From positions 1 through 56,276 of the IMG/VR virus record IMGVR_UViG_3300033148_005213: 56,276 nt of DNA. The stretch is one strand, 5' to 3'. Below, in pieces: positions 1 through 56,276 of the stretch. The translations under genes and the position numbers were made by a program. This stretch comes from a virus (Duplodnaviria; Caudoviricetes). Under the pieces are notes generated by a model. It was not told the DNA's origin. It ran no database searches and saw only the letters and a program-made list of their open reading frames with translations. The first letter of the stretch is position 1. Each line of letters starts with the position of its first letter.

Positions 1-345
1 TAAAATTGGATTGTCAGCATATGCAGTAAAAGCACCTTCCATAACCGATTCATAGAAACTTTGCAACATGACCGGATTATTGATTAATGGATCACCTGGA
101 AATACATCAACAACTGCAATGACATCCGAATCTAAATTATATAGCAAATTATCTGTGGTTATGTCTAATGTTTGATAAAAATCGTGACTTCCATCATATG
201 CAAAATTTAAAAATTTTTCAACTGCCTCATTAACTGCAATGTCATATTGGTTAACACTTAATTCAATATCATGATCAGGATCACCCAATTCATTTTTAAT
301 CAATGCAATTAAATCTGCTTTATCTGTAATTGTTTGAAAATTCAT
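1..345 (-). CDS. gp13: T4 gp13-like neck protein (runs off the window edge)
   Basis: Manual translation MNFQTITDKADLIALIKNELGDPDHDIELSVNQYDIAVNEAVEKFLNFAYDG matches the gp13 N-terminal pattern (LG-P---VEL---Q----I--A-E------DG); frame open to base 1; absent from the ORF track. Confidence 0.8.
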   Translation of the reverse strand, partial: MNFQTITDKADLIALIKNELGDPDHDIELSVNQYDIAVNEAVEKFLNFAYDGSHDFYQTLDITTDNLLYNLDSDVIAVVDVFPGDPLINNPVMLQSFYESVMEGAFTAYADNPIL

Positions 346-361
346 TTGTTATATTCCTTTG

Positions 362-928
362 TTAAAATGTCCAAATTATTTTGTCTTGTTCACGAATAGT
401 TACAGCTTTTTTTAACTTACAAGCAACCATCTCTTTATATGTTTTCAAGTATGAAGGGTCGTAGTTGCATTGTTCAGCGGTTTTACCATCATCCCACACC
501 ATGTACACACCATTCAAATTGAATGCTAAGTAAGCTTCTTTATAAGCTACATTATCTTGATCTCTAACTTTAACCAAAACATTTTTAGACATGAAGTGCT
601 GCATAGTTCCTTCAGAAATATCAACATAGCCCTTTATTTTGGAAATAATTTCAGTTGACCATTCATTTAATGTGCCAATGCATCTTTCAACATATTGATC
701 TCTAATTTCATTTGATATGAATATTTTTACAAAAGGCACTGAATCCAATGCTTCATATGTTCCTCGGACATGCATTACATCATTGCAAAGTTTTGGATGG
801 TCAGTTGAAAGTATATCAAAGCTGTTATTATAAGAATGATAATCAAAATTATCTTTTAGTTTTTCATTTTGTTGTAGTACAGTATATATTAAAGAATTTT
901 CTCTAAATTCTAGTTGTATGGATAGCAT
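362..928 (-). CDS. Hypothetical protein
   Basis: 188-aa ORF with AGGA SD and a late promoter at 951-958. Confidence 0.7.
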   Translation of the reverse strand: MLSIQLEFRENSLIYTVLQQNEKLKDNFDYHSYNNSFDILSTDHPKLCNDVMHVRGTYEALDSVPFVKIFISNEIRDQYVERCIGTLNEWSTEIISKIKGYVDISEGTMQHFMSKNVLVKVRDQDNVAYKEAYLAFNLNGVYMVWDDGKTAEQCNYDPSYLKTYKEMVACKLKKAVTIREQDKIIWTF

Positions 929-964
929 TTCTATTCCTATATTTTATACTTATTTATATAAAAT

Positions 965-1004
965 AAAAAAGCCTCATACTATGTTAGCTATGAGGCTTTT
1001 TTTT
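965..1004. terminator. Intrinsic terminator hairpin (GCCTCATA...TATGAGGC) with A and T tracts; near-twin of 19864-19900
   Basis: Inverted repeat flanked by A6 and T8. Confidence 0.8.
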
Positions 1005-1022
1005 GCTTGGAGGAGGCATATT

Positions 1023-1187
1023 TTATTTTTGATTAAAATTTAAAAGGATAAAATCCTTTGTACTCAAGAAAATCTCTGTTCTAGTTAATTCCGGATTTGT
1101 AAAAGCTCCAATCATGGTTACTGTGCATATGTATGCTAATACTATATAAGCAACCAAATCCCACCATTTAAGTTTTTTAATTTTCAA
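1023..1187 (-). CDS. Small membrane protein (54 aa, TTG start)
   Basis: Manual translation LKIKKLNGWDLVAYIVLAYICTVTMIGAFTNP...; GGAGG SD; overlaps the stop of the upstream ORF. Confidence 0.55.
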   Translation of the reverse strand: MKIKKLKWWDLVAYIVLAYICTVTMIGAFTNPELTRTEIFLSTKDFILLNFNQK

Positions 1188-1366
1188 TTTTTCAATCCTC
1201 CAAGTCTAGTCAATCGTCTAATTTTTTGCACATAATCTCCCAAATCTTTTGACAATTCTTCATTTTCTTGAAGTAGGTTTGCATTTTGTTTTTTCAACCT
1301 AATAATTTCATTATGTTGCTCTTGAATTTTAATGGTTAATGAATTCAGTCTTTCCATGTCTTCCAT
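1184..1366 (-). CDS. Hypothetical coiled-coil protein
   Basis: 60-aa heptad-rich ORF in a packed minus-strand run. Confidence 0.6.
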   Translation of the reverse strand: MEDMERLNSLTIKIQEQHNEIIRLKKQNANLLQENEELSKDLGDYVQKIRRLTRLGGLKN

Positions 1367-1376
1367 AATATAAAAC

Positions 1377-1802
1377 CTACAATTTAAATTTTACATGCTT
1401 TCTTTCACACTTTAATTCCATTTTACTGATTATGAATTTTGAATCTCTGACAAGATCAGTAATTGAAATCTCTTTTTGTATAAACTTCCAAGATCTTTCA
1501 TTTCCCTTAATAACCAGTTTAACAAACATTCCATCTTTAAAAGCAATTAATTGTGAAAGATCTTGTCTGGTATATTTTACAACAATCAATTCTTCATGAG
1601 TAATATCTTCATCAACTAGTTCTTTATCATCAACCAATTTGAATGAAATTGCAAAATCTTCTTTCAGTTTGTCAAAATTCTTACCAAGAAAAGTTCTCAA
1701 TTTCAAGATGTTCATTTTGTCCACTTTGAATTGTTCTTCTTTTGCTTCCATTTGCATTTTCTTAAACTTCTTTTGTGATGCTTCAGACATGTTATCAAAC
1801 AT
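1377..1802 (-). CDS. Hypothetical protein
   Basis: 141-aa ORF, GGAGG SD. Confidence 0.7.
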   Translation of the reverse strand: MFDNMSEASQKKFKKMQMEAKEEQFKVDKMNILKLRTFLGKNFDKLKEDFAISFKLVDDKELVDEDITHEELIVVKYTRQDLSQLIAFKDGMFVKLVIKGNERSWKFIQKEISITDLVRDSKFIISKMELKCERKHVKFKL

Positions 1803-1834
1803 GATGTACCTCCGAGATTTTTGATTGAATTATT

Positions 1835-2068
1835 TTATTTAATACAATTATCAACAAATTCTTTATTGGAAACTTTAACAGGAAATTTTCTTACAAACAT
1901 ATCTACAACAAGATTGTATATACCAACCAATTTTCCTAATTCTGTATATGATTTGTAATAAATGAAATTTCCTCTTCTCTCAGTAATTTCCTGAAAATCT
2001 TGAAGAATAGTCTTACCTCTATAAATATGTCCTACTTCTAATGTTGATTGTTTCTTTTTCTTTGACAT
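1835..2068 (-). CDS. Hypothetical protein
   Basis: 77-aa ORF, GGAG SD. Confidence 0.65.
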   Translation of the reverse strand: MSKKKKQSTLEVGHIYRGKTILQDFQEITERRGNFIYYKSYTELGKLVGIYNLVVDMFVRKFPVKVSNKEFVDNCIK

Positions 2069-2077
2069 ATTAAACTC

Positions 2078-2380
2078 CTAAACATTTATTTCAAAATTAT
2101 CTGCAATATATTCTTCAAGATTTGTAAAAACATATTCGCCAAATTCATCTTTTCCAATGTGATATAAATAAGGTGAATCTAAATTTCTTGCAACTTTATC
2201 AATTTCAGTTTTGTCAATACTTCTAATTATACATTTATCAGTTTCTATTTCTGTAATGTCATATTCAACATCTTCCTCTTCAAGTTCTTTAGGTTGTTTC
2301 CATCCACATAAACAATCTTGCATTGTTCCATCACCACCTTCCAAATATTCACCACATTCAGGACAATATAATTTTTTCAT
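2078..2380 (-). CDS. Zinc-ribbon-containing hypothetical protein
   Basis: CPECG...DCLCGW; AGGAG SD. Confidence 0.65.
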   Translation of the reverse strand: MKKLYCPECGEYLEGGDGTMQDCLCGWKQPKELEEEDVEYDITEIETDKCIIRSIDKTEIDKVARNLDSPYLYHIGKDEFGEYVFTNLEEYIADNFEINV

Positions 2381-2451
2381 CTTTTTGTCTCCTTTACTAT
2401 AGTGGATAATTTATTGTACAACCATTATCTAGTAAATCTTTTAACTTAATT

Positions 2452-2670
2452 CTATTTTTTAAGAACTCTTTTTAAATTAACAGATTCATCTTCAAAATAT
2501 TCTTCATCTTCATCATAATATGTTCTATAAATTCTATAATTTTCCATTGGCACAAACTTTAGTAGTTTATCCCAATGAGTTTTACATAATACATGATAGT
2601 GATGATTACCAACTTCGTTACAATCACTATCAATAATCTTATAATCTATTACATTTGCACTTGTCGTCAT
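2452..2670 (-). CDS. Hypothetical protein
   Basis: 72-aa ORF with SD. Confidence 0.6.
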   Translation of the reverse strand: MTTSANVIDYKIIDSDCNEVGNHHYHVLCKTHWDKLLKFVPMENYRIYRTYYDEDEEYFEDESVNLKRVLKK

Positions 2671-2694
2671 ATTTTAAATTCCTAAATTATGTTG

Positions 2695-2937
2695 CTAAAA
2701 TTCAATTCCTGATTCAGTTTCTAGTTCATTAACGATAATTCCTAACATGTTAATTTTTTCTACTCTTGTGAATGCGGACATGAAGTATGAGTTTTCTTCA
2801 CAAGAAATAGAACTTTTTAGTACTCTTTTTACTCTATCAATTGTTATGCAATCTGAATTAAGGATGATTAGAGATTTTTCGATAACTGCTTTCACATGAT
2901 CTTCATTAGTCATTTTAGTTCTATTCATCTTTTGCAT
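2695..2937 (-). CDS. Hypothetical protein
   Basis: ORF directly downstream of the early promoter at 2981-3009. Confidence 0.6.
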   Translation of the reverse strand: MQKMNRTKMTNEDHVKAVIEKSLIILNSDCITIDRVKRVLKSSISCEENSYFMSAFTRVEKINMLGIIVNELETESGIEF

Positions 2938-2980
2938 CCCATCGGATTTTGGTTTATGTTACTTACTTGCTTATATATAT

Positions 2981-3009
2981 AATATACACAATATATATGG
3001 GAATAGCAA
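2981..3009 (-). promoter_or_regulatory. Repeated sigma70-like early promoter TTGCT(A/T)-N17-TATATT (first of 14 copies)
   Basis: Same motif with exact 17-nt spacer on minus at 4998-5026, 6242-6270, 12045-12073, 14092-14120, 16531-16559, 19500-19528, 19808-19836, 20225-20253, 23183-23211 (-10 TAAATT), 24227-24255, 30276-30304 and on plus at 47452-47480 (-10 TAACTT), 49623-49651; always oriented with the downstream gene. Confidence 0.85.
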
Positions 3010-3261
3010 GAACTATTTAATCTTTTTATTAAATACTGATATGAGATTGTCAATTCTTTCACTAGATTCATATAAAAATTTTCCATCTTGATTTGTAACA
3101 TGAATTTTAACATAATTTTCTTTTCTTTCTGTAATAGTTGCAATCCAAAGAGTATTCAAACTAAAAGGATCATTACATATTTTCAAAAATATTTTTATCA
3201 ACTGTTTTCAATAAATAATATATTTTAGCTTGGTTGGTATCACTATCTTTATCAAACATTT

Positions 3262-3492
3262 TTAAATCTCCTTAACTATGGTTATTTGATAATGTGTTTT
3301 ACCACTACCATTTAAAACTTCAACAAATTGTGAATATTCACTATATTCATGTATTTCTCCATAATCTAATTCATCATTCTGAATTTTATCAAAAATATAT
3401 TGTTTCAATTTATCTGTATCGTTGGATATGATCAATGGTGTATCAAATCTATGATTGTTAAATCCGTAACTTACATGAACTAATAAATACAT
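3262..3492 (-). CDS. Hypothetical protein
   Basis: 76-aa ORF, GAGG SD. Confidence 0.6.
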   Translation of the reverse strand: MYLLVHVSYGFNNHRFDTPLIISNDTDKLKQYIFDKIQNDELDYGEIHEYSEYSQFVEVLNGSGKTHYQITIVKEI

Positions 3493-3494
3493 AA

Positions 3495-4511
3495 TTACCT
3501 CTCGTTGTTATTATTTTTATTAATATACCTAATCAATAATGTACATGAAGTAAAATTATAATTATCATATTCATAATTTGCATAAATTCCATTGAATTCT
3601 ACTTTCAATCCAATAGGACATAATTTTAAATATTCAATCGTTAATTTTTCTTGTATTTTTAATTCTTCATCATAACATTTACAACTATTATTTCCTCTAA
3701 GCCAACTCTCAGATATTTGATTACATATATTATCAATTGTTGTGATTGTTCCAATCAATTTTTCAAAACATTCTTTTGGTTTCGTCAATGTCAACAAAAG
3801 AGTTTTAACAGTTGTTCCAGACTCTTTAAATCGTCCAGCATCAATTAATTTTATTGTGCTTTTATTTTTAATAAATTCTTTAAATTGTTGTTGTACTTTT
3901 GTTCCTTTTCTTTCATACCATCCTGTAGACATCAAAGAAACTATTTGACCACCTTCCTTTAACATCTCATACATTCTTTTTATATGGATGATATCAGCAT
4001 TTTTAGAGAATGGAGGATTTGCAATTATCAAATCATATTTCTTATCATTATCAACAGAATCAACTAAAAAATCTTTACCGAGTATATTACAATTTAATTT
4101 ATTTAAAAACATGTGATTAATTTCTTGTAATTCATAGCAAGCTATTTTTGCAGTATCACATCTATTCAATAATGCTTTTATCAAATTACCAACACCTGCT
4201 GATGGTTCCAATACTTCAAAATCACTACAATAATAAAGATCATTAATTATTTCTTCACATAAATCAATTGGTGTATAAAATGATTGGAAAATTTGTTGTA
4301 AATTTACAATTCCTTCATCAATAACTTGTTGCAATAAATCTGTTGGATCTTGAAGATATTGAAAAAATTGTGATTTACCACCAAGCCACTTTCCACCAAT
4401 TAAAATTAATAATTTTTTTAATTTTGCATAATCTTTTTTATTTAATCTAGTATTTGGTAGTGTGATTGTATTATTATCAACTACACAATTTTTTAAAACA
4501 TCTAAAATCAT
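3495..4511 (-). CDS. SAM-dependent amino (probably N6-adenine) DNA methyltransferase
   Basis: Motif I LEPSAGVG followed by motif IV NPPF; FYTP upstream. Confidence 0.85.
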   Translation of the reverse strand: MILDVLKNCVVDNNTITLPNTRLNKKDYAKLKKLLILIGGKWLGGKSQFFQYLQDPTDLLQQVIDEGIVNLQQIFQSFYTPIDLCEEIINDLYYCSDFEVLEPSAGVGNLIKALLNRCDTAKIACYELQEINHMFLNKLNCNILGKDFLVDSVDNDKKYDLIIANPPFSKNADIIHIKRMYEMLKEGGQIVSLMSTGWYERKGTKVQQQFKEFIKNKSTIKLIDAGRFKESGTTVKTLLLTLTKPKECFEKLIGTITTIDNICNQISESWLRGNNSCKCYDEELKIQEKLTIEYLKLCPIGLKVEFNGIYANYEYDNYNFTSCTLLIRYINKNNNNER

Positions 4512-4531
4512 TTTTTATTACCTTTAATTTT

Positions 4532-4960
4532 TTAATGCAATGAATTATAAAATTTGATAAAAAACTCATCAGTTACTTGAGTGCTATAAAATTCTTCAAC
4601 TAGTATATAAGTATCTTCCATCCGTGCTTGTAAATTATTTGGTAATTCTGAATAAAATTTACCAACATATTCTGCATCAACACCTGTCAACACAAATTTA
4701 TCATCCATGAAATCAAAAATGGTTTTCATTCTCTTATAGCCATCAACAATTTGTGTGCTACCATCTCTATGTGATTTTACAAAAATGTGTGCTAAAGGTA
4801 TGTTTAACAGTAATGATTCGATTAACAATGATTTATGCTCATTTGTCCATGAATACTTGTCATTGGGAAGTGTGACACCTCTATCAATCTTAAAATAACC
4901 TTTTTTAGCAGATTGTAGTAATTGATAAATTGTATTCTTTTGTTGTCTAATATCTAACAT
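4532..4960 (-). CDS. Stand-alone DUF262 / ParB-like (GmrSD N-terminal-type) protein
   Basis: WT...LIESLLLNIP...IVDGYKRM..I matches the DUF262 W...LIESLL..IP...DGQQR pattern. Confidence 0.75.
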   Translation of the reverse strand: MLDIRQQKNTIYQLLQSAKKGYFKIDRGVTLPNDKYSWTNEHKSLLIESLLLNIPLAHIFVKSHRDGSTQIVDGYKRMKTIFDFMDDKFVLTGVDAEYVGKFYSELPNNLQARMEDTYILVEEFYSTQVTDEFFIKFYNSLH

Positions 4961-4980
4961 TATTTAACTCCTATATCATT

Positions 4981-5029
4981 ATTAACTTAACAATAGTAAT
5001 ATAAGCATATAAAAGAAAAATAGCAACAA
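4981..5029. repeat. 49-bp perfect direct repeat containing an early promoter, copy 1
   Basis: Identical to 6225-6273. Confidence 0.95.
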
Positions 5030-5084
5030 TAAAATTAGTTATATTTTTTGGCTTTCGTATTCTTCTGTATAACATTTGCGACTA

Positions 5085-5501
5085 CTATTCGTTACCGCAT
5101 CTTTTGTCAAACTCTAATTCTAAAGCCCTTGATTGCATCTTTAACACTGGTATATTTTGTTTTATTTTAAACTTATGAATTGATAAAAAATATAGGTTTA
5201 CAGCCAAGTTATAAATATCTTCATATTTTAATGTTTCAATTGCAGTGTATTTAAAACTTACTCCTTCAACCTCACAACCCAACGGAAATAAAACATCATA
5301 TCTTAATGATAGAAAACAGCTTATCGCTTCGATACTATCTTTAAAATCGATATAATTTCCTTTTTTTGTTCGTTCTATAATGTCGAAAATAATATTATGT
5401 CTATCATTATTTTTTAGGAAAGCTTTTAAATCTATTTCAGAACCTGAAATTTTGCCAAGAATAACACTATCTAATTTTACTAATAATTGTTTGACGTTCA
5501 T
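5085..5501 (-). CDS. Hypothetical protein (start re-called at MNVKQLL)
   Basis: G-rich SD precedes ATG at 5501; avoids long overlap with the upstream ORF. Confidence 0.6.
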   Translation of the reverse strand: MNVKQLLVKLDSVILGKISGSEIDLKAFLKNNDRHNIIFDIIERTKKGNYIDFKDSIEAISCFLSLRYDVLFPLGCEVEGVSFKYTAIETLKYEDIYNLAVNLYFLSIHKFKIKQNIPVLKMQSRALELEFDKRCGNE

Positions 5502-5529
5502 GTTTTTTATCCCCCCTTTTTTTAATGTA

Positions 5530-5808
5530 TCATTTATAAATAACTTTTGTTTTAAAAAAATACTGAATATAATTATCTTTGTTTTCGTTTTTAGAAAGTA
5601 TCTTTTCGGCCTCTGAAATGGTTTTACAAACCTTAAAGTCTTTATTATATGCATGTTCACCACTCTTTTTTAACGGTTGCGATTTCCACTTGCAATTTAC
5701 ACCAGCAATAAAGCCCAATAAAGTAAATTTTTCTTGCCCGTTATGATGAGGTAGAATTTTTGAATCTCCGACCTTTTCAATACCTTTGATTTTATTTACT
5801 ATTTCCAT
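5530..5808 (-). CDS. Hypothetical protein
   Basis: 92-aa ORF, AAGG SD. Confidence 0.6.
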   Translation of the reverse strand: MEIVNKIKGIEKVGDSKILPHHNGQEKFTLLGFIAGVNCKWKSQPLKKSGEHAYNKDFKVCKTISEAEKILSKNENKDNYIQYFFKTKVIYK

Positions 5809-5850
5809 ATATACACCTTTTGTTTAAAGTTAAGTTAAATTCGTTATATA

Positions 5851-6210
5851 TTAACATAATCCGAAACGTTTACCGAGTTTGTAAGTTAACACCTTGTGCC
5901 TCTTATCATGTCCCAGGTAGCCTTTTTGTTTACCAAGTATATAGTGTGCTAACTCGTGGCACATTACATAATCAGGATCGAAGCTAATATCAAATCCGGC
6001 ACCAATTACGATTTTGTTAAATTTTACAATCTCTTTTGTTGTTTTATTCATGGTAGTTTCTAAATAACCACCTCCACTATTTCTAACACCATCTATATTT
6101 TTGAATTCTACCTTTATCTTTGGTAGTTTGTACTCTTCACATACTATTTTGAAAATATTTTTTGCGTTGTTTATTTCCGTTGTAATATATGGATTTAGTT
6201 TTTTCATCAT
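5851..6210 (-). CDS. Zincin / SprT-like metalloprotein
   Basis: HELAH (HExxH) followed by GHDKRH. Confidence 0.7.
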   Translation of the reverse strand: MMKKLNPYITTEINNAKNIFKIVCEEYKLPKIKVEFKNIDGVRNSGGGYLETTMNKTTKEIVKFNKIVIGAGFDISFDPDYVMCHELAHYILGKQKGYLGHDKRHKVLTYKLGKRFGLC

Positions 6211-6224
6211 AGACTCCCGTTATA

Positions 6225-6273
6225 ATTAACTTAACAATAGTAATATAAGCATATAAAAGAAAAATAGCAACAA
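6225..6273. repeat. 49-bp perfect direct repeat containing an early promoter, copy 2
   Basis: Identical to 4981-5029. Confidence 0.95.
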
Positions 6274-6307
6274 AAAAGTCATTTATTTTTAACATAAATG
6301 ACTTTTT
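6273..6307. terminator. Intrinsic terminator (AAAAAGTCATTTAT...ATAAATGACTTTTT)
   Basis: Inverted repeat after the stop of 6332..7201. Confidence 0.75.
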
Positions 6308-6331
6308 AATAAATTGTATAACTAAATAACA

Positions 6332-7201
6332 CTATACTTTTTTCATAATCTTCTCAATAGTTTTGGCAGTATTTGTCCATTTGATCTCGAAGTATTGTGA
6401 AATTTGTTTAACCTTGGTATAATGGAGATTTTTCAAATAACTTCTGATTTCTTTATCAGAATCTTCATCAGCTATTTCAGATTTTAAAAAATGTAAAAAT
6501 TTAGTTACATCTTCATCCAAAGTGATTACTTTTGTTTCTTCTTGTTTAATTGTTTCCATTGACACAATTTCTTGTTCAACTTTTTCTTTAATTTCTTCGG
6601 TTGTGCTGGACACGGTTTGTTCTTCAACGGACAATTTTGGTTCATCTTCAATTACTCCTTTATTTTCAATTTCTAAACCTTCATCTTCATCAGTTACATC
6701 AAACTCATCAATTTCAGGTTGTTCAACGGATTCTTTATCAATATTTTCATCAATAACTGAATCAATTAAATCATCAACTTCATCTTTAAAAGGTTCTGAC
6801 AATTCTTGAATTTCTTTTTCAACTTCATCAATAACAACTTTAACATTTTCTAAAAGTTCTTTTGGTGGAACTACGTCAACATCTACAATGTTTTCAAGCT
6901 TTTGTTTAATTTCTTCATTACTTAGATCTACATCAATGAAGAATTTTTTCTTTCCATCAATTATTATTTCCGAAACTTCATTTCCAGAATCATCAACAAT
7001 CGGAAATTCTTGATTAGATACTTCAATGACTTTTTTAACTTCATCTTTAACTTCTAAAAATCTATCTGGAAATGCATTAGCAAATTTGTCAATCATTTCA
7101 TTTGAAGGATATATTTTATCCGGAACAAACCTATATGACGAATTAGTTGTTGTTAAACTATTGCTTCGAAAAGTAATGCCCACGAATCTGTATTTTTTCA
7201 T
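6332..7201 (-). CDS. Highly acidic, probably late-expressed hypothetical protein (start re-called at MKKYRF)
   Basis: GAGG SD before ATG 7201; TATAAATA at 7222-7229; D/E-rich centre. Confidence 0.7.
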   Translation of the reverse strand: MKKYRFVGITFRSNSLTTTNSSYRFVPDKIYPSNEMIDKFANAFPDRFLEVKDEVKKVIEVSNQEFPIVDDSGNEVSEIIIDGKKKFFIDVDLSNEEIKQKLENIVDVDVVPPKELLENVKVVIDEVEKEIQELSEPFKDEVDDLIDSVIDENIDKESVEQPEIDEFDVTDEDEGLEIENKGVIEDEPKLSVEEQTVSSTTEEIKEKVEQEIVSMETIKQEETKVITLDEDVTKFLHFLKSEIADEDSDKEIRSYLKNLHYTKVKQISQYFEIKWTNTAKTIEKIMKKV

Positions 7202-7220
7202 TCTTACCTCTTTTTTACTA

Positions 7221-7442
7221 TTATTTATATTTATGAATATAGTTAAATACTCTTCTAACAATGAAATTCTTGACTAATGAAACACAAAAGAAAATTGCAC
7301 ATATTGAAAAGTTAGTCTTTACTGGTATATTTATTCCAAAAAATGGGAATATTAAAATCTGTGTGAAGAAGCTGACAGTGATACCAGCAATTGTATTTAC
7401 TAAACTTTCAAAACCAGTCCATTTTTTATTTTGTTCTTTCAT
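7221..7442 (-). CDS. Small two-helix membrane protein of a common phage type
   Basis: ES..N...G.....Q...FP.FG......N......F...S....F..RR.FN pattern. Confidence 0.65.
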   Translation of the reverse strand: MKEQNKKWTGFESLVNTIAGITVSFFTQILIFPFFGINIPVKTNFSICAIFFCVSLVKNFIVRRVFNYIHKYK

Positions 7443-7449
7443 TATAATC

Positions 7450-7716
7450 TCACAGTTTCTTAATTTTTGTTGTCAATTTCCCTCTTATGTCTGATTCACG
7501 TATATTTCCATTTTCAACTTTGATAAAGCATTTTTCGGAATTGTAATTATGTATCCATATATCAATGCATCCACATGTTTCTTGATTACACACTGTCCTC
7601 GCATCATAACCAGCTTTTTGATATTGTTTTACAAGCTGATTAGCTAAATATATCACCTTTTCTTCAGCTGTCAAATCTTTAATCTTAAAATTTATTAACC
7701 ATTTAAAAAATCTCAT
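7450..7716 (-). CDS. Hypothetical protein
   Basis: 88-aa ORF, AGGAG SD. Confidence 0.6.
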   Translation of the reverse strand: MRFFKWLINFKIKDLTAEEKVIYLANQLVKQYQKAGYDARTVCNQETCGCIDIWIHNYNSEKCFIKVENGNIRESDIRGKLTTKIKKL

Positions 7717-7737
7717 TTGTGCAATCTCCTACTTTTT

Positions 7738-8568
7738 TTAAAATATTCTTTTCTTTTTACTAGCTTTCTTTTTTGTTCTGATCTTTTTCAATTCAATTTC
7801 AGCAATGTCTTTCCAAGACACATTGAAATATTTTGAATTTTCTTTTTGACATTTTCCCGAATCAATTCCTATAAATTTTCTTTTATTTTTAATGCAAGCT
7901 TTTCCTGTAGAACATGAACCCATTGTAAAATCTAAAACTATTTCACCTTCATTTGTATAAGTTTTTACTAAATATTCTAATAATTTTACGGGCTTTTGTG
8001 TTGGATGAATTGAGTTTCCTCTTTCCACTTTTACTTTTAAAATGCTACTTGGATTTTTAACCTTTATATCATACCTATTTATATCATAATCTTTTTTAGT
8101 TTTATTCCCTTGAATATCTGATCCACTAAACCTAATAGGATTTTTTTTATTTTCTAACCTCTTTTGACCCAATACATCTCGAGGTATCATTTGCCTATTA
8201 TATATTGATTGAGTAATATAAAACACACTTATTATTTCATGATATTTCAAGGGTTGTTTTTTAGCATTTCCAATATTTGCATGATTTGATTTTTCCCAAA
8301 TCCAATCATACTTATAATGTTTAATATTACTCATTCTCAATGCAGAACTAAATGGTTCACTTCCAAATAAAACTATAGCACCATTAGGTTTAATTAGTTT
8401 ATTTAATCGTAACCACATCTTGTCGAATGGGATTATTGAATCCCATGAGCAAGCTGTAGTTCCGTAAGGTGGATCTGTGATGATTGCATCTACTTTTATT
8501 CCTCTTGCGATTAATTGATCCATAATTTCTAGACAATCACCACAATATAATTCATATTGTTTATTCAA
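7738..8568 (-). CDS. Beta-class N6/N4 DNA methyltransferase
   Basis: GDCL, TDPPY, HPTQKP, LDFTMGSCSTG motifs in beta order. Confidence 0.92.
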   Translation of the reverse strand: MNKQYELYCGDCLEIMDQLIARGIKVDAIITDPPYGTTACSWDSIIPFDKMWLRLNKLIKPNGAIVLFGSEPFSSALRMSNIKHYKYDWIWEKSNHANIGNAKKQPLKYHEIISVFYITQSIYNRQMIPRDVLGQKRLENKKNPIRFSGSDIQGNKTKKDYDINRYDIKVKNPSSILKVKVERGNSIHPTQKPVKLLEYLVKTYTNEGEIVLDFTMGSCSTGKACIKNKRKFIGIDSGKCQKENSKYFNVSWKDIAEIELKKIRTKKKASKKKRIF

Positions 8569-8577
8569 ATTTCTAAC

Positions 8578-9597
8578 CTACTTTTTTAAAAACCTATTCT
8601 TAATGTAATTCATATTTTTAGTATTTTCTTTATATTTCTTACTTGTTTTAGATTCAACTATTCTATCAGGCAAAGAAAATTCTTCCATTCTTGAAATTAA
8701 ACTTGGAACATCACCTTCAGTTAATTGAGCTGCATTAATATTTCTGAGTGCCATTGACAGTTTAAATTGATTATATTTACCTTGTTCCTTTTTAACTTCC
8801 TGTATAATCAACTGTTGAACTTTCTTTGGAAGATTTTCTAATGACAAATCCATTAGTTTTACATTTATTTTATATCTTTCTTCTAAATTTTCATCAGGAT
8901 GCTGATCAAATATTTCTTGTAATGTGAATTTTTCCAATTTAGACTTCCATCTGAAATTTTTTTTAATTGATGGAATTGCATCAGCACTATCTCCTTTAAG
9001 ATAAAATAATAATTTATCATGGTCTGACATGTGTTCGGAACAATATTTTTTAGTATACCAATCATAATATAATATTTTATCAGTTGCAAGTGCCTTAACA
9101 TCTTTATCATGAGATATTAAAGTAACTTTTCGTTTTGATTTTAGGGCCAACACAGCACATATATCATCCGCTTCAACACCAGCAATTTCAATGACTTGAA
9201 AATCTGAAAAGTTTTTAAATAATTCTAAACATTCAGCATAACATTTTTCAAGAGTTTCCCAGTCAAATTTTGAATCTTTGACTCTACCTGCTTTATATCC
9301 CCCAAATCGTAAAGATCCATCATTATTTTTAGACATCTTTAAATGCATTTTATTGTAATAAATATCTCTCCAATATCCTCTCGCATACGAACCATCTAAT
9401 TTTTTAAATTTCTTTTTTCTATCAATTGCTAATATTAATCTATTTTTCTTAGTGCAATTAAATTCTCTTCTAATTTTTAATATTGACTGTATAAAATAAA
9501 ATTTAAATAGTTCTGGTCTTTTAACCAATTCTTGACTAATGTACTTTCCAAATATTGTCATCATTTTTACTACACTCGAATCTACAATAACTGCGAT
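8578..9597 (-). CDS. rnh: T4-type RNase H (5'-3' exonuclease); probable start at ATC 9597
   Basis: YWRD, YKAGR, EADD, SHDKD, GDSADAIP motifs; N-terminal IVDSS motif lies upstream of the first ATG (9564). Confidence 0.85.
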   Translation of the reverse strand: MAVIVDSSVVKMMTIFGKYISQELVKRPELFKFYFIQSILKIRREFNCTKKNRLILAIDRKKKFKKLDGSYARGYWRDIYYNKMHLKMSKNNDGSLRFGGYKAGRVKDSKFDWETLEKCYAECLELFKNFSDFQVIEIAGVEADDICAVLALKSKRKVTLISHDKDVKALATDKILYYDWYTKKYCSEHMSDHDKLLFYLKGDSADAIPSIKKNFRWKSKLEKFTLQEIFDQHPDENLEERYKINVKLMDLSLENLPKKVQQLIIQEVKKEQGKYNQFKLSMALRNINAAQLTEGDVPSLISRMEEFSLPDRIVESKTSKKYKENTKNMNYIKNRFLKK

Positions 9598-9609
9598 ATA
9601 ATTTCTCCT

Positions 9610-9891
9610 TTAAAATATTCTTTTCGTTTTTCTTCTTTTTATCTTTACTACTTCTTCTTTCTTTTTATTTTTCTTCTCTACAATAACTCTATTTGAGGTA
9701 ACAATAGGTTTTTCAATTTCTGGTAATTTTTTTCTTTTAAAGTCAGGACAATTGTCATAGTTTTCAGTGATAAATATTTTGAATTTTTTCTTTGATAAAT
9801 CTTTCTTTTTTAGATCGATGGTTTGACAACCATCAAACCATTGACACCTAATACACTGTTTACTTGATTTTCTTTTTTTATTCATCTTCAA
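9610..9891 (-). CDS. Basic Cys-containing hypothetical protein
   Basis: CIRC...C...CPDF; ends KRRKTKRIF. Confidence 0.6.
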   Translation of the reverse strand: MKMNKKRKSSKQCIRCQWFDGCQTIDLKKKDLSKKKFKIFITENYDNCPDFKRKKLPEIEKPIVTSNRVIVEKKNKKKEEVVKIKRRKTKRIF

Positions 9892-12007
9892 ACATATCCA
9901 CTACATTGTTCTCTAAAGCATACAATACCACTTGAATTGAGCCTTCTTCACTGTAACCACACTTTGTTTGCATATTTTTTAATAGGCGTACAACATCGTT
10001 TTTAATGTGTTTATTGTAAGATTCAAAATCCTTGGTTCCAAAGTCGTTAAGTGCTCTGTTAAAATCATAATCATCTTTATATTTTTCAAGAACATTGGAT
10101 TTAATTTCATTCTTGGATACTTTAAACATTGTTTTAAATAAATTTGTTTCAGTTATTTCTAAACCTTCTACATTCACTTGTTGCATAACTGCTTCTGATA
10201 AATATTTCTTCTGGATTGATTCTCTCATTATTATTCTTTCATCATCTTCAAAAACACCACCATTACTTGATTTATCTTCAAGACGTTTCAAGAAATCTTC
10301 ACTTACAACAAATTTGTTGCCAGTGTATGTACAGGTTACTTCATCGCCAATATCATAACTGAGTGCAAATAAATAATCCAAAATATCATCAGTAATTTGT
10401 TGTTCATTATAATCATAAATTGAATCTGATATTTCAGTAAAAATTTTATACTGATATGCTTTTTCAATCTCTGTTAAAATTTCAAGATTTGCACCTTCCT
10501 CAATTACAGGTGTCATAAATTCTATAACATGATTCAATGATATAATTTCATTATCTGTATTAGTTGTCAAGAATTGTTGCATTAAAGAAACCGATCGCCT
10601 ACCAGAAATTCCGCTAAAACCTGTAGAACCAACTTTTGGTGTAAAAATGGAATTCACTGTTTCAGTTGTTAATTTTTCTTTATCTGTTTGGGTAATGTAT
10701 TCTGGAATTTTACCAGTAAGCATTTCTATTTTTAATAAAGCTCCTCTTTTATCAATATATTTTTCATATTTAGAGAATCTAATCCAATTATTTGGCATAT
10801 CATCATCTAATCTAGTAAAAACTATTAATTTTGCAAAAAATTCAAAAACATGTGGTTGAAATATTTTTGCAATATCACCAAATTTATTTTTAAAAACTTT
10901 CAATTCAGTTTCGTAATTTAAAATATATGGAATGTTGATATTGTTTATTCTATCGTTCATTGATCTCATGTACTCACAAAAGCTAGTATCCTGTGGATTC
11001 CACAATCCTAAAAACACTGATTTTATATATTCTTCAGATAATCCAACTTTATGCAATCCGTCTGAAATAATTGTATGTAGTGATTGTATTCTCTTGACAT
11101 TTTCACCCTTCACATCCATCATTCCAAATATACCGTTGTTTGTTTTTGACAATATGCTTGAATATAATTTACTAGGAGTAATTTCCAAATCTTTTGAAAC
11201 ATCAGTATTTAATACATGTGATATAATTGGTTTGGTGGAATACTGGTCAGATGGGTTAAATATACTGATTCCATAACCAGCTTTTTTATCATACCTTGCT
11301 CTTCTAGCATGAATCATGTCAAATGCTTTTTCCTGTCCGTGTTTTTTCACAAGTTTTTCAAATACTTGTTTGCATATTTGGCAAGGTTCGTCTACGAAAA
11401 TCCAATTGAATTGTTTTTCTGTAAATATTCGTTGTTTCATTTCAGAGTCTTTAATCAAATCTTCTAGAAACTGTCGTCTATGCTTTACTGGAATTTGCAA
11501 TATTGGGTGATCATTATTTGGACATTCAAATTCAACTATTTTCTTTTCCGCATTTTCATATTTCCAAATGGTTACAAACAATTCACCCACTTCACTTTCA
11601 TTTAAATATTCTTCAAATTTCTCTAAAAAGTTTTTCAGGAATGTTGATTTTCCAGATCCTGGAGGTCCTTTGAACATTGTTATTGATTGATGATGTTCGC
11701 CAGTTCTAAATTTTTCAACCCAATTGACAAACTCATTTTGAAATACATGATCTGAAAAAAATGGAGAATTTTGATCACTTGCAAAAATATTACTAAGATC
11801 ATATTTAAAAATATCTTCAAATATTTTTTCTTCACATTTGAAGTCTTTTACATTTTCAAACACAAAATCATGTAGTGTCTGAAAAATATTTCGTAATGTA
11901 TAGTATGGATCTTTCTTAACAAGCTCAACAAATGAAAATAGTTGAACACTTTTCACTTTTTGTTCATCATTAGACAAACTGGTTAGTAAAATTTTTGTTG
12001 CGTTCAT
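9878..12007 (-). CDS. prkA: Second PrkA/YeaG-family AAA+ protein (degenerate Walker B)
   Basis: Walker A GPPGSGKST; CPNNDHPIL, IPYILNY, GFSGISGR and CGYSEE motifs typical of PrkA; last gene of the prkA-yeaH-spoVR cluster. Confidence 0.8.
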   Translation of the reverse strand: MNATKILLTSLSNDEQKVKSVQLFSFVELVKKDPYYTLRNIFQTLHDFVFENVKDFKCEEKIFEDIFKYDLSNIFASDQNSPFFSDHVFQNEFVNWVEKFRTGEHHQSITMFKGPPGSGKSTFLKNFLEKFEEYLNESEVGELFVTIWKYENAEKKIVEFECPNNDHPILQIPVKHRRQFLEDLIKDSEMKQRIFTEKQFNWIFVDEPCQICKQVFEKLVKKHGQEKAFDMIHARRARYDKKAGYGISIFNPSDQYSTKPIISHVLNTDVSKDLEITPSKLYSSILSKTNNGIFGMMDVKGENVKRIQSLHTIISDGLHKVGLSEEYIKSVFLGLWNPQDTSFCEYMRSMNDRINNINIPYILNYETELKVFKNKFGDIAKIFQPHVFEFFAKLIVFTRLDDDMPNNWIRFSKYEKYIDKRGALLKIEMLTGKIPEYITQTDKEKLTTETVNSIFTPKVGSTGFSGISGRRSVSLMQQFLTTNTDNEIISLNHVIEFMTPVIEEGANLEILTEIEKAYQYKIFTEISDSIYDYNEQQITDDILDYLFALSYDIGDEVTCTYTGNKFVVSEDFLKRLEDKSSNGGVFEDDERIIMRESIQKKYLSEAVMQQVNVEGLEITETNLFKTMFKVSKNEIKSNVLEKYKDDYDFNRALNDFGTKDFESYNKHIKNDVVRLLKNMQTKCGYSEEGSIQVVLYALENNVVDMFEDE

Positions 12008-12079
12008 TTGTTCCTCCGTGAAATTTATTTAATGTATAAAATTAAATATAAACAAATATTTTTGAAAAAGCAAGAACTT

Positions 12080-12421
12080 TTATTTATTTATCACATACAT
12101 CTTTTTACCATCATCCCAAATAAATTCTGGCTTTTTGGTTATTTGTTTTTCAGTGTCAACTTCGTCACCAACAAATCTAATTACAGTTTCTGGAGATAAA
12201 ACCAATCCACGTAGTCCTTTGTATTCACATGAAATCTGTCCTTCATCAATATCATACACTGTATAAACACCATCCAAAAAATCTTCTTCACTAATACCCA
12301 ACCAATCTGCTAAATATGACTGCATATAATATTTTTCACCACATGAACTGTCATCAGGATAAGAAACAATTTTTATTTTTTTATTTACATCCGTGTTTTC
12401 ATCAAGATCTTTTAATTTCAT
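12080..12421 (-). CDS. Small paralog-family protein (KKPEFIWD tail)
   Basis: MKLKDL...DVNKKIKI start; ETVIRFV...KKPEFIWDDGKK end. Confidence 0.75.
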   Translation of the reverse strand: MKLKDLDENTDVNKKIKIVSYPDDSSCGEKYYMQSYLADWLGISEEDFLDGVYTVYDIDEGQISCEYKGLRGLVLSPETVIRFVGDEVDTEKQITKKPEFIWDDGKKMYVINK

Positions 12422-14056
12422 TTATGACTTCCTTGTAATTTTCGTAACTTTGCCATTTTTAATAGTATATATAATTCTTTTCAATTCTTTTTTTAGTGGA
12501 GGATCATCAGCAGAAACTGTTAAATACGGATTCCTTTTTTCTACAAAGATTTCAGTTGTTTTTAATTCCACATTACCACCCCAAAGATATTCCAATCCTA
12601 CTAAAACATCCGAAATATAATCTTTGACCAATTGTTTACCTTCAAATTGGTGTTCTATACATAGACATTCATCATTTGTCTCTTGTTGGTTTACGGTGAC
12701 ATGTGGTGGATGATAAAGAGTATTTTTAAGCATATCTTTATAATCTTCAGCTTTTCTACTCTTAACATAGTATTCAATTGATTGACGTTCCTGATTAACT
12801 CTTTGACCGACTGTAAACAAATTGTTCTTGTTTACAAATTCCTGATCAACAAATGTATTGATTAAAGTAAAATCTGAAAAATTCTTTCTCACATCAAAAA
12901 TAGCTTTTTGTCCGTTCATCGATTTATCATCATAATTTTTTCTAATAGTTGCATCATGAATTTTTTGGAAATTAAAATTCATCTTTCCTTTGTTTCCAAG
13001 TTCTTCAATATGTTTATACAATCTCAAACCAATTGCATACGGATTTAAACCGACTCTTGACAAAGATACTACTTTAGAATTTAATAATGCAAAATCTGAT
13101 TCATGACTTCTAATTCTATCATCTGCCATAAATAATTTTTCATGCCAGTAACTTGCCCATCCTTCATTTGCAATTTTTGTTCTGATTTGAGGTGCAAAAT
13201 AAAGTGAAGTTCGCCTAACAATTGACAAAATGGATTTCATCCACTTATTTTGTTCTTTATTCAATTTAGGTGAATGTTCCTTTATAAATTCAAGAACATC
13301 AATATTATTTGAAGATGATGTTTTCTTCCATTCTTGATGTTTTGTTTCCAGTTCAGGATATTTACTTTTCACTTCACTGAAAAATATATTTTCACCTAAA
13401 TCAGCATTTTGATTTTTCAATTCATTATATCGTTCAATTTCTTTAATGATATAACTGGATGATTGCATTTGATCTGATAGAAAATGATTAAAATAATATT
13501 CAACCACTCCTTTTAATTCAGTTTTTTCATCAATATCCTGTTTAGACATTTCAGGAAAATAATGACAAATATTATCAATACTTCTTGAAAACTCAATAAC
13601 ATAATCAACCAATTTCATAGTATGCTTTTTTCTCAGTGATTCAATCAAATTTGAATCAGCTTTTGCAATACCTAAAAAATCATCATTCCAAGTATGTTTG
13701 AACATTGTGTTGTTTTGGAAAAAATCAACATGTGCAAGTACATGATAATATATCATGGTATTTAGCCAATCAGGATTATCTGAGTTGTAAAATGATATTG
13801 CAGCTCTCGTATTAATAACCGTTTCAAAAGCATTTGATGGTTGTATTTTGTAACGACCCTCAGTTTGTAGTAAATCAACGTCATGTACCCAAAAATCGTA
13901 CATTGTTGGAACCATTACTTTTGGAGACATTTCATTCATGTCCTTATTGGAAACAACATACTCCAATGTTTCATCATCAAAATTTAAACCAACATCTTTT
14001 GCTCTTAATTTACATTCTTCCATTATTTTCTTTTGTTTCTGGTCAATTAAATGCAT
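12422..14056 (-). CDS. spoVR: SpoVR / YcgB family protein
   Basis: FETVINT, HVLAHVDFFQNN, PQIRTKIANEGWASYWH, NPYAIG, YLWGG motifs. Confidence 0.93.
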   Translation of the reverse strand: MHLIDQKQKKIMEECKLRAKDVGLNFDDETLEYVVSNKDMNEMSPKVMVPTMYDFWVHDVDLLQTEGRYKIQPSNAFETVINTRAAISFYNSDNPDWLNTMIYYHVLAHVDFFQNNTMFKHTWNDDFLGIAKADSNLIESLRKKHTMKLVDYVIEFSRSIDNICHYFPEMSKQDIDEKTELKGVVEYYFNHFLSDQMQSSSYIIKEIERYNELKNQNADLGENIFFSEVKSKYPELETKHQEWKKTSSSNNIDVLEFIKEHSPKLNKEQNKWMKSILSIVRRTSLYFAPQIRTKIANEGWASYWHEKLFMADDRIRSHESDFALLNSKVVSLSRVGLNPYAIGLRLYKHIEELGNKGKMNFNFQKIHDATIRKNYDDKSMNGQKAIFDVRKNFSDFTLINTFVDQEFVNKNNLFTVGQRVNQERQSIEYYVKSRKAEDYKDMLKNTLYHPPHVTVNQQETNDECLCIEHQFEGKQLVKDYISDVLVGLEYLWGGNVELKTTEIFVEKRNPYLTVSADDPPLKKELKRIIYTIKNGKVTKITRKS

Positions 14057-14131
14057 TTGTGTTCCTCCATCAAATTTAATAGTATTAATTAAATATACAC
14101 AACATTTTTAAAAATAGCAAACTTTTTTATT

Positions 14132-14455
14132 TTAAATTACGTCTAACCAACTTCTTCTTTTCTTTTTAAATGTATTTTTTTCAATTGATAATGTTGCAAT
14201 TAAATCATCTGCCCAAATAAATACAGATTCACTTGAAAATATAAATCGATTCTCATCATCTACAATCAACACATGTTCACCATCATCATACACTGAGTCT
14301 ATGGTAAATAAAACATTTACAGTATTTTTTTCTTCAATTTGCAGACTATCACACATTGATTTAATTGTATCTTGTCTGGGATGATTAATTGAAATAATAT
14401 TTGTCAAATATATGTGTTTTCCTTCGTCATCTGTTATCAAGTCTTTTAATTTCAT
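14132..14455 (-). CDS. Small paralog-family protein (WLDVI tail; start re-called)
   Basis: MKLKDLITDDEGK...KKKRRSWLDVI; GGAG SD before ATG 14455. Confidence 0.75.
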   Translation of the reverse strand: MKLKDLITDDEGKHIYLTNIISINHPRQDTIKSMCDSLQIEEKNTVNVLFTIDSVYDDGEHVLIVDDENRFIFSSESVFIWADDLIATLSIEKNTFKKKRRSWLDVI

Positions 14456-14481
14456 TGTATTTCTCCATCTCACTTAAATTA

Positions 14482-14550
14482 GCCCTTTAAATTTCGCAAA
14501 ACTATTTCTAGTTGATACATTTACTGTTGAAAATAGTTTTGCGGTTTAAA
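14482..14550 (-). repeat. Conserved 3' hairpin element, copy 1
   Basis: 69 bp identical to 29841-29909; 13-bp stem CGCAAAACTATTT/AAATAGTTTTGCG. Confidence 0.9.
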
Positions 14551-14556
14551 TGTTGT

Positions 14557-14886
14557 TTAAATTATGTTTAACCAACCACGTTTCTTTTTAGGTTTTTGGA
14601 CAACAGGCAACATTTCTTCACTATCTTGTAAACTATCTTCAACAAATTCTATTACTGTTTCAAAACTTATATGAAATATATATCCAACACCAGTCATCAT
14701 TTCAGAAACACGAATACGATTTTCTCCAATAATTTTTTTATCGAATCTAAATACATCATCCTTGCACAAGTTGCGGTTTAAATACGATTTAATATATTGT
14801 AATGAATTACAATCTATAGCATGAACAAAATCTATTATATTTATTTCCTTACCAACATCTTCATCTTTTAAGTCCTTAACTTTCAT
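14557..14886 (-). CDS. Small paralog-family protein (WLNII tail)
   Basis: MKVKDLKDEDVGKEI...ETVIEFV...KPKKKRGWLNII. Confidence 0.8.
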   Translation of the reverse strand: MKVKDLKDEDVGKEINIIDFVHAIDCNSLQYIKSYLNRNLCKDDVFRFDKKIIGENRIRVSEMMTGVGYIFHISFETVIEFVEDSLQDSEEMLPVVQKPKKKRGWLNII

Positions 14887-14897
14887 AATGTACTTCC

Positions 14898-16151
14898 CTA
14901 TGATAATAATTTCTTAATAGTATTAATAATTTCTTGTTCGCTAATTGTTTCAGCTTGTCCCGAAGTCATTCTAAATATTTCTTTATAATCTTCAAGCATT
15001 CCAGAATTTTTAATATACTGTTCAACTGTAGTATCTCCGGAACCTCCCCAATTATTTTTAAAAATTGAAATACCTACTCTTGAAGCATATTTAAACAATT
15101 TTTTCAATTCTGATATGGTTTCTTCACCGCTATCCCAATCATCTCCATCCGAACAATAGAAACAATATATGTTATTATCTTTAGCTAAATTTTCTTCTTC
15201 AATTATATCATTTACAAGTTTAAAAGCCGGACTTACTTTCGTACCACCAGCAACCTGCGATTTATAATATGTATAAAAGTCTTTCACTTCTTTTGCATTT
15301 GTATCATGTAGAATGAATCTAGTTTGTACTCTATTTTGATATTGATGACATAACCAAGAATATAAGAATAGATGTTCTGTACATGAAACTTCAGCAGGTT
15401 TTCCATCCATTGATCCTGAATAATCCCTTACGAAAAATACAACAGCCTGAGATTCAAATACTTTTTCTCTTGACATTACTCTAAATACTTTATCATTTGG
15501 GTTTACTAAAAGTTTAGAAGTATCAACATTATTTGCATCCAATGTTCCCAGCAAAATATTTGTGGTTGCAATTTTCTTCAGTGTTGCTTTCTTATCTAAC
15601 AATTGCCCCGATCCAGTATTTCTATCTGTAAGATCATACTTAAATTTAGTAATAGATCTTTTCTTGCCCTTGTCTTTTAGATTAGGCAAGTCAAATTCTT
15701 CTGTTAAAATTCTACCAAGTTCAGCAGAATTAGAATCAATTTCATGATTTGCTCCATCACCTTCACCAGCTCCGTTTCCTTCACCCTCGCCTTGTTCAGG
15801 ATTTAATGGTCTTTCGCCAAGTATTTCACCCTCACCTTCTTCACCAGTGCCAGCTTCAGTTGGTCCTTCACCTTCGTCTTCATCTTCTTCAGATACAGAA
15901 TTATCATGATAGAATTTTGGTTCTGATGTAGTTGGCACTATTACAGCATTTGGTCCAACTCCAGATTTATTTGTAATTTTACCCATTCTTATTCTTCTAG
16001 GGAAACCATCTGCTTCCCTTTCATTATCTCTCTCCACCAATTCTTTCAACGTTCTTTTCAATTGTGTAGTTGCTTCAGATTTTTGATCAAACATTTTCGC
16101 ATCATCAAAATCATATAGCCTTACTACTTTTTTAATTTCTTCCATGATCAT
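14898..16151 (-). CDS. yeaH: YeaH/YhbH (DUF444) vWA-domain protein
   Basis: Gly/Glu-rich linker, LPNLKDKG, MIDAS RDYSGSM, GGT, SDGDDW. Confidence 0.92.
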   Translation of the reverse strand: MIMEEIKKVVRLYDFDDAKMFDQKSEATTQLKRTLKELVERDNEREADGFPRRIRMGKITNKSGVGPNAVIVPTTSEPKFYHDNSVSEEDEDEGEGPTEAGTGEEGEGEILGERPLNPEQGEGEGNGAGEGDGANHEIDSNSAELGRILTEEFDLPNLKDKGKKRSITKFKYDLTDRNTGSGQLLDKKATLKKIATTNILLGTLDANNVDTSKLLVNPNDKVFRVMSREKVFESQAVVFFVRDYSGSMDGKPAEVSCTEHLFLYSWLCHQYQNRVQTRFILHDTNAKEVKDFYTYYKSQVAGGTKVSPAFKLVNDIIEEENLAKDNNIYCFYCSDGDDWDSGEETISELKKLFKYASRVGISIFKNNWGGSGDTTVEQYIKNSGMLEDYKEIFRMTSGQAETISEQEIINTIKKLLS

Positions 16152-16161
16152 CCACCTTTTT

Positions 16162-16512
16162 TTAAATTACGTCCAACCAACTAGTATGTTTCTTTTTAGT
16201 TAATTGTTTATTTGATTCATCATCAACAATATCAAATTCTGTTATAGTGTGGATTGATGAATTGAATTGTATTAGAAATCCGTTGACTTCATCTTCAATT
16301 AGACAAACATTCTCATTTATTTTATAATTATCATATTGCCTATATGATCTCAAATGAAATTTATTCCCTATCTTCAGTTGTTGCATTGGCCAATTTTTCA
16401 TATCTCGAATTGCTTGTGCATCATTGATTACATCAATATTAGTAATTCGCAATTTACTATGTTCTGGAATTATTTTTGATGCGTATATTTCTAAAATTTT
16501 GTTCAATTTCAT
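16162..16512 (-). CDS. Hypothetical protein with WLDVI tail (start re-called at MKLNK)
   Basis: Ends KKKHTSWLDVI; promoter 16531-16559 overlaps the longer track start. Confidence 0.7.
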   Translation of the reverse strand: MKLNKILEIYASKIIPEHSKLRITNIDVINDAQAIRDMKNWPMQQLKIGNKFHLRSYRQYDNYKINENVCLIEDEVNGFLIQFNSSIHTITEFDIVDDESNKQLTKKKHTSWLDVI

Positions 16513-16565
16513 AATCAACTCTTTATTTTTAATATACAAAAACTATTTAAGAAAAGCAAGATATA

Positions 16566-16721
16566 TTATTTTTGTTTTCTTCTTCCACAATTCTTACAAG
16601 TTTTAATTTCCATATCAAATCTGTGAAAAACTTTATCAACTTCAATTGTAATTTCATAATCATGAACACATTTAAATTGTTTCCATAATTTTAAAATCAA
16701 TAATACTAAATCGCCAAACAT
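16566..16721 (-). CDS. Small zinc-binding peptide (51 aa)
   Basis: Manual translation MFGDLVLLILKLWKQFKCVHDY...KTCKNCGRRKQK. Confidence 0.6.
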   Translation of the reverse strand: MFGDLVLLILKLWKQFKCVHDYEITIEVDKVFHRFDMEIKTCKNCGRRKQK

Positions 16722-16829
16722 ATTTTAAATTCATTATTTTATATTTAAAAAGGGATTGAACATCAAACTATAATAATTCAATATTTTAATCCCTTTTCTT
16801 TGGAGGAGGCCAAATGAAACTATTTAACT

Positions 16830-18866
16830 TTATTCAGGTTTACAGAATTCCTCGATGGTTTTACAAGAACACGTATGGCAAAAGCCTAATTTATTCATCA
16901 TAGTATCAACCATTCTATTGTAGAGTTGCTTATTTTCTTCATTAGTACGATTTGCAAGAGCACCAACCAAACTACCTGCTCCAGCGACATCTGACTTCAG
17001 GCGAACATCCGTAATTGCCTTAACAAGTTCATTGTTATCAAGAAAATCGTAACCTGGTTCTGTCACCATTTTCTGTGAATAAATTTTTGAAATTGTTGTC
17101 CTAAAACTTTCTTTTTGTTCGTTATTATTTAAACCCAATCTTTTTTCAACACTATTGATAAATGTTTCATTAATTTTCAAAGGAATTAAATCCCCTGATG
17201 ATGGATCTCTGTAGGTCCAAATTTTATCATCACCCAAATTCTTAGCAGAAATTCCAATAATCATATTCACATAGTTCATAACATCTTTTTTAATTGCAAG
17301 TGGTTCATCCATGTAGGCATTAAACACAGATTCCATGATATTTTTTCTATACAGTGTTTTTGCAATTGCAATGTCGTTTTGATATTTAATTCTATCATTT
17401 GGCTCAGATACATAATCTAAGATAATATTATCAAGAGCTTTGAAAATATCTCCAGCAAACATACATTTGCCTTCCTGAGTTGCTGAACTTTCTAATAATA
17501 ATTGCAATGCTCTTCCAAGGTTTCTATGTCCTAATCCTTTCTGTCCAAATCTTTTTGTAACATCCGGTTCAGTATTTAATTCAGTGATAATTTCAGTTAA
17601 AGTTTTTACTGATTTTTCACCAGCTACTTCACCAGCTGCCAATTGCATCATTTCAATTGGTTGTAATTTTTGCACTGATGGCATTCTTGATAATGTTACT
17701 GCAACTGATAAAGCATGGTTTAAATTAGGATCAACATGAAGTTTTTCTCCTGTCAATGTTGTTTTTTTCCTTGCAGAACCAAGTGAATATTCAGTTAGTT
17801 CTTTTTGTAGTTTGTAATTGGTATTGTGGCTCATATAAGTAAGTCTACATCTATCAACAACTGGAGCTTGTTCCTTTTCTTCCAAGAAATTTTGAAATTC
17901 TGCATTGTTACTTGTTGCAATAATTAGAGTGTCGATTGGCCATTTGAAACCTTCAATATCAATAGTTCTGTTTTGAATAACACCTAAATAAATTTGTACA
18001 AGATCTTTTTTGTTTTTAAAGATTTCATCAGCAAAGTGAATTCCGCCACCTGCTACTCTTGCTAATGCACCTCTTTGTAGATCAAATTTATACGGGTTTT
18101 TTGTATCTGTAATGTTAAGAAGTCTAGTAATAGACTCTTCACCAAGTAAATCAACAGCGGATGATGTAATTTTATCTTTTGCGGCATATTTACCTGTTAA
18201 AGTTCCTCTTGATTCTGAAATAGGTACTGGAACAACATCAATAAAATCATTCATAATTTTTTCAACATCATCATCACAATGTTCTTTAATTTGTTCTAAG
18301 ATGTAATCAGAACATGCACCCAAAACTCTTTTATTGTCTTCCCAAAATTCAATTTGTTCATCAGTTGCACCAAGCTCTTTTAAATCAATTCCTAATGCGA
18401 ATGCAAGTAACATTGGATCTTCAAATGTCTGTGATTCAATTTCTCTTATTTTGCCGTATGTTTCAAATTTATCTAGGTTTTTAAATCTAAATGTGTATCT
18501 CTTATTTTCGGGTAGTGCAGTAAAATTTCTGTATGCAGTGTTAATATAGTCAATAACCATCGTCTTGCCATTTCCGGGTTCGCCTATCAAAACAAATGCC
18601 ATTTCACTGGATGATCCACCTTCAGAAGCATCTTTAACATACGAAACAAAACTATTGAGCTCATCATACATCGCAATTGGGTGTTTCTTACCTTGTCTAA
18701 AAATATTGAAGTCGTAAGTTGAAACTCCATTTACTTTCACTTTTTTGATTGCATCATCTTCACTGTGAAGAATGAGTCTGCAAAGTGATTGAAAAACATT
18801 CTCAAATCTTCTTTCACCATTAATTACTTTTTGTACGTGTTCTAACAAACTTTCTCTTTTCTTCAT
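16830..18866 (-). CDS. prkA: PrkA/YeaG-family AAA+ ATPase (annotated family: serine protein kinase)
   Basis: Walker A GEPGNGKT, Walker B IHFADEIFK, IIATSN, VVDR; AGGTGAGG SD before ATG 18866. Confidence 0.93.
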   Translation of the reverse strand: MKKRESLLEHVQKVINGERRFENVFQSLCRLILHSEDDAIKKVKVNGVSTYDFNIFRQGKKHPIAMYDELNSFVSYVKDASEGGSSSEMAFVLIGEPGNGKTMVIDYINTAYRNFTALPENKRYTFRFKNLDKFETYGKIREIESQTFEDPMLLAFALGIDLKELGATDEQIEFWEDNKRVLGACSDYILEQIKEHCDDDVEKIMNDFIDVVPVPISESRGTLTGKYAAKDKITSSAVDLLGEESITRLLNITDTKNPYKFDLQRGALARVAGGGIHFADEIFKNKKDLVQIYLGVIQNRTIDIEGFKWPIDTLIIATSNNAEFQNFLEEKEQAPVVDRCRLTYMSHNTNYKLQKELTEYSLGSARKKTTLTGEKLHVDPNLNHALSVAVTLSRMPSVQKLQPIEMMQLAAGEVAGEKSVKTLTEIITELNTEPDVTKRFGQKGLGHRNLGRALQLLLESSATQEGKCMFAGDIFKALDNIILDYVSEPNDRIKYQNDIAIAKTLYRKNIMESVFNAYMDEPLAIKKDVMNYVNMIIGISAKNLGDDKIWTYRDPSSGDLIPLKINETFINSVEKRLGLNNNEQKESFRTTISKIYSQKMVTEPGYDFLDNNELVKAITDVRLKSDVAGAGSLVGALANRTNEENKQLYNRMVDTMMNKLGFCHTCSCKTIEEFCKPE

Positions 18867-18909
18867 CTTTGACCTCACCTTAGATTTGAATTATTTAGTT
18901 GTAAAACTT

Positions 18910-19473
18910 TTATTTTAATATTGCAAAATTGTGTAATTCAGTTGTTAATGTTTTAATGGTATGACTCAATGATGATCCCCATTCTGTCCACTCAACACCA
19001 TTAAAGTATTGAAACTTTTCACCTGCTTCATATGCATCAATCATTCGTCCATGTGTCAAACGATCTTCACTTAGAGGAGTAAACAAATGAAGTTCTTTAT
19101 TTTCAACAATTGATTTCTTTATTATGTCTCTACTAAATGGAAATGTTTTCATTTCGTCTACATAGTAATCTTCATCAAATGGAACTACTACATGCATTTC
19201 AGGAAAATGTTTTAGATGATCTGAACAAGACATAAATTTTTTTACTGGTTTTGAAATATAAATGTGTATAGTATCGTCAATTGTTTCCACTTGATCACGA
19301 CCATCAATTGTTTCACCTGATTTACTTTCTTCAGGTCTCACAGGGGGTTCGGAACCAATTTGAGCTTTTACAGATCTCATATATTCTTCAGTTCCCATTT
19401 CACAATGCTTTCGATCTGCTTTCAATTGTTTTAAAGTCTTTTTAATTGCTTCTAACATTTTATTCTCCTTCAC
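18910..19473 (-). CDS. Hypothetical protein
   Basis: ORF between promoter 19500-19528 and prkA. Confidence 0.7.
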   Translation of the reverse strand: MKENKMLEAIKKTLKQLKADRKHCEMGTEEYMRSVKAQIGSEPPVRPEESKSGETIDGRDQVETIDDTIHIYISKPVKKFMSCSDHLKHFPEMHVVVPFDEDYYVDEMKTFPFSRDIIKKSIVENKELHLFTPLSEDRLTHGRMIDAYEAGEKFQYFNGVEWTEWGSSLSHTIKTLTTELHNFAILK

Positions 19474-19517
19474 ATTATTTTAATTGCTTACATACTTTCA
19501 ATATAAGTACAAATATT

Positions 19518-19784
19518 CTAAATAGCAAGCTTTATTTTCTTATATTGTATGAAAAATAATCTATGAGATTTATCAACGTTTGAGATATCAGCCCAATTTA
19601 AAAACTCATCTTCATCTTTAAACACTCCAACACCAGTAATTCCTAGAGATGCATTTCCGCTTATATGAGGAAGACAATAATCGACAAACAAATTTCCATT
19701 GCCACCATGATTGTAACCATCTACTAAAAATTCATTATCAACTTGTGATTCTGTAATAGTTTCCATCTTCGTGCCTCCCAGCAT
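19518..19784 (-). CDS. Hypothetical protein
   Basis: ORF with own promoter 19808-19836; GGGAGG SD suggests start at METITE. Confidence 0.65.
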   Translation of the reverse strand: MLGGTKMETITESQVDNEFLVDGYNHGGNGNLFVDYCLPHISGNASLGITGVGVFKDEDEFLNWADISNVDKSHRLFFIQYKKIKLAI

Positions 19785-19862
19785 TTTTTATTTTTACTTA
19801 CAATAGAAATATACAAAAACTTTTTGGAAATAGCAAGAACTATTTCACTTATTTTACACAAA

Positions 19863-20218
19863 TAAAAAATCCTCACAATATGTTAGCTATGAGGATTTTT
19901 GGAGGCAATTTATATGTAAAATCATTATATTCAAGAACACCATCAGTAGGTTTCTAACCTACTTCCCAACTATGAATTTACACTTCTTCGAAATTTATTT
20001 GGTTGTTTTGGACATTTAATAAGTTCACGCATTTTCATTAAAACAGAGTTCGTGATTCTCCCTGTGGTTGTCCGATTAATTTCAAATTATAGCAATTTCA
20101 ATTTTATTGGGCCGATCCTTCAAATCTCTTTAGTGATGGTGATACTGAGCCGAAATATTTGGTTGTTGAGTGTAAGCTAATACACCATATCCCGTCAAGT
20201 ATTTTTATTTATTTATAT
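19863..20218 (-). ncRNA. Candidate structured ncRNA with tRNA-like acceptor/T-arm
   Basis: Early promoter 20225-20253 and late promoter 20210-20217 upstream, terminator downstream, no convincing ORF; CACCATCA pairs with TGATGGTG directly after the GTAGG-TTAGAAA-CCTAC hairpin. Confidence 0.6.
19864..19900. terminator. Intrinsic terminator (AAAAATCCTCA...TGAGGATTTTT)
   Basis: Inverted repeat sharing ATGTTAGCTATGAGG with 965-1004. Confidence 0.8.
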
Positions 20219-20265
20219 ATATGAAATATACAAAGACTTTTTGTAAATAGCAAGAGAAATAATAA

Positions 20266-20958
20266 TTATTTTGATACCCATCCAATTTGTTTTCTATATC
20301 TATCAACAGTTTCTTCAAAATCATATTTATTGAATGATGTTAGCACAGCATTTGTAAATTTGTCCCAGTATTCTTGAAATGTTGGAAATTCTCTTTTGAA
20401 CACAGTTTTAATTGACCTCCAGCTGATGGAGCAATGTTTTTGAGCAAATATTCTATTTTTAATTCTTTGGTCAAAAACATTATTAAAATTTGTACTATAA
20501 TAAAATATATTTCTATATTTATTCAATTTTTGTTCAGCAGCATTTATTTTTTCTAACAAAATATCAATTTCTTTATCAAACACATTTATTTTATTATTCA
20601 AATCAGCTATGTTGTTTTTAATTTCTTTGTTAATTTCTTTGTGCCACCATCTTCTAAATTTATTAAAATTATTATATTCTCTTAGTTTATCTTCTTCACT
20701 GATTTTATTTTTAATCAAATACCATCTAGATAATGAGATATCAAAAACCATGTATCCAAAATAATTGTAATCATCAATTAATTTTTTCAAAGATTTATCT
20801 TTTTGAAATTCTGTGTATTTTTGAGCAGCATAATCTATATTTACACTTATAATCCATTGTTTATAATATTTTTCATATTCTTCTTTTTCTGGTATCAATT
20901 TATGAAACATCAATTCAAGCTGTAATTTACCTTGCATACCAAATCCTCCATTGTCCAT
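20266..20958 (-). CDS. Hypothetical protein with coiled coil
   Basis: 230-aa ORF; GGAGG SD suggests start at MQGKLQ. Confidence 0.7.
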   Translation of the reverse strand: MDNGGFGMQGKLQLELMFHKLIPEKEEYEKYYKQWIISVNIDYAAQKYTEFQKDKSLKKLIDDYNYFGYMVFDISLSRWYLIKNKISEEDKLREYNNFNKFRRWWHKEINKEIKNNIADLNNKINVFDKEIDILLEKINAAEQKLNKYRNIFYYSTNFNNVFDQRIKNRIFAQKHCSISWRSIKTVFKREFPTFQEYWDKFTNAVLTSFNKYDFEETVDRYRKQIGWVSK

Positions 20959-21127
20959 TATTTAAACATTCAATACATGTTGATTTAAAAAAGGAACATT
21001 CTCCACTTTCGTCATCATGTTTCCATTTACATAGATATCCTTCATGATCTTCAGCTTCTAATGCATATATTTCTTGGTCAATAATGAGTTTGAGAGGTAA
21101 CATTTTATCCAGTTCTTCAATAGTCAT
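20927..21127 (-). CDS. Hypothetical protein; N-terminus similar to 29333..29611
   Basis: MTIEELDKMLPLKLII versus MTIDEMNNLLPFKVKI. Confidence 0.6.
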   Translation of the reverse strand: MTIEELDKMLPLKLIIDQEIYALEAEDHEGYLCKWKHDDESGECSFFKSTCIECLNNGQWRIWYAR

Positions 21128-22132
21128 CTATTTCTCCAAATTAACTTTCTTTATTCTTCTTAATTTCATGATGTTTTTTAATTTCATTTGAGCAACTATT
21201 CCACTATATGTATTATTTAGTAAAATACGCTTTATATCATCCTTTGTATGGCCATCTATAATATATTCGTTATTATCCTTCCATGTAAATGATTTTGGCC
21301 AAATGACCACCTTAAAGTCTTTCTCAGCCATTTCTAAACTTTTTCGAATACCGGTTTCATCATTATCAAAACAAAAAACAGGTTTTTTCAAAATATCCAA
21401 CAATAAATCTGGAAGTGAAGCAGACAGCATTGAAATTGAATTACTGATAAAGAATGAATCAATGTGACTCTCTAAAATATAAACAATTTTATCTTTATCA
21501 ATATTATACAAATTGCCAACTTTCAAATTTTTCTTAGATGCTAACGAAATGTGAAATTTCTTTTCAGTTATTGATCTACCTAAAAACCCATACATTGCAT
21601 CATCAGAATTTCTATACAACGGCATTATTAACATTTGCCCATATGCTTTTTCTTTTTTACTAGCTTTACACCAAAAGAATTTTTCATATATTTCTTTTGG
21701 AATTTTTCTATTTTTACAATATTTTACCGCATCTTGATTTTCTTTAATGTTTACAAATATTTTTTTAGATAGTGACTTTACGAATTTTGTTTGATCTCCA
21801 TCGTATGTGCTATTTGAAGTTGTTGATTTTCTTCTGATAGATTTTCTTGATATTACATCATCCAATTTTTCTCTTTTTTGTTCTTCATTGAATTTATTGA
21901 ATAATGTTGTATCCACAATTTTCAAATATTTCCAAAATGAAGTATGTAATCCGCAATTCCAACAACTGACAATCATTCCACCATCTGGTTGAGGACTAAA
22001 CCATAATCTAGTTTTTGATTTTGATTTTTCTGAATCGCCACAAACATTGCATCTTGCATTCCATTTACCATATTCTTTTTGCTTCAAATTGATCAAGCCT
22101 AAAGAAAATATATAATCAGTATAATTAATCAT
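21128..22132 (-). CDS. gp61: T4-type DNA primase
   Basis: Zn finger RCNVCGDS..SKSK.R...CWNCG; TOPRIM LESHIDSFF, FDND, KDNNE. Confidence 0.92.
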   Translation of the reverse strand: MINYTDYIFSLGLINLKQKEYGKWNARCNVCGDSEKSKSKTRLWFSPQPDGGMIVSCWNCGLHTSFWKYLKIVDTTLFNKFNEEQKREKLDDVISRKSIRRKSTTSNSTYDGDQTKFVKSLSKKIFVNIKENQDAVKYCKNRKIPKEIYEKFFWCKASKKEKAYGQMLIMPLYRNSDDAMYGFLGRSITEKKFHISLASKKNLKVGNLYNIDKDKIVYILESHIDSFFISNSISMLSASLPDLLLDILKKPVFCFDNDETGIRKSLEMAEKDFKVVIWPKSFTWKDNNEYIIDGHTKDDIKRILLNNTYSGIVAQMKLKNIMKLRRIKKVNLEK

Positions 22133-22135
22133 TTA

Positions 22136-22506
22136 TCACATACATTTTTTATCATTATCCCAAATAAATTCAGGCTTCTTTTTATTTTCTATATCATCAA
22201 CAAATTCAAATTCTGCTTCTCCATGAAAACTAAGTGCAATGTCTTTATTTCCATTTTCATCTACTGAATGTGCATCAATCCCCTCCATTACGCCATCTGC
22301 AATAATCCTCATACTAACATAAGCTACTATAAATGTCATTTGATATAACTCAAATATATCATTTGATATAACTCAAATATATCATTTAATGAAAGTCTTT
22401 CCAATATAAAATCTATACCAAATGATGTACATATTACTGGATCTAAATAATTAGTAATTTTAATTTCTTTGCCAACATCATCACCTTTTAATTCTGAAAT
22501 TTTCAT
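22136..22506 (-). pseudogene. Paralog-family gene interrupted by a 23-bp tandem duplication
   Basis: MKISELKGDDVGKEIKI start at 22506 with AGGAG SD; removing one repeat copy gives a 348-nt open frame ending KKKPEFIWDNDKK. Confidence 0.85.
22336..22387. repeat. 23-bp tandem duplication TCATTTGATATAACTCAAATATA x2 plus 6 bp
   Basis: Copies at 22336-22358 and 22359-22381. Confidence 0.95.
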
Positions 22507-22525
22507 TTAATCTCCTAAAAAATAA

Positions 22526-22659
22526 AAAGTTATTGAATTTGGCACATCGGATAGATAGCGATATACAATATTAACTTACCAAAGAAACTACTGTAAAAGG
22601 GCATTCCAGCAATCCCTATCCGACACATACCAACACTGGCCCTAAAATTCAATAACTTT
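22526..22659 (-). ncRNA. Candidate rod-shaped structured RNA
   Basis: 15-bp perfect closing stem (22526-22540/22645-22659) plus inner TCGGATAG/CTATCCGA stem; G-U pairs favour the minus strand. Confidence 0.55.
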
Positions 22660-22673
22660 ATAAATTTATAAAT

Positions 22674-23057
22674 TTAATTATTTACAATCCATAATTTTTT
22701 ATCATTGTCCCAAATTAATGGTTGTTGCTTTTTTTACAATTGAATCATCAACAAATTCGATTTCTGCTTCACCATGAAAACTAATACCAATATTATTTAA
22801 AATTTTTAAGTTCAGCGTATTTACTAAATGAATAATATCGATAATGCCCCTCATCACCTATAATTTCAAATTCATATATACTTGCCAAGATAATTAAGTG
22901 TAAATTTACAATTGATTATATCATCAATATTGCAACTTATTTTCAACATCATTTTCAACGCTTCTTCGTTTATATGTAATCGATCATTATCATCGACATA
23001 TTTAATAAGTCTATATTCTTTACCAACATCTTCTTTTGTCAAATCTTTAACTTTCAT
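22674..23057 (-). pseudogene. Degenerate paralog-family gene (several frame breaks)
   Basis: MKVKDLTKEDVGKEY stops at 22872; downstream frames read ISFHGEAEIEFVDD and KKQQPLIWDNDKKLWIVNN. Confidence 0.75.
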
Positions 23058-23088
23058 TTACAATTTCTCTCAATTCATTTAACTTTAA

Positions 23089-23165
23089 TTGCGGCAATGA
23101 CAGGATTTGAACCTGCGACCTAGTGAATTTTTATTCCCCTTATTCAACCACCGAACTCCATTGCC
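23089..23165 (-). tRNA. Degenerate tRNA / tRNA-like gene, isotype undetermined
   Basis: Acceptor GGCAATG/CATTGCC, D-stem GTTC/GAAT, T-arm GCAGG-TTCAAAT-CCTGT; mismatched anticodon stem with loop ATAAAAA; ends G-CAA; own promoter 23183-23211. Confidence 0.7.
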
Positions 23166-23220
23166 GTTTAATGCATTACTTGAATTTACTAAATAATTTT
23201 AGTAATAGCAAGCATTATTT

Positions 23221-23406
23221 TTAATAACTTTGCAAAATAGCTTTCTTAACTCTTTTTGCAAAAAATGAAGGATTTTGTTCCAAATCATTCATATGATCAT
23301 TTATTTCAACCACCTGCTCTATATGATCAGTCATGAACACATTTGAATTAAATTTGGTATCAATTATATAATAAAATCCTTCTATCTTACCATAAACATA
23401 TCTCAT
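23221..23406 (-). CDS. Hypothetical protein
   Basis: 61-aa ORF, AGGAG SD, ATGA overlap. Confidence 0.6.
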   Translation of the reverse strand: MRYVYGKIEGFYYIIDTKFNSNVFMTDHIEQVVEINDHMNDLEQNPSFFAKRVKKAILQSY

Positions 23407-23639
23407 TTCAACTCCTTTAGTTCTTTATAAACCCATTTAATAATATCACATAGTATACTTGAATAACAAATAATTAATGCTATTGGCGGTATTAACATAA
23501 CTAAAAATTTTTTTCTATTCTTATTTGATAATGCAAGTGCCATTCCTGAATTGATTACCAATATAAATAATAAAAATATCATATTAGAGTATATTATAAT
23601 GCTTGAGATCATTTCTTTCTCCAATTTAAAATTAACCAT
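23403..23639 (-). CDS. Small membrane protein
   Basis: Hydrophobic; IPP-A motif shared with the adjacent ORF. Confidence 0.55.
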   Translation of the reverse strand: MVNFKLEKEMISSIIIYSNMIFLLFILVINSGMALALSNKNRKKFLVMLIPPIALIICYSSILCDIIKWVYKELKELK

Positions 23640-23791
23640 CTGACAAAATTATAAATAGTTGCAAGTATTGCCAATGGTGGAATCATAAAAAAATTAAACT
23701 TTCTATCATTCCACCAATATGACAACATCCAATTTACAATCAATACTACTATTATGAAATACAGAAATTCAGGAGACATACTATACTCCAA
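23609..23791 (-). CDS. Small membrane protein
   Basis: Hydrophobic; RKF..FMIPPLAI resembles KKFLVMLIPPIAL of its neighbour. Confidence 0.55.
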   Translation of the reverse strand: MEYSMSPEFLYFIIVVLIVNWMLSYWWNDRKFNFFMIPPLAILATIYNFVRWLILNWRKK

Positions 23792-24071
23792 AATAATTTA
23801 GTGTTTTAGTTTTAATAATCTCTTCACTTTGAGGAACTTCTACTTCTACATCTTTTCGTTCTTGCATTTTGAAATCACTATCATACAACCAGAATCTATT
23901 GCCAAGATCCTCAAAATAAACAAGATATTGATAAGTTTCACGATGATCATGAACATCTTCAATAATTCCAATTTCTCCAACCCAAAGATTGACAATTTCT
24001 CCATACTTTCGTTGTATGCAATCTCTCATCATAACCACTTCATTGTCTTTTTTGTACTTTGATTCTTTCAT
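23781..24071 (-). CDS. Hypothetical SH3-like protein
   Basis: KYK....V...GEIG.I......Y.YLV.F......W pattern; AGGAG SD. Confidence 0.6.
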   Translation of the reverse strand: MKESKYKKDNEVVMMRDCIQRKYGEIVNLWVGEIGIIEDVHDHRETYQYLVYFEDLGNRFWLYDSDFKMQERKDVEVEVPQSEEIIKTKTLNYFGV

Positions 24072-24292
24072 AATACTTCTCCTTTACGTAATAATACATT
24101 TAAATATACAGATACATATTCCTGTTAATAAAGCACCAACATAGATTCCTAACATAAAAGCAGTGTCAAATACAAATTTTCGTTCTTTTGAATTCATATT
24201 TTACCTCATTTAATTTACTTAATATAAATATATAAAAATATATTAAAAAAAGCAAGTAAAATTATTATTATTTTATACAAAGGATTTAAATC

Positions 24293-26626
24293 ATGGCTGT
24301 GATACATACAAATCAATATAACAATTTACATGTAGAATCAATAGAATATCTGGCAGATGCATCTACAACTGATCTGGTTGCAGACAATGAATTATTTAGC
24401 ATTCACCAAGCCACTGATGATATATATAGATTAAATGATAAAATTGTAGTTGATAATGGGCCAGCTGTAATAGGTGAATATTTTTATTGTTTCAATTACG
24501 CTTATGCAGATTGTTTAACTGATTTTAATCCTGGACTTAGTGATTTTGCATTAGCTGTAAAAGTAAAGCTTTCTACAATTACTACTTTGAGACAAGGCAT
24601 TTTTGGTAAACTAAATACTGAAACTGATCAAGGTAGTTATGGATTTTATTATTTAGAAAATCAAGGCACTAAGCCAACATATGATCTTCAATTTCCAGGT
24701 GGTGGAACATATGTTGGACAATTAAATATTGATGCAGCTACAGATTTTGTAAATTTAATTATGTCTGTTGATCGTGATGGATATATGGATATATATTCAG
24801 GTAAAACATTATTAAAGCACATTGATATATCTAGTGACGTAGCTATAGATTTAACTCAACGTTTCCCATTAAGATATGGTGCTGTTGAAGATGATTTGCA
24901 AGTTATATACAAAGCTCAAGGAATTGGCATATCTACAGGTTGTGTTTGGAATAAAGCTTTAAATCAAACAGATGTTGATAATTATATTGATAACGATGAT
25001 GCAGGATCTAATGTAATTTTAAAACATAGATTAAATGCTGGTAGTGGCGACACTATATATGATATGACAGTTTATGATACTCCAAAGAAAAATATTGTTT
25101 ATATTGGCGATTCCATTACTAGAGGTTGGCCTACATATAATCGCAGTTATCCAATACAACTAAAAGAAATGTATGATATACCAAATGTAAGAGAAATGGC
25201 AAACTTTAACCGTTCTGATAATGGAGATAAAGTTCTTTACATGATTGATGATGGAGTTTACGTTGATGGTCTTTACAAAACTGGAATATGTGATACACTC
25301 ATTTTTATGGGTGGAATAAATGATTATAATGGTAATGGTGTTACTGCACCTGAATTATATGCATTAATAAAAACATACGTAAACGCTAGAGCTGCTACAG
25401 GATGGAAAGTTCATGTTATTTCCAATCCTTCATGTGGATCAGCTGGATGGGAAACTTTACGAGCAGAAGTTTATACTTCAATGACAACTGATGCAGGGTT
25501 TAATTGTGAAAGTGTTATTGATATTAGAAGTACTCCTGTAGGAATGTTAAATGGGTATTCTGATCTAACATATTTTACACCGGATCAAATACATTTGACT
25601 GCTGATGCATTGACGATAATTGCAAATGCTGTTTATAATGCTATAGATTTAACACCGCAAGCAACTAGATCTGATGCTAATTTAAATCCGATGAATGAAT
25701 TACCAACAGGTGTGCCAACCGCATTTGATGTAAGTACAGTTACAAGTGTTACATATACTTCACTACATGCTGAAATTACAAATGTTGCAGCAAGTTGGGA
25801 ATATGTTCGGAAAATATTAAATGTGCCAATTGGAGTTGATGTTACTGTTGAAGTTGAACGAGATATTGTATCTGGTACATATGCTTTATATATTGGTACA
25901 TCACCCCTTGGAACTCAATATCTATTTGATAATTCACATCCTGACATTACTACTACATTCACAACAACTGCTGATTCACTGTACATTAATTTATTCGCCA
26001 ATAATGGCATCAATAGGATTAAAAACATAACAGTAACTATTGACGGTCATTGTGTTGATAATTGGAATCAAAATACTGATGGATCATTCAAACCTACTCT
26101 AACATTAGAAGGTGCAGGGAAAAAAGGTGATGCATATATTTCAAAACGGATTGGAACAAATTTAGATGCAACTGGTTCACCTATTTCAATACAACCGTAT
26201 GATTGGTCACAATTACCTCATTCTTTCAAATTTAAAGACATTGCTGCATTTCAAATCTGGAATAAAAATGATGCAGCTGTTTGGGGTTCATCTTTCACTG
26301 GTACTCCGGTCGATGATCAATTTACATGGACATATACTGAATTATTGAATTTTGAAACATATATTGAACCAGCATACGAAAATCAATTATTCATATTGAA
26401 AAATAATTTAAATCAATTGATTGAAGTACTAACATATTCTGACGCATTAACAGGTGATGATTTAACAGATACTGAAAACTATTTAAGTGCTTATAATCAG
26501 AATGTTAGAAAAATTAATGGGTATGTAAACAAAAAAAGAAATGCTGGAAATAATATTGTTGAAGAAAAAGAAAATATAACTTGCATTGTCAATATTAATG
26601 ATCCAAATATTGTATGGATGTACTAA
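24293..26626 (+). CDS. Late virion-associated protein with LamG-like and SGNH/GDSL hydrolase domains
   Basis: IGDSIT (block I), GGIND (block III), DQIH (block V); LamG-like end VWNKALNQTDV; late promoter 24223-24230. Confidence 0.8.
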   Translation: MAVIHTNQYNNLHVESIEYLADASTTDLVADNELFSIHQATDDIYRLNDKIVVDNGPAVIGEYFYCFNYAYADCLTDFNPGLSDFALAVKVKLSTITTLRQGIFGKLNTETDQGSYGFYYLENQGTKPTYDLQFPGGGTYVGQLNIDAATDFVNLIMSVDRDGYMDIYSGKTLLKHIDISSDVAIDLTQRFPLRYGAVEDDLQVIYKAQGIGISTGCVWNKALNQTDVDNYIDNDDAGSNVILKHRLNAGSGDTIYDMTVYDTPKKNIVYIGDSITRGWPTYNRSYPIQLKEMYDIPNVREMANFNRSDNGDKVLYMIDDGVYVDGLYKTGICDTLIFMGGINDYNGNGVTAPELYALIKTYVNARAATGWKVHVISNPSCGSAGWETLRAEVYTSMTTDAGFNCESVIDIRSTPVGMLNGYSDLTYFTPDQIHLTADALTIIANAVYNAIDLTPQATRSDANLNPMNELPTGVPTAFDVSTVTSVTYTSLHAEITNVAASWEYVRKILNVPIGVDVTVEVERDIVSGTYALYIGTSPLGTQYLFDNSHPDITTTFTTTADSLYINLFANNGINRIKNITVTIDGHCVDNWNQNTDGSFKPTLTLEGAGKKGDAYISKRIGTNLDATGSPISIQPYDWSQLPHSFKFKDIAAFQIWNKNDAAVWGSSFTGTPVDDQFTWTYTELLNFETYIEPAYENQLFILKNNLNQLIEVLTYSDALTGDDLTDTENYLSAYNQNVRKINGYVNKKRNAGNNIVEEKENITCIVNINDPNIVWMY

Positions 26627-26668
26627 TTTAATTATAAATATATAAAAAATAATATATAAGAGGAAAAT

Positions 26669-27277
26669 ATGGCAGTAATAACCACAAATCAATATGTAAA
26701 TTTGCACATAGAATCAATGGGAGAACCAAGTAGACCAGCAATTCCTTCAGCAGTTGTTGCAACTACACTCCAAGGTTCTTCATCTGTGGCTCAAGTATGC
26801 ACATTCCAAGTAGGTGTAGCTGAGTTGGCTGGAAATTATGACTGGAACATGTTTTGTATATCCAGTGCATTAAATGTACATAATTTTTATGTTTGGTTTG
26901 ATGTGGGTAGTGAAAACAAAGATCCGAGAATTGGAGATAAGCAAGGTATAAAAGTTTCTATGACTGCAACAGAAACAATTAACGACATTGCAACTAAAAT
27001 AGCAGCCGCAATAAATGCAAATGTTAATTTCAGTGCTGTTGCTGCAACTGACACTGTAACTATTACAAATGCTAATAACGGTTACGCTGATGACATAACA
27101 AATGGTCCAAATGAAACATTTGATTATCAGGCAACTATCTCCGCAACCGTTAACTTAAAAAATATAATCGGATATGTAATTCAGCGAAGAGATTCTGGTA
27201 TTACAATGGTGCAAAGTAGAATACCAATTTCATGTATAGTGAATATCAATGATCCTGACATCATCTGGATGTACTAA
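26669..27277 (+). CDS. Late virion-associated protein sharing termini with 24293..26626
   Basis: MAVITTNQY.NLH.ES start and CIVNINDP.I.WMY end; late promoter 26633-26640. Confidence 0.75.
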   Translation: MAVITTNQYVNLHIESMGEPSRPAIPSAVVATTLQGSSSVAQVCTFQVGVAELAGNYDWNMFCISSALNVHNFYVWFDVGSENKDPRIGDKQGIKVSMTATETINDIATKIAAAINANVNFSAVAATDTVTITNANNGYADDITNGPNETFDYQATISATVNLKNIIGYVIQRRDSGITMVQSRIPISCIVNINDPDIIWMY

Positions 27278-27284
27278 AATTTAC

Positions 27285-27316
27285 AAAAAAGAGCTAATTT
27301 TTATTTAGCTCTTTTT
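27285..27316. terminator. Bidirectional terminator between convergent genes
   Basis: AAAAAGAGCTAA...TTAGCTCTTTTT. Confidence 0.8.
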
Positions 27317-27467
27317 ATTTTTTTAAGAAACAACTCCCTAATTTCTTTTCTATCAATTCCTTCTTCTCTCAATTCTTTCCAAATTTGTATTTTAATTGGA
27401 AGTATTACCTTCCATTGTTTTCTACTTCATCCATTTCGTCTATTCATTTATTCACCATAACTAATAT

Positions 27468-27866
27468 TTATCCTCTAAAATCCTCAATATCATCTTTGAA
27501 TGCAATTGCAATACAATTGTCGCATAGATAACCAACAAGTGAATCTCCATCATATTCACTACCATACCCACAACTAATATCAATATGATTTAAATGAGTG
27601 TGAAGTGATGTTCTATCACATTTAATGCAATTATTGTTGGTAGGAATTATTGTAAAATGTTCTTTGAACAAAACTAAATCATATTCATTTAAAGTTAATT
27701 CAGTTTTTTCATTATTGACTAAACCTCTTATAAGTTTATTTCCATTATTATATGTTGATTCATCCAATAACATTGATATTAATTTATCCTTAGCATCAGG
27801 TACATATTTATTTATTTCTCTTTTCAAAATGTGATAATGTATTTTTGCATATACAAATCGTTCCAT
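27468..27866 (-). CDS. Hypothetical zinc-binding protein
   Basis: CIKC...GYGS.YDG....LCDNC. Confidence 0.7.
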   Translation of the reverse strand: MERFVYAKIHYHILKREINKYVPDAKDKLISMLLDESTYNNGNKLIRGLVNNEKTELTLNEYDLVLFKEHFTIIPTNNNCIKCDRTSLHTHLNHIDISCGYGSEYDGDSLVGYLCDNCIAIAFKDDIEDFRG

Positions 27867-27881
27867 AATCTCTCCAGTTTG

Positions 27882-28103
27882 TTACCAACTAATAATGTGT
27901 TGCAATAATTTAAATTTCTTTTTTCTATAATATAAACATTCATCTTCATAAACATCTATGCATTTTGGATCTTTTAAATAATTAATATATTCATCTGAAG
28001 TATATTTTAGTCCTTGAAAACATGCATGTAAACAGCACTTCTTTTTTCTGTGTACACATCTTTTACATTCTTTAGATATTTTCATAGCATAAACTCCATG
28101 CAA
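27882..28103 (-). CDS. Cys-rich hypothetical protein
   Basis: CKRCVH...C...CLYY. Confidence 0.55.
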   Translation of the reverse strand: MHGVYAMKISKECKRCVHRKKKCCLHACFQGLKYTSDEYINYLKDPKCIDVYEDECLYYRKKKFKLLQHIISW

Positions 28104-28760
28104 TTATTCCATTTCATCATATTTCCAGTTATATTTTTCTATATCATAGGTAGTTGCATGGCTATCTATTAAATATCCTTGTTTGGTATAAATTACGTCA
28201 GAAACAACAAAACCATTATCATTATTTTTAATTTCAATTTTCTCATTAAATTCTGGCTTAGTATTTTCAAACGAAATAAATTTTTTATCATCTTCAATCA
28301 TTTGATCCTCCACTTGCTTTATACTTTGATTCCATGACATCATAACATTTGATTGTATTATTGTACTGATATATTGTTTAAAATCAACAACTAAATCAAA
28401 TAAAATCCATGATGCTAGTGATATATTAGATTTTTTGCTGTCTTCTGTAGACATACCAACATCAGCACTTAATAACAATTTATAGGAATCTGGCTCAATG
28501 GTCATCACAATAAACGAATCATCTGCCCATGAATCAACTCCAATACTAATTAGTACCATCGGAGTATAATTTAAATCTTTATATTCTTGTGTAACTAATT
28601 TTAAATTTAATGAGTTGTCAGGTTTTAATTTTTTTAACTCATTAAAAATATCCTTACAATCTTCTATTAAAGTTGGATGAAAAGCTTCATAGTTGAAAGT
28701 TTTTAAGACTGATTCAAGTTCTTTAAATTTAACTAATTTCAATAATTCATGAATATTCAT
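28104..28760 (-). CDS. Hypothetical protein
   Basis: 218-aa ORF in a packed run. Confidence 0.7.
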   Translation of the reverse strand: MNIHELLKLVKFKELESVLKTFNYEAFHPTLIEDCKDIFNELKKLKPDNSLNLKLVTQEYKDLNYTPMVLISIGVDSWADDSFIVMTIEPDSYKLLLSADVGMSTEDSKKSNISLASWILFDLVVDFKQYISTIIQSNVMMSWNQSIKQVEDQMIEDDKKFISFENTKPEFNEKIEIKNNDNGFVVSDVIYTKQGYLIDSHATTYDIEKYNWKYDEME

Positions 28761-28773
28761 ATTATAGAGCCCG

Positions 28774-29088
28774 TTATTTTTTTATTAAATTGGCAAAGAA
28801 TTTTTTAATTTTTTTGCAAGACATTTTAAAATTAGCAAAAGTATAATCCTCTCTAATTATTCTTATTGGTGGTGGAGGTGGGCATTTTGGTAAATTCATC
28901 ATTCCAAATGTATCTGTTGTTTCACCAATTAATTTCGGCAAATTTAATTTTTCATATGCAATTCCTGGATTATCTTTAATTATTTGGCTTCTTTTTGTCA
29001 ATATTTTAACTCTTCTTCTAATGACTGCAATCGTTCTTGGATTAATCATGTGGAAATTTTCAGGAAACTCAACTTCTTCATTATTCAT
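28774..29088 (-). CDS. Hypothetical protein with polyproline
   Basis: CPPPPPIRIIRED. Confidence 0.6.
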   Translation of the reverse strand: MNNEEVEFPENFHMINPRTIAVIRRRVKILTKRSQIIKDNPGIAYEKLNLPKLIGETTDTFGMMNLPKCPPPPPIRIIREDYTFANFKMSCKKIKKFFANLIKK

Positions 29089-29351
29089 TATTCCATACCT
29101 CTAATTATTTTTAATGCTTCAACCAACATCAACAACATTCCTTCAGTAGTTGATTTTATTTTATTTATATTGAAATTTTCCAATAACTTAATAAAAATAT
29201 CATCATCACCGTTTTTTCCTTCACCTTCACCCATCAATATTAAACCTTTCAATTTATTGACTAAATCTTTGTCAAATGTTTTACATAGCTCATTTAACAT
29301 TTTTGTTTTCATTCGTTTTTGTTTTTTATACTTCATAGTACGTCCATCCAT
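29088..29351 (-). CDS. Hypothetical protein
   Basis: 87-aa ORF coupled to both neighbours. Confidence 0.55.
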   Translation of the reverse strand: MDGRTMKYKKQKRMKTKMLNELCKTFDKDLVNKLKGLILMGEGEGKNGDDDIFIKLLENFNINKIKSTTEGMLLMLVEALKIIRGME

Positions 29352-29611
29352 CCTTTACGAATCTTTTTCTTTTCATTGGTTACAATTGGTTCTGATTGAG
29401 GTTCATCATCTTTAATAAATTCATAAAATGCATTATTTATCTCACTGAGTACATATGATTTACTGTCCACATCCACATCTGGATCAAATGTTTTTTGTAT
29501 ATTTGGAGTCAGATAAACTTTATCTTCATCGGTTGGGTGTTGTTGTACCCACCAAATACTACAAATTTTAACTTTAAATGGTAGTAAATTGTTCATTTCA
29601 TCGATGGTCAT
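29333..29611 (-). CDS. Hypothetical protein with GWMDVL tail (start re-called at MTIDEM)
   Basis: Ends KKKIRKGWMDVL; GGAG SD. Confidence 0.65.
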   Translation of the reverse strand: MTIDEMNNLLPFKVKICSIWWVQQHPTDEDKVYLTPNIQKTFDPDVDVDSKSYVLSEINNAFYEFIKDDEPQSEPIVTNEKKKIRKGWMDVL

Positions 29612-29813
29612 TTTCATTCTCCATTTTATCATCAACATAATCAATACAATCTAAACAACAATCATCATGCAAATATTCTTTATTTCTACCATACATCATT
29701 TTTTCTTCAATTATTTGAGTATATCTATAATATACTTCATTTATTCTAATTGTGCAACAACAAAATGAACATTGTCGAAATTTCTTAGATTTTCTTTTTT
29801 CACGATTAATCAT
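29598..29813 (-). CDS. Zinc-binding hypothetical protein
   Basis: KSKK...CSFC...I...E.Y...CLDC. Confidence 0.6.
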   Translation of the reverse strand: MINREKRKSKKFRQCSFCCCTIRINEVYYRYTQIIEEKMMYGRNKEYLHDDCCLDCIDYVDDKMENENDHR

Positions 29814-29840
29814 CTTTAAAATTCCACCTTACGTATTTCT

Positions 29841-29909
29841 GCCCTTTAAATTTCGCAAAACTATTTCTAGTTGATACATTTACTGTTGAAAATAGTTTTG
29901 CGGTTTAAA
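29841..29909 (-). repeat. Conserved 3' hairpin element, copy 2
   Basis: Identical to 14482-14550. Confidence 0.9.
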
Positions 29910-29915
29910 GTATGT

Positions 29916-30239
29916 TTAAATTACGTCTAACCAACCACGTTTCTTTTTAGGTTTTACAGGATCTTTTACAAAATTACCTGTAAACTGTTCAACAAATTCA
30001 ATTTCGCATTCTTCAGACAATCTAAAATGCAACCATTGGCCAACTACTCTAATTTTAACGTTTTTAGTTTTATTAATTTCTTTTATTCTTAAAACGTCAG
30101 TTTCATTCAACATTCTTTTATTTGGCATATATTCAGTAATATTGCATTTTAAAGTCGTGTAGCTAATATCACCTTCAACCCATTTAATCAATCTAATTTT
30201 TTTACCAACATCACGTAAATTTAAATCTTTAACTAACAT
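29916..30239 (-). CDS. Small paralog-family protein (WLDVI tail)
   Basis: MLVKDLNLRDVGKKIRLI...ECEIEFV...KPKKKRGWLDVI; own promoter 30276-30304. Confidence 0.8.
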   Translation of the reverse strand: MLVKDLNLRDVGKKIRLIKWVEGDISYTTLKCNITEYMPNKRMLNETDVLRIKEINKTKNVKIRVVGQWLHFRLSEECEIEFVEQFTGNFVKDPVKPKKKRGWLDVI

Positions 30240-30307
30240 AATCAAACATCCTCACAATTTAATTAACTTATTAGAAATATACTAAAACTTTTCAAAAATA
30301 GCAAGAC

Positions 30308-31999
30308 TTATTTAAACTTTTTAACAAATACTTTATTCCCAGCATCAAAAATTCTATAATAATCATTAGCAATCATATTTTGATATTCATTCAAACTTTC
30401 ATTATAGACTGATAATAGTTTATTTAGCTTGTATTTTTGGTATTTCATTCTATTTTCAAGTCCACAATATTTTGAATCAAGTCTGAAATAAAAATAGTTA
30501 GGTGCAGATATGGAAATCTCTTCAAAATCATTAGCTAAATAACCTTTACCATTGAAATATCTTAAATCAACATATGTCAATAAATTTTGAGGTGAATATC
30601 TCAGTGAAAAATACGTCAACATTTTTGAAAATCCTCCTATAACGGAAAAATTCATTTTCGTAGCTAATCTTAACAATTCGTGTTGATATTTTTTATTAAA
30701 TCTTGACTTACCAATTCCAATACAAGATACTAATTCATTTTGATAGAATAATCCAATTTTAATTTTTGATGCAACATAACCTTGTAAATGGTTGGTATCT
30801 AAAAAATTTCTATATTCAGAAACTGATATTTCTTTAACTTCACATTTACGACCATATATTCGTTTATTCAATCCTAATTTTGATTTTAAAATAGATTTGA
30901 CTATGTCTTGTTTTTCATTCCATTCATTTTCAAAAATTTGAATTATTTGAATGTCTTTATCAACAAAATGTTTATATTTATCATAATGATATGTTTTACT
31001 TTTAAATTGATCAGAATGCCAGTATAAACCATGAAATTCTATACCCAATTTAAGTTCAGGTAAATAAACATCCAATTCATATCCAAAAGTTCCATTTGCA
31101 TTTCTTTCTCTTTGCCCATGAACATAATTTGTAATGTTATTTTCTTTTAAAAAATCAATTATTTCTAATTCATAATGAGATTGATATCCACTAGTATAAC
31201 ATCCACAAGATATTTTTTGAATATATACTGAATTAGTTTCAATTACATTACCACACCTCAAACATTCATAGTTAAATTTTTTATATTCGGGATCTATGAA
31301 ATTATCATACTCAAACAATCTTTTTAATTTCTTTCTATCAATCTGTAAATTAAAAGTATCCCAAGTTTTAATACGCCTGTTGACTAATACTTTATAGAGT
31401 ACTGATTTTTTATTGAAATGATATTTTACATTATGTGTTTTTAAATTAGTGGATTCACGTTTTTCACGAATTTTATATTTTTGAGTATCTGTTTTATTTT
31501 TATTGCTGATACTTATTTGTTCTTTATTACAATAATTTTCATCACCATATTTTTTTAATTTGGTTTTCTTGCATTGCTCTATATTATTATAATTTTCATC
31601 ACCATATTTTTGTAGTTTTGTTTGTTTGCTTTTTTTAATTAGATTTTCTCTATATTTGACATCTTTATTTAATTCAGTCATTATTTTTGATTTGTATTTT
31701 TTATATACTTCTTTTCCTTCTTTGGAATTACCACATTCTTTACAACAGAAAAATCTATATTTACCATCTTTACCTGATAAGAATGAAACTTCCTTTTTGC
31801 AAACTGGACAGGATGGTCTTTTAGTGATATCATTTTTCAAACAATATTTTAATTCAGTAATTGCTTTAATATCATCATAAAATGGAACATGTTTTTTAAT
31901 AGTTGTGATTTGTTCATGGCTCCAATTGTCTTTATTTTTCCATTTGGAGTTAAGATTGCTAAATGTATTTAAATAATTTATAATATCTTGTTTGTTCAT
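30308..31999 (-). CDS. Putative free-standing homing endonuclease (Hef-like architecture)
   Basis: CPVC Zn motif, repeated KxTxLxKYGDENY, nuclease-like ELDVYLPELKLGIEFHGLYWHS, C-terminal FL..NHLQG / ELLR / IFDAG region. Confidence 0.7.
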   Translation of the reverse strand: MNKQDIINYLNTFSNLNSKWKNKDNWSHEQITTIKKHVPFYDDIKAITELKYCLKNDITKRPSCPVCKKEVSFLSGKDGKYRFFCCKECGNSKEGKEVYKKYKSKIMTELNKDVKYRENLIKKSKQTKLQKYGDENYNNIEQCKKTKLKKYGDENYCNKEQISISNKNKTDTQKYKIREKRESTNLKTHNVKYHFNKKSVLYKVLVNRRIKTWDTFNLQIDRKKLKRLFEYDNFIDPEYKKFNYECLRCGNVIETNSVYIQKISCGCYTSGYQSHYELEIIDFLKENNITNYVHGQRERNANGTFGYELDVYLPELKLGIEFHGLYWHSDQFKSKTYHYDKYKHFVDKDIQIIQIFENEWNEKQDIVKSILKSKLGLNKRIYGRKCEVKEISVSEYRNFLDTNHLQGYVASKIKIGLFYQNELVSCIGIGKSRFNKKYQHELLRLATKMNFSVIGGFSKMLTYFSLRYSPQNLLTYVDLRYFNGKGYLANDFEEISISAPNYFYFRLDSKYCGLENRMKYQKYKLNKLLSVYNESLNEYQNMIANDYYRIFDAGNKVFVKKFK

Positions 32000-32085
32000 G
32001 TATTTGAAATCCTTCTTTATATAATAAAGTATATACTAAAAATATTTATAAAAGTCAAGTTAAATAAAAATTATTTTTGAGAAAT

Positions 32086-32117
32086 AAAAAAGAGTCTCAT
32101 AAAGAGACTCTTTTTTT
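32086..32117 (-). terminator. Terminator after the major capsid gene
   Basis: AAAAAAGAGTCTC-ATAAA-GAGACTCTTTTTT. Confidence 0.85.
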
Positions 32118-32135
32118 GTGTTACTATGTTATTGA

Positions 32136-33587
32136 TTACGCAATACTTGAACCTGTCAAGTCTACATCGAAAAATGTCAAGTATCTTTCGGCACCAAACG
32201 GATTCGTGCGATATCCTGCTCTTTGGCTAAACGCTACCTTCTGTCTTTCTGGGTTATTGAAATCATTTGCATGAGAAATTCTCAAGCTTTCGTATGGACA
32301 ATAGAATACACCAGCTTTGCTATCATCATTACCCTTATACCCAACCATCATGAAATCTGCTATAATAGCGTCCATGGTAGTCATGTAGTAATTAATTCCA
32401 TCAAGATTACCAACCTTAATGATTCCAGCTTGGTCACCACCATCATCAGCTAAACTTTTGCTGAATCCAGTTTGCATTTCCAATACAGTCGCAATCTTCG
32501 GAGTGATTAGAGCAAAGTTACCTCTACCCATCTGAGTTTTAACTGCAATTCTATTTTGTTCATACTTAATTTTTCTTCTTAGGGACATGAATTTTTCAAA
32601 TTCAGAACCAGGTCTACCTGTACCAGTAGCATAACTCCATGCAGTAGAAATTTCTGCATTAGATGTCATAAGATTAAAAAGTTTTCTATTAATTGACATT
32701 GCAAGCTGCCAGTTAATTGCTGTTACTAGTCTTTGCTTCGCGTCATCACCTGTGATATTAGCAAGATCTGTAATAGTTTCTTGAGAAAGTTCAAAAGCAA
32801 GTTTGTGAGATTCAGCTTTAACTTCAACTCTTTCCAGAGAGATTTTCAAGTTTAGCCAATCATTTAGAACTTCACCTTCAGAAGTTGTCATTGGTCCACC
32901 ATAATTACTAAGAATTACAGATCTACCAATTTCATTATTCCATACATTACTCATGTTTAGATCTGCATTTGGTCCTGTTACATACACTGTACCAACAGCA
33001 GGCAAACTTTCACTAGCTTGGATTTTTACTAAAAATTTGCCACCGCCAGCAGCTTCCTCTTTATAAACAATTTTTGCAAGGTTATTACCACCGCCACCAG
33101 CGACTTTTATATGACTTGTTCCAACTACTACAGATGCATATTGCCCTGCATTCATTTCAATTCTAACTACATTAGAATCAAATATTGGATCGGCAGTTAA
33201 GCCTCTATCAAGGTTTGTTAACAAAGCATCTGTACCATTTGCGTCATTTCCCCCATAGTAAAAGCGTTCAACGTAGAAAAACGAGGATGCTTGATTCAAT
33301 GGCTGAAAACCAACTACTTCTAACAAGTGTGTCTTGGACATTGACTCCCTGAAAATAGGAACTTTCATATCTTTGAAAAATTGTAAATCAGTATGAAGAT
33401 TTGCATCTTCATTAATCATATTTTCAATAAGAAGTGCAGTTGACATTCTGAATTTTTTATTCATTGGGCTAAATTGTTCGTCATCAATAACTGATGCATA
33501 CGTTTCTAGCAATAGTGCAGATTTTGATTTTTGAAGTTCATATGCTTCAACGATTTTATCTTTTTGTTCCATTATTAGTGGCTCCAT
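32136..33587 (-). CDS. gp23: Major capsid protein, T4 gp23-like
   Basis: VGFQPL, SQE...DL, INR, T..GRGN, VGYKG, AGVFYCPY, NPF motifs; late promoter 33611-33618. Confidence 0.93.
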   Translation of the reverse strand: MEPLIMEQKDKIVEAYELQKSKSALLLETYASVIDDEQFSPMNKKFRMSTALLIENMINEDANLHTDLQFFKDMKVPIFRESMSKTHLLEVVGFQPLNQASSFFYVERFYYGGNDANGTDALLTNLDRGLTADPIFDSNVVRIEMNAGQYASVVVGTSHIKVAGGGGNNLAKIVYKEEAAGGGKFLVKIQASESLPAVGTVYVTGPNADLNMSNVWNNEIGRSVILSNYGGPMTTSEGEVLNDWLNLKISLERVEVKAESHKLAFELSQETITDLANITGDDAKQRLVTAINWQLAMSINRKLFNLMTSNAEISTAWSYATGTGRPGSEFEKFMSLRRKIKYEQNRIAVKTQMGRGNFALITPKIATVLEMQTGFSKSLADDGGDQAGIIKVGNLDGINYYMTTMDAIIADFMMVGYKGNDDSKAGVFYCPYESLRISHANDFNNPERQKVAFSQRAGYRTNPFGAERYLTFFDVDLTGSSIA

Positions 33588-33610
33588 ATATTGTTAATTT
33601 GTTTTTTAAT

Positions 33611-33618
33611 TATTTATA
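33611..33618 (-). promoter_or_regulatory. T4-type late promoter TATAAATA (representative)
   Basis: Also on minus at 951, 7222, 20210, 35793, 37894, 41232, 44304, 47428, 49592, 54731 and on plus at 24223, 26633, mostly just upstream of virion genes. Confidence 0.85.
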
Positions 33619-33620
33619 TT

Positions 33621-34442
33621 TTATTTATTTTTAGGTGCAAGTTTCAACCACTTCTGAATTTGCTTTTCTTTTTCAGTTAGTTGTTTCTCTTCAGTTGTAG
33701 TATCTTCAGTATCTACATTTTCATTTACAATTAATTCCTTTTCAGGTTCATCTTTTTTTGTTTTTTCTTTAATGAGAATTACATCGACAACCTTTGTCAA
33801 TTCTTCAGCATATTTTTCTTTAGATTCAAACACAATTGATCTAGTAAGAAATTTAAAATCTGATTTTTGTTTTTCAGTTAAGTCTTTAATTAGCTCAGAT
33901 TCAACTTTTTCTTTAGAAATATCTTCAAGTTGCTCAGTTACTGCCTTAAATTCTTTATACATAACATTGTAATCAGATTTAGCTTTAGCCAATTCTTTTT
34001 CGTTTTTCACTTCATCTTCAACATTTTCTACAACTATACCGTATTTTTCAATTAGTTGTTTATAATTTTTGTGAATTTGAACTGCTTCATCAAGCATTGC
34101 AATATTTTCGTAAACAACTTTATTATCTTCAACGAGTTCTTTAGACACATGCTTCATGTATTCAGAAAACTTAATTTTCAAATCTTCAAGTTCTTTAGCA
34201 GATTGTTTTTCATATTGTTCTGACAAATCAGTGAGTTTTTTATCATTTTCTTCAACTTTCGTATCAAAGTCAGTTTTTTGCTCTTCAGTTTTAACATCAA
34301 AGTCTTTTTGCATTTTTTCAACTCTGGTTTGCACATCTACATTAACCATTTCGTCAAAAGTGCTTTCGATTTGTTCAATCAACTCATCATTGAAAATTTT
34401 TTCATCAATTGATTTGAACAATTCTTTCAATTCTTTTTTCAT
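33621..34442 (-). CDS. gp22: Prohead core / scaffolding protein
   Basis: Acidic coiled coil between gp21 and gp23; DLTEKQK..F..L motif. Confidence 0.8.
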   Translation of the reverse strand: MKKELKELFKSIDEKIFNDELIEQIESTFDEMVNVDVQTRVEKMQKDFDVKTEEQKTDFDTKVEENDKKLTDLSEQYEKQSAKELEDLKIKFSEYMKHVSKELVEDNKVVYENIAMLDEAVQIHKNYKQLIEKYGIVVENVEDEVKNEKELAKAKSDYNVMYKEFKAVTEQLEDISKEKVESELIKDLTEKQKSDFKFLTRSIVFESKEKYAEELTKVVDVILIKEKTKKDEPEKELIVNENVDTEDTTTEEKQLTEKEKQIQKWLKLAPKNK

Positions 34443-34469
34443 TTTATAAATTCCTCTATTATGAATTTT

Positions 34470-35141
34470 CTATCTTTTTATTTTATTTATATTTAAAATA
34501 TTTTTAAATCTTTCAATTATTTGTTTATCAAATTGTTTTCTTCTAAATTTATTATTATTCAAATCTTTAATAAATTTTTCCAAGTCTTCTTCAGATACAT
34601 TATTAGTAAGCATTAAATCTTGCTGCTCTCTAATTAGTCTTATAGCTGAATCTGCTGATGGTCTTAATACTGCATCCCAAGTAATGAGATTATAATCTTC
34701 ATCCACATAACCATCTGATAAAACTGTTCCAGATCCCCTTGAAGAAACTCCAGGTACACTTTCTTCTGCAACTGCTTTTAATAAATCACCTTTAGGGGTT
34801 GGTAAAATTAAAGCCTTACCATATAGAATATTCCCCTGCCATGACAATTCAGTTATTACATGAGATAAACGTTCCCATTGTAGATCAAGATCTTTTGGAT
34901 GTCCTAATTCACCCCATGATTTTTTTATATTGATTAATTTTTGAAATTTATTAACTTCTCTTTCTAAAATATGTTTTCTATATGTTCTAGGATTTCTTAA
35001 TTGAACATCAGCTTGAGAAAATAAACCTGTTATATAACATTTTTTTTCTTTGCCTTCATCTATTATAGATTCATATTTTATATCTTGGCAATCTTCATAG
35101 AGCCATCCAGTCCCTTTGCTATTGCCTTCTAATATTAACAT
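34470..35141 (-). CDS. gp21: Prohead protease
   Basis: GELGHP, SHVI, TPKG, GVSSRGSG, WDAV..PS. Confidence 0.95.
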   Translation of the reverse strand: MLILEGNSKGTGWLYEDCQDIKYESIIDEGKEKKCYITGLFSQADVQLRNPRTYRKHILEREVNKFQKLINIKKSWGELGHPKDLDLQWERLSHVITELSWQGNILYGKALILPTPKGDLLKAVAEESVPGVSSRGSGTVLSDGYVDEDYNLITWDAVLRPSADSAIRLIREQQDLMLTNNVSEEDLEKFIKDLNNNKFRRKQFDKQIIERFKNILNINKIKR

Positions 35142-35237
35142 TTGTTCCTCTTTGTTTCTAATTAACTTTACGGAATGCTCATATTTCTATAAGCATTCTA
35201 AAAATCAATTATATTGTTTTACTTATTATTTATCCTA

Positions 35238-35759
35238 TTATATTACTTTACTCTTATATGCAAAATCATCTAATGCGAAAGTCGCAGTGAATGTACTAAT
35301 TGTTGAAGGTGAATCTTGATCATATGCAATTTCGCCAACTTCAGTAATAAACATTCCTAAAAATTCCCATGTAGCAAGTATTGAAGCATTGTCACCTAAT
35401 TGATGCAAGTCAAGATTTTTCTTAACATCGCCAATTGCTCCTCTTGAATTTGTCAATGTATCAATAACTAGACTCTGCCATAGCTGACAATAATTGTATG
35501 ATTTCATTGCACCATCTATTCTGAAAGTGATTGTTACTGTTGATACTGTTGAATCGCCAGGAACTTTATACTGAACGCCTTGCCAATTGATAATAATTTC
35601 TTCAGTTGTTTTAACCGGAGTTGCAATTGATTGAATGAAGTAAGCCATGTCATCTTCTTCGTTATTTCCAAGTGCTGGAAAATCAGCATAGAATCTATTT
35701 ATCTTAGCAGGTGTTCCCAACTTTGCTTTTAATGTACTTAATGACGGATCGAAAGCCAT
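35238..35759 (-). CDS. gp19: Tail tube protein
   Basis: NRF, KVPGD....TVTITF, Q, VGEI.YD, F.ATFA motifs; late promoter. Confidence 0.85.
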   Translation of the reverse strand: MAFDPSLSTLKAKLGTPAKINRFYADFPALGNNEEDDMAYFIQSIATPVKTTEEIIINWQGVQYKVPGDSTVSTVTITFRIDGAMKSYNYCQLWQSLVIDTLTNSRGAIGDVKKNLDLHQLGDNASILATWEFLGMFITEVGEIAYDQDSPSTISTFTATFALDDFAYKSKVI

Positions 35760-35812
35760 TTTAACCTCTATATTATATCGTTATTTTTTATATATTTATA
35801 TTTTGAAAATTG

Positions 35813-36250
35813 TTATTTTTCATTTTTTGCCTTCCAGCCTTTTTCAATGTAATCAAAAAATTCTTTTTTCTTTGCATCAGGAAGTTCATCGATTTCATCT
35901 GCTTTATAACCAAACTTTTTTAATGCCTGGTCAAAAAACTTTTTATAGGCTACTTTTCCACCTTCTTTCTGTTCAGCTTCTAAATTTATTTCTAAATCAC
36001 CAGCAATTAAATCACCACATTTAGGACACTTCTCAGGATATCTACCTTTTGAAATTGGTAATTCAAGTCCACAATGATCGCAAATCTTTTTAACTCTAAA
36101 ATGTTTCATGTATGCTGTTTTTTGTTTATCAGCAAATGTTAAAAAATTAGTTTTAAATGTTTTTGGTTGTTTGTCTTTATAGGTTTGTACATCTGTCGTT
36201 AAATTTGCTTCTTCAGTTAATTTTTTATATAATTCTTCAAATTTTATCAT
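35813..36250 (-). CDS. Putative internal head protein with zinc ribbon
   Basis: MIKFEELYKKLTEE start; CDHC...CPKC; YKKFF..ALKKFG...KKEFFDYI tail. Confidence 0.55.
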   Translation of the reverse strand: MIKFEELYKKLTEEANLTTDVQTYKDKQPKTFKTNFLTFADKQKTAYMKHFRVKKICDHCGLELPISKGRYPEKCPKCGDLIAGDLEINLEAEQKEGGKVAYKKFFDQALKKFGYKADEIDELPDAKKKEFFDYIEKGWKAKNEK

Positions 36251-36257
36251 TTATTTT

Positions 36258-37865
36258 TTACCCTATGTTGAAATTTATTTCTATATCAAAATTTTCTACT
36301 AATGACTTTAACCATACTGTCACCCAAAATTTCAGTACTCCTGTATCGTAAACAAAATTTATTGAATCTGAATAAGTATATTCTCGTAAAGATTTTAATA
36401 CATCCTGAATTTCATTTATTATTGTTTCTCTTTTATTGTTCAATTCTCGTGAATGTATAATACTATAAGTACTTTGAATTTCTAATAATTTATATCGCAG
36501 TTCTTCAATTATTGCTGAATTAAATAAATTCTTTATAATCAATTTATCGTGAATTATTTTATTGCCATATATTTTAGAAATTCCTTTTCTATCTATAATC
36601 AAATTTAATTTCTTTTCAGCAAAATATTTTCTATCACTTTCAGTTGGTTTAAATAATAACTTATAATTTCCTATTACATCATCTAAATCAATTGGTTTTT
36701 TCAATTTTTTTTGAAATACTAATCCACCATAAATTCCTAAAAAAGGGAGCCATCTATTTTTACAATTATATACATCATACTTTTTATACATGTTTGTAAT
36801 AATTGACACATTATTTCTATGATTTGTAAAATAGTTATTTCCATTTGCTTCTTTGAAATCATCTATCATTTTTGTTGAAATATCAGTACTTATAAATCTT
36901 GTAACATCATAAGGTCCAACAAAATTAAATACATTATCATCAGTGAATACCTCACCAACTAAATCTACATTATCATCAAATTCAAAACTCAATATTCCTT
37001 TTATAGTGGAATCAGCTTTTAAAACATTTAAAGCATTTATATAATCATTTTCAACTAATGTATAATCATTTGTTGATATTCCAGTAGAATTATAATTCTC
37101 AAAAGAATTGTCTGATAAATCGTGTGTTGATGTATCTACTTTCTTAGTGCTATCACCTAATTTTAAATAAATAAAGTCAAGTTCCCAATCATCAGCAAAA
37201 TATTGTGAATCAGTATCATAAGATAAAATATAAGAATTTTGAAATTTCCATTTTTTATTTTTGTCCTTTTTAAGCACAATTAAACAAAATTCGTCTATAC
37301 TGAAGTTTGGAATTCCTGACGTTAAATTTCTATATGATTTTAAGTTTCCTTCATTGTCTAATAATGATGTATCAAAAATAGTCAAATCAGTATCTGCAAA
37401 TATTGAATCATCATAATTTCCTTGTGTAGAACATACAGAAACAGCTATATTTTCGCTTTCAGTAGTTAAACCATACTTTTGTACATTCTTAGAAATTATC
37501 GTAAATCTGCCACTATATGATAGCAAATCAATGGTTGTTTCAGCTATAGTTGGATTGTAACAATCTTTTATAGCTTCTTTTGTTGGTGTTGCTGTCAATC
37601 CTGCATATTTCAAATCAGCATTGGCAATTAATGTAGTATTAATAGGTCGAACAATTTTTATTCTATCAGAAAAATTCAAAAAATCATCTATCATAAACCA
37701 TTTTTGATAATTATTATCAGTTGGCAAATCTAGAGTATCCAAATTATCTAAAATGTAATTACAATAACCAGTTTCACTATTGCAAATTGCTCCACAATAG
37801 AAAATAAAATCTGTTTGATTGTTTCTTACATTATAATAGTTCGTCTGTTCGACAATATTAATCAT
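36258..37865 (-). CDS. gp18: Divergent tail-sheath paralog (short)
   Basis: NNYQKWF...FL......IVRP and YKKYDVYN..NRWLP..G motifs shared with the other two sheaths. Confidence 0.7.
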   Translation of the reverse strand: MINIVEQTNYYNVRNNQTDFIFYCGAICNSETGYCNYILDNLDTLDLPTDNNYQKWFMIDDFLNFSDRIKIVRPINTTLIANADLKYAGLTATPTKEAIKDCYNPTIAETTIDLLSYSGRFTIISKNVQKYGLTTESENIAVSVCSTQGNYDDSIFADTDLTIFDTSLLDNEGNLKSYRNLTSGIPNFSIDEFCLIVLKKDKNKKWKFQNSYILSYDTDSQYFADDWELDFIYLKLGDSTKKVDTSTHDLSDNSFENYNSTGISTNDYTLVENDYINALNVLKADSTIKGILSFEFDDNVDLVGEVFTDDNVFNFVGPYDVTRFISTDISTKMIDDFKEANGNNYFTNHRNNVSIITNMYKKYDVYNCKNRWLPFLGIYGGLVFQKKLKKPIDLDDVIGNYKLLFKPTESDRKYFAEKKLNLIIDRKGISKIYGNKIIHDKLIIKNLFNSAIIEELRYKLLEIQSTYSIIHSRELNNKRETIINEIQDVLKSLREYTYSDSINFVYDTGVLKFWVTVWLKSLVENFDIEINFNIG

Positions 37866-37962
37866 TAACTACCTGAATTTTATTATTTTATTATATTTAT
37901 ATTTTGTATTTTTATAATAAACTTTATAGAACACTCTTGTTTAAGAATGTTCTAAAAATTAA

Positions 37963-38238
37963 TTATTTTTTAAGTTTCATTTTCTTCCATGAAAAATCTG
38001 CTTTAGTTTTACCACTAACAATATCTTTCAACACTTTCTGGCCACCAATTGGACTGTATGGCTGAGTTTCACCTTTTAATACTAAAAATTCATTATCGCC
38101 TCTCATTGCAACATATGAATTATGCGTTCCACCCAATCCATATCCGGTTGCTACATTTGATCCAACTTTAACATATTTAATATTATCAATAGCTTCATTA
38201 ATTATTTCATTGTAAAATTCCAAAAAACCTTTACTCAT
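37963..38238 (-). CDS. Putative small internal head protein
   Basis: MSKGFLEFYNEIINE start within the late cluster. Confidence 0.5.
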   Translation of the reverse strand: MSKGFLEFYNEIINEAIDNIKYVKVGSNVATGYGLGGTHNSYVAMRGDNEFLVLKGETQPYSPIGGQKVLKDIVSGKTKADFSWKKMKLKK

Positions 38239-38306
38239 TTTTTTTTATCCTATATTATATATTTGAGCAACTTAAATAATTATAAGTAACTCAAACAATT
38301 TTAAAA

Positions 38307-41192
38307 TTACGCTTCTTCTACTGTTAAACCTTGTTCAGTCATTGTAATAACTACATTGAAATGTTCCAAAATTCCAGTTGGCACAAGATTAATATAAAGA
38401 GTCATTGTATCACTTGGCTCATTCTGAATAGTTGGGAAAATCAATTCACCTGATCTTAAACCTCTTCTTGCAACAATATCTTGTAAGAATGGATTTACAG
38501 CATCTCTAATTTTCTTTTTAACGATATCATCTTTAAATTTGAAATAAAGAGGAAATACATTATCCGCTATAAATCTTTCAATTTTAATTAACATCATTCT
38601 ATACGATAGAACTTGGAATAATCCATCTACTCTATAAGTCGTTTTATTAGAAAATAAAATTGGGTTATTTAGTCTAGGATTTATATAATTGAAGTTAATT
38701 GCATTCATACCCAAAGTTTCCCTTTGATCTTCAGTGGCAATAAATGTAAGTTTTATTTGATTATTTAATTCACCGTCCGGAATACCTGCAATTGGATACC
38801 AAGCACCTTTACCAGCATCTTGAAGAACTAACATTCTTGCAATATCACCAACAACTGGAACATATCTGAAAACATTATTGTAAATATCTTCAACATATTT
38901 CATGAATCCAAATGTTGCAGTATATTTTGAATATTTTGTAAAAGTACCTTGATAAATATTATCTCTATTGTTACCAAATTCATTTACAAGATTTTCTGTA
39001 ATTGCATCGCCAGTATTACCAATAAATAAAGATTCATCAAATGGTGCAACTATAGCAATACAATCAGCTCTTTTATTAGCAATTTCAGCAATTTTATCTT
39101 GATGATGATTTCCATATTCATCAATAGTTTCAAATGAAATTAGAATATCAACACCTACATTATCTTTATCATCAAATACGGCTGCACTTGAATTTAAATC
39201 AGATGTTTCAAGATTTGAATAATCAGTAATAGTAACACTTGAAGAGTTTTTAGGATCAGTATCATATACTTTCATATTAGCTACAGAAAAACCTTCAGAT
39301 GCATTGTCATTAGCAATATCATATGCTGCATCTCTTGGATTACCATATTTATTCATATTGGTAGAAACTTTACCACATAACGAATCATCAATTGTGGTGC
39401 TTGCTACAACATAAAGAAGTAAATCTTCAACAACTGTAATTGTTGTATTTCCACCCGCATAAGAAATTCCAGCAATAGTCAATTGGCCATCAACTCCAGC
39501 AGTTCCATCTATTGTAAAATCAGTGTAGTTTAGTTTTTCACCAATTTGGAAATTTTGCAAATCTTGAGTATTAACAACAATTTTATTTTCAGAAATATCT
39601 AAAGTTTCATCAGATTCACTAAATGTTTCATCAACAACTGTTTCAGACACAACTATAGTAGTTGCTAATGCAGTTGTTACACCATAATCATAAGAAACAA
39701 TTGTAAATGTATCATCATTTGAAGTTGTTTCCGCAATTGTAAACTGTTTTCCAATTTCCATAAATTCACTCAAATCTTGAGCAACAAATGTAAATGTCTT
39801 GGAAATTGCAACTGCTGCTGAAGTTGCACTTGAATTTGTATACTGATTAGTTGTTACACTTGTTACACTATATTCATTTGCTGTACCAACTTTCGCATAA
39901 ATATATTCAGAACCATCAAAAACAACTTTTTCAATTCCATAAGGATTGTTATTATCATCTCTTGCAGTTTGATCATATGAACCAATAAAATCTTCAACTT
40001 TTTCAAGTTTACCAAGATCATTAATTTTAAATACAAAAACCAAAACTTCATCATTTAAAAATTTAACATTGTCTTTAAAAATTTGTTTGAATGTTTTTAC
40101 TGAATTATCACTATTTAATAATGATCTATCGAAAATATTTTGTACTGCATATTCAGCTTTAGAATCACCATTTTCATCAACTGGGATATAATCATCCGTT
40201 AAAACGGCATTCCAAACAGTTCCTGACCATTGATAAACATTACCTTGCAATACAACGTAATATTTTTTACCAATTGCTACAGTTACTTCTGACCATGCAG
40301 AACCAGAATATTCTACTAGATCACCGTCAACAAATGCTTCGGTTGTTCTCCAATCACCCAACAAATATTTGAGCGTACCATCATCACCAGATGCAGAAAT
40401 AGTTTCATCAATAGTGATTGTGGTTTTGCCACCTACATATGTCATCGGTGTAGTAGTATCAACTGTAACAACCACATCAACATTTCCAGTATTGTTAAGA
40501 ATTAATTTATCTCCATCTTCTAAGATAGTTGTATAATCACCATTAACAATTACTGTTCCTGTGGTAGTTTCATCAACAACAGCCACATTTCTTAAGATTG
40601 TATATCTTTCAAATTGTTTCGGTAGTGCTGGTGCTTGTCCTGCATCAAAATCTCTAATTACTTCCATTTCTTCATTGAAGATTGGTTGATCATAATGATC
40701 TATATTAGAACACACTGCAACTACAAGATTTTGTTCAGCAGTTACATATCTATTTACGAATTGTAATTTGTAATTTGATGTGAATGTATCCAATGTAAAT
40801 TCAGCAACAGAAGTATTGTAAAAATCTTCACTTGGATTACTTAGAGTTCTTGGTTTAATGCTTGCATACCAAGAATTTGTTTTTAGTTTAGAAATACCTT
40901 TTAATTTAATTGAGGAATTATGCGCATTGGTAGGAATTGCTCTTACTACTTTACATTGTTTTCCGGAAAGTAGATAATCATGAAGATTAAACCAGTGTTT
41001 ATAATTATAATTATTTGGTTTTCCGAAAGTATTTATCAAATCTTCTACAGTATATAGATCAATTACTTCATCACCATATCCGTAGTCTGATGTTATTAAA
41101 CCACCTGCTATCATTCCACCTGTAATTGCTTCTTGTGGAAGAATTACTTGTTTTTCTTCGAATGTAGTTGATGGGCTATATTTAGTTGCCAT
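38307..41192 (-). CDS. gp18: Tail sheath protein with large insertions
   Basis: SP, FGKP..NY..WF, VVRA, R.DCIA, KYV.D.YN..FRYVP..GDIA, W..IAG, PFL..I..RRG. Confidence 0.92.
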   Translation of the reverse strand: MATKYSPSTTFEEKQVILPQEAITGGMIAGGLITSDYGYGDEVIDLYTVEDLINTFGKPNNYNYKHWFNLHDYLLSGKQCKVVRAIPTNAHNSSIKLKGISKLKTNSWYASIKPRTLSNPSEDFYNTSVAEFTLDTFTSNYKLQFVNRYVTAEQNLVVAVCSNIDHYDQPIFNEEMEVIRDFDAGQAPALPKQFERYTILRNVAVVDETTTGTVIVNGDYTTILEDGDKLILNNTGNVDVVVTVDTTTPMTYVGGKTTITIDETISASGDDGTLKYLLGDWRTTEAFVDGDLVEYSGSAWSEVTVAIGKKYYVVLQGNVYQWSGTVWNAVLTDDYIPVDENGDSKAEYAVQNIFDRSLLNSDNSVKTFKQIFKDNVKFLNDEVLVFVFKINDLGKLEKVEDFIGSYDQTARDDNNNPYGIEKVVFDGSEYIYAKVGTANEYSVTSVTTNQYTNSSATSAAVAISKTFTFVAQDLSEFMEIGKQFTIAETTSNDDTFTIVSYDYGVTTALATTIVVSETVVDETFSESDETLDISENKIVVNTQDLQNFQIGEKLNYTDFTIDGTAGVDGQLTIAGISYAGGNTTITVVEDLLLYVVASTTIDDSLCGKVSTNMNKYGNPRDAAYDIANDNASEGFSVANMKVYDTDPKNSSSVTITDYSNLETSDLNSSAAVFDDKDNVGVDILISFETIDEYGNHHQDKIAEIANKRADCIAIVAPFDESLFIGNTGDAITENLVNEFGNNRDNIYQGTFTKYSKYTATFGFMKYVEDIYNNVFRYVPVVGDIARMLVLQDAGKGAWYPIAGIPDGELNNQIKLTFIATEDQRETLGMNAINFNYINPRLNNPILFSNKTTYRVDGLFQVLSYRMMLIKIERFIADNVFPLYFKFKDDIVKKKIRDAVNPFLQDIVARRGLRSGELIFPTIQNEPSDTMTLYINLVPTGILEHFNVVITMTEQGLTVEEA

Positions 41193-41255
41193 TATATTAT
41201 TACTCCTATATTATAAGATGTGTTTTTATTATATTTATATTTTAAGAAATTAACT

Positions 41256-43991
41256 TTATATTTCCTGTATTTCTATATTTGATTCTTGCACTGAAACCAA
41301 TATATCAACTGTTCTCAATATATCAACAAATTCAAGTGAAATTTTAACATTCAATTTTGATGATTGTGCTTTTAAATTAACTGTATAATTTTTCTTAATT
41401 AAACCATTTCTATAAAGTTTCTGAAAATATGATTGTAACAATGTTTCAATGTTTTCAATTCTATCATTAGACAATAACTTTAAAATTTGCTTAAAAAATA
41501 GTTGTCTTAAATCATTTTTAATCATGTTCAAAGTTTTTCTTTTGTGAAATTCTCTAAAGATTGAATCTAAATTTGTCACTGTAGTTATACTATCAAAAAC
41601 AATTGCTTCCTTTAAATTATTATATATAATATTATTGATACCATTTCTATTTAACTTTTTCCTGTTATCAAATTTTGAAATGTTGAATAAAAGTTTTGAA
41701 ACATTTTGCAATTCATTATCATAACCAACTCCTGAAGTCAATTCATTTTGAATTAGATTTCCAGCAACATCACCATTGATAGGAATCCAATGATATTGAT
41801 TCAGATATTTATCATATTGCAATCCCATATTTCCAAAAAATCCAGCATATTCAGAAAATAGTTGAGTTTTAGCAGTTGATATATGATCAGCATTTCCAAA
41901 GTTATTTAATATTTCTGTAGTTATTTCATCTTCTGTTTTACCAAAGAATGTTGATTCTTCCCATACACTATTGATAGCAAGTGAATTTTCACGTTCTTTT
42001 GCTATCTTGGACATAATGTCCAAGTCATAAATTGAAGTGTCAGAATAAGCTTTAAAGCCCATTAAATAATCTATAATGTAAGAATCTTTGTCTAAGTATA
42101 ATTTTGCTGTTTCATAACATTCATTATATGTATAATAATTTATATTTGAATAATTTTTTGTTGTATCTACTTCAATAGTCAAATCAACAATTGAATAATT
42201 CTTAGTGTTTACTCCATCACCTGAAGAAACTGATGAATTTAATTTTGCATAAATATAATTTGAATTTTCATATACATAAATTTCTGATTTTTGACTATAA
42301 TCAAGAACAAATGTTTCCTTCAATTCATATTTGTCATCTTGATTCTTTTTAAATACTGCTAATACAAATTCACCATTTAAAAAATCTGGTTTAGTATCAA
42401 ATATTTGAGCATAAGTTCTAATTCCTTCAAATCCAACTATTTCAGATGAATAATAATCCAAAATAGCAGTATTTCTATCAATTTCAATAAATCCTAGAGT
42501 TGTTTCAGTAAATACAGATGTTAAATATGAATAAACTTTATTATCATTTTTCACAAAATAATTATTGTTATCAACTAGTAAAGTAGTATTCTTTTCCCAT
42601 AAAGTATTTGTTTCATTATATTCCCACACTTCCCCGTTTGAACCATGTTCTAAAACAGAACCTAAAGTTCCTCCTAAACCCTGATCAATATCATTCCAAT
42701 CATCTGCTAAATAATACAATGTAACAGGAACTGAAGGAGTAAACGTGGAATCAATTATAATTGAAGTTGTATCAGATTGTATTGCTAAAAAATTACTATC
42801 AGTAACTTCATCAAAAGCATTGACAATATATGATGTTGTTATTTCAGTTTTATCTTCAGTATCATTATATGAAATTGCTGAAATTGTATAATTAGTTTCA
42901 TCATCTTTAATATTAACAATTTCACTAGTATTCAAATATTGATGATTTCCTAGTAATAAAAATTTTGGGGCAACTCCAGTAACAAAATCAGGTTTTACTG
43001 TAATAGTCAATCTATCAGTACTATCACCATTTATTTCAATATTTTCTAAATCAATTTCACCATCAAGATCATATAATTCAATAGTTCCAGCAGCATCACC
43101 ACCTCCCCAAGTTCCCGAAGTTACATCTACTGAATAAACTGTACCAGATTTTGTTGAAGTTAAACCAGTTAAAATATCACCAAGAACTGGTTCAACTGAT
43201 CCCGAATTAAAACTATATGAAAAAACAATTTCAACTGATTCTTCTCTATAACCATTATAAGTTACTCCATCAACTGAAATTTGCCTTAAAATATCTTGTG
43301 GAGTATCATCAATTAAACGAATATATTTTTCAGATTCAATGTGCGATCTATTTCCTGACAATACTAGAAATGTATTTGCAGTTCCATTATCAGAATAAAT
43401 ATCATTAGCTGTTAGACTATGTTCATCAAACTTTATAACATATCTATTAATATACGCTGTTGAAATTGTATTATATTGATAAACATCCAAATCTCTTATA
43501 GTGGAAATTTGTTCGTCAGTAATTGGTAATTCCCAATCAGTTTCATTATCAACCACAGTTATAGCAACTTTTGATTCATCTTCAACATATCTATTAAAAA
43601 TTTCCATTGAATAATCTGATAAAGTTGTATTGAATACTAAATTTTGAGAAAGATCATAATTATATAAATTTGTATTTTCAACATTATTTAATTTAGTTGA
43701 TTCACCAGTTAATTTTATTGAATAATTTATATCAGTAGTTTTTACTGGTCTTACAACGTAAATTCCTTGGTTAGTATAAGATAAATAATTTGCAATTTGC
43801 CACCAATATTTTGCATTATCTAAATTTGGATATCCAAATTTAAAAATGAAATTATCTAAATTTTCAACTATTTCAATTTGATTTCCATAATTTGTTGAAC
43901 AAGGCAAAAGTGAAGCACATTTAATGTCCAAATTTTCAGTTTGTTGTTCAATTACTTCTTTTATGATTATTCTTGGAGTGAATGCTCTCAT
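41256..43991 (-). CDS. gp18: Tail-sheath paralog with insertions
   Basis: FGYP..N..YW....NYLSY....YVVR, QYDKY.....WIP.NGDVAG, L...GIN. Confidence 0.85.
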   Translation of the reverse strand: MRAFTPRIIIKEVIEQQTENLDIKCASLLPCSTNYGNQIEIVENLDNFIFKFGYPNLDNAKYWWQIANYLSYTNQGIYVVRPVKTTDINYSIKLTGESTKLNNVENTNLYNYDLSQNLVFNTTLSDYSMEIFNRYVEDESKVAITVVDNETDWELPITDEQISTIRDLDVYQYNTISTAYINRYVIKFDEHSLTANDIYSDNGTANTFLVLSGNRSHIESEKYIRLIDDTPQDILRQISVDGVTYNGYREESVEIVFSYSFNSGSVEPVLGDILTGLTSTKSGTVYSVDVTSGTWGGGDAAGTIELYDLDGEIDLENIEINGDSTDRLTITVKPDFVTGVAPKFLLLGNHQYLNTSEIVNIKDDETNYTISAISYNDTEDKTEITTSYIVNAFDEVTDSNFLAIQSDTTSIIIDSTFTPSVPVTLYYLADDWNDIDQGLGGTLGSVLEHGSNGEVWEYNETNTLWEKNTTLLVDNNNYFVKNDNKVYSYLTSVFTETTLGFIEIDRNTAILDYYSSEIVGFEGIRTYAQIFDTKPDFLNGEFVLAVFKKNQDDKYELKETFVLDYSQKSEIYVYENSNYIYAKLNSSVSSGDGVNTKNYSIVDLTIEVDTTKNYSNINYYTYNECYETAKLYLDKDSYIIDYLMGFKAYSDTSIYDLDIMSKIAKERENSLAINSVWEESTFFGKTEDEITTEILNNFGNADHISTAKTQLFSEYAGFFGNMGLQYDKYLNQYHWIPINGDVAGNLIQNELTSGVGYDNELQNVSKLLFNISKFDNRKKLNRNGINNIIYNNLKEAIVFDSITTVTNLDSIFREFHKRKTLNMIKNDLRQLFFKQILKLLSNDRIENIETLLQSYFQKLYRNGLIKKNYTVNLKAQSSKLNVKISLEFVDILRTVDILVSVQESNIEIQEI

Positions 43992-43999
43992 TAATTATC

Positions 44000-44287
44000 C
44001 TATATATTGTAAACGACTTCACCAAAATAAACTGCTTTATTTGGATCATATTCATTATCTTCATTTTTCAAAAACATTATATATACAAAAGAATCTTTTT
44101 CAGGCATGTATCCAGTTTGAAATGGTTTTCTATTTCCATCTTCTACCCATATACCATATTCCAAATCTGTAAAATTATCATTAGTATCATGTATGCTAAT
44201 AACTCTGACAAAAATTCTTTGTCTTTTTAGTTCTTCATCAATATCTTGTTTTAGAACTTTTGCAGTATGTATTCCTGATAAATCCAT
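44000..44287 (-). CDS. Stand-alone gp5 N-terminal OB-fold-like protein
   Basis: R..VRV..IH...W...P...S.V..MF.....P....G; next to the hub gene. Confidence 0.6.
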   Translation of the reverse strand: MDLSGIHTAKVLKQDIDEELKRQRIFVRVISIHDTNDNFTDLEYGIWVEDGNRKPFQTGYMPEKDSFVYIMFLKNEDNEYDPNKAVYFGEVVYNI

Positions 44288-44316
44288 TATTCTTTTTTTA
44301 CTATATTTATATTTTT

Positions 44317-45447
44317 TTAAATACTTATTCCAAATTTTGATAATGTTAATTTTTGTTCATAATAATCAGTTGATAAATTATGTTCTATTTCATGAATATT
44401 ATATATTCCAGATAATTTCTGATCTTCAACTACACCATCATCATCATGTCTATAACTGACTAGAAATACATTATATCCCAATTTTCTATTGTAATCACCC
44501 AGACTTTCTAATTGAATAATAAATGAACTATTTAAAACATTATAATATTTTCTGCTACTTATTTGGTTTAATTCAGTATCATTTGAAAATGGGATATATA
44601 TTTTTTTACTATATTTATTATTTTGATAATCTTTATTCAACAAAAAATTATCATATTTTGCTTTTTCAGAATTTATTACTTGTGAAACTTTTTTATTTGA
44701 TTTTATTATTTCACCAATACAAACATCAAACGTAGATGCATCAACAAAACCATTTCCTTTATTCAACTGTTCTAATAAATCATACTGTTGAATTATTTCC
44801 AGATTTTGTATTTTACCAATAAACTCTTCATTTTTAGAATTTTGGAGTAATGGATAATCAACACTTCCATAATTCCCTTCATTTAGATAAGTATAATTAA
44901 CCAAATTCATTTTTTGATTAAACATATTTGGAAAAAGTAAAAAACCTGCCTTGTTATTATAATCAGCACATTTTTTTCTTAAATAATTCAAAGATTGATA
45001 TATAGACCATGTGGGTAATGTTGTTGTGAAATTTCCTAAAGTATCAACAACATTATCAGTATCAATTTCAACATATTTCAATAATTTTTTAATCATTCTA
45101 CTATATGACATATTTTTATAAGTAGTTGAACGATTTCCATTATAAATTTCGGGTCCAAATGAACTACAAAATTTTAATTGTTGAATATTGTTCCCTTGAC
45201 TTTTTTCTTTTTCAATAGCATAGATTACAAAACTCAATAACAATTGTTTATCTTCAATTTTATCGTATACGATAAAATTAATGTAAACTTTTTTATTGTT
45301 AATGACTTGCGTTTCGAAATCTACATCAAAATTATACAAGTTTATTTCACCTTCAATTATAGGTGAAAAAATTGATTCCCTTATAACAACATCTTTAATA
45401 TTATTGATTGGAAATACTATGTCATTTATTAGACAATTTATTAACAT
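44317..45447 (-). CDS. Baseplate hub protein (gp27-like)
   Basis: I.ESIFSP...G.I start, SG.Y.I..I.H end; baseplate context. Confidence 0.6.
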   Translation of the reverse strand: MLINCLINDIVFPINNIKDVVIRESIFSPIIEGEINLYNFDVDFETQVINNKKVYINFIVYDKIEDKQLLLSFVIYAIEKEKSQGNNIQQLKFCSSFGPEIYNGNRSTTYKNMSYSRMIKKLLKYVEIDTDNVVDTLGNFTTTLPTWSIYQSLNYLRKKCADYNNKAGFLLFPNMFNQKMNLVNYTYLNEGNYGSVDYPLLQNSKNEEFIGKIQNLEIIQQYDLLEQLNKGNGFVDASTFDVCIGEIIKSNKKVSQVINSEKAKYDNFLLNKDYQNNKYSKKIYIPFSNDTELNQISSRKYYNVLNSSFIIQLESLGDYNRKLGYNVFLVSYRHDDDGVVEDQKLSGIYNIHEIEHNLSTDYYEQKLTLSKFGISI

Positions 45448-45926
45448 TATTCGTTTGCACTTATTTTATTATAAATTTCTCTCAACACCAAATACAAATA
45501 ATCTTTTTTAACTACTTTGAAATTTGTCTTTAATTCATTAACTCTTTTTAAAATATTATAATATGTATCATAACTATATTTATATTCATTATCATACAAT
45601 TCTTGGACCATTTGTTTTATTTTAAGACTTGACATTGGGAAATCATACATTGATTTTCTATTAATCAATAAATTAACCCACCAAAAATCAACACTTCCAT
45701 ATAATTTTACTGACAATGTTTCAGGTCTTTCCTCAGAATTTAATATATAATCTTCAGTATAATTTTCTAGAATAACATCAAAATTAATATCAGTAAATGC
45801 ATAAATATTTAACATTTCAAATGTAATTGGCTGAACGTTAGAATATTCTATATTATTGTCATAATTAAATTCCGAAATGTCTAGTTCAATACTTTTGAAA
45901 TAATCAAAATAATTTTCTATAGACAT
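45447..45926 (-). CDS. gp53: Baseplate wedge protein
   Basis: ERPETLS.KLYGS...WW..LL.N...DFP. Confidence 0.85.
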   Translation of the reverse strand: MSIENYFDYFKSIELDISEFNYDNNIEYSNVQPITFEMLNIYAFTDINFDVILENYTEDYILNSEERPETLSVKLYGSVDFWWVNLLINRKSMYDFPMSSLKIKQMVQELYDNEYKYSYDTYYNILKRVNELKTNFKVVKKDYLYLVLREIYNKISANE

Positions 45927-46433
45927 TTATGTTTCCTCCAAATCAAGATAAAACTTTACATTTACATCTGTATTTGCTAATTCATGTATTTCTTTGGATT
46001 TTAGAAACTTTACATATAAATCATTTGTCATATGTGCTTCAATTTCCCATGGTGATGTTTTATAAATACCTATTGGATCTTTTCCATAATTTTTATTTTT
46101 CCAGATAATTTCATTTTCTTTATTCAAAGATAATTCACCATTTGCAATTTGTTTAACATGTATCATTTCATGGACAATTGAATTTAACATAAAATTTGTT
46201 CCACCATATTCAATTTTTATTTTAAATGTTTTTGGCACGTTATTTGTTAATTTAATAAATCCAAATTCCTTTTTCATTTTTTTATATATTGACATTTCAA
46301 TATTGATATTTGATTTAATATTTAGTTGATTCTTAAAATATTCAATTGCTAACTTATAAAGTGGAAAATATATTTTACTCACTTGTCCTTTTATCATTAT
46401 TTTTTCATTAATATATTGTAAAAAAGTTATCAT
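45927..46433 (-). CDS. Zn metallopeptidase-like protein, possibly virion-packaged
   Basis: HEMIHVKQ...PWEIEA; MITFLQYINE start. Confidence 0.7.
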   Translation of the reverse strand: MITFLQYINEKIMIKGQVSKIYFPLYKLAIEYFKNQLNIKSNINIEMSIYKKMKKEFGFIKLTNNVPKTFKIKIEYGGTNFMLNSIVHEMIHVKQIANGELSLNKENEIIWKNKNYGKDPIGIYKTSPWEIEAHMTNDLYVKFLKSKEIHELANTDVNVKFYLDLEET

Positions 46434-47401
46434 TATTTCCATCCTAAAATATCTTTAACTCTTGTCTGAACTGTTTTTTCTCGATCAAATATTTTTTCAG
46501 TTGATGTAAAACTAAGAGATAATTTATAACCTAAAAAAGACCCATCATATTTGGCTTTTAAATCAGAATTGTTTCCAGATATTGGAACCAAACTAAAAGT
46601 AGTCATACCCAAATTTTCAAAATCTGTATACAATTTCAATAACTTATCTCCTTTATTAGATACTACAGCACTATCTATATCTTGTTGAGCACTTGCATTG
46701 AATTTTACTTTAATATCGAATAATGCTGGAAATTCAAAAAATTCACCGTCAGCAGATTTTGGAACAACACCTTGTTTTAATATATTCAGTGCTTTTATAA
46801 TTGCAAAAGATGATTCTGAATTGTTTGGATTAAACTCAAAATTTAATGTTTGATCTAAAAATGATGGTTGAAATAGTTTTATTTCAAATGGAGACAATCC
46901 AACATTGTTAAAAGATTCGATTTGATTTTTTAGTAATGTATATTGATTCGACAATGCTGATCCAACAACTCCGCCAAGTGCTCCTCCAATTCCAGCAACA
47001 GCAGTTTCAATAACTTTTGCAGTGCTTATTAATTGTGTTGATTGCCAATCACCTTGCAATGATAAAGATAAATCAGATGGAACATATGTTAAAAATTTAA
47101 AAATTTCGTGTCCTTCTAAAGGTTTAATTTCTTTTCCATTTTTTCCAAGTTTCTTAGCATCATTCAGAGCACCTGTTATATCACTAAGAGCTTTTTTGAA
47201 ATCGCCTTTTCCAGATAGTGCTCCTTTAGCATTTTCCCATGCAGATGTTACAATATTTCCAGTGTAATTTTTCATCAATGAACCCAACTTAGAAAAACCT
47301 TCAGTATCAGTTGAAAGTGCTTTCATAGTAATTTCAAGATATACATTTAAATCGTTAAAATCATTTCCATTTGGAAAATATAGTTTTGGTGTACTTGCCA
47401 T
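46433..47401 (-). CDS. Baseplate tail-tube cap / initiator (gp48-like)
   Basis: P.E..LF.....F.F.P.N..ES..I..I pattern; final LSLSF; late promoter. Confidence 0.6.
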   Translation of the reverse strand: MASTPKLYFPNGNDFNDLNVYLEITMKALSTDTEGFSKLGSLMKNYTGNIVTSAWENAKGALSGKGDFKKALSDITGALNDAKKLGKNGKEIKPLEGHEIFKFLTYVPSDLSLSLQGDWQSTQLISTAKVIETAVAGIGGALGGVVGSALSNQYTLLKNQIESFNNVGLSPFEIKLFQPSFLDQTLNFEFNPNNSESSFAIIKALNILKQGVVPKSADGEFFEFPALFDIKVKFNASAQQDIDSAVVSNKGDKLLKLYTDFENLGMTTFSLVPISGNNSDLKAKYDGSFLGYKLSLSFTSTEKIFDREKTVQTRVKDILGWK

Positions 47402-47522
47402 TTATTTATTGCTCATAGTTTTTATTATATTTATATTTTGTAAAATAAATGTTGCTATTTTAACATATATTTTGTAACTTTAATTTATAAGCAAGTAACA
47501 AACAAAAAATGAGAGGCAAAAG

Positions 47523-47861
47523 ATGACTAAACTTCTTCAAAATGCAATTAAACGTGCTAAACAGAACTGTGAATGGGGATATAATGATAATGAAGTATTT
47601 ACATCGCATCAATTAGCAAAAATACTACTAGAAAATGATGATGCAATAATTTCATTCAATTGTGTAACAGATTACACATCTTTGTATGACTGCCCATATC
47701 AAGGTAGTTTGAAAATCTCTAAAGGATTAGTTAAAGGAGTTCCGATCATAACAATTGGAACTCATCAATTAACTGATCCAAATGAAAAATATCCACATAA
47801 TGGAATAAGAAAATTTAAATGGATTTTTAATTCAGATAATGAAAATGAAAATGATGATTAA
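47523..47861 (+). CDS. Accessory hypothetical protein on the opposite strand in the baseplate cluster
   Basis: GAGG SD, own early promoter 47452-47480. Confidence 0.7.
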   Translation: MTKLLQNAIKRAKQNCEWGYNDNEVFTSHQLAKILLENDDAIISFNCVTDYTSLYDCPYQGSLKISKGLVKGVPIITIGTHQLTDPNEKYPHNGIRKFKWIFNSDNENENDD

Positions 47862-47897
47862 TAAAAATTACTTACAAATAAAAAAGCTTTAATACAA

Positions 47898-47965
47898 TTA
47901 AACAACAAAACTATTTCTAATGATGTATGTCATCAAAGGAAATAGTTTTGTTGTTTTTAAAGGGC
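47898..47965 (+). repeat. Conserved 3' hairpin element, copy 3
   Basis: 18-bp stem AAACAACAAAACTATTTC/GAAATAGTTTTGTTGTTT followed by TTAAAGGGC. Confidence 0.85.
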
Positions 47966-47987
47966 TGGATTTGCTTAGACAAAGAAA

Positions 47988-49565
47988 TTACACCATCAAT
48001 CTAAATGTTTTTGCTTCACCTATAAATATTTTCATTGCTGGAGTATATGCAAGATATAATAATTCAGTTCCATCACTATCAACATATTGGATTGAAACCA
48101 TTCTAAATTCCACTTCATTTATGTATGGTCCAAATTCAAAATTCAAAAACAAATTATTTAGATAATATCTTTTTAGAGCATATTCAGAATTACCAACTAA
48201 AAATGTTTTATTTTCATAACTTTTCAAATATACATGTTGATATGTAACTGAATTTGATGCATTTAAAACTTTTCCACTTTCACTAGTTCCATCATCTTTT
48301 TGGATAACAAAATAATCAGCACCAACTTCATATACTATAAAAGTTCCATTATTATTAGAACTAAATGTAGTACTATTTATTGTAATTCTATCTCCAACTT
48401 TCAATCTAATTTGAATTCTTGGATTTGTTCCAGTTGAATTATAAGTATATGTTGTAAGACTTCCTGAATGAGCTATATTAAAACCAGTTGTAGAATCTCC
48501 TAAATATTCATCACAAATTGGAACTTCTGTCAAATAATTATCACTAGTAAGTACTGTATAAGATTGTAATGTTTCATTTCCTGAATAATCAGATACGACA
48601 TTTTTTATTATATCACCAGTTGCAACTTCTTTAGAATATGAAAAATCATTCGTTGTTATAATGTGACTTTGAATGGGAGTAAACATTTGTAGCAATTCAG
48701 AAACATAAGTGTCATTCAGTAAATTATTAAATAGTGAAGGTATTTTATAATCGTTTGAAATATTATTATATAGATTATCAGAAACATAAACATCAGGATA
48801 AACTGCATATTCCGAAATTATTGAATTTGTTGTGAATATAATATATTGCTTTGAATTGTTGGTGAAATGTGAAAAAACCAAATAATCTAAATCTAGTATT
48901 TTTTCTTCAAATTTCAACCCTGTTATTATAGGTTGATAAGTACTGGAATCAACACATAAATCAAATGATGCATTGCCAATATTTTTTTCTTCAACATCTA
49001 CAAAAAATGAAATTGGTAAATTATATACTATTATATTTCCAGTCATGTCAGTTTTCATTTTCATACTGCCAAAACTAACTCCTTCATTCAAAGTATCCAA
49101 TGATTTCATAACTACATTTAAATCATTATAATTAGTTGAATCTTCTGAAAAACGAATATATCTAGTAAACGAATTTTGATATTCAATTTTAAAATTTTCT
49201 TGAGTGGATGGTTTTTGTGAATTATAGTAATTTAAAAAATTCCATTCAGCTGTACTATCAATATTTGAAATAACTATCCAATGTTCTGAAACATTTAACA
49301 CTTTCCATCTAACATCTCCAGATAAATCAAAAATTTTAATAAATTTATCTACAGTTGTTGATGATGCAATTATATCATAACCATTTGCAGAAATATTGTT
49401 ATCAATTCCGATTATTACACTATCTCCCCAAGATATAAAGTTGTTCGTTGGTAAATTTGTATCTTTTCTTGATAATAATGAGCATCTTAATTTTGAATTT
49501 TTAGGAAGAAATTTTAGTTCATTGTATCTTCTATTTTGAAATGTTTGTAATCCTGATAATTTCAT
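47988..49565 (-). CDS. Putative baseplate/tail structural protein (start re-called at MKLSG)
   Basis: AAGGA SD, late promoter 49592-49599; beta-rich sequence. Confidence 0.6.
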   Translation of the reverse strand: MKLSGLQTFQNRRYNELKFLPKNSKLRCSLLSRKDTNLPTNNFISWGDSVIIGIDNNISANGYDIIASSTTVDKFIKIFDLSGDVRWKVLNVSEHWIVISNIDSTAEWNFLNYYNSQKPSTQENFKIEYQNSFTRYIRFSEDSTNYNDLNVVMKSLDTLNEGVSFGSMKMKTDMTGNIIVYNLPISFFVDVEEKNIGNASFDLCVDSSTYQPIITGLKFEEKILDLDYLVFSHFTNNSKQYIIFTTNSIISEYAVYPDVYVSDNLYNNISNDYKIPSLFNNLLNDTYVSELLQMFTPIQSHIITTNDFSYSKEVATGDIIKNVVSDYSGNETLQSYTVLTSDNYLTEVPICDEYLGDSTTGFNIAHSGSLTTYTYNSTGTNPRIQIRLKVGDRITINSTTFSSNNNGTFIVYEVGADYFVIQKDDGTSESGKVLNASNSVTYQHVYLKSYENKTFLVGNSEYALKRYYLNNLFLNFEFGPYINEVEFRMVSIQYVDSDGTELLYLAYTPAMKIFIGEAKTFRLMV

Positions 49566-49691
49566 AAATTCCTTTATAACATTTTTTATTATATTTATAT
49601 TTAAAAATAAATAAGATTTCACTTGCTATTTATAATTAGATTGTGTATATTATATATAAGCAAGCAATATAAACTACTGAGGGGGGACAAT

Positions 49692-49865
49692 ATGAAAAAA
49701 TACTTGAAGAGATGCAAAGAATTTTTTAGAATTATATCAATTTTGGGAGTGATTCCAAATGCGGTTGCCGGATTTTTTGGAAACATTCAACTTCAGCTAA
49801 TATCTCTAATAATTCAACTTTCATGTTTTGGTTTAATGTTTATTGTTGGATGGAAGAGAGAATAA
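49692..49865 (+). CDS. Small accessory membrane protein on the opposite strand
   Basis: GAGGGGG SD, early promoter 49623-49651, two hydrophobic segments. Confidence 0.65.
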   Translation: MKKYLKRCKEFFRIISILGVIPNAVAGFFGNIQLQLISLIIQLSCFGLMFIVGWKRE

Positions 49866-49882
49866 TTCTTGCATAAACATAC

Positions 49883-49952
49883 TTTAAACAACAAAACTAT
49901 TCTTAGATGCTAAATGTATCAATAAAGAATAGTTTTGTTGTTTTTAAAGGGC
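49883..49952 (+). repeat. Conserved 3' hairpin element, copy 4
   Basis: 19-bp stem, TAAATGTATCAA loop shared with copies 1 and 2, ends TTTAAAGGGC. Confidence 0.85.
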
Positions 49953-49973
49953 TAGAATTGCTTATATTTAATT

Positions 49974-51446
49974 CTATGCAAATGTATTGAAGTAAATTTT
50001 AACGTTTGATTGTAAATTTTCATTATATATATTTTTCAAATTAGTAGTGACATTCAAACTATAACTACTACTCAAATCTAAATCATGACTCAAATTTAAA
50101 TAAATTATATTATCTTCTTTACTCACATATAAATTAGGAATTGGTACAATTATTTCTGTACTTTCACATTTAATATAAATGTCATCAGGAACAATTATCA
50201 TGTCGTCTACTATTTCAGAAAATCTTATTTCAAATGAGTAATCCAATGAAACTGATTGATTATTATATAAATTAGCTGAAATTACTGAAAAGTCCAAAAT
50301 GTTGGTTGTCAAGTTTAAATTTTTATTTTTTATCAAATCTGATGTTGACAAATTTGATAATTGTTGCAATGTATAATTTTTATTTAAATTGTTTGCAGCT
50401 GAATTTTGCCAATAATAACCAATGTTAGTATATTTAACAGTTTCAAAATTAACAATATTTACTAATTGATTAAATTCAGAAACATCTAAGTTGGTTGATA
50501 CATTGGTATAAAAACAAAGCCATCCAACTGGGTGTACTAGAGGTTTTAATAAATAATCCCATGTATTTTCATCAAAAATAGATTCTAAATTATATATTGT
50601 TTTATTTAACTTATTAATTGATATAAATGGCTGTTCTATAACTATATTATCATCATTACATTGTGCATTATTTAATGTTCCGTCATTTATTACAATATTT
50701 CCAATAGAATTTCCATTACTAAAATAAGTATCTGATTCAACTTTATGGATTAGATATCGTTTATTGAATGCCAGTGAACCAGATTTCTTTAATGTAGTAT
50801 CTGTTGAAAATATTTCAACCACTTTATTATTAGAATTTAATGTCAATGAAATTTGTGGAATTATTATATTTCCAATTTCTTTATCATCACCAAAATAATT
50901 TTCTTCAGTTGCAGTTATTTTATATCTTTTATTTTTAACCAAATTACCACTTAATTTTTCTAAGGAATAATTTAAATCAAATTGCTTAAAATAAAACATT
51001 CTCAAATATGCATCCAAAATAAAATAAACATACTGTTCAGAACCTTTAAATCGTTTTAGATATTTGAAAGTCTGTATAAACGTTTTTTTATAAATTTTAA
51101 TATCTTGCATTCTGTTTGTATACAAATCATTTTTAAAATTTATAACTTGAGCGGAATCAGTTGGAAGTATTTTTTCATTTTCATTTCTACTATTTATTGT
51201 AGTAAAAAAATCAACTAACTCATATGCATAAGTTTCAATGTACTTCAATTCAAGAATAGAACCAATATCTACTTGAATATTTTCAGTACCATAATAATTA
51301 TTTATATCGTTGTCAAACAATACATGTTCATAATCCAATTTCAAATCATCTGAATTATCTATTATATATTCAATCGATGAATAATTTTTCATATTGAATA
51401 ATTTTTCAAATATTTGTATGTTTTTTATCATTATATTGTTAACCAC
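49974..51446 (-). CDS. Baseplate wedge protein (gp7-like) with C-terminal Ig-like domain
   Basis: FKGS and LVHPVGW motifs; C-terminal I.FS...Y.L.V...LKN..N..L.....F.T. Confidence 0.55.
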   Translation of the reverse strand: MVNNIMIKNIQIFEKLFNMKNYSSIEYIIDNSDDLKLDYEHVLFDNDINNYYGTENIQVDIGSILELKYIETYAYELVDFFTTINSRNENEKILPTDSAQVINFKNDLYTNRMQDIKIYKKTFIQTFKYLKRFKGSEQYVYFILDAYLRMFYFKQFDLNYSLEKLSGNLVKNKRYKITATEENYFGDDKEIGNIIIPQISLTLNSNNKVVEIFSTDTTLKKSGSLAFNKRYLIHKVESDTYFSNGNSIGNIVINDGTLNNAQCNDDNIVIEQPFISINKLNKTIYNLESIFDENTWDYLLKPLVHPVGWLCFYTNVSTNLDVSEFNQLVNIVNFETVKYTNIGYYWQNSAANNLNKNYTLQQLSNLSTSDLIKNKNLNLTTNILDFSVISANLYNNQSVSLDYSFEIRFSEIVDDMIIVPDDIYIKCESTEIIVPIPNLYVSKEDNIIYLNLSHDLDLSSSYSLNVTTNLKNIYNENLQSNVKIYFNTFA

Positions 51447-51949
51447 TCTTTAAATAGTTCTTTAATATCTGAATTTTCAAATAGTTTATCAGGTAATGAT
51501 TTTGCAAATTCATCTACTTTATAAGCTTCAAATACATTTTTATAATCATCAATTTTAACTACTTTATCATATTCAATATTTATCATATTTATGTAAACTT
51601 CTTCAGCATTGATGAAAGTTATCCTAATATATGATAATAAAATTGGATCAAATGTAAAATTAAATATTGCTGATGGAGGAATTTCCTCTTCCAGAATTGA
51701 CCAATTTACATTATCCCTACTAGTCTCTATTTTCAATGTATCAAATAACATTGTTTTCATATCAATTGATAAATTATTTATTTTATAGCCATCTAACAAA
51801 TGAATTTTTAAAAATTCATCTTGACTAGGATTATTGAGTACTTTCCAATTTATAGCATCATAATTTTTAATTTGTGAAAAATTTGTGCTAATATGACTAT
51901 TAGAATATGATATGTATATATTAACGCCATTTATCAAATCAATAAGCAT
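51431..51949 (-). CDS. Baseplate-region protein, discoidin-like
   Basis: KIETS.DNVNW...YIRI.F. Confidence 0.5.
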   Translation of the reverse strand: MLIDLINGVNIYISYSNSHISTNFSQIKNYDAINWKVLNNPSQDEFLKIHLLDGYKINNLSIDMKTMLFDTLKIETSRDNVNWSILEEEIPPSAIFNFTFDPILLSYIRITFINAEEVYINMINIEYDKVVKIDDYKNVFEAYKVDEFAKSLPDKLFENSDIKELFKEWLTI

Positions 51950-51951
51950 GT

Positions 51952-54699
51952 TTATTTTTCCTGAACTTGGTTTAAATTTGGCAATAAGAAAACAGTGTCA
52001 TCAGTGTTGAAATCACTATTTAAATTGGATATAGTTGCATAATCATCTTTTGAAGTTAAATGCATTTGATATATATTAGAAGATATCATAATATCATCTA
52101 GTAAAGTATTTAATTGAATTGTTTCACTTGTTATAGTTAAATGATCTTCATAATAACTCAAATTTTCATTAAAATAAAATACTCCCTTATTCATATCGAT
52201 TGTTGCAAGAATAATGTCATCATATTTTTCATAACAATATACTGAATATACGTTTCCGCTAGATATTAATTTAAACTTATTATTTTTATATTCTGGCATT
52301 GATGTACTATAATTAGATGTAGTCACAATTTTTATTTCAGAGTCAGTATATGATAAAGTCAAAACAGTATTTGAATCAACGTCCTTAACATAAATAAAAT
52401 TATTTGTTTCATCTTGATCATATGAAAATGCATCTGCATCATATTCATTTATATCTATTGTTGAAAATAATGAAATATCAAATATTTTTTTCCTGGACAC
52501 TAATTTTAAATTCATATCTTTTTGTTTAACTAAATCACTATTTCCAAATATTAAATTTCCAACAATTTTATTTGTTGTTTTTATCTTAGCATCTAATACA
52601 GATACATTTTTAGTGAAAACATAGTTGAAAAAATTTTCAGTAACATATTGAGATAAATTCAAAATCTGAAATAATAATTGAATGCCATATTTGTTATCAA
52701 CCGGTTTTAAATAGTAGAAAATTGTAGGTTCAGTTATTTTAACTATTTCACCAACCAAATAAGAAATGCCATCAATTCTAAAATAAATAAAATATGTTAA
52801 ATTTGTTGAGGAATAGTTATAGATATAATCACTATTTGCATCTTGTAAATTATCAGTGGAATAATACAGTGGAATATAACCATTTACAAAATATTCTTTT
52901 TCAGTTGCTAACTGATCATTTTTAAATATTTGAACAGTTATTATTTTATCATTGATGTGTGTTGTTAAAATGTCTGTATTTACAATATTGTCGTCTTCGT
53001 CAAATACTAATTCAAATATTTTAGATGCATTGGTTTCTGATATATAATCACTATTGACAATTATTCTTTCAAAATCATTTCCTATTGAAGGTGAACTTGA
53101 TTCAAGATTTGGACAATAAACAGTTTTATCTTCTAATAGTAATTCACTATGGGAATAAGAAGTATTATTTTTTAAATTGTTGAATTGGGTGTTATTTGTT
53201 ATTAAAAAATTTTCCGGAACTTTTAATAGCATTTTATCTATAATGTTATCTTTATTGACCATCAATCTGTAATTAGTTTCAATTTCTGCTGATAGAACAA
53301 AAGAATTTTGCATTATTAATTTATATAGATAACTCTCTCTATATTTTTTATTAAAACCATACAATGTTGAAGTTTCATCAACATCATTAACATACGGCAA
53401 TAATGATTGATATACATCTTTAGAAACTATGTTAAAATTTTTACTAGAATCAATTTCTATTTTCGGAGTAATATTCATATACATATATGACGGAGAGATC
53501 AAGTCAATATAAATCCATCCATTATAATAATTTCTAATATTTTGATATGTAATTACATCTGATACCAAATTAGTAATTTCACTAATTGGCAATGTTCCAT
53601 TTGGATAAAAATCATCAATATTTGTTTGACCTTTCAAACGATAATCTTCGGGAACTAAAACTAAATATGTTTGTCCTAACAAATTCCCCGAACTATAATT
53701 AACAATTGCTAGATTTGAAAATGCTAAATAAGTTTCTGCAATTTCCAACAATGCATCATAATCACGTCTAATAATATTATTACCAAATGCAGAAAAGTAT
53801 TTTGGAGCAATTGTCTTTATTTCCTCAATACTTTCAAATCCTGAACCACCATATGAAGAACTAAATGTGAAATTATAATTTGAAATATTTGCAAATTCAG
53901 AATTACCACTTGATATTATATTAGTTGCTTCAAATTCATTTTCTCCATTACCATCTTCACCTTCAGTAATGTAATAATTTACAACTATTTTTTCTGAATT
54001 TTGTGGTTTCTGTCCAACGTATCCATTTCCAAAAATTAATTTTACTTCATTATTTTTATTAACATCAATGTAATATATCCTGGAATTTTGATCAGGAATT
54101 TGTTGATAATCAATTATTTTATCCCATACATAATTATTTAAACCAACATATGATTTAACATCAAATGCATCATCTGAAATTCCAGTATCATCAATTTGTA
54201 CTTCTTGATTTATTGAATTGTCACCTGAATATTCAATACTTTTTAATTCTTTTTCTGAAATTGTAAAAATAGATTGATAAGTTCCATTTGCTTGTTTAGT
54301 GAATGTAATATTATTAACTATATAATTTAAGGAATTATTTTTTCCAATAAAAATAAATTTTGTTATAGTAAATGTCTGCCCTGAAAAAGTATCTGGAGTA
54401 TATATTGCAGTTACTTTCGATTTTGATGATATTCTTCTTCTAGGAGTATATCCGAGCTGATTAGCTAGATAAAAAGTTGATTCTGTAGTGTTAGCTGATG
54501 GAAGATATAAATTATTAACTAAGTTGCACATATACATGGAATTTTGAAGTCCTATATATGCAAGTCCTCTCAAATAAATGTCAAAATTCCCATTTGCAAC
54601 ATATTCAATATTGTGAACATCTTTATAATAGGTTTTCAATTCTTCTAATATATCATCATAAGAAAGTGTATTTATTGAAAATGAAAATTGTTCAGCCAT
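51952..54699 (-). CDS. gp6: Baseplate wedge subunit
   Basis: L.YDDI...LK.Y, LAY, YL.SA, LGYTP, FGNG..G.KP, GG...ESIEEIK..AP. Confidence 0.9.
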   Translation of the reverse strand: MAEQFSFSINTLSYDDILEELKTYYKDVHNIEYVANGNFDIYLRGLAYIGLQNSMYMCNLVNNLYLPSANTTESTFYLANQLGYTPRRRISSKSKVTAIYTPDTFSGQTFTITKFIFIGKNNSLNYIVNNITFTKQANGTYQSIFTISEKELKSIEYSGDNSINQEVQIDDTGISDDAFDVKSYVGLNNYVWDKIIDYQQIPDQNSRIYYIDVNKNNEVKLIFGNGYVGQKPQNSEKIVVNYYITEGEDGNGENEFEATNIISSGNSEFANISNYNFTFSSSYGGSGFESIEEIKTIAPKYFSAFGNNIIRRDYDALLEIAETYLAFSNLAIVNYSSGNLLGQTYLVLVPEDYRLKGQTNIDDFYPNGTLPISEITNLVSDVITYQNIRNYYNGWIYIDLISPSYMYMNITPKIEIDSSKNFNIVSKDVYQSLLPYVNDVDETSTLYGFNKKYRESYLYKLIMQNSFVLSAEIETNYRLMVNKDNIIDKMLLKVPENFLITNNTQFNNLKNNTSYSHSELLLEDKTVYCPNLESSSPSIGNDFERIIVNSDYISETNASKIFELVFDEDDNIVNTDILTTHINDKIITVQIFKNDQLATEKEYFVNGYIPLYYSTDNLQDANSDYIYNYSSTNLTYFIYFRIDGISYLVGEIVKITEPTIFYYLKPVDNKYGIQLLFQILNLSQYVTENFFNYVFTKNVSVLDAKIKTTNKIVGNLIFGNSDLVKQKDMNLKLVSRKKIFDISLFSTIDINEYDADAFSYDQDETNNFIYVKDVDSNTVLTLSYTDSEIKIVTTSNYSTSMPEYKNNKFKLISSGNVYSVYCYEKYDDIILATIDMNKGVFYFNENLSYYEDHLTITSETIQLNTLLDDIMISSNIYQMHLTSKDDYATISNLNSDFNTDDTVFLLPNLNQVQEK

Positions 54700-54740
54700 T
54701 TTATATAATTCCTGTTATATTTTTTATATATTTATATAAT

Positions 54741-54773
54741 AAAAAACTCCAGCATATAATTTATGCTGGAGCT
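54741..54773 (-). terminator. Intrinsic terminator
   Basis: CTCCAGCATA/TATGCTGGAG stem followed by a U tract on minus. Confidence 0.8.
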
Positions 54774-54819
54774 ACCATAAGATTGATCAGAATTGAGCAT
54801 AATTTAGAGGCTTGATCAA

Positions 54820-55182
54820 TTACTTAATCAATTCAACCATTTTCATAATATTGGCAATTTTTTTTAAATCTTTAGGATACTTTTTTTCAAGATCCTTTTT
54901 AATCAATTTCATGTCGCCATTATATTTTTTATACAACATAACAGATTCTTCTTCTTTTCCTTCTTTCAATCTGCCATTAGCAAAAGATTTCCAAGCCTCA
55001 CCGGATTTAATATATTCTTGTGCTTGCTGATCAATGTCCCGTTGAATTTCGTCTCCCACCTTACTTTTAAATGTGTGAATATCATCATTATTCATACAAT
55101 CAATTATTTCATCGAAAAAATCTTTTTCTGGTTGTTCTTCTTTATTTTCGATTTCTTCTGGAGTTTCTTTATCTTTTTCCAT
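54820..55182 (-). CDS. Acidic hypothetical protein (possible small prohead-core protein)
   Basis: 120-aa charged ORF; weak resemblance only. Confidence 0.5.
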   Translation of the reverse strand: MEKDKETPEEIENKEEQPEKDFFDEIIDCMNNDDIHTFKSKVGDEIQRDIDQQAQEYIKSGEAWKSFANGRLKEGKEEESVMLYKKYNGDMKLIKKDLEKKYPKDLKKIANIMKMVELIK

Positions 55183-55189
55183 ATATTAC

Positions 55190-55585
55190 CTACATTTTGT
55201 TTGTATTTATATTACAAAAATTAATTGTATTAATTGATATACTACCATCAGCAACACACATTACTAAATATGGTTTGATTGCTTTTATTTTTGAAAGTTC
55301 TACCAGTATCTCACCATAATTAAGATCTATCAACGGTGTAATATTACAATATACTTTATTACCAGCAATAAATAATTTATCAATCCTATGAGATATTTTT
55401 TTTATACAAACACAATAATTAGCATCTCGTGTTCGACTCTCAACTGTACCATATGATTTTTTATTTTTACAAAATTCATTATATTCATCAATTGCGTTCA
55501 AAAAAACTAATTTATTTTTAATAAAATCAAAATGATAATTATTATTACATAAATCAAATAAAAAATATTCTTTAGATTTATTCAT
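55190..55585 (-). CDS. Degenerate gp21 prohead-protease paralog
   Basis: KKSYGTVE...KISHRI..L...GNKVY.......G.IL aligns with KKSWGELGH...RLSHVI..L...GNILY....TPKG.LL of 34470..35141. Confidence 0.6.
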   Translation of the reverse strand: MNKSKEYFLFDLCNNNYHFDFIKNKLVFLNAIDEYNEFCKNKKSYGTVESRTRDANYCVCIKKISHRIDKLFIAGNKVYCNITPLIDLNYGEILVELSKIKAIKPYLVMCVADGSISINTINFCNINTNKM

Positions 55586-56276
55586 CAACAACTTCCTTAT
55601 CTTTTTCAATATGTTTTTTAGCCTCTTGAAATAAATCACTTTTAGAAAATTCATTTCTTAAAAAATCACCAAATTTACCAGCAATTTCTCTATCCCAATC
55701 ACTATCAGGTATATCTTTAAGCAATTTATAAACAAATTCTTTTTTTGGCATATCTTCATACTCAACACTTTTAAATCTATATCCTGCATATACTTTATTT
55801 AAAAATCCACCCATCATTGCATATTCGGCCAATCCGGAATATCTTAATAAACCTTTTTCATCGTCAATAGTAATGCGAACTTTTGTATTTTGCTTACCTA
55901 CTCTATTTTTTTGAGCATAAGATTCAATTTCTAAACCTGTACGATATTTTGTTGTTGATTTTTTACCATTATCTTTTACAAATTCAGTTCCTTCAGTATA
56001 TAGAATGTTTGCTTTTAAAAATAATGTTATACTAGGAGAATATTCATTTGAAGATCCTCCAGATACTACTCGTTTATTTTCCGCACTCACCTTTCCAACA
56101 GTTCCTAAATCCATTTTATCATATGTTCTGTTTACAAAAACCAATGGAATGTGTTTTAAATATGCTGGTTTCAATATTACGCGAAATAGAGAATTTGTTT
56201 CAATTGCCCTTTTCCCGACCACACTTTTATTATCTAACTTCTGTGCTTTATCAAATTCTTCGGAAGATGCTAAATT
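55578..56276 (-). CDS. uvsX: UvsX RecA-like recombinase (5' part outside the window)
   Basis: NLAS.EE....RA....SLFR....IP....N.TY, SGG, KNR, GL.RYSGL motifs; frame open to the window end. Confidence 0.9.
   Translation of the reverse strand, partial: NLASSEEFDKAQKLDNKSVVGKRAIETNSLFRVILKPAYLKHIPLVFVNRTYDKMDLGTVGKVSAENKRVVSGGSSNEYSPSITLFLKANILYTEGTEFVKDNGKKSTTKYRTGLEIESYAQKNRVGKQNTKVRITIDDEKGLLRYSGLAEYAMMGGFLNKVYAGYRFKSVEYEDMPKKEFVYKLLKDIPDSDWDREIAGKFGDFLRNEFSKSDLFQEAKKHIEKDKEVVDE

What the first reader, a model, noticed from the sequence alone, without database searches (positions are those of the whole stretch)
9878..18866. Phage-encoded complete PrkA-YeaH-SpoVR-PrkA2 module rewired under phage early promoters
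Seen: four long intact ORFs in the order prkA (AAA+), yeaH (vWA with MIDAS), spoVR, second prkA, lying between T4-type primase and RNase H; early promoters precede the units (19500, 16531, 14092, 12045) and small phage ORFs sit between every pair while gene order is kept. Established: YeaG/PrkA-YeaH-YcgB/SpoVR is a conserved cellular stress, starvation and sporulation-linked module, and AAA+/vWA pairs remodel target proteins. I do not know it as a described T4-like phage system. Inference: the phage has domesticated a host dormancy or protein-remodelling machine to reprogram host physiology or disable defence, perhaps using the interleaved small proteins as adaptors.
Basis: partly seen in the sequence, partly recalled or inferred. 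Interest (0 to 1): 0.92.

Follow-up and report, generated by a model that had tools for sequence, protein, structure and literature searches.

The report
Phage copy of two-PrkA starvation operon
A fragment of a large T4-like phage carries an intact four-gene bacterial starvation module (two PrkA ATPases, YeaH, SpoVR) that the phage has cut into separately promoted units; such modules are already on record in many phage genomes but have not been studied there.

Summary
On the minus strand lie PrkA1 (16830-18866/18878), YeaH/DUF444 (14898-16151), SpoVR (12422-14056) and a second PrkA (9878-12007). All four are intact and pass Pfam cut-offs. They sit between a T4-type primase and an RNase H-like gene in a contig with gp23, sheath and baseplate genes.

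The order PrkA1-YeaH-SpoVR-PrkA2 is the native cellular operon (57 of 80 closest genome loci). All four phage genes branch beside the same Bacteroidota-labelled clade, so the operon was captured whole.

Phage-borne PrkA/YeaH/SpoVR sets are not rare. There are 113 IMG/VR stretches. Of 49 records checked, 14 carry gp23. Thermus phage phiYS40 and Ralstonia phage RsoM2USA also have them. This scan has noted the trio in many other phage genomes.

The interleaved small ORFs are one orphan paralog family that also occurs outside the module. The most likely function is host protein turnover during infection, by analogy with YeaG/SpdA. This is inferred, not shown. Verdict: new member of a known kind, moderate interest.

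The parts
16830..18878 (-). PrkA1, AAA+/PrkA-type protein (682 aa from the GTG at 18878; 678 aa from the ATG at 18866)
   Evidence: PF06798 at 107.8 bits and PF08298 at 39.6 bits. 72% identical to Bacteroidales orthologues. 242 of 259 near-invariant cellular columns kept. Walker A GEPGNGKT and Walker B-like GGIHFADE present.
14898..16151 (-). YeaH/YhbH-type DUF444 protein with a C-terminal vWA/MIDAS domain (417 aa)
   Evidence: PF04285 at 122.1 bits. NF003712 at 540.5 bits, cut-off 421. 98 of 107 conserved columns kept. DYSGSM, HDT and DGDD present.
12422..14056 (-). SpoVR/YcgB-type protein (544 aa)
   Evidence: PF04293 at 209 bits. 56% identical to the best cellular orthologues. 145 of 164 conserved columns kept. 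Predicted to bind YeaH.
9878..12007 (-). PrkA2, the divergent second PrkA paralog (709 aa). It has Walker A, but the Walker B position reads MDV, as it reads MDI in cellular PrkA2.
   Evidence: PF06798 at 79.1 bits. 37% identical to the best cellular PrkA2. 94 of 120 conserved columns kept. End branch 2.13 against a median of 0.28. Matches PDB 9xip 'Serine protein kinase' at 1.7e-18.
19500..19528 (-). promoter-like motif heading the unit s187 > PrkA1
   Evidence: motif family: 14 observed, 0.58 expected; listed as TTGCTA-17-TATATT
16531..16559 (-). promoter-like motif heading the unit s125 > YeaH > s109 > s113a
14092..14120 (-). promoter-like motif directly upstream of SpoVR (followed by GGAGG and ATG)
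12045..12073 (-). promoter-like motif directly upstream of PrkA2 (followed by GGAGG and ATG)
18910..19473 (-). 187-aa orphan ORF, first gene of the PrkA1 unit
   Evidence: no Pfam, PHROG, NCBIfam or PADLOC hit
16162..16539 (-). small paralog s125, between PrkA1 and YeaH
   Evidence: family HMM 8.5e-47; alignment A2
14557..14886 (-). small paralog s109, downstream of YeaH
   Evidence: AlphaFold2 model with mean pLDDT 69.1
14132..14473 (-). small paralog s113a, upstream of the SpoVR promoter
12080..12421 (-). small paralog s113b, downstream of SpoVR
14495..14543 (-). 13-bp perfect-stem hairpin between s109 and s113a; one of four copies of this element in the window
   Evidence: (I4)
16748..16797 (-). 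terminator-like hairpin followed by a T run, 33 nt after the PrkA1 stop
   Evidence: I6
9610..9891 (-). 93-aa basic orphan ORF overlapping the PrkA2 stop, before the RNase H-like gene
21128..22132 (-). T4-type DNA primase (upstream core-gene flank)
   Evidence: phrog_47 at 2.8e-45; 49-52% identical to the primase of relative G050
8578..9564 (-). RNase H / 5'-3' exonuclease-like gene (downstream core-gene flank)
   Evidence: PF02739 at 38.8 bits; phrog_107; 48% identical to its G050 counterpart

Best explanation
The window is about a quarter of the genome of a large, deep-branching T4-superfamily myophage. Its host is unknown. The variable interval between primase and RNase H carries a complete four-gene cellular operon: PrkA1 (AAA+ ATPase), YeaH (DUF444 with vWA/MIDAS), SpoVR and PrkA2. 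The operon was captured whole from a bacterium related to today's Bacteroidota-labelled lineages. The phage has kept all four genes under purifying selection but has taken the operon apart. Four copies of its own sigma-70-like promoter motif now head four units. A hairpin terminator closes the PrkA1 unit. Members of a phage-specific orphan small-protein family sit at each junction. This layout was most likely made by recombination at repeated promoter elements, as in T4-type hyperplastic regions. For function (inferred): the four proteins work together as in cells. SpoVR is held by the N-terminal segment of YeaH, which leaves the YeaH vWA domain free for a PrkA ATPase. The phage expresses them from its own promoters, free of the host's starvation control, to drive ATP-dependent turnover or remodelling of host cytoplasmic proteins. 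That would release amino acids and energy for virion synthesis in slow-growing or starved hosts.
For: Phage identity: gp23 at 149.6 bits, two sheath paralogs, baseplate wedge, primase. The record is an IMG/VR virus fragment, about 25% complete.

Whole-operon capture: PrkA1>YeaH>SpoVR>PrkA2 is the order in 57 of 80 closest genome loci, and most of the rest are cut by contig ends. In the concatenated tree (50 of those 80 loci plus the window) the phage is sister to a clade of 5 Bacteroidota-labelled rows and 1 Pseudomonadota-labelled row (SH-aLRT 100). The same 7-row set holds in the PrkA1 (100), YeaH (97) and SpoVR (99) trees, and a 9-row set holds for PrkA2 (96). Forcing the phage with the Ignavibacteriota-type clade costs 134.7 lnL, p-AU 3e-5.

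Selection: 242/259, 98/107, 145/164 and 94/120 near-invariant cellular columns are kept. The ATPase and MIDAS motifs are kept.

Not a chimera: GC3 is 0.18-0.21, against 0.11-0.24 in backbone genes. The promoter motif and the small-ORF family occur both inside and outside the module.

Variable interval: relative G050 (MCP 69%, primase about 50%, RNase H 48% identical) keeps MCP>primase>10 kb>RNase H, but the interval holds an NAD-ligase, a guanylate-kinase-like gene and unknowns, with no module. PeSL-type shuffling is described in PMC4122927 (abstract read).

Complex: SpoVR+YeaH scored 0.72, best of 3 controls 0.00. That mark was reached by 58 of 80 solved complexes and 2 of 110 mismatched pairs; those counts hold only roughly because my own alignments were used. 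The runs agree in at least 68% of contacts, and the partner's pLDDT is at least 63. Neither protein has a PDB relative by sequence.

Function by analogy: YeaG/SpdA is needed for starvation-induced, largely non-specific degradation of cytoplasmic proteins in E. coli (PMC13684143, passages read). B. subtilis PrkA hydrolyses casein in an ATP-dependent way (PMC9512850, abstract read). yeaG, yeaH and ycgB show conserved cofitness in six bacteria (10.1101/072470, passages read).
Against: There are no expression data and no host. No sequencing run could be listed, so contig continuity was not checked at read level.

PrkA1 and SpoVR are not equivalogs of the E. coli proteins. NF011999 scores 26.4 bits against a cut-off of 576, and NF008737 scores 103.3 against 679. 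The function is therefore carried over across deep divergence.

In the passages read, YeaG's role in proteolysis is genetic and could be indirect. The reported flux is a few percent of protein per hour, which matters only if the latent period is long.

PrkA2 evolves about 7 times faster than the cellular median and keeps only 78% of conserved columns.

The donor label rests on MAG titles and 'quick' trees with a long phage branch. The AU group was named after the tree was seen.

GGAG/GAGG lies upstream of 19 of 63 ORFs. By my recollection that is untypical for Bacteroidota hosts, so donor and host may differ.

Only one of the four module promoters, the one at 16559-16531, has any hairpin upstream, and that hairpin lies about 190 nt away. 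The PeSL analogy is therefore incomplete.
Confidence: 0.5

Rival explanations
1. Signalling or dormancy control. The module acts as a kinase/AAA+ signalling pathway that switches host physiology (nitrogen/amino-acid metabolism, a stationary-phase-like state) towards conditions that favour phage replication. It would not act as a bulk protein-degradation machine.
For: The PrkA C-domain is kinase-like by its Pfam family name (PF06798). Price et al. propose a conserved signalling pathway linked to nitrogen and amino-acid use, with species-specific phenotypes. OMZ virome authors read viral spoVR as manipulation of host state (PMC8940887, passages read).
Against: For B. subtilis PrkA, kinase activity was not found, whereas ATP-dependent proteolysis was (section headings and abstract of PMC9512850). 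The E. coli phenotype is global proteolysis. No substrate or regulator partner is encoded nearby.
Confidence: 0.22
2. Retargeted remodelling machine. The orphan small paralogs, with their conserved ends and variable cores, are adaptors or regulators that direct the PrkA/YeaH/SpoVR machine to particular host proteins such as defence factors.
For: Four of the five intact paralogs lie at the module's junctions and are co-transcribed with it by position. They share a conserved C-terminal tail, KKKRxWLDVI. The family is unknown outside this contig.
Against: A fifth intact copy (29916-30245) and decayed copies (22136-23057) lie outside the module. The same tail is on an unrelated ORF at 29336-29650. 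Other phage-borne modules are compact: only 5 of 127 junctions in 80 IMG/VR loci have gaps over 250 nt. There is no PADLOC hit and no informative fold. Local duplication through repeated promoters explains the clustering equally well.
Confidence: 0.1
3. Artefact or dead cargo. The block is a mis-assembled piece of a low-GC bacterial genome, or a passenger with no role in infection.
For: Some candidate donors have the same low GC (L083 at 28%, L090 at 31%), so composition alone cannot exclude a join. No run was available for read mapping.
Against: Phage core genes lie on both sides, in the same order as in relative G050. Phage-specific promoter motifs and paralogs lie inside the block and elsewhere in the contig. 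In cells the operon is compact, but here it is split. The nearest cellular copies are only 37-72% identical, so this is no recent bacterial fragment. All four reading frames are intact and 78-93% of constrained sites are kept on a long branch.
Confidence: 0.03

Closest known systems
Cellular four-gene operon PrkA1 - DUF444/YeaH - SpoVR - PrkA2 (Bacteroidota, Desulfobacterota, Fibrobacterota, Ignavibacteriota and others); related two-PrkA cluster of haloarchaea (Anderson et al. 2011, PMC3102087)
   Same: Same four families in the same order and orientation (57 of 80 loci). Each phage gene groups with its positional counterpart. Motifs and 78-93% of constrained columns are kept.
   Different: It sits in a phage. 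It is split into four units by the phage's own promoter motifs, hairpins and five inserted small ORFs. Its branches are 2.4 to 7.6 times the cellular median.
E. coli yeaG(spdA)-yeaH plus ycgB; B. subtilis prkA-yhbH plus spoVR (three-gene starvation/sporulation module)
   Same: Same three Pfam families and the same domain architecture. The presumed joint action is the basis for the proposed protein-turnover function.
   Different: Deeply diverged subtype. The E. coli-type equivalog models for PrkA and SpoVR are far below cut-off. There is an extra PrkA2. Control is by phage promoters and not by a host stress sigma factor.
Phage-borne PrkA/YeaH/SpoVR sets: Thermus phage phiYS40 group, Ralstonia jumbo phage RsoM2USA, huge phages LR745206/LR756502/LR756504/LR756511, and many IMG/VR T4-type contigs
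   Same: A complete cellular module is carried by large myophages. PhiYS40 also has a foreign gene (616 aa) between SpoVR and PrkA. 14 of 49 IMG/VR records checked carry gp23 together with the module.
   Different: Those sets have one PrkA. Their SpoVR is only about 22-30% identical to this one. They are mostly compact. Only L003, a phage fragment with a terminase gene, shares the SpoVR-PrkA2 type, and it groups with Desulfobacterota-type sequences, not with this phage.
PeSL-type promoter/terminator cassettes of T4-like hyperplastic regions (Arbiol 2010, PMC2839356; Comeau 2014, PMC4122927)
   Same: Repeated early-type promoter elements punctuate a variable interval between core genes, and the cargo differs between relatives.
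   Different: A stem-loop joined directly to the promoter is seen at 19900-19808. At the module promoters only one hairpin lies upstream, and it is about 190 nt from the promoter at 16559. No pair of close relatives is available to show an actual exchange.

Membership tests
PrkA/YeaG - YeaH - SpoVR module (general) | A PrkA protein with an N-terminal AAA_PrkA domain and a C-terminal PrkA domain | tested here: met
   PrkA1: PF08298 at 39.6 bits and PF06798 at 107.8 bits, cut-offs 25. Walker A and Walker B-like motifs present.
PrkA/YeaG - YeaH - SpoVR module (general) | A DUF444 protein with a vWA/MIDAS domain | tested here: met
   PF04285 at 122.1 bits; DYSGSM, HDT and DGDD present.
PrkA/YeaG - YeaH - SpoVR module (general) | A SpoVR-family protein encoded with the other two, co-oriented | tested here: met
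   PF04293 at 209 bits. All genes are on the minus strand in the order PrkA1, YeaH, SpoVR. Adjacency is interrupted by small ORFs.
PrkA/YeaG - YeaH - SpoVR module (general) | The proteins act together (cofitness or physical complex) | tested here: inconclusive
   Only a model: SpoVR+YeaH scored 0.72 against a best control of 0.00. PrkA partners were not tested. Cofitness is not testable here.
Four-gene two-PrkA operon (PrkA1-DUF444-SpoVR-PrkA2) | A second, divergent PrkA paralog directly after SpoVR, orthologous to cellular PrkA2 | tested here: met
   Order as in 57 of 80 loci. PrkA2 groups with cellular PrkA2 and keeps 94 of 120 conserved columns. The two phage PrkAs are barely alike (E 0.008).
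E. coli YeaG/SpdA and YcgB equivalogs | Score above the NCBIfam equivalog cut-off | tested here: not met
   NF011999 at 26.4 bits against 576; NF008737 at 103.3 bits against 679. YeaH does pass a PRK05325 sub-model (540.5 against 421).
T4-superfamily myophage | gp23-type major capsid protein, contractile sheath, baseplate wedge, T4-type primase | tested here: met
   PF07068 at 149.6 bits; phrog_23, phrog_219 and phrog_47. The MCP is only about 25% identical to isolates.
PeSL-type mobile regulatory cassette | A composite terminator stem-loop plus early promoter, repeated, at the borders of indels between related phages | tested here: inconclusive
   Repeated promoter: met. Joined stem-loop: seen only at 19900-19808. 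Indel borders cannot be tested, because the nearest relative G050 is too distant.
Anti-phage defence or anti-defence system | Match to a known defence-system model | tested here: not met
   PADLOC: no hit at E <= 0.001 for 9 proteins. There was one P-loop hit at E 0.0065.

The most novel reading that the evidence does not exclude
The phage has turned a cellular starvation machine into an infection-time 'host proteome recycler' under its own early-type promoters. The orphan small paralogs wedged between the genes, with their conserved basic-aromatic C-terminal tails and variable cores, would be phage-made adaptors or timers that decide which host proteins the PrkA1/PrkA2-YeaH-SpoVR machine attacks. 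That would be a programmable, virus-encoded protein-destruction system.
Probability: 0.1. Interest if true: 0.85.

Novelty: new member of a known kind. Interest (0 to 1): 0.48.

Why it matters
The PrkA/YeaH/SpoVR module is one of the most widespread bacterial gene sets whose biochemistry is still unsolved. A 2026 paper ties its ATPase to bulk protein breakdown in starved E. coli. Large phages of several lineages have taken up complete copies repeatedly and kept them under selection. That suggests the module does something directly useful during infection, plausibly feeding virion synthesis from host protein, much as T4 feeds DNA synthesis from host DNA.

This contig adds three things. It is a four-gene, two-ATPase version in a T4-type phage. 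It is a natural experiment in which the operon has been cut into separately promoted genes. And a model places the conserved N-terminal segment of YeaH on SpoVR, which gives a concrete interface to test. The work can be done in cultured phages that carry the module (phiYS40, RsoM2USA).

Tried and rejected
Megablast of the 9-kb block against GenBank phages: no match.

Single-protein scans of IMG/VR with SpoVR and with the primase: no relatives. An alignment query was needed.

The contexts of the closest metagenome proteins (P0002, P0003 and others) could therefore not be read. I used genome contigs and viral-contig loci instead.

The look-up of sequencing runs: none was listed. Read laying was therefore not run, and there is no read-level check of continuity and no RNA evidence.

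Generic sigma-70 and terminator scan: not enriched. My first motif search used the wrong spacing and was uninformative.

tRNA scan: none found.

Small-paralog family: no homolog outside this contig (5 hits, all from the 56,276-bp contig). The AlphaFold2 model has pLDDT 69.1. Foldseek against the PDB gave 0 matches at E <= 0.001; weak SH3-like beta-barrel look-alikes were rejected as uninformative.

PADLOC: nothing.

PhiYS40 gene 058 (616 aa, between SpoVR and PrkA) was tested as a possible second PrkA. It has no Pfam hit and no hit to my PrkA1 or PrkA2 profiles, so this was rejected.

Five genome loci with SpoVR but no neighbouring module genes (L085, L086, L087, L089, L091) were tested as possible relatives of this phage. 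They share no other gene with the window, so this was rejected.

L003 was tested as a sister of this phage's module. It groups with Desulfobacterota-type sequences, so this was rejected.

dN/dS was not attempted. The nearest copies are 37-72% identical in protein, so synonymous sites are saturated. Conservation of constrained columns was used instead.

Host assignment was left open. The Bacteroidota-type donor signal conflicts with frequent Shine-Dalgarno sites and a sigma-70-like promoter.

Within that library no paper treats the module as a phage system. It appears only in a gene table (PMC8504454) and as spoVR listed as a virome 'sporulation' gene (PMC8940887). No paper was found for PDB entry 9xip. 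Paper supplements were closed and may hold gene lists that bear on prior mentions.

Not used: the search of protein representatives, the protein-atlas search, the RNA family tools, and the second structure job.

Full report
WHAT IS THERE. The window is one whole IMG/VR virus record of 56,276 bp. It is linear and estimated about 25% complete. GC is 27%.

Nearly all genes are on the minus strand. They include a gp23-type major capsid protein (PF07068, 149.6 bits), two sheath paralogs, a baseplate wedge protein, a T4-type primase (21128-22132) and an RNase H/5'-3' exonuclease-like gene (8578-9564). The capsid protein is only about 25% identical to that of any isolate in GenBank. This is therefore a deep branch of the T4 superfamily.

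THE FOUR GENES. Between primase and RNase H lie four long intact ORFs:
- PrkA1, 16830-18878.
- YeaH/DUF444, 14898-16151.
- SpoVR, 12422-14056.
- PrkA2, 9878-12007.

All four pass Pfam gathering scores and hit PHROG families 22605, 19072 and 35217. Walker A is present in both PrkAs. PrkA1 has a Walker B-like GGIHFADE. YeaH has MIDAS-type DYSGSM, HDT and DGDD. The two PrkAs are barely similar to each other (E 0.008).

THE SECOND PrkA IS NATIVE. The closest SpoVR proteins in a 5.8-billion-protein collection are 53-59% identical, and those that carry a name are named after Bacteroidota, Kapabacteria, Ignavibacteria and similar groups. The closest PrkA2 proteins are 34-38% identical and come from the same kinds of organisms, often on contigs of the same length as the SpoVR hits.

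I fetched the 80 best genome loci out of 593 confirmed and located all four families in them. The tally was:
- 57 show PrkA1>YeaH>SpoVR>PrkA2 on one strand.
- 8 show YeaH>SpoVR>PrkA2, 5 show SpoVR>PrkA2 and 2 show PrkA1>YeaH>SpoVR. These are mostly cut by contig ends.
- 2 have the same order with fragmented genes.
- 1 has PrkA2 inverted and 1 has PrkA2 upstream on the other strand.
- 4 have SpoVR alone.

Two adjacent PrkA genes with DUF444 and SpoVR were reported for all haloarchaea in 2011 (PMC3102087, passage read).

WHERE IT CAME FROM. I used the 50 loci with four full-length genes and left out the other 30 of the 80. Against these, the phage proteins are at best 72% (PrkA1), 56% (YeaH), 56% (SpoVR) and 37% (PrkA2) identical.

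In a concatenated tree the phage is sister to a clade of five Bacteroidota-labelled rows and one Pseudomonadota-labelled MAG (SH-aLRT 100). The same seven-row set appears in the PrkA1, YeaH and SpoVR trees (100, 97, 99). A nine-row set appears in the PrkA2 tree (96).

A tree that forces the phage with the Ignavibacteriota-type clade is 134.7 log-likelihood units worse (p-AU 3e-5). That group was chosen after seeing the tree.

These are 'quick' trees and the phage branch is long. End branches are 0.65, 0.98, 0.71 and 2.13, against medians of 0.19, 0.30, 0.29 and 0.28. Labels are MAG titles. The safe statement is one capture of the whole operon from a lineage near these Bacteroidota-labelled genomes.

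SELECTION AND COMPOSITION. The phage keeps most of the columns that are at least 96% conserved in the 50 cellular rows: 242 of 259 (PrkA1), 98 of 107 (YeaH), 145 of 164 (SpoVR) and 94 of 120 (PrkA2). On such long branches this shows continued purifying selection. PrkA2 is the loosest. The missing Walker B glutamate of PrkA2 is a trait of the cellular family too (MDI in cells, MDV here).

GC3 of the four genes (0.18-0.21) lies within the range of phage backbone genes (0.11-0.24). Some candidate donors are equally AT-rich, so composition alone proves little.

HOW THE PHAGE REWIRED IT. A motif of the form CTTGCTATTT-N13-TGTATATT occurs 14 times, against 0.58 expected (maximum 3 in 200 simulations). 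By position and the printed context, most copies lie 25-45 nt upstream of a GGAGG-type ribosome site and a start codon. It reads as a sigma-70-like TTGCTA-17-TATATT.

Four copies end at 19500, 16531, 14092 and 12045. They define these units:
- P>s187>PrkA1, closed by a hairpin with a T run at 16797-16748.
- P>s125>YeaH>s109>hairpin (14495-14543)>s113a.
- P>SpoVR>s113b.
- P>PrkA2>s93>RNase H.

'Early' timing is an inference from the sigma-70-like form. The generic promoter scan is not enriched in this AT-rich DNA (90 against 85.6).

THE SMALL ORFs. s125, s109, s113a and s113b belong to one family. It has an N-terminal MKxKDL..DVGK, a variable core and a C-terminal KKKRxWLDVI. There is a fifth intact copy at 29916-30245 and there are decayed pieces at 22136-22506 and 22872-23057.

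The family has no relative outside this contig in the large protein collection. Its model is a small beta protein with pLDDT 69, and no PDB match reaches E 0.001. A similar tail sits on an unrelated ORF at 29336-29650.

The s109 hairpin is one of four copies of a conserved element and is near-identical to the one after the 29916 copy. This points to duplication of ORF-plus-hairpin cassettes.

A VARIABLE INTERVAL. The nearest relative I could find is IMG/VR record G050: MCP 69%, primase 49-52% and RNase H 48% identical. It has the same order MCP>primase>about 10 kb>RNase H. Its interval holds an NAD-dependent ligase, a guanylate-kinase-like gene and unknown ORFs, and no module gene. G050 is only 30% complete.

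The interval therefore behaves like the hyperplastic regions of T4-like phages. In those regions, repeated promoter/terminator cassettes (PeSLs) mediate gene shuffling (PMC4122927, abstract read; PMC2839356, listing only).

HOW COMMON IN PHAGES. With an alignment query, 113 of 207 candidate stretches in IMG/VR encode SpoVR relatives. In the 80 kept, the layouts are:
- 43 PrkA>YeaH>SpoVR.
- 22 YeaH>SpoVR.
- 9 YeaH>SpoVR>PrkA.
- 5 SpoVR only.
- 1 SpoVR>PrkA (L003).

Only 5 of 127 junctions have gaps over 250 nt.

I checked 49 records (50 of the 80 loci passed, one not held). Of these, 14 carry gp23 above cut-off, including records estimated 92% and 100% complete. All 14 have exactly one PrkA.

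In GenBank phages (50,697 records):
- SpoVR relatives of this copy are in 5 records.
- Classical PrkA is in 17 records: 11 Thermus phage records, 4 huge phages, RsoM2USA and Enterobacter phage LAU1.
- YeaH is in 19 records.

PhiYS40 encodes DUF444, SpoVR (so annotated), an unrelated 616-aa protein, and PrkA ('serine kinase') in a row. RsoM2USA encodes PrkA, DUF444 and SpoVR in a row (gene table of PMC8504454).

L003 is a second phage fragment of the two-PrkA type. It reads SpoVR, a 98-aa ORF, PrkA2, then a terminase gene. It is not sister to this phage.

spoVR was called the most abundant viral 'sporulation' gene in an oxygen-minimum-zone virome (PMC8940887).

Earlier notes of this scan list the trio in many other phage genomes, and the four-gene operon in many cells. 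My own counts agree.

HOW IT PROBABLY WORKS. What is shown elsewhere:
- yeaG, yeaH and ycgB have conserved cofitness in six bacteria (10.1101/072470).
- E. coli YeaG, renamed SpdA, is required for starvation-induced, largely non-specific degradation of cytoplasmic proteins that supplies amino acids and energy (PMC13684143).

What is modelled here: phage SpoVR and YeaH are predicted to bind, with score 0.72 against a best of 3 controls of 0.00. That mark was reached by 58 of 80 solved complexes and 2 of 110 mismatched pairs; because my own alignments were used, those counts hold only roughly. The runs share at least 68% of contacts and the partner's pLDDT is at least 63. The interface uses YeaH residues 32-117 and SpoVR 56-72, 148-163, 332-337 and 411-486. 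This leaves the vWA/MIDAS domain of YeaH free. Neither protein has a solved relative by sequence, so a pass from memory is unlikely.

What is inferred: the vWA domain engages a PrkA ATPase, as in other AAA+/vWA pairs (recalled, not tested). PrkA2 is a non-hydrolysing partner. The phage expresses the set from its own promoters to break down or remodel host proteins during a long infection.

Weak points: the subtype is far from the E. coli proteins. There are no expression data. The host is unknown. The reported proteolysis flux is slow.

VERDICT. This is a phage-borne, selected, re-promoted copy of a cellular module, but the four-gene layout is native to cells. Such modules are frequent in large phages and already deposited, though unstudied. 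An adaptor role for the small ORFs is unsupported. I class it as a new member of a known kind. Its particular points are the two-PrkA version in a T4-type phage, the operon cut into four promoter-led units, and a testable YeaH-SpoVR interface.

Noticed in passing
window 14482-14550, 29841-29909 (minus); 47898-47965, 49883-49952 (plus): Four-copy conserved hairpin element: TTAAAC, a 13-bp stem, a loop, then TTTAAAGGGC. The stem ends differ in a compensatory way between the two pairs (CGC/GCG against AAC/GTT). The two minus-strand copies each follow a member of the small paralog family.
   Followed up: partly
window 12080-16539, 29916-30245, 22136-22506, 22872-23057: Orphan family of about 110-aa proteins with conserved ends (MKxKDL..DVGK ... 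KKKRxWLDVI) and variable cores. There are five intact copies and decayed ones, including a copy split into two ORFs just before the primase. No relative was found outside this contig.
   Followed up: yes
window 29336-29650 (minus): An ORF outside the family ends in the same kind of tail (KKKIRKGWMDVL). The tail may be a portable C-terminal docking motif.
   Followed up: no
window 4998-5029 and 6242-6273 (minus): Two identical copies of the promoter-like motif with identical flanks bracket a block of about 1.2 kb. This looks like a promoter-bounded cassette.
   Followed up: no
window 38307-41192 and 41256-43991 (minus): Two adjacent very long tail-sheath paralogs (961 and 911 aa), both hitting phrog_23.
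   Followed up: no
window 30308-31999 (minus): A 563-aa ORF next to the capsid gene matches PHROG 3339, annotated 'homing endonuclease', at 1.4e-105, but has no Pfam hit.
   Followed up: no
window 3495-4511 and 7738-8568 (minus): Two DNA methyltransferase-like genes (Eco57I/N6_Mtase type and N6_N4_Mtase type) in the early region.
   Followed up: no
L166 13198-20000 and L167 1-3205 (record G050): The related phage carries an NAD-dependent DNA ligase and a guanylate-kinase-like gene in the primase-RNase H interval, where this phage carries the PrkA module.
   Followed up: partly
L003 110-8326: A second phage fragment has SpoVR, an inserted 98-aa ORF, PrkA2, a small sigma-70 region-4 protein and a terminase large subunit. 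This is an independent phage capture of the two-PrkA type.
   Followed up: partly
L168 4065-5915 (Thermus phage phiYS40, YS40_058): A 616-aa protein with no Pfam family sits between SpoVR and PrkA in the phiYS40 module. It is not PrkA-like.
   Followed up: partly
PDB 9xip/9xiq/9xir: A solved 692-residue 'Serine protein kinase' (30 chains in 3 entries) matches PrkA2 residues 25-405 at 1.7e-18 but does not match PrkA1 at E 0.01. I found no paper for it in the library.
   Followed up: partly
L085, L086, L087, L089, L091: Genome loci with a SpoVR 52-55% identical to the phage's but no PrkA1 or YeaH within 10 kb. In four of them SpoVR stands alone, and L091 has a PrkA2 about 7 kb upstream on the other strand. 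They share no other gene with the window.
   Followed up: partly
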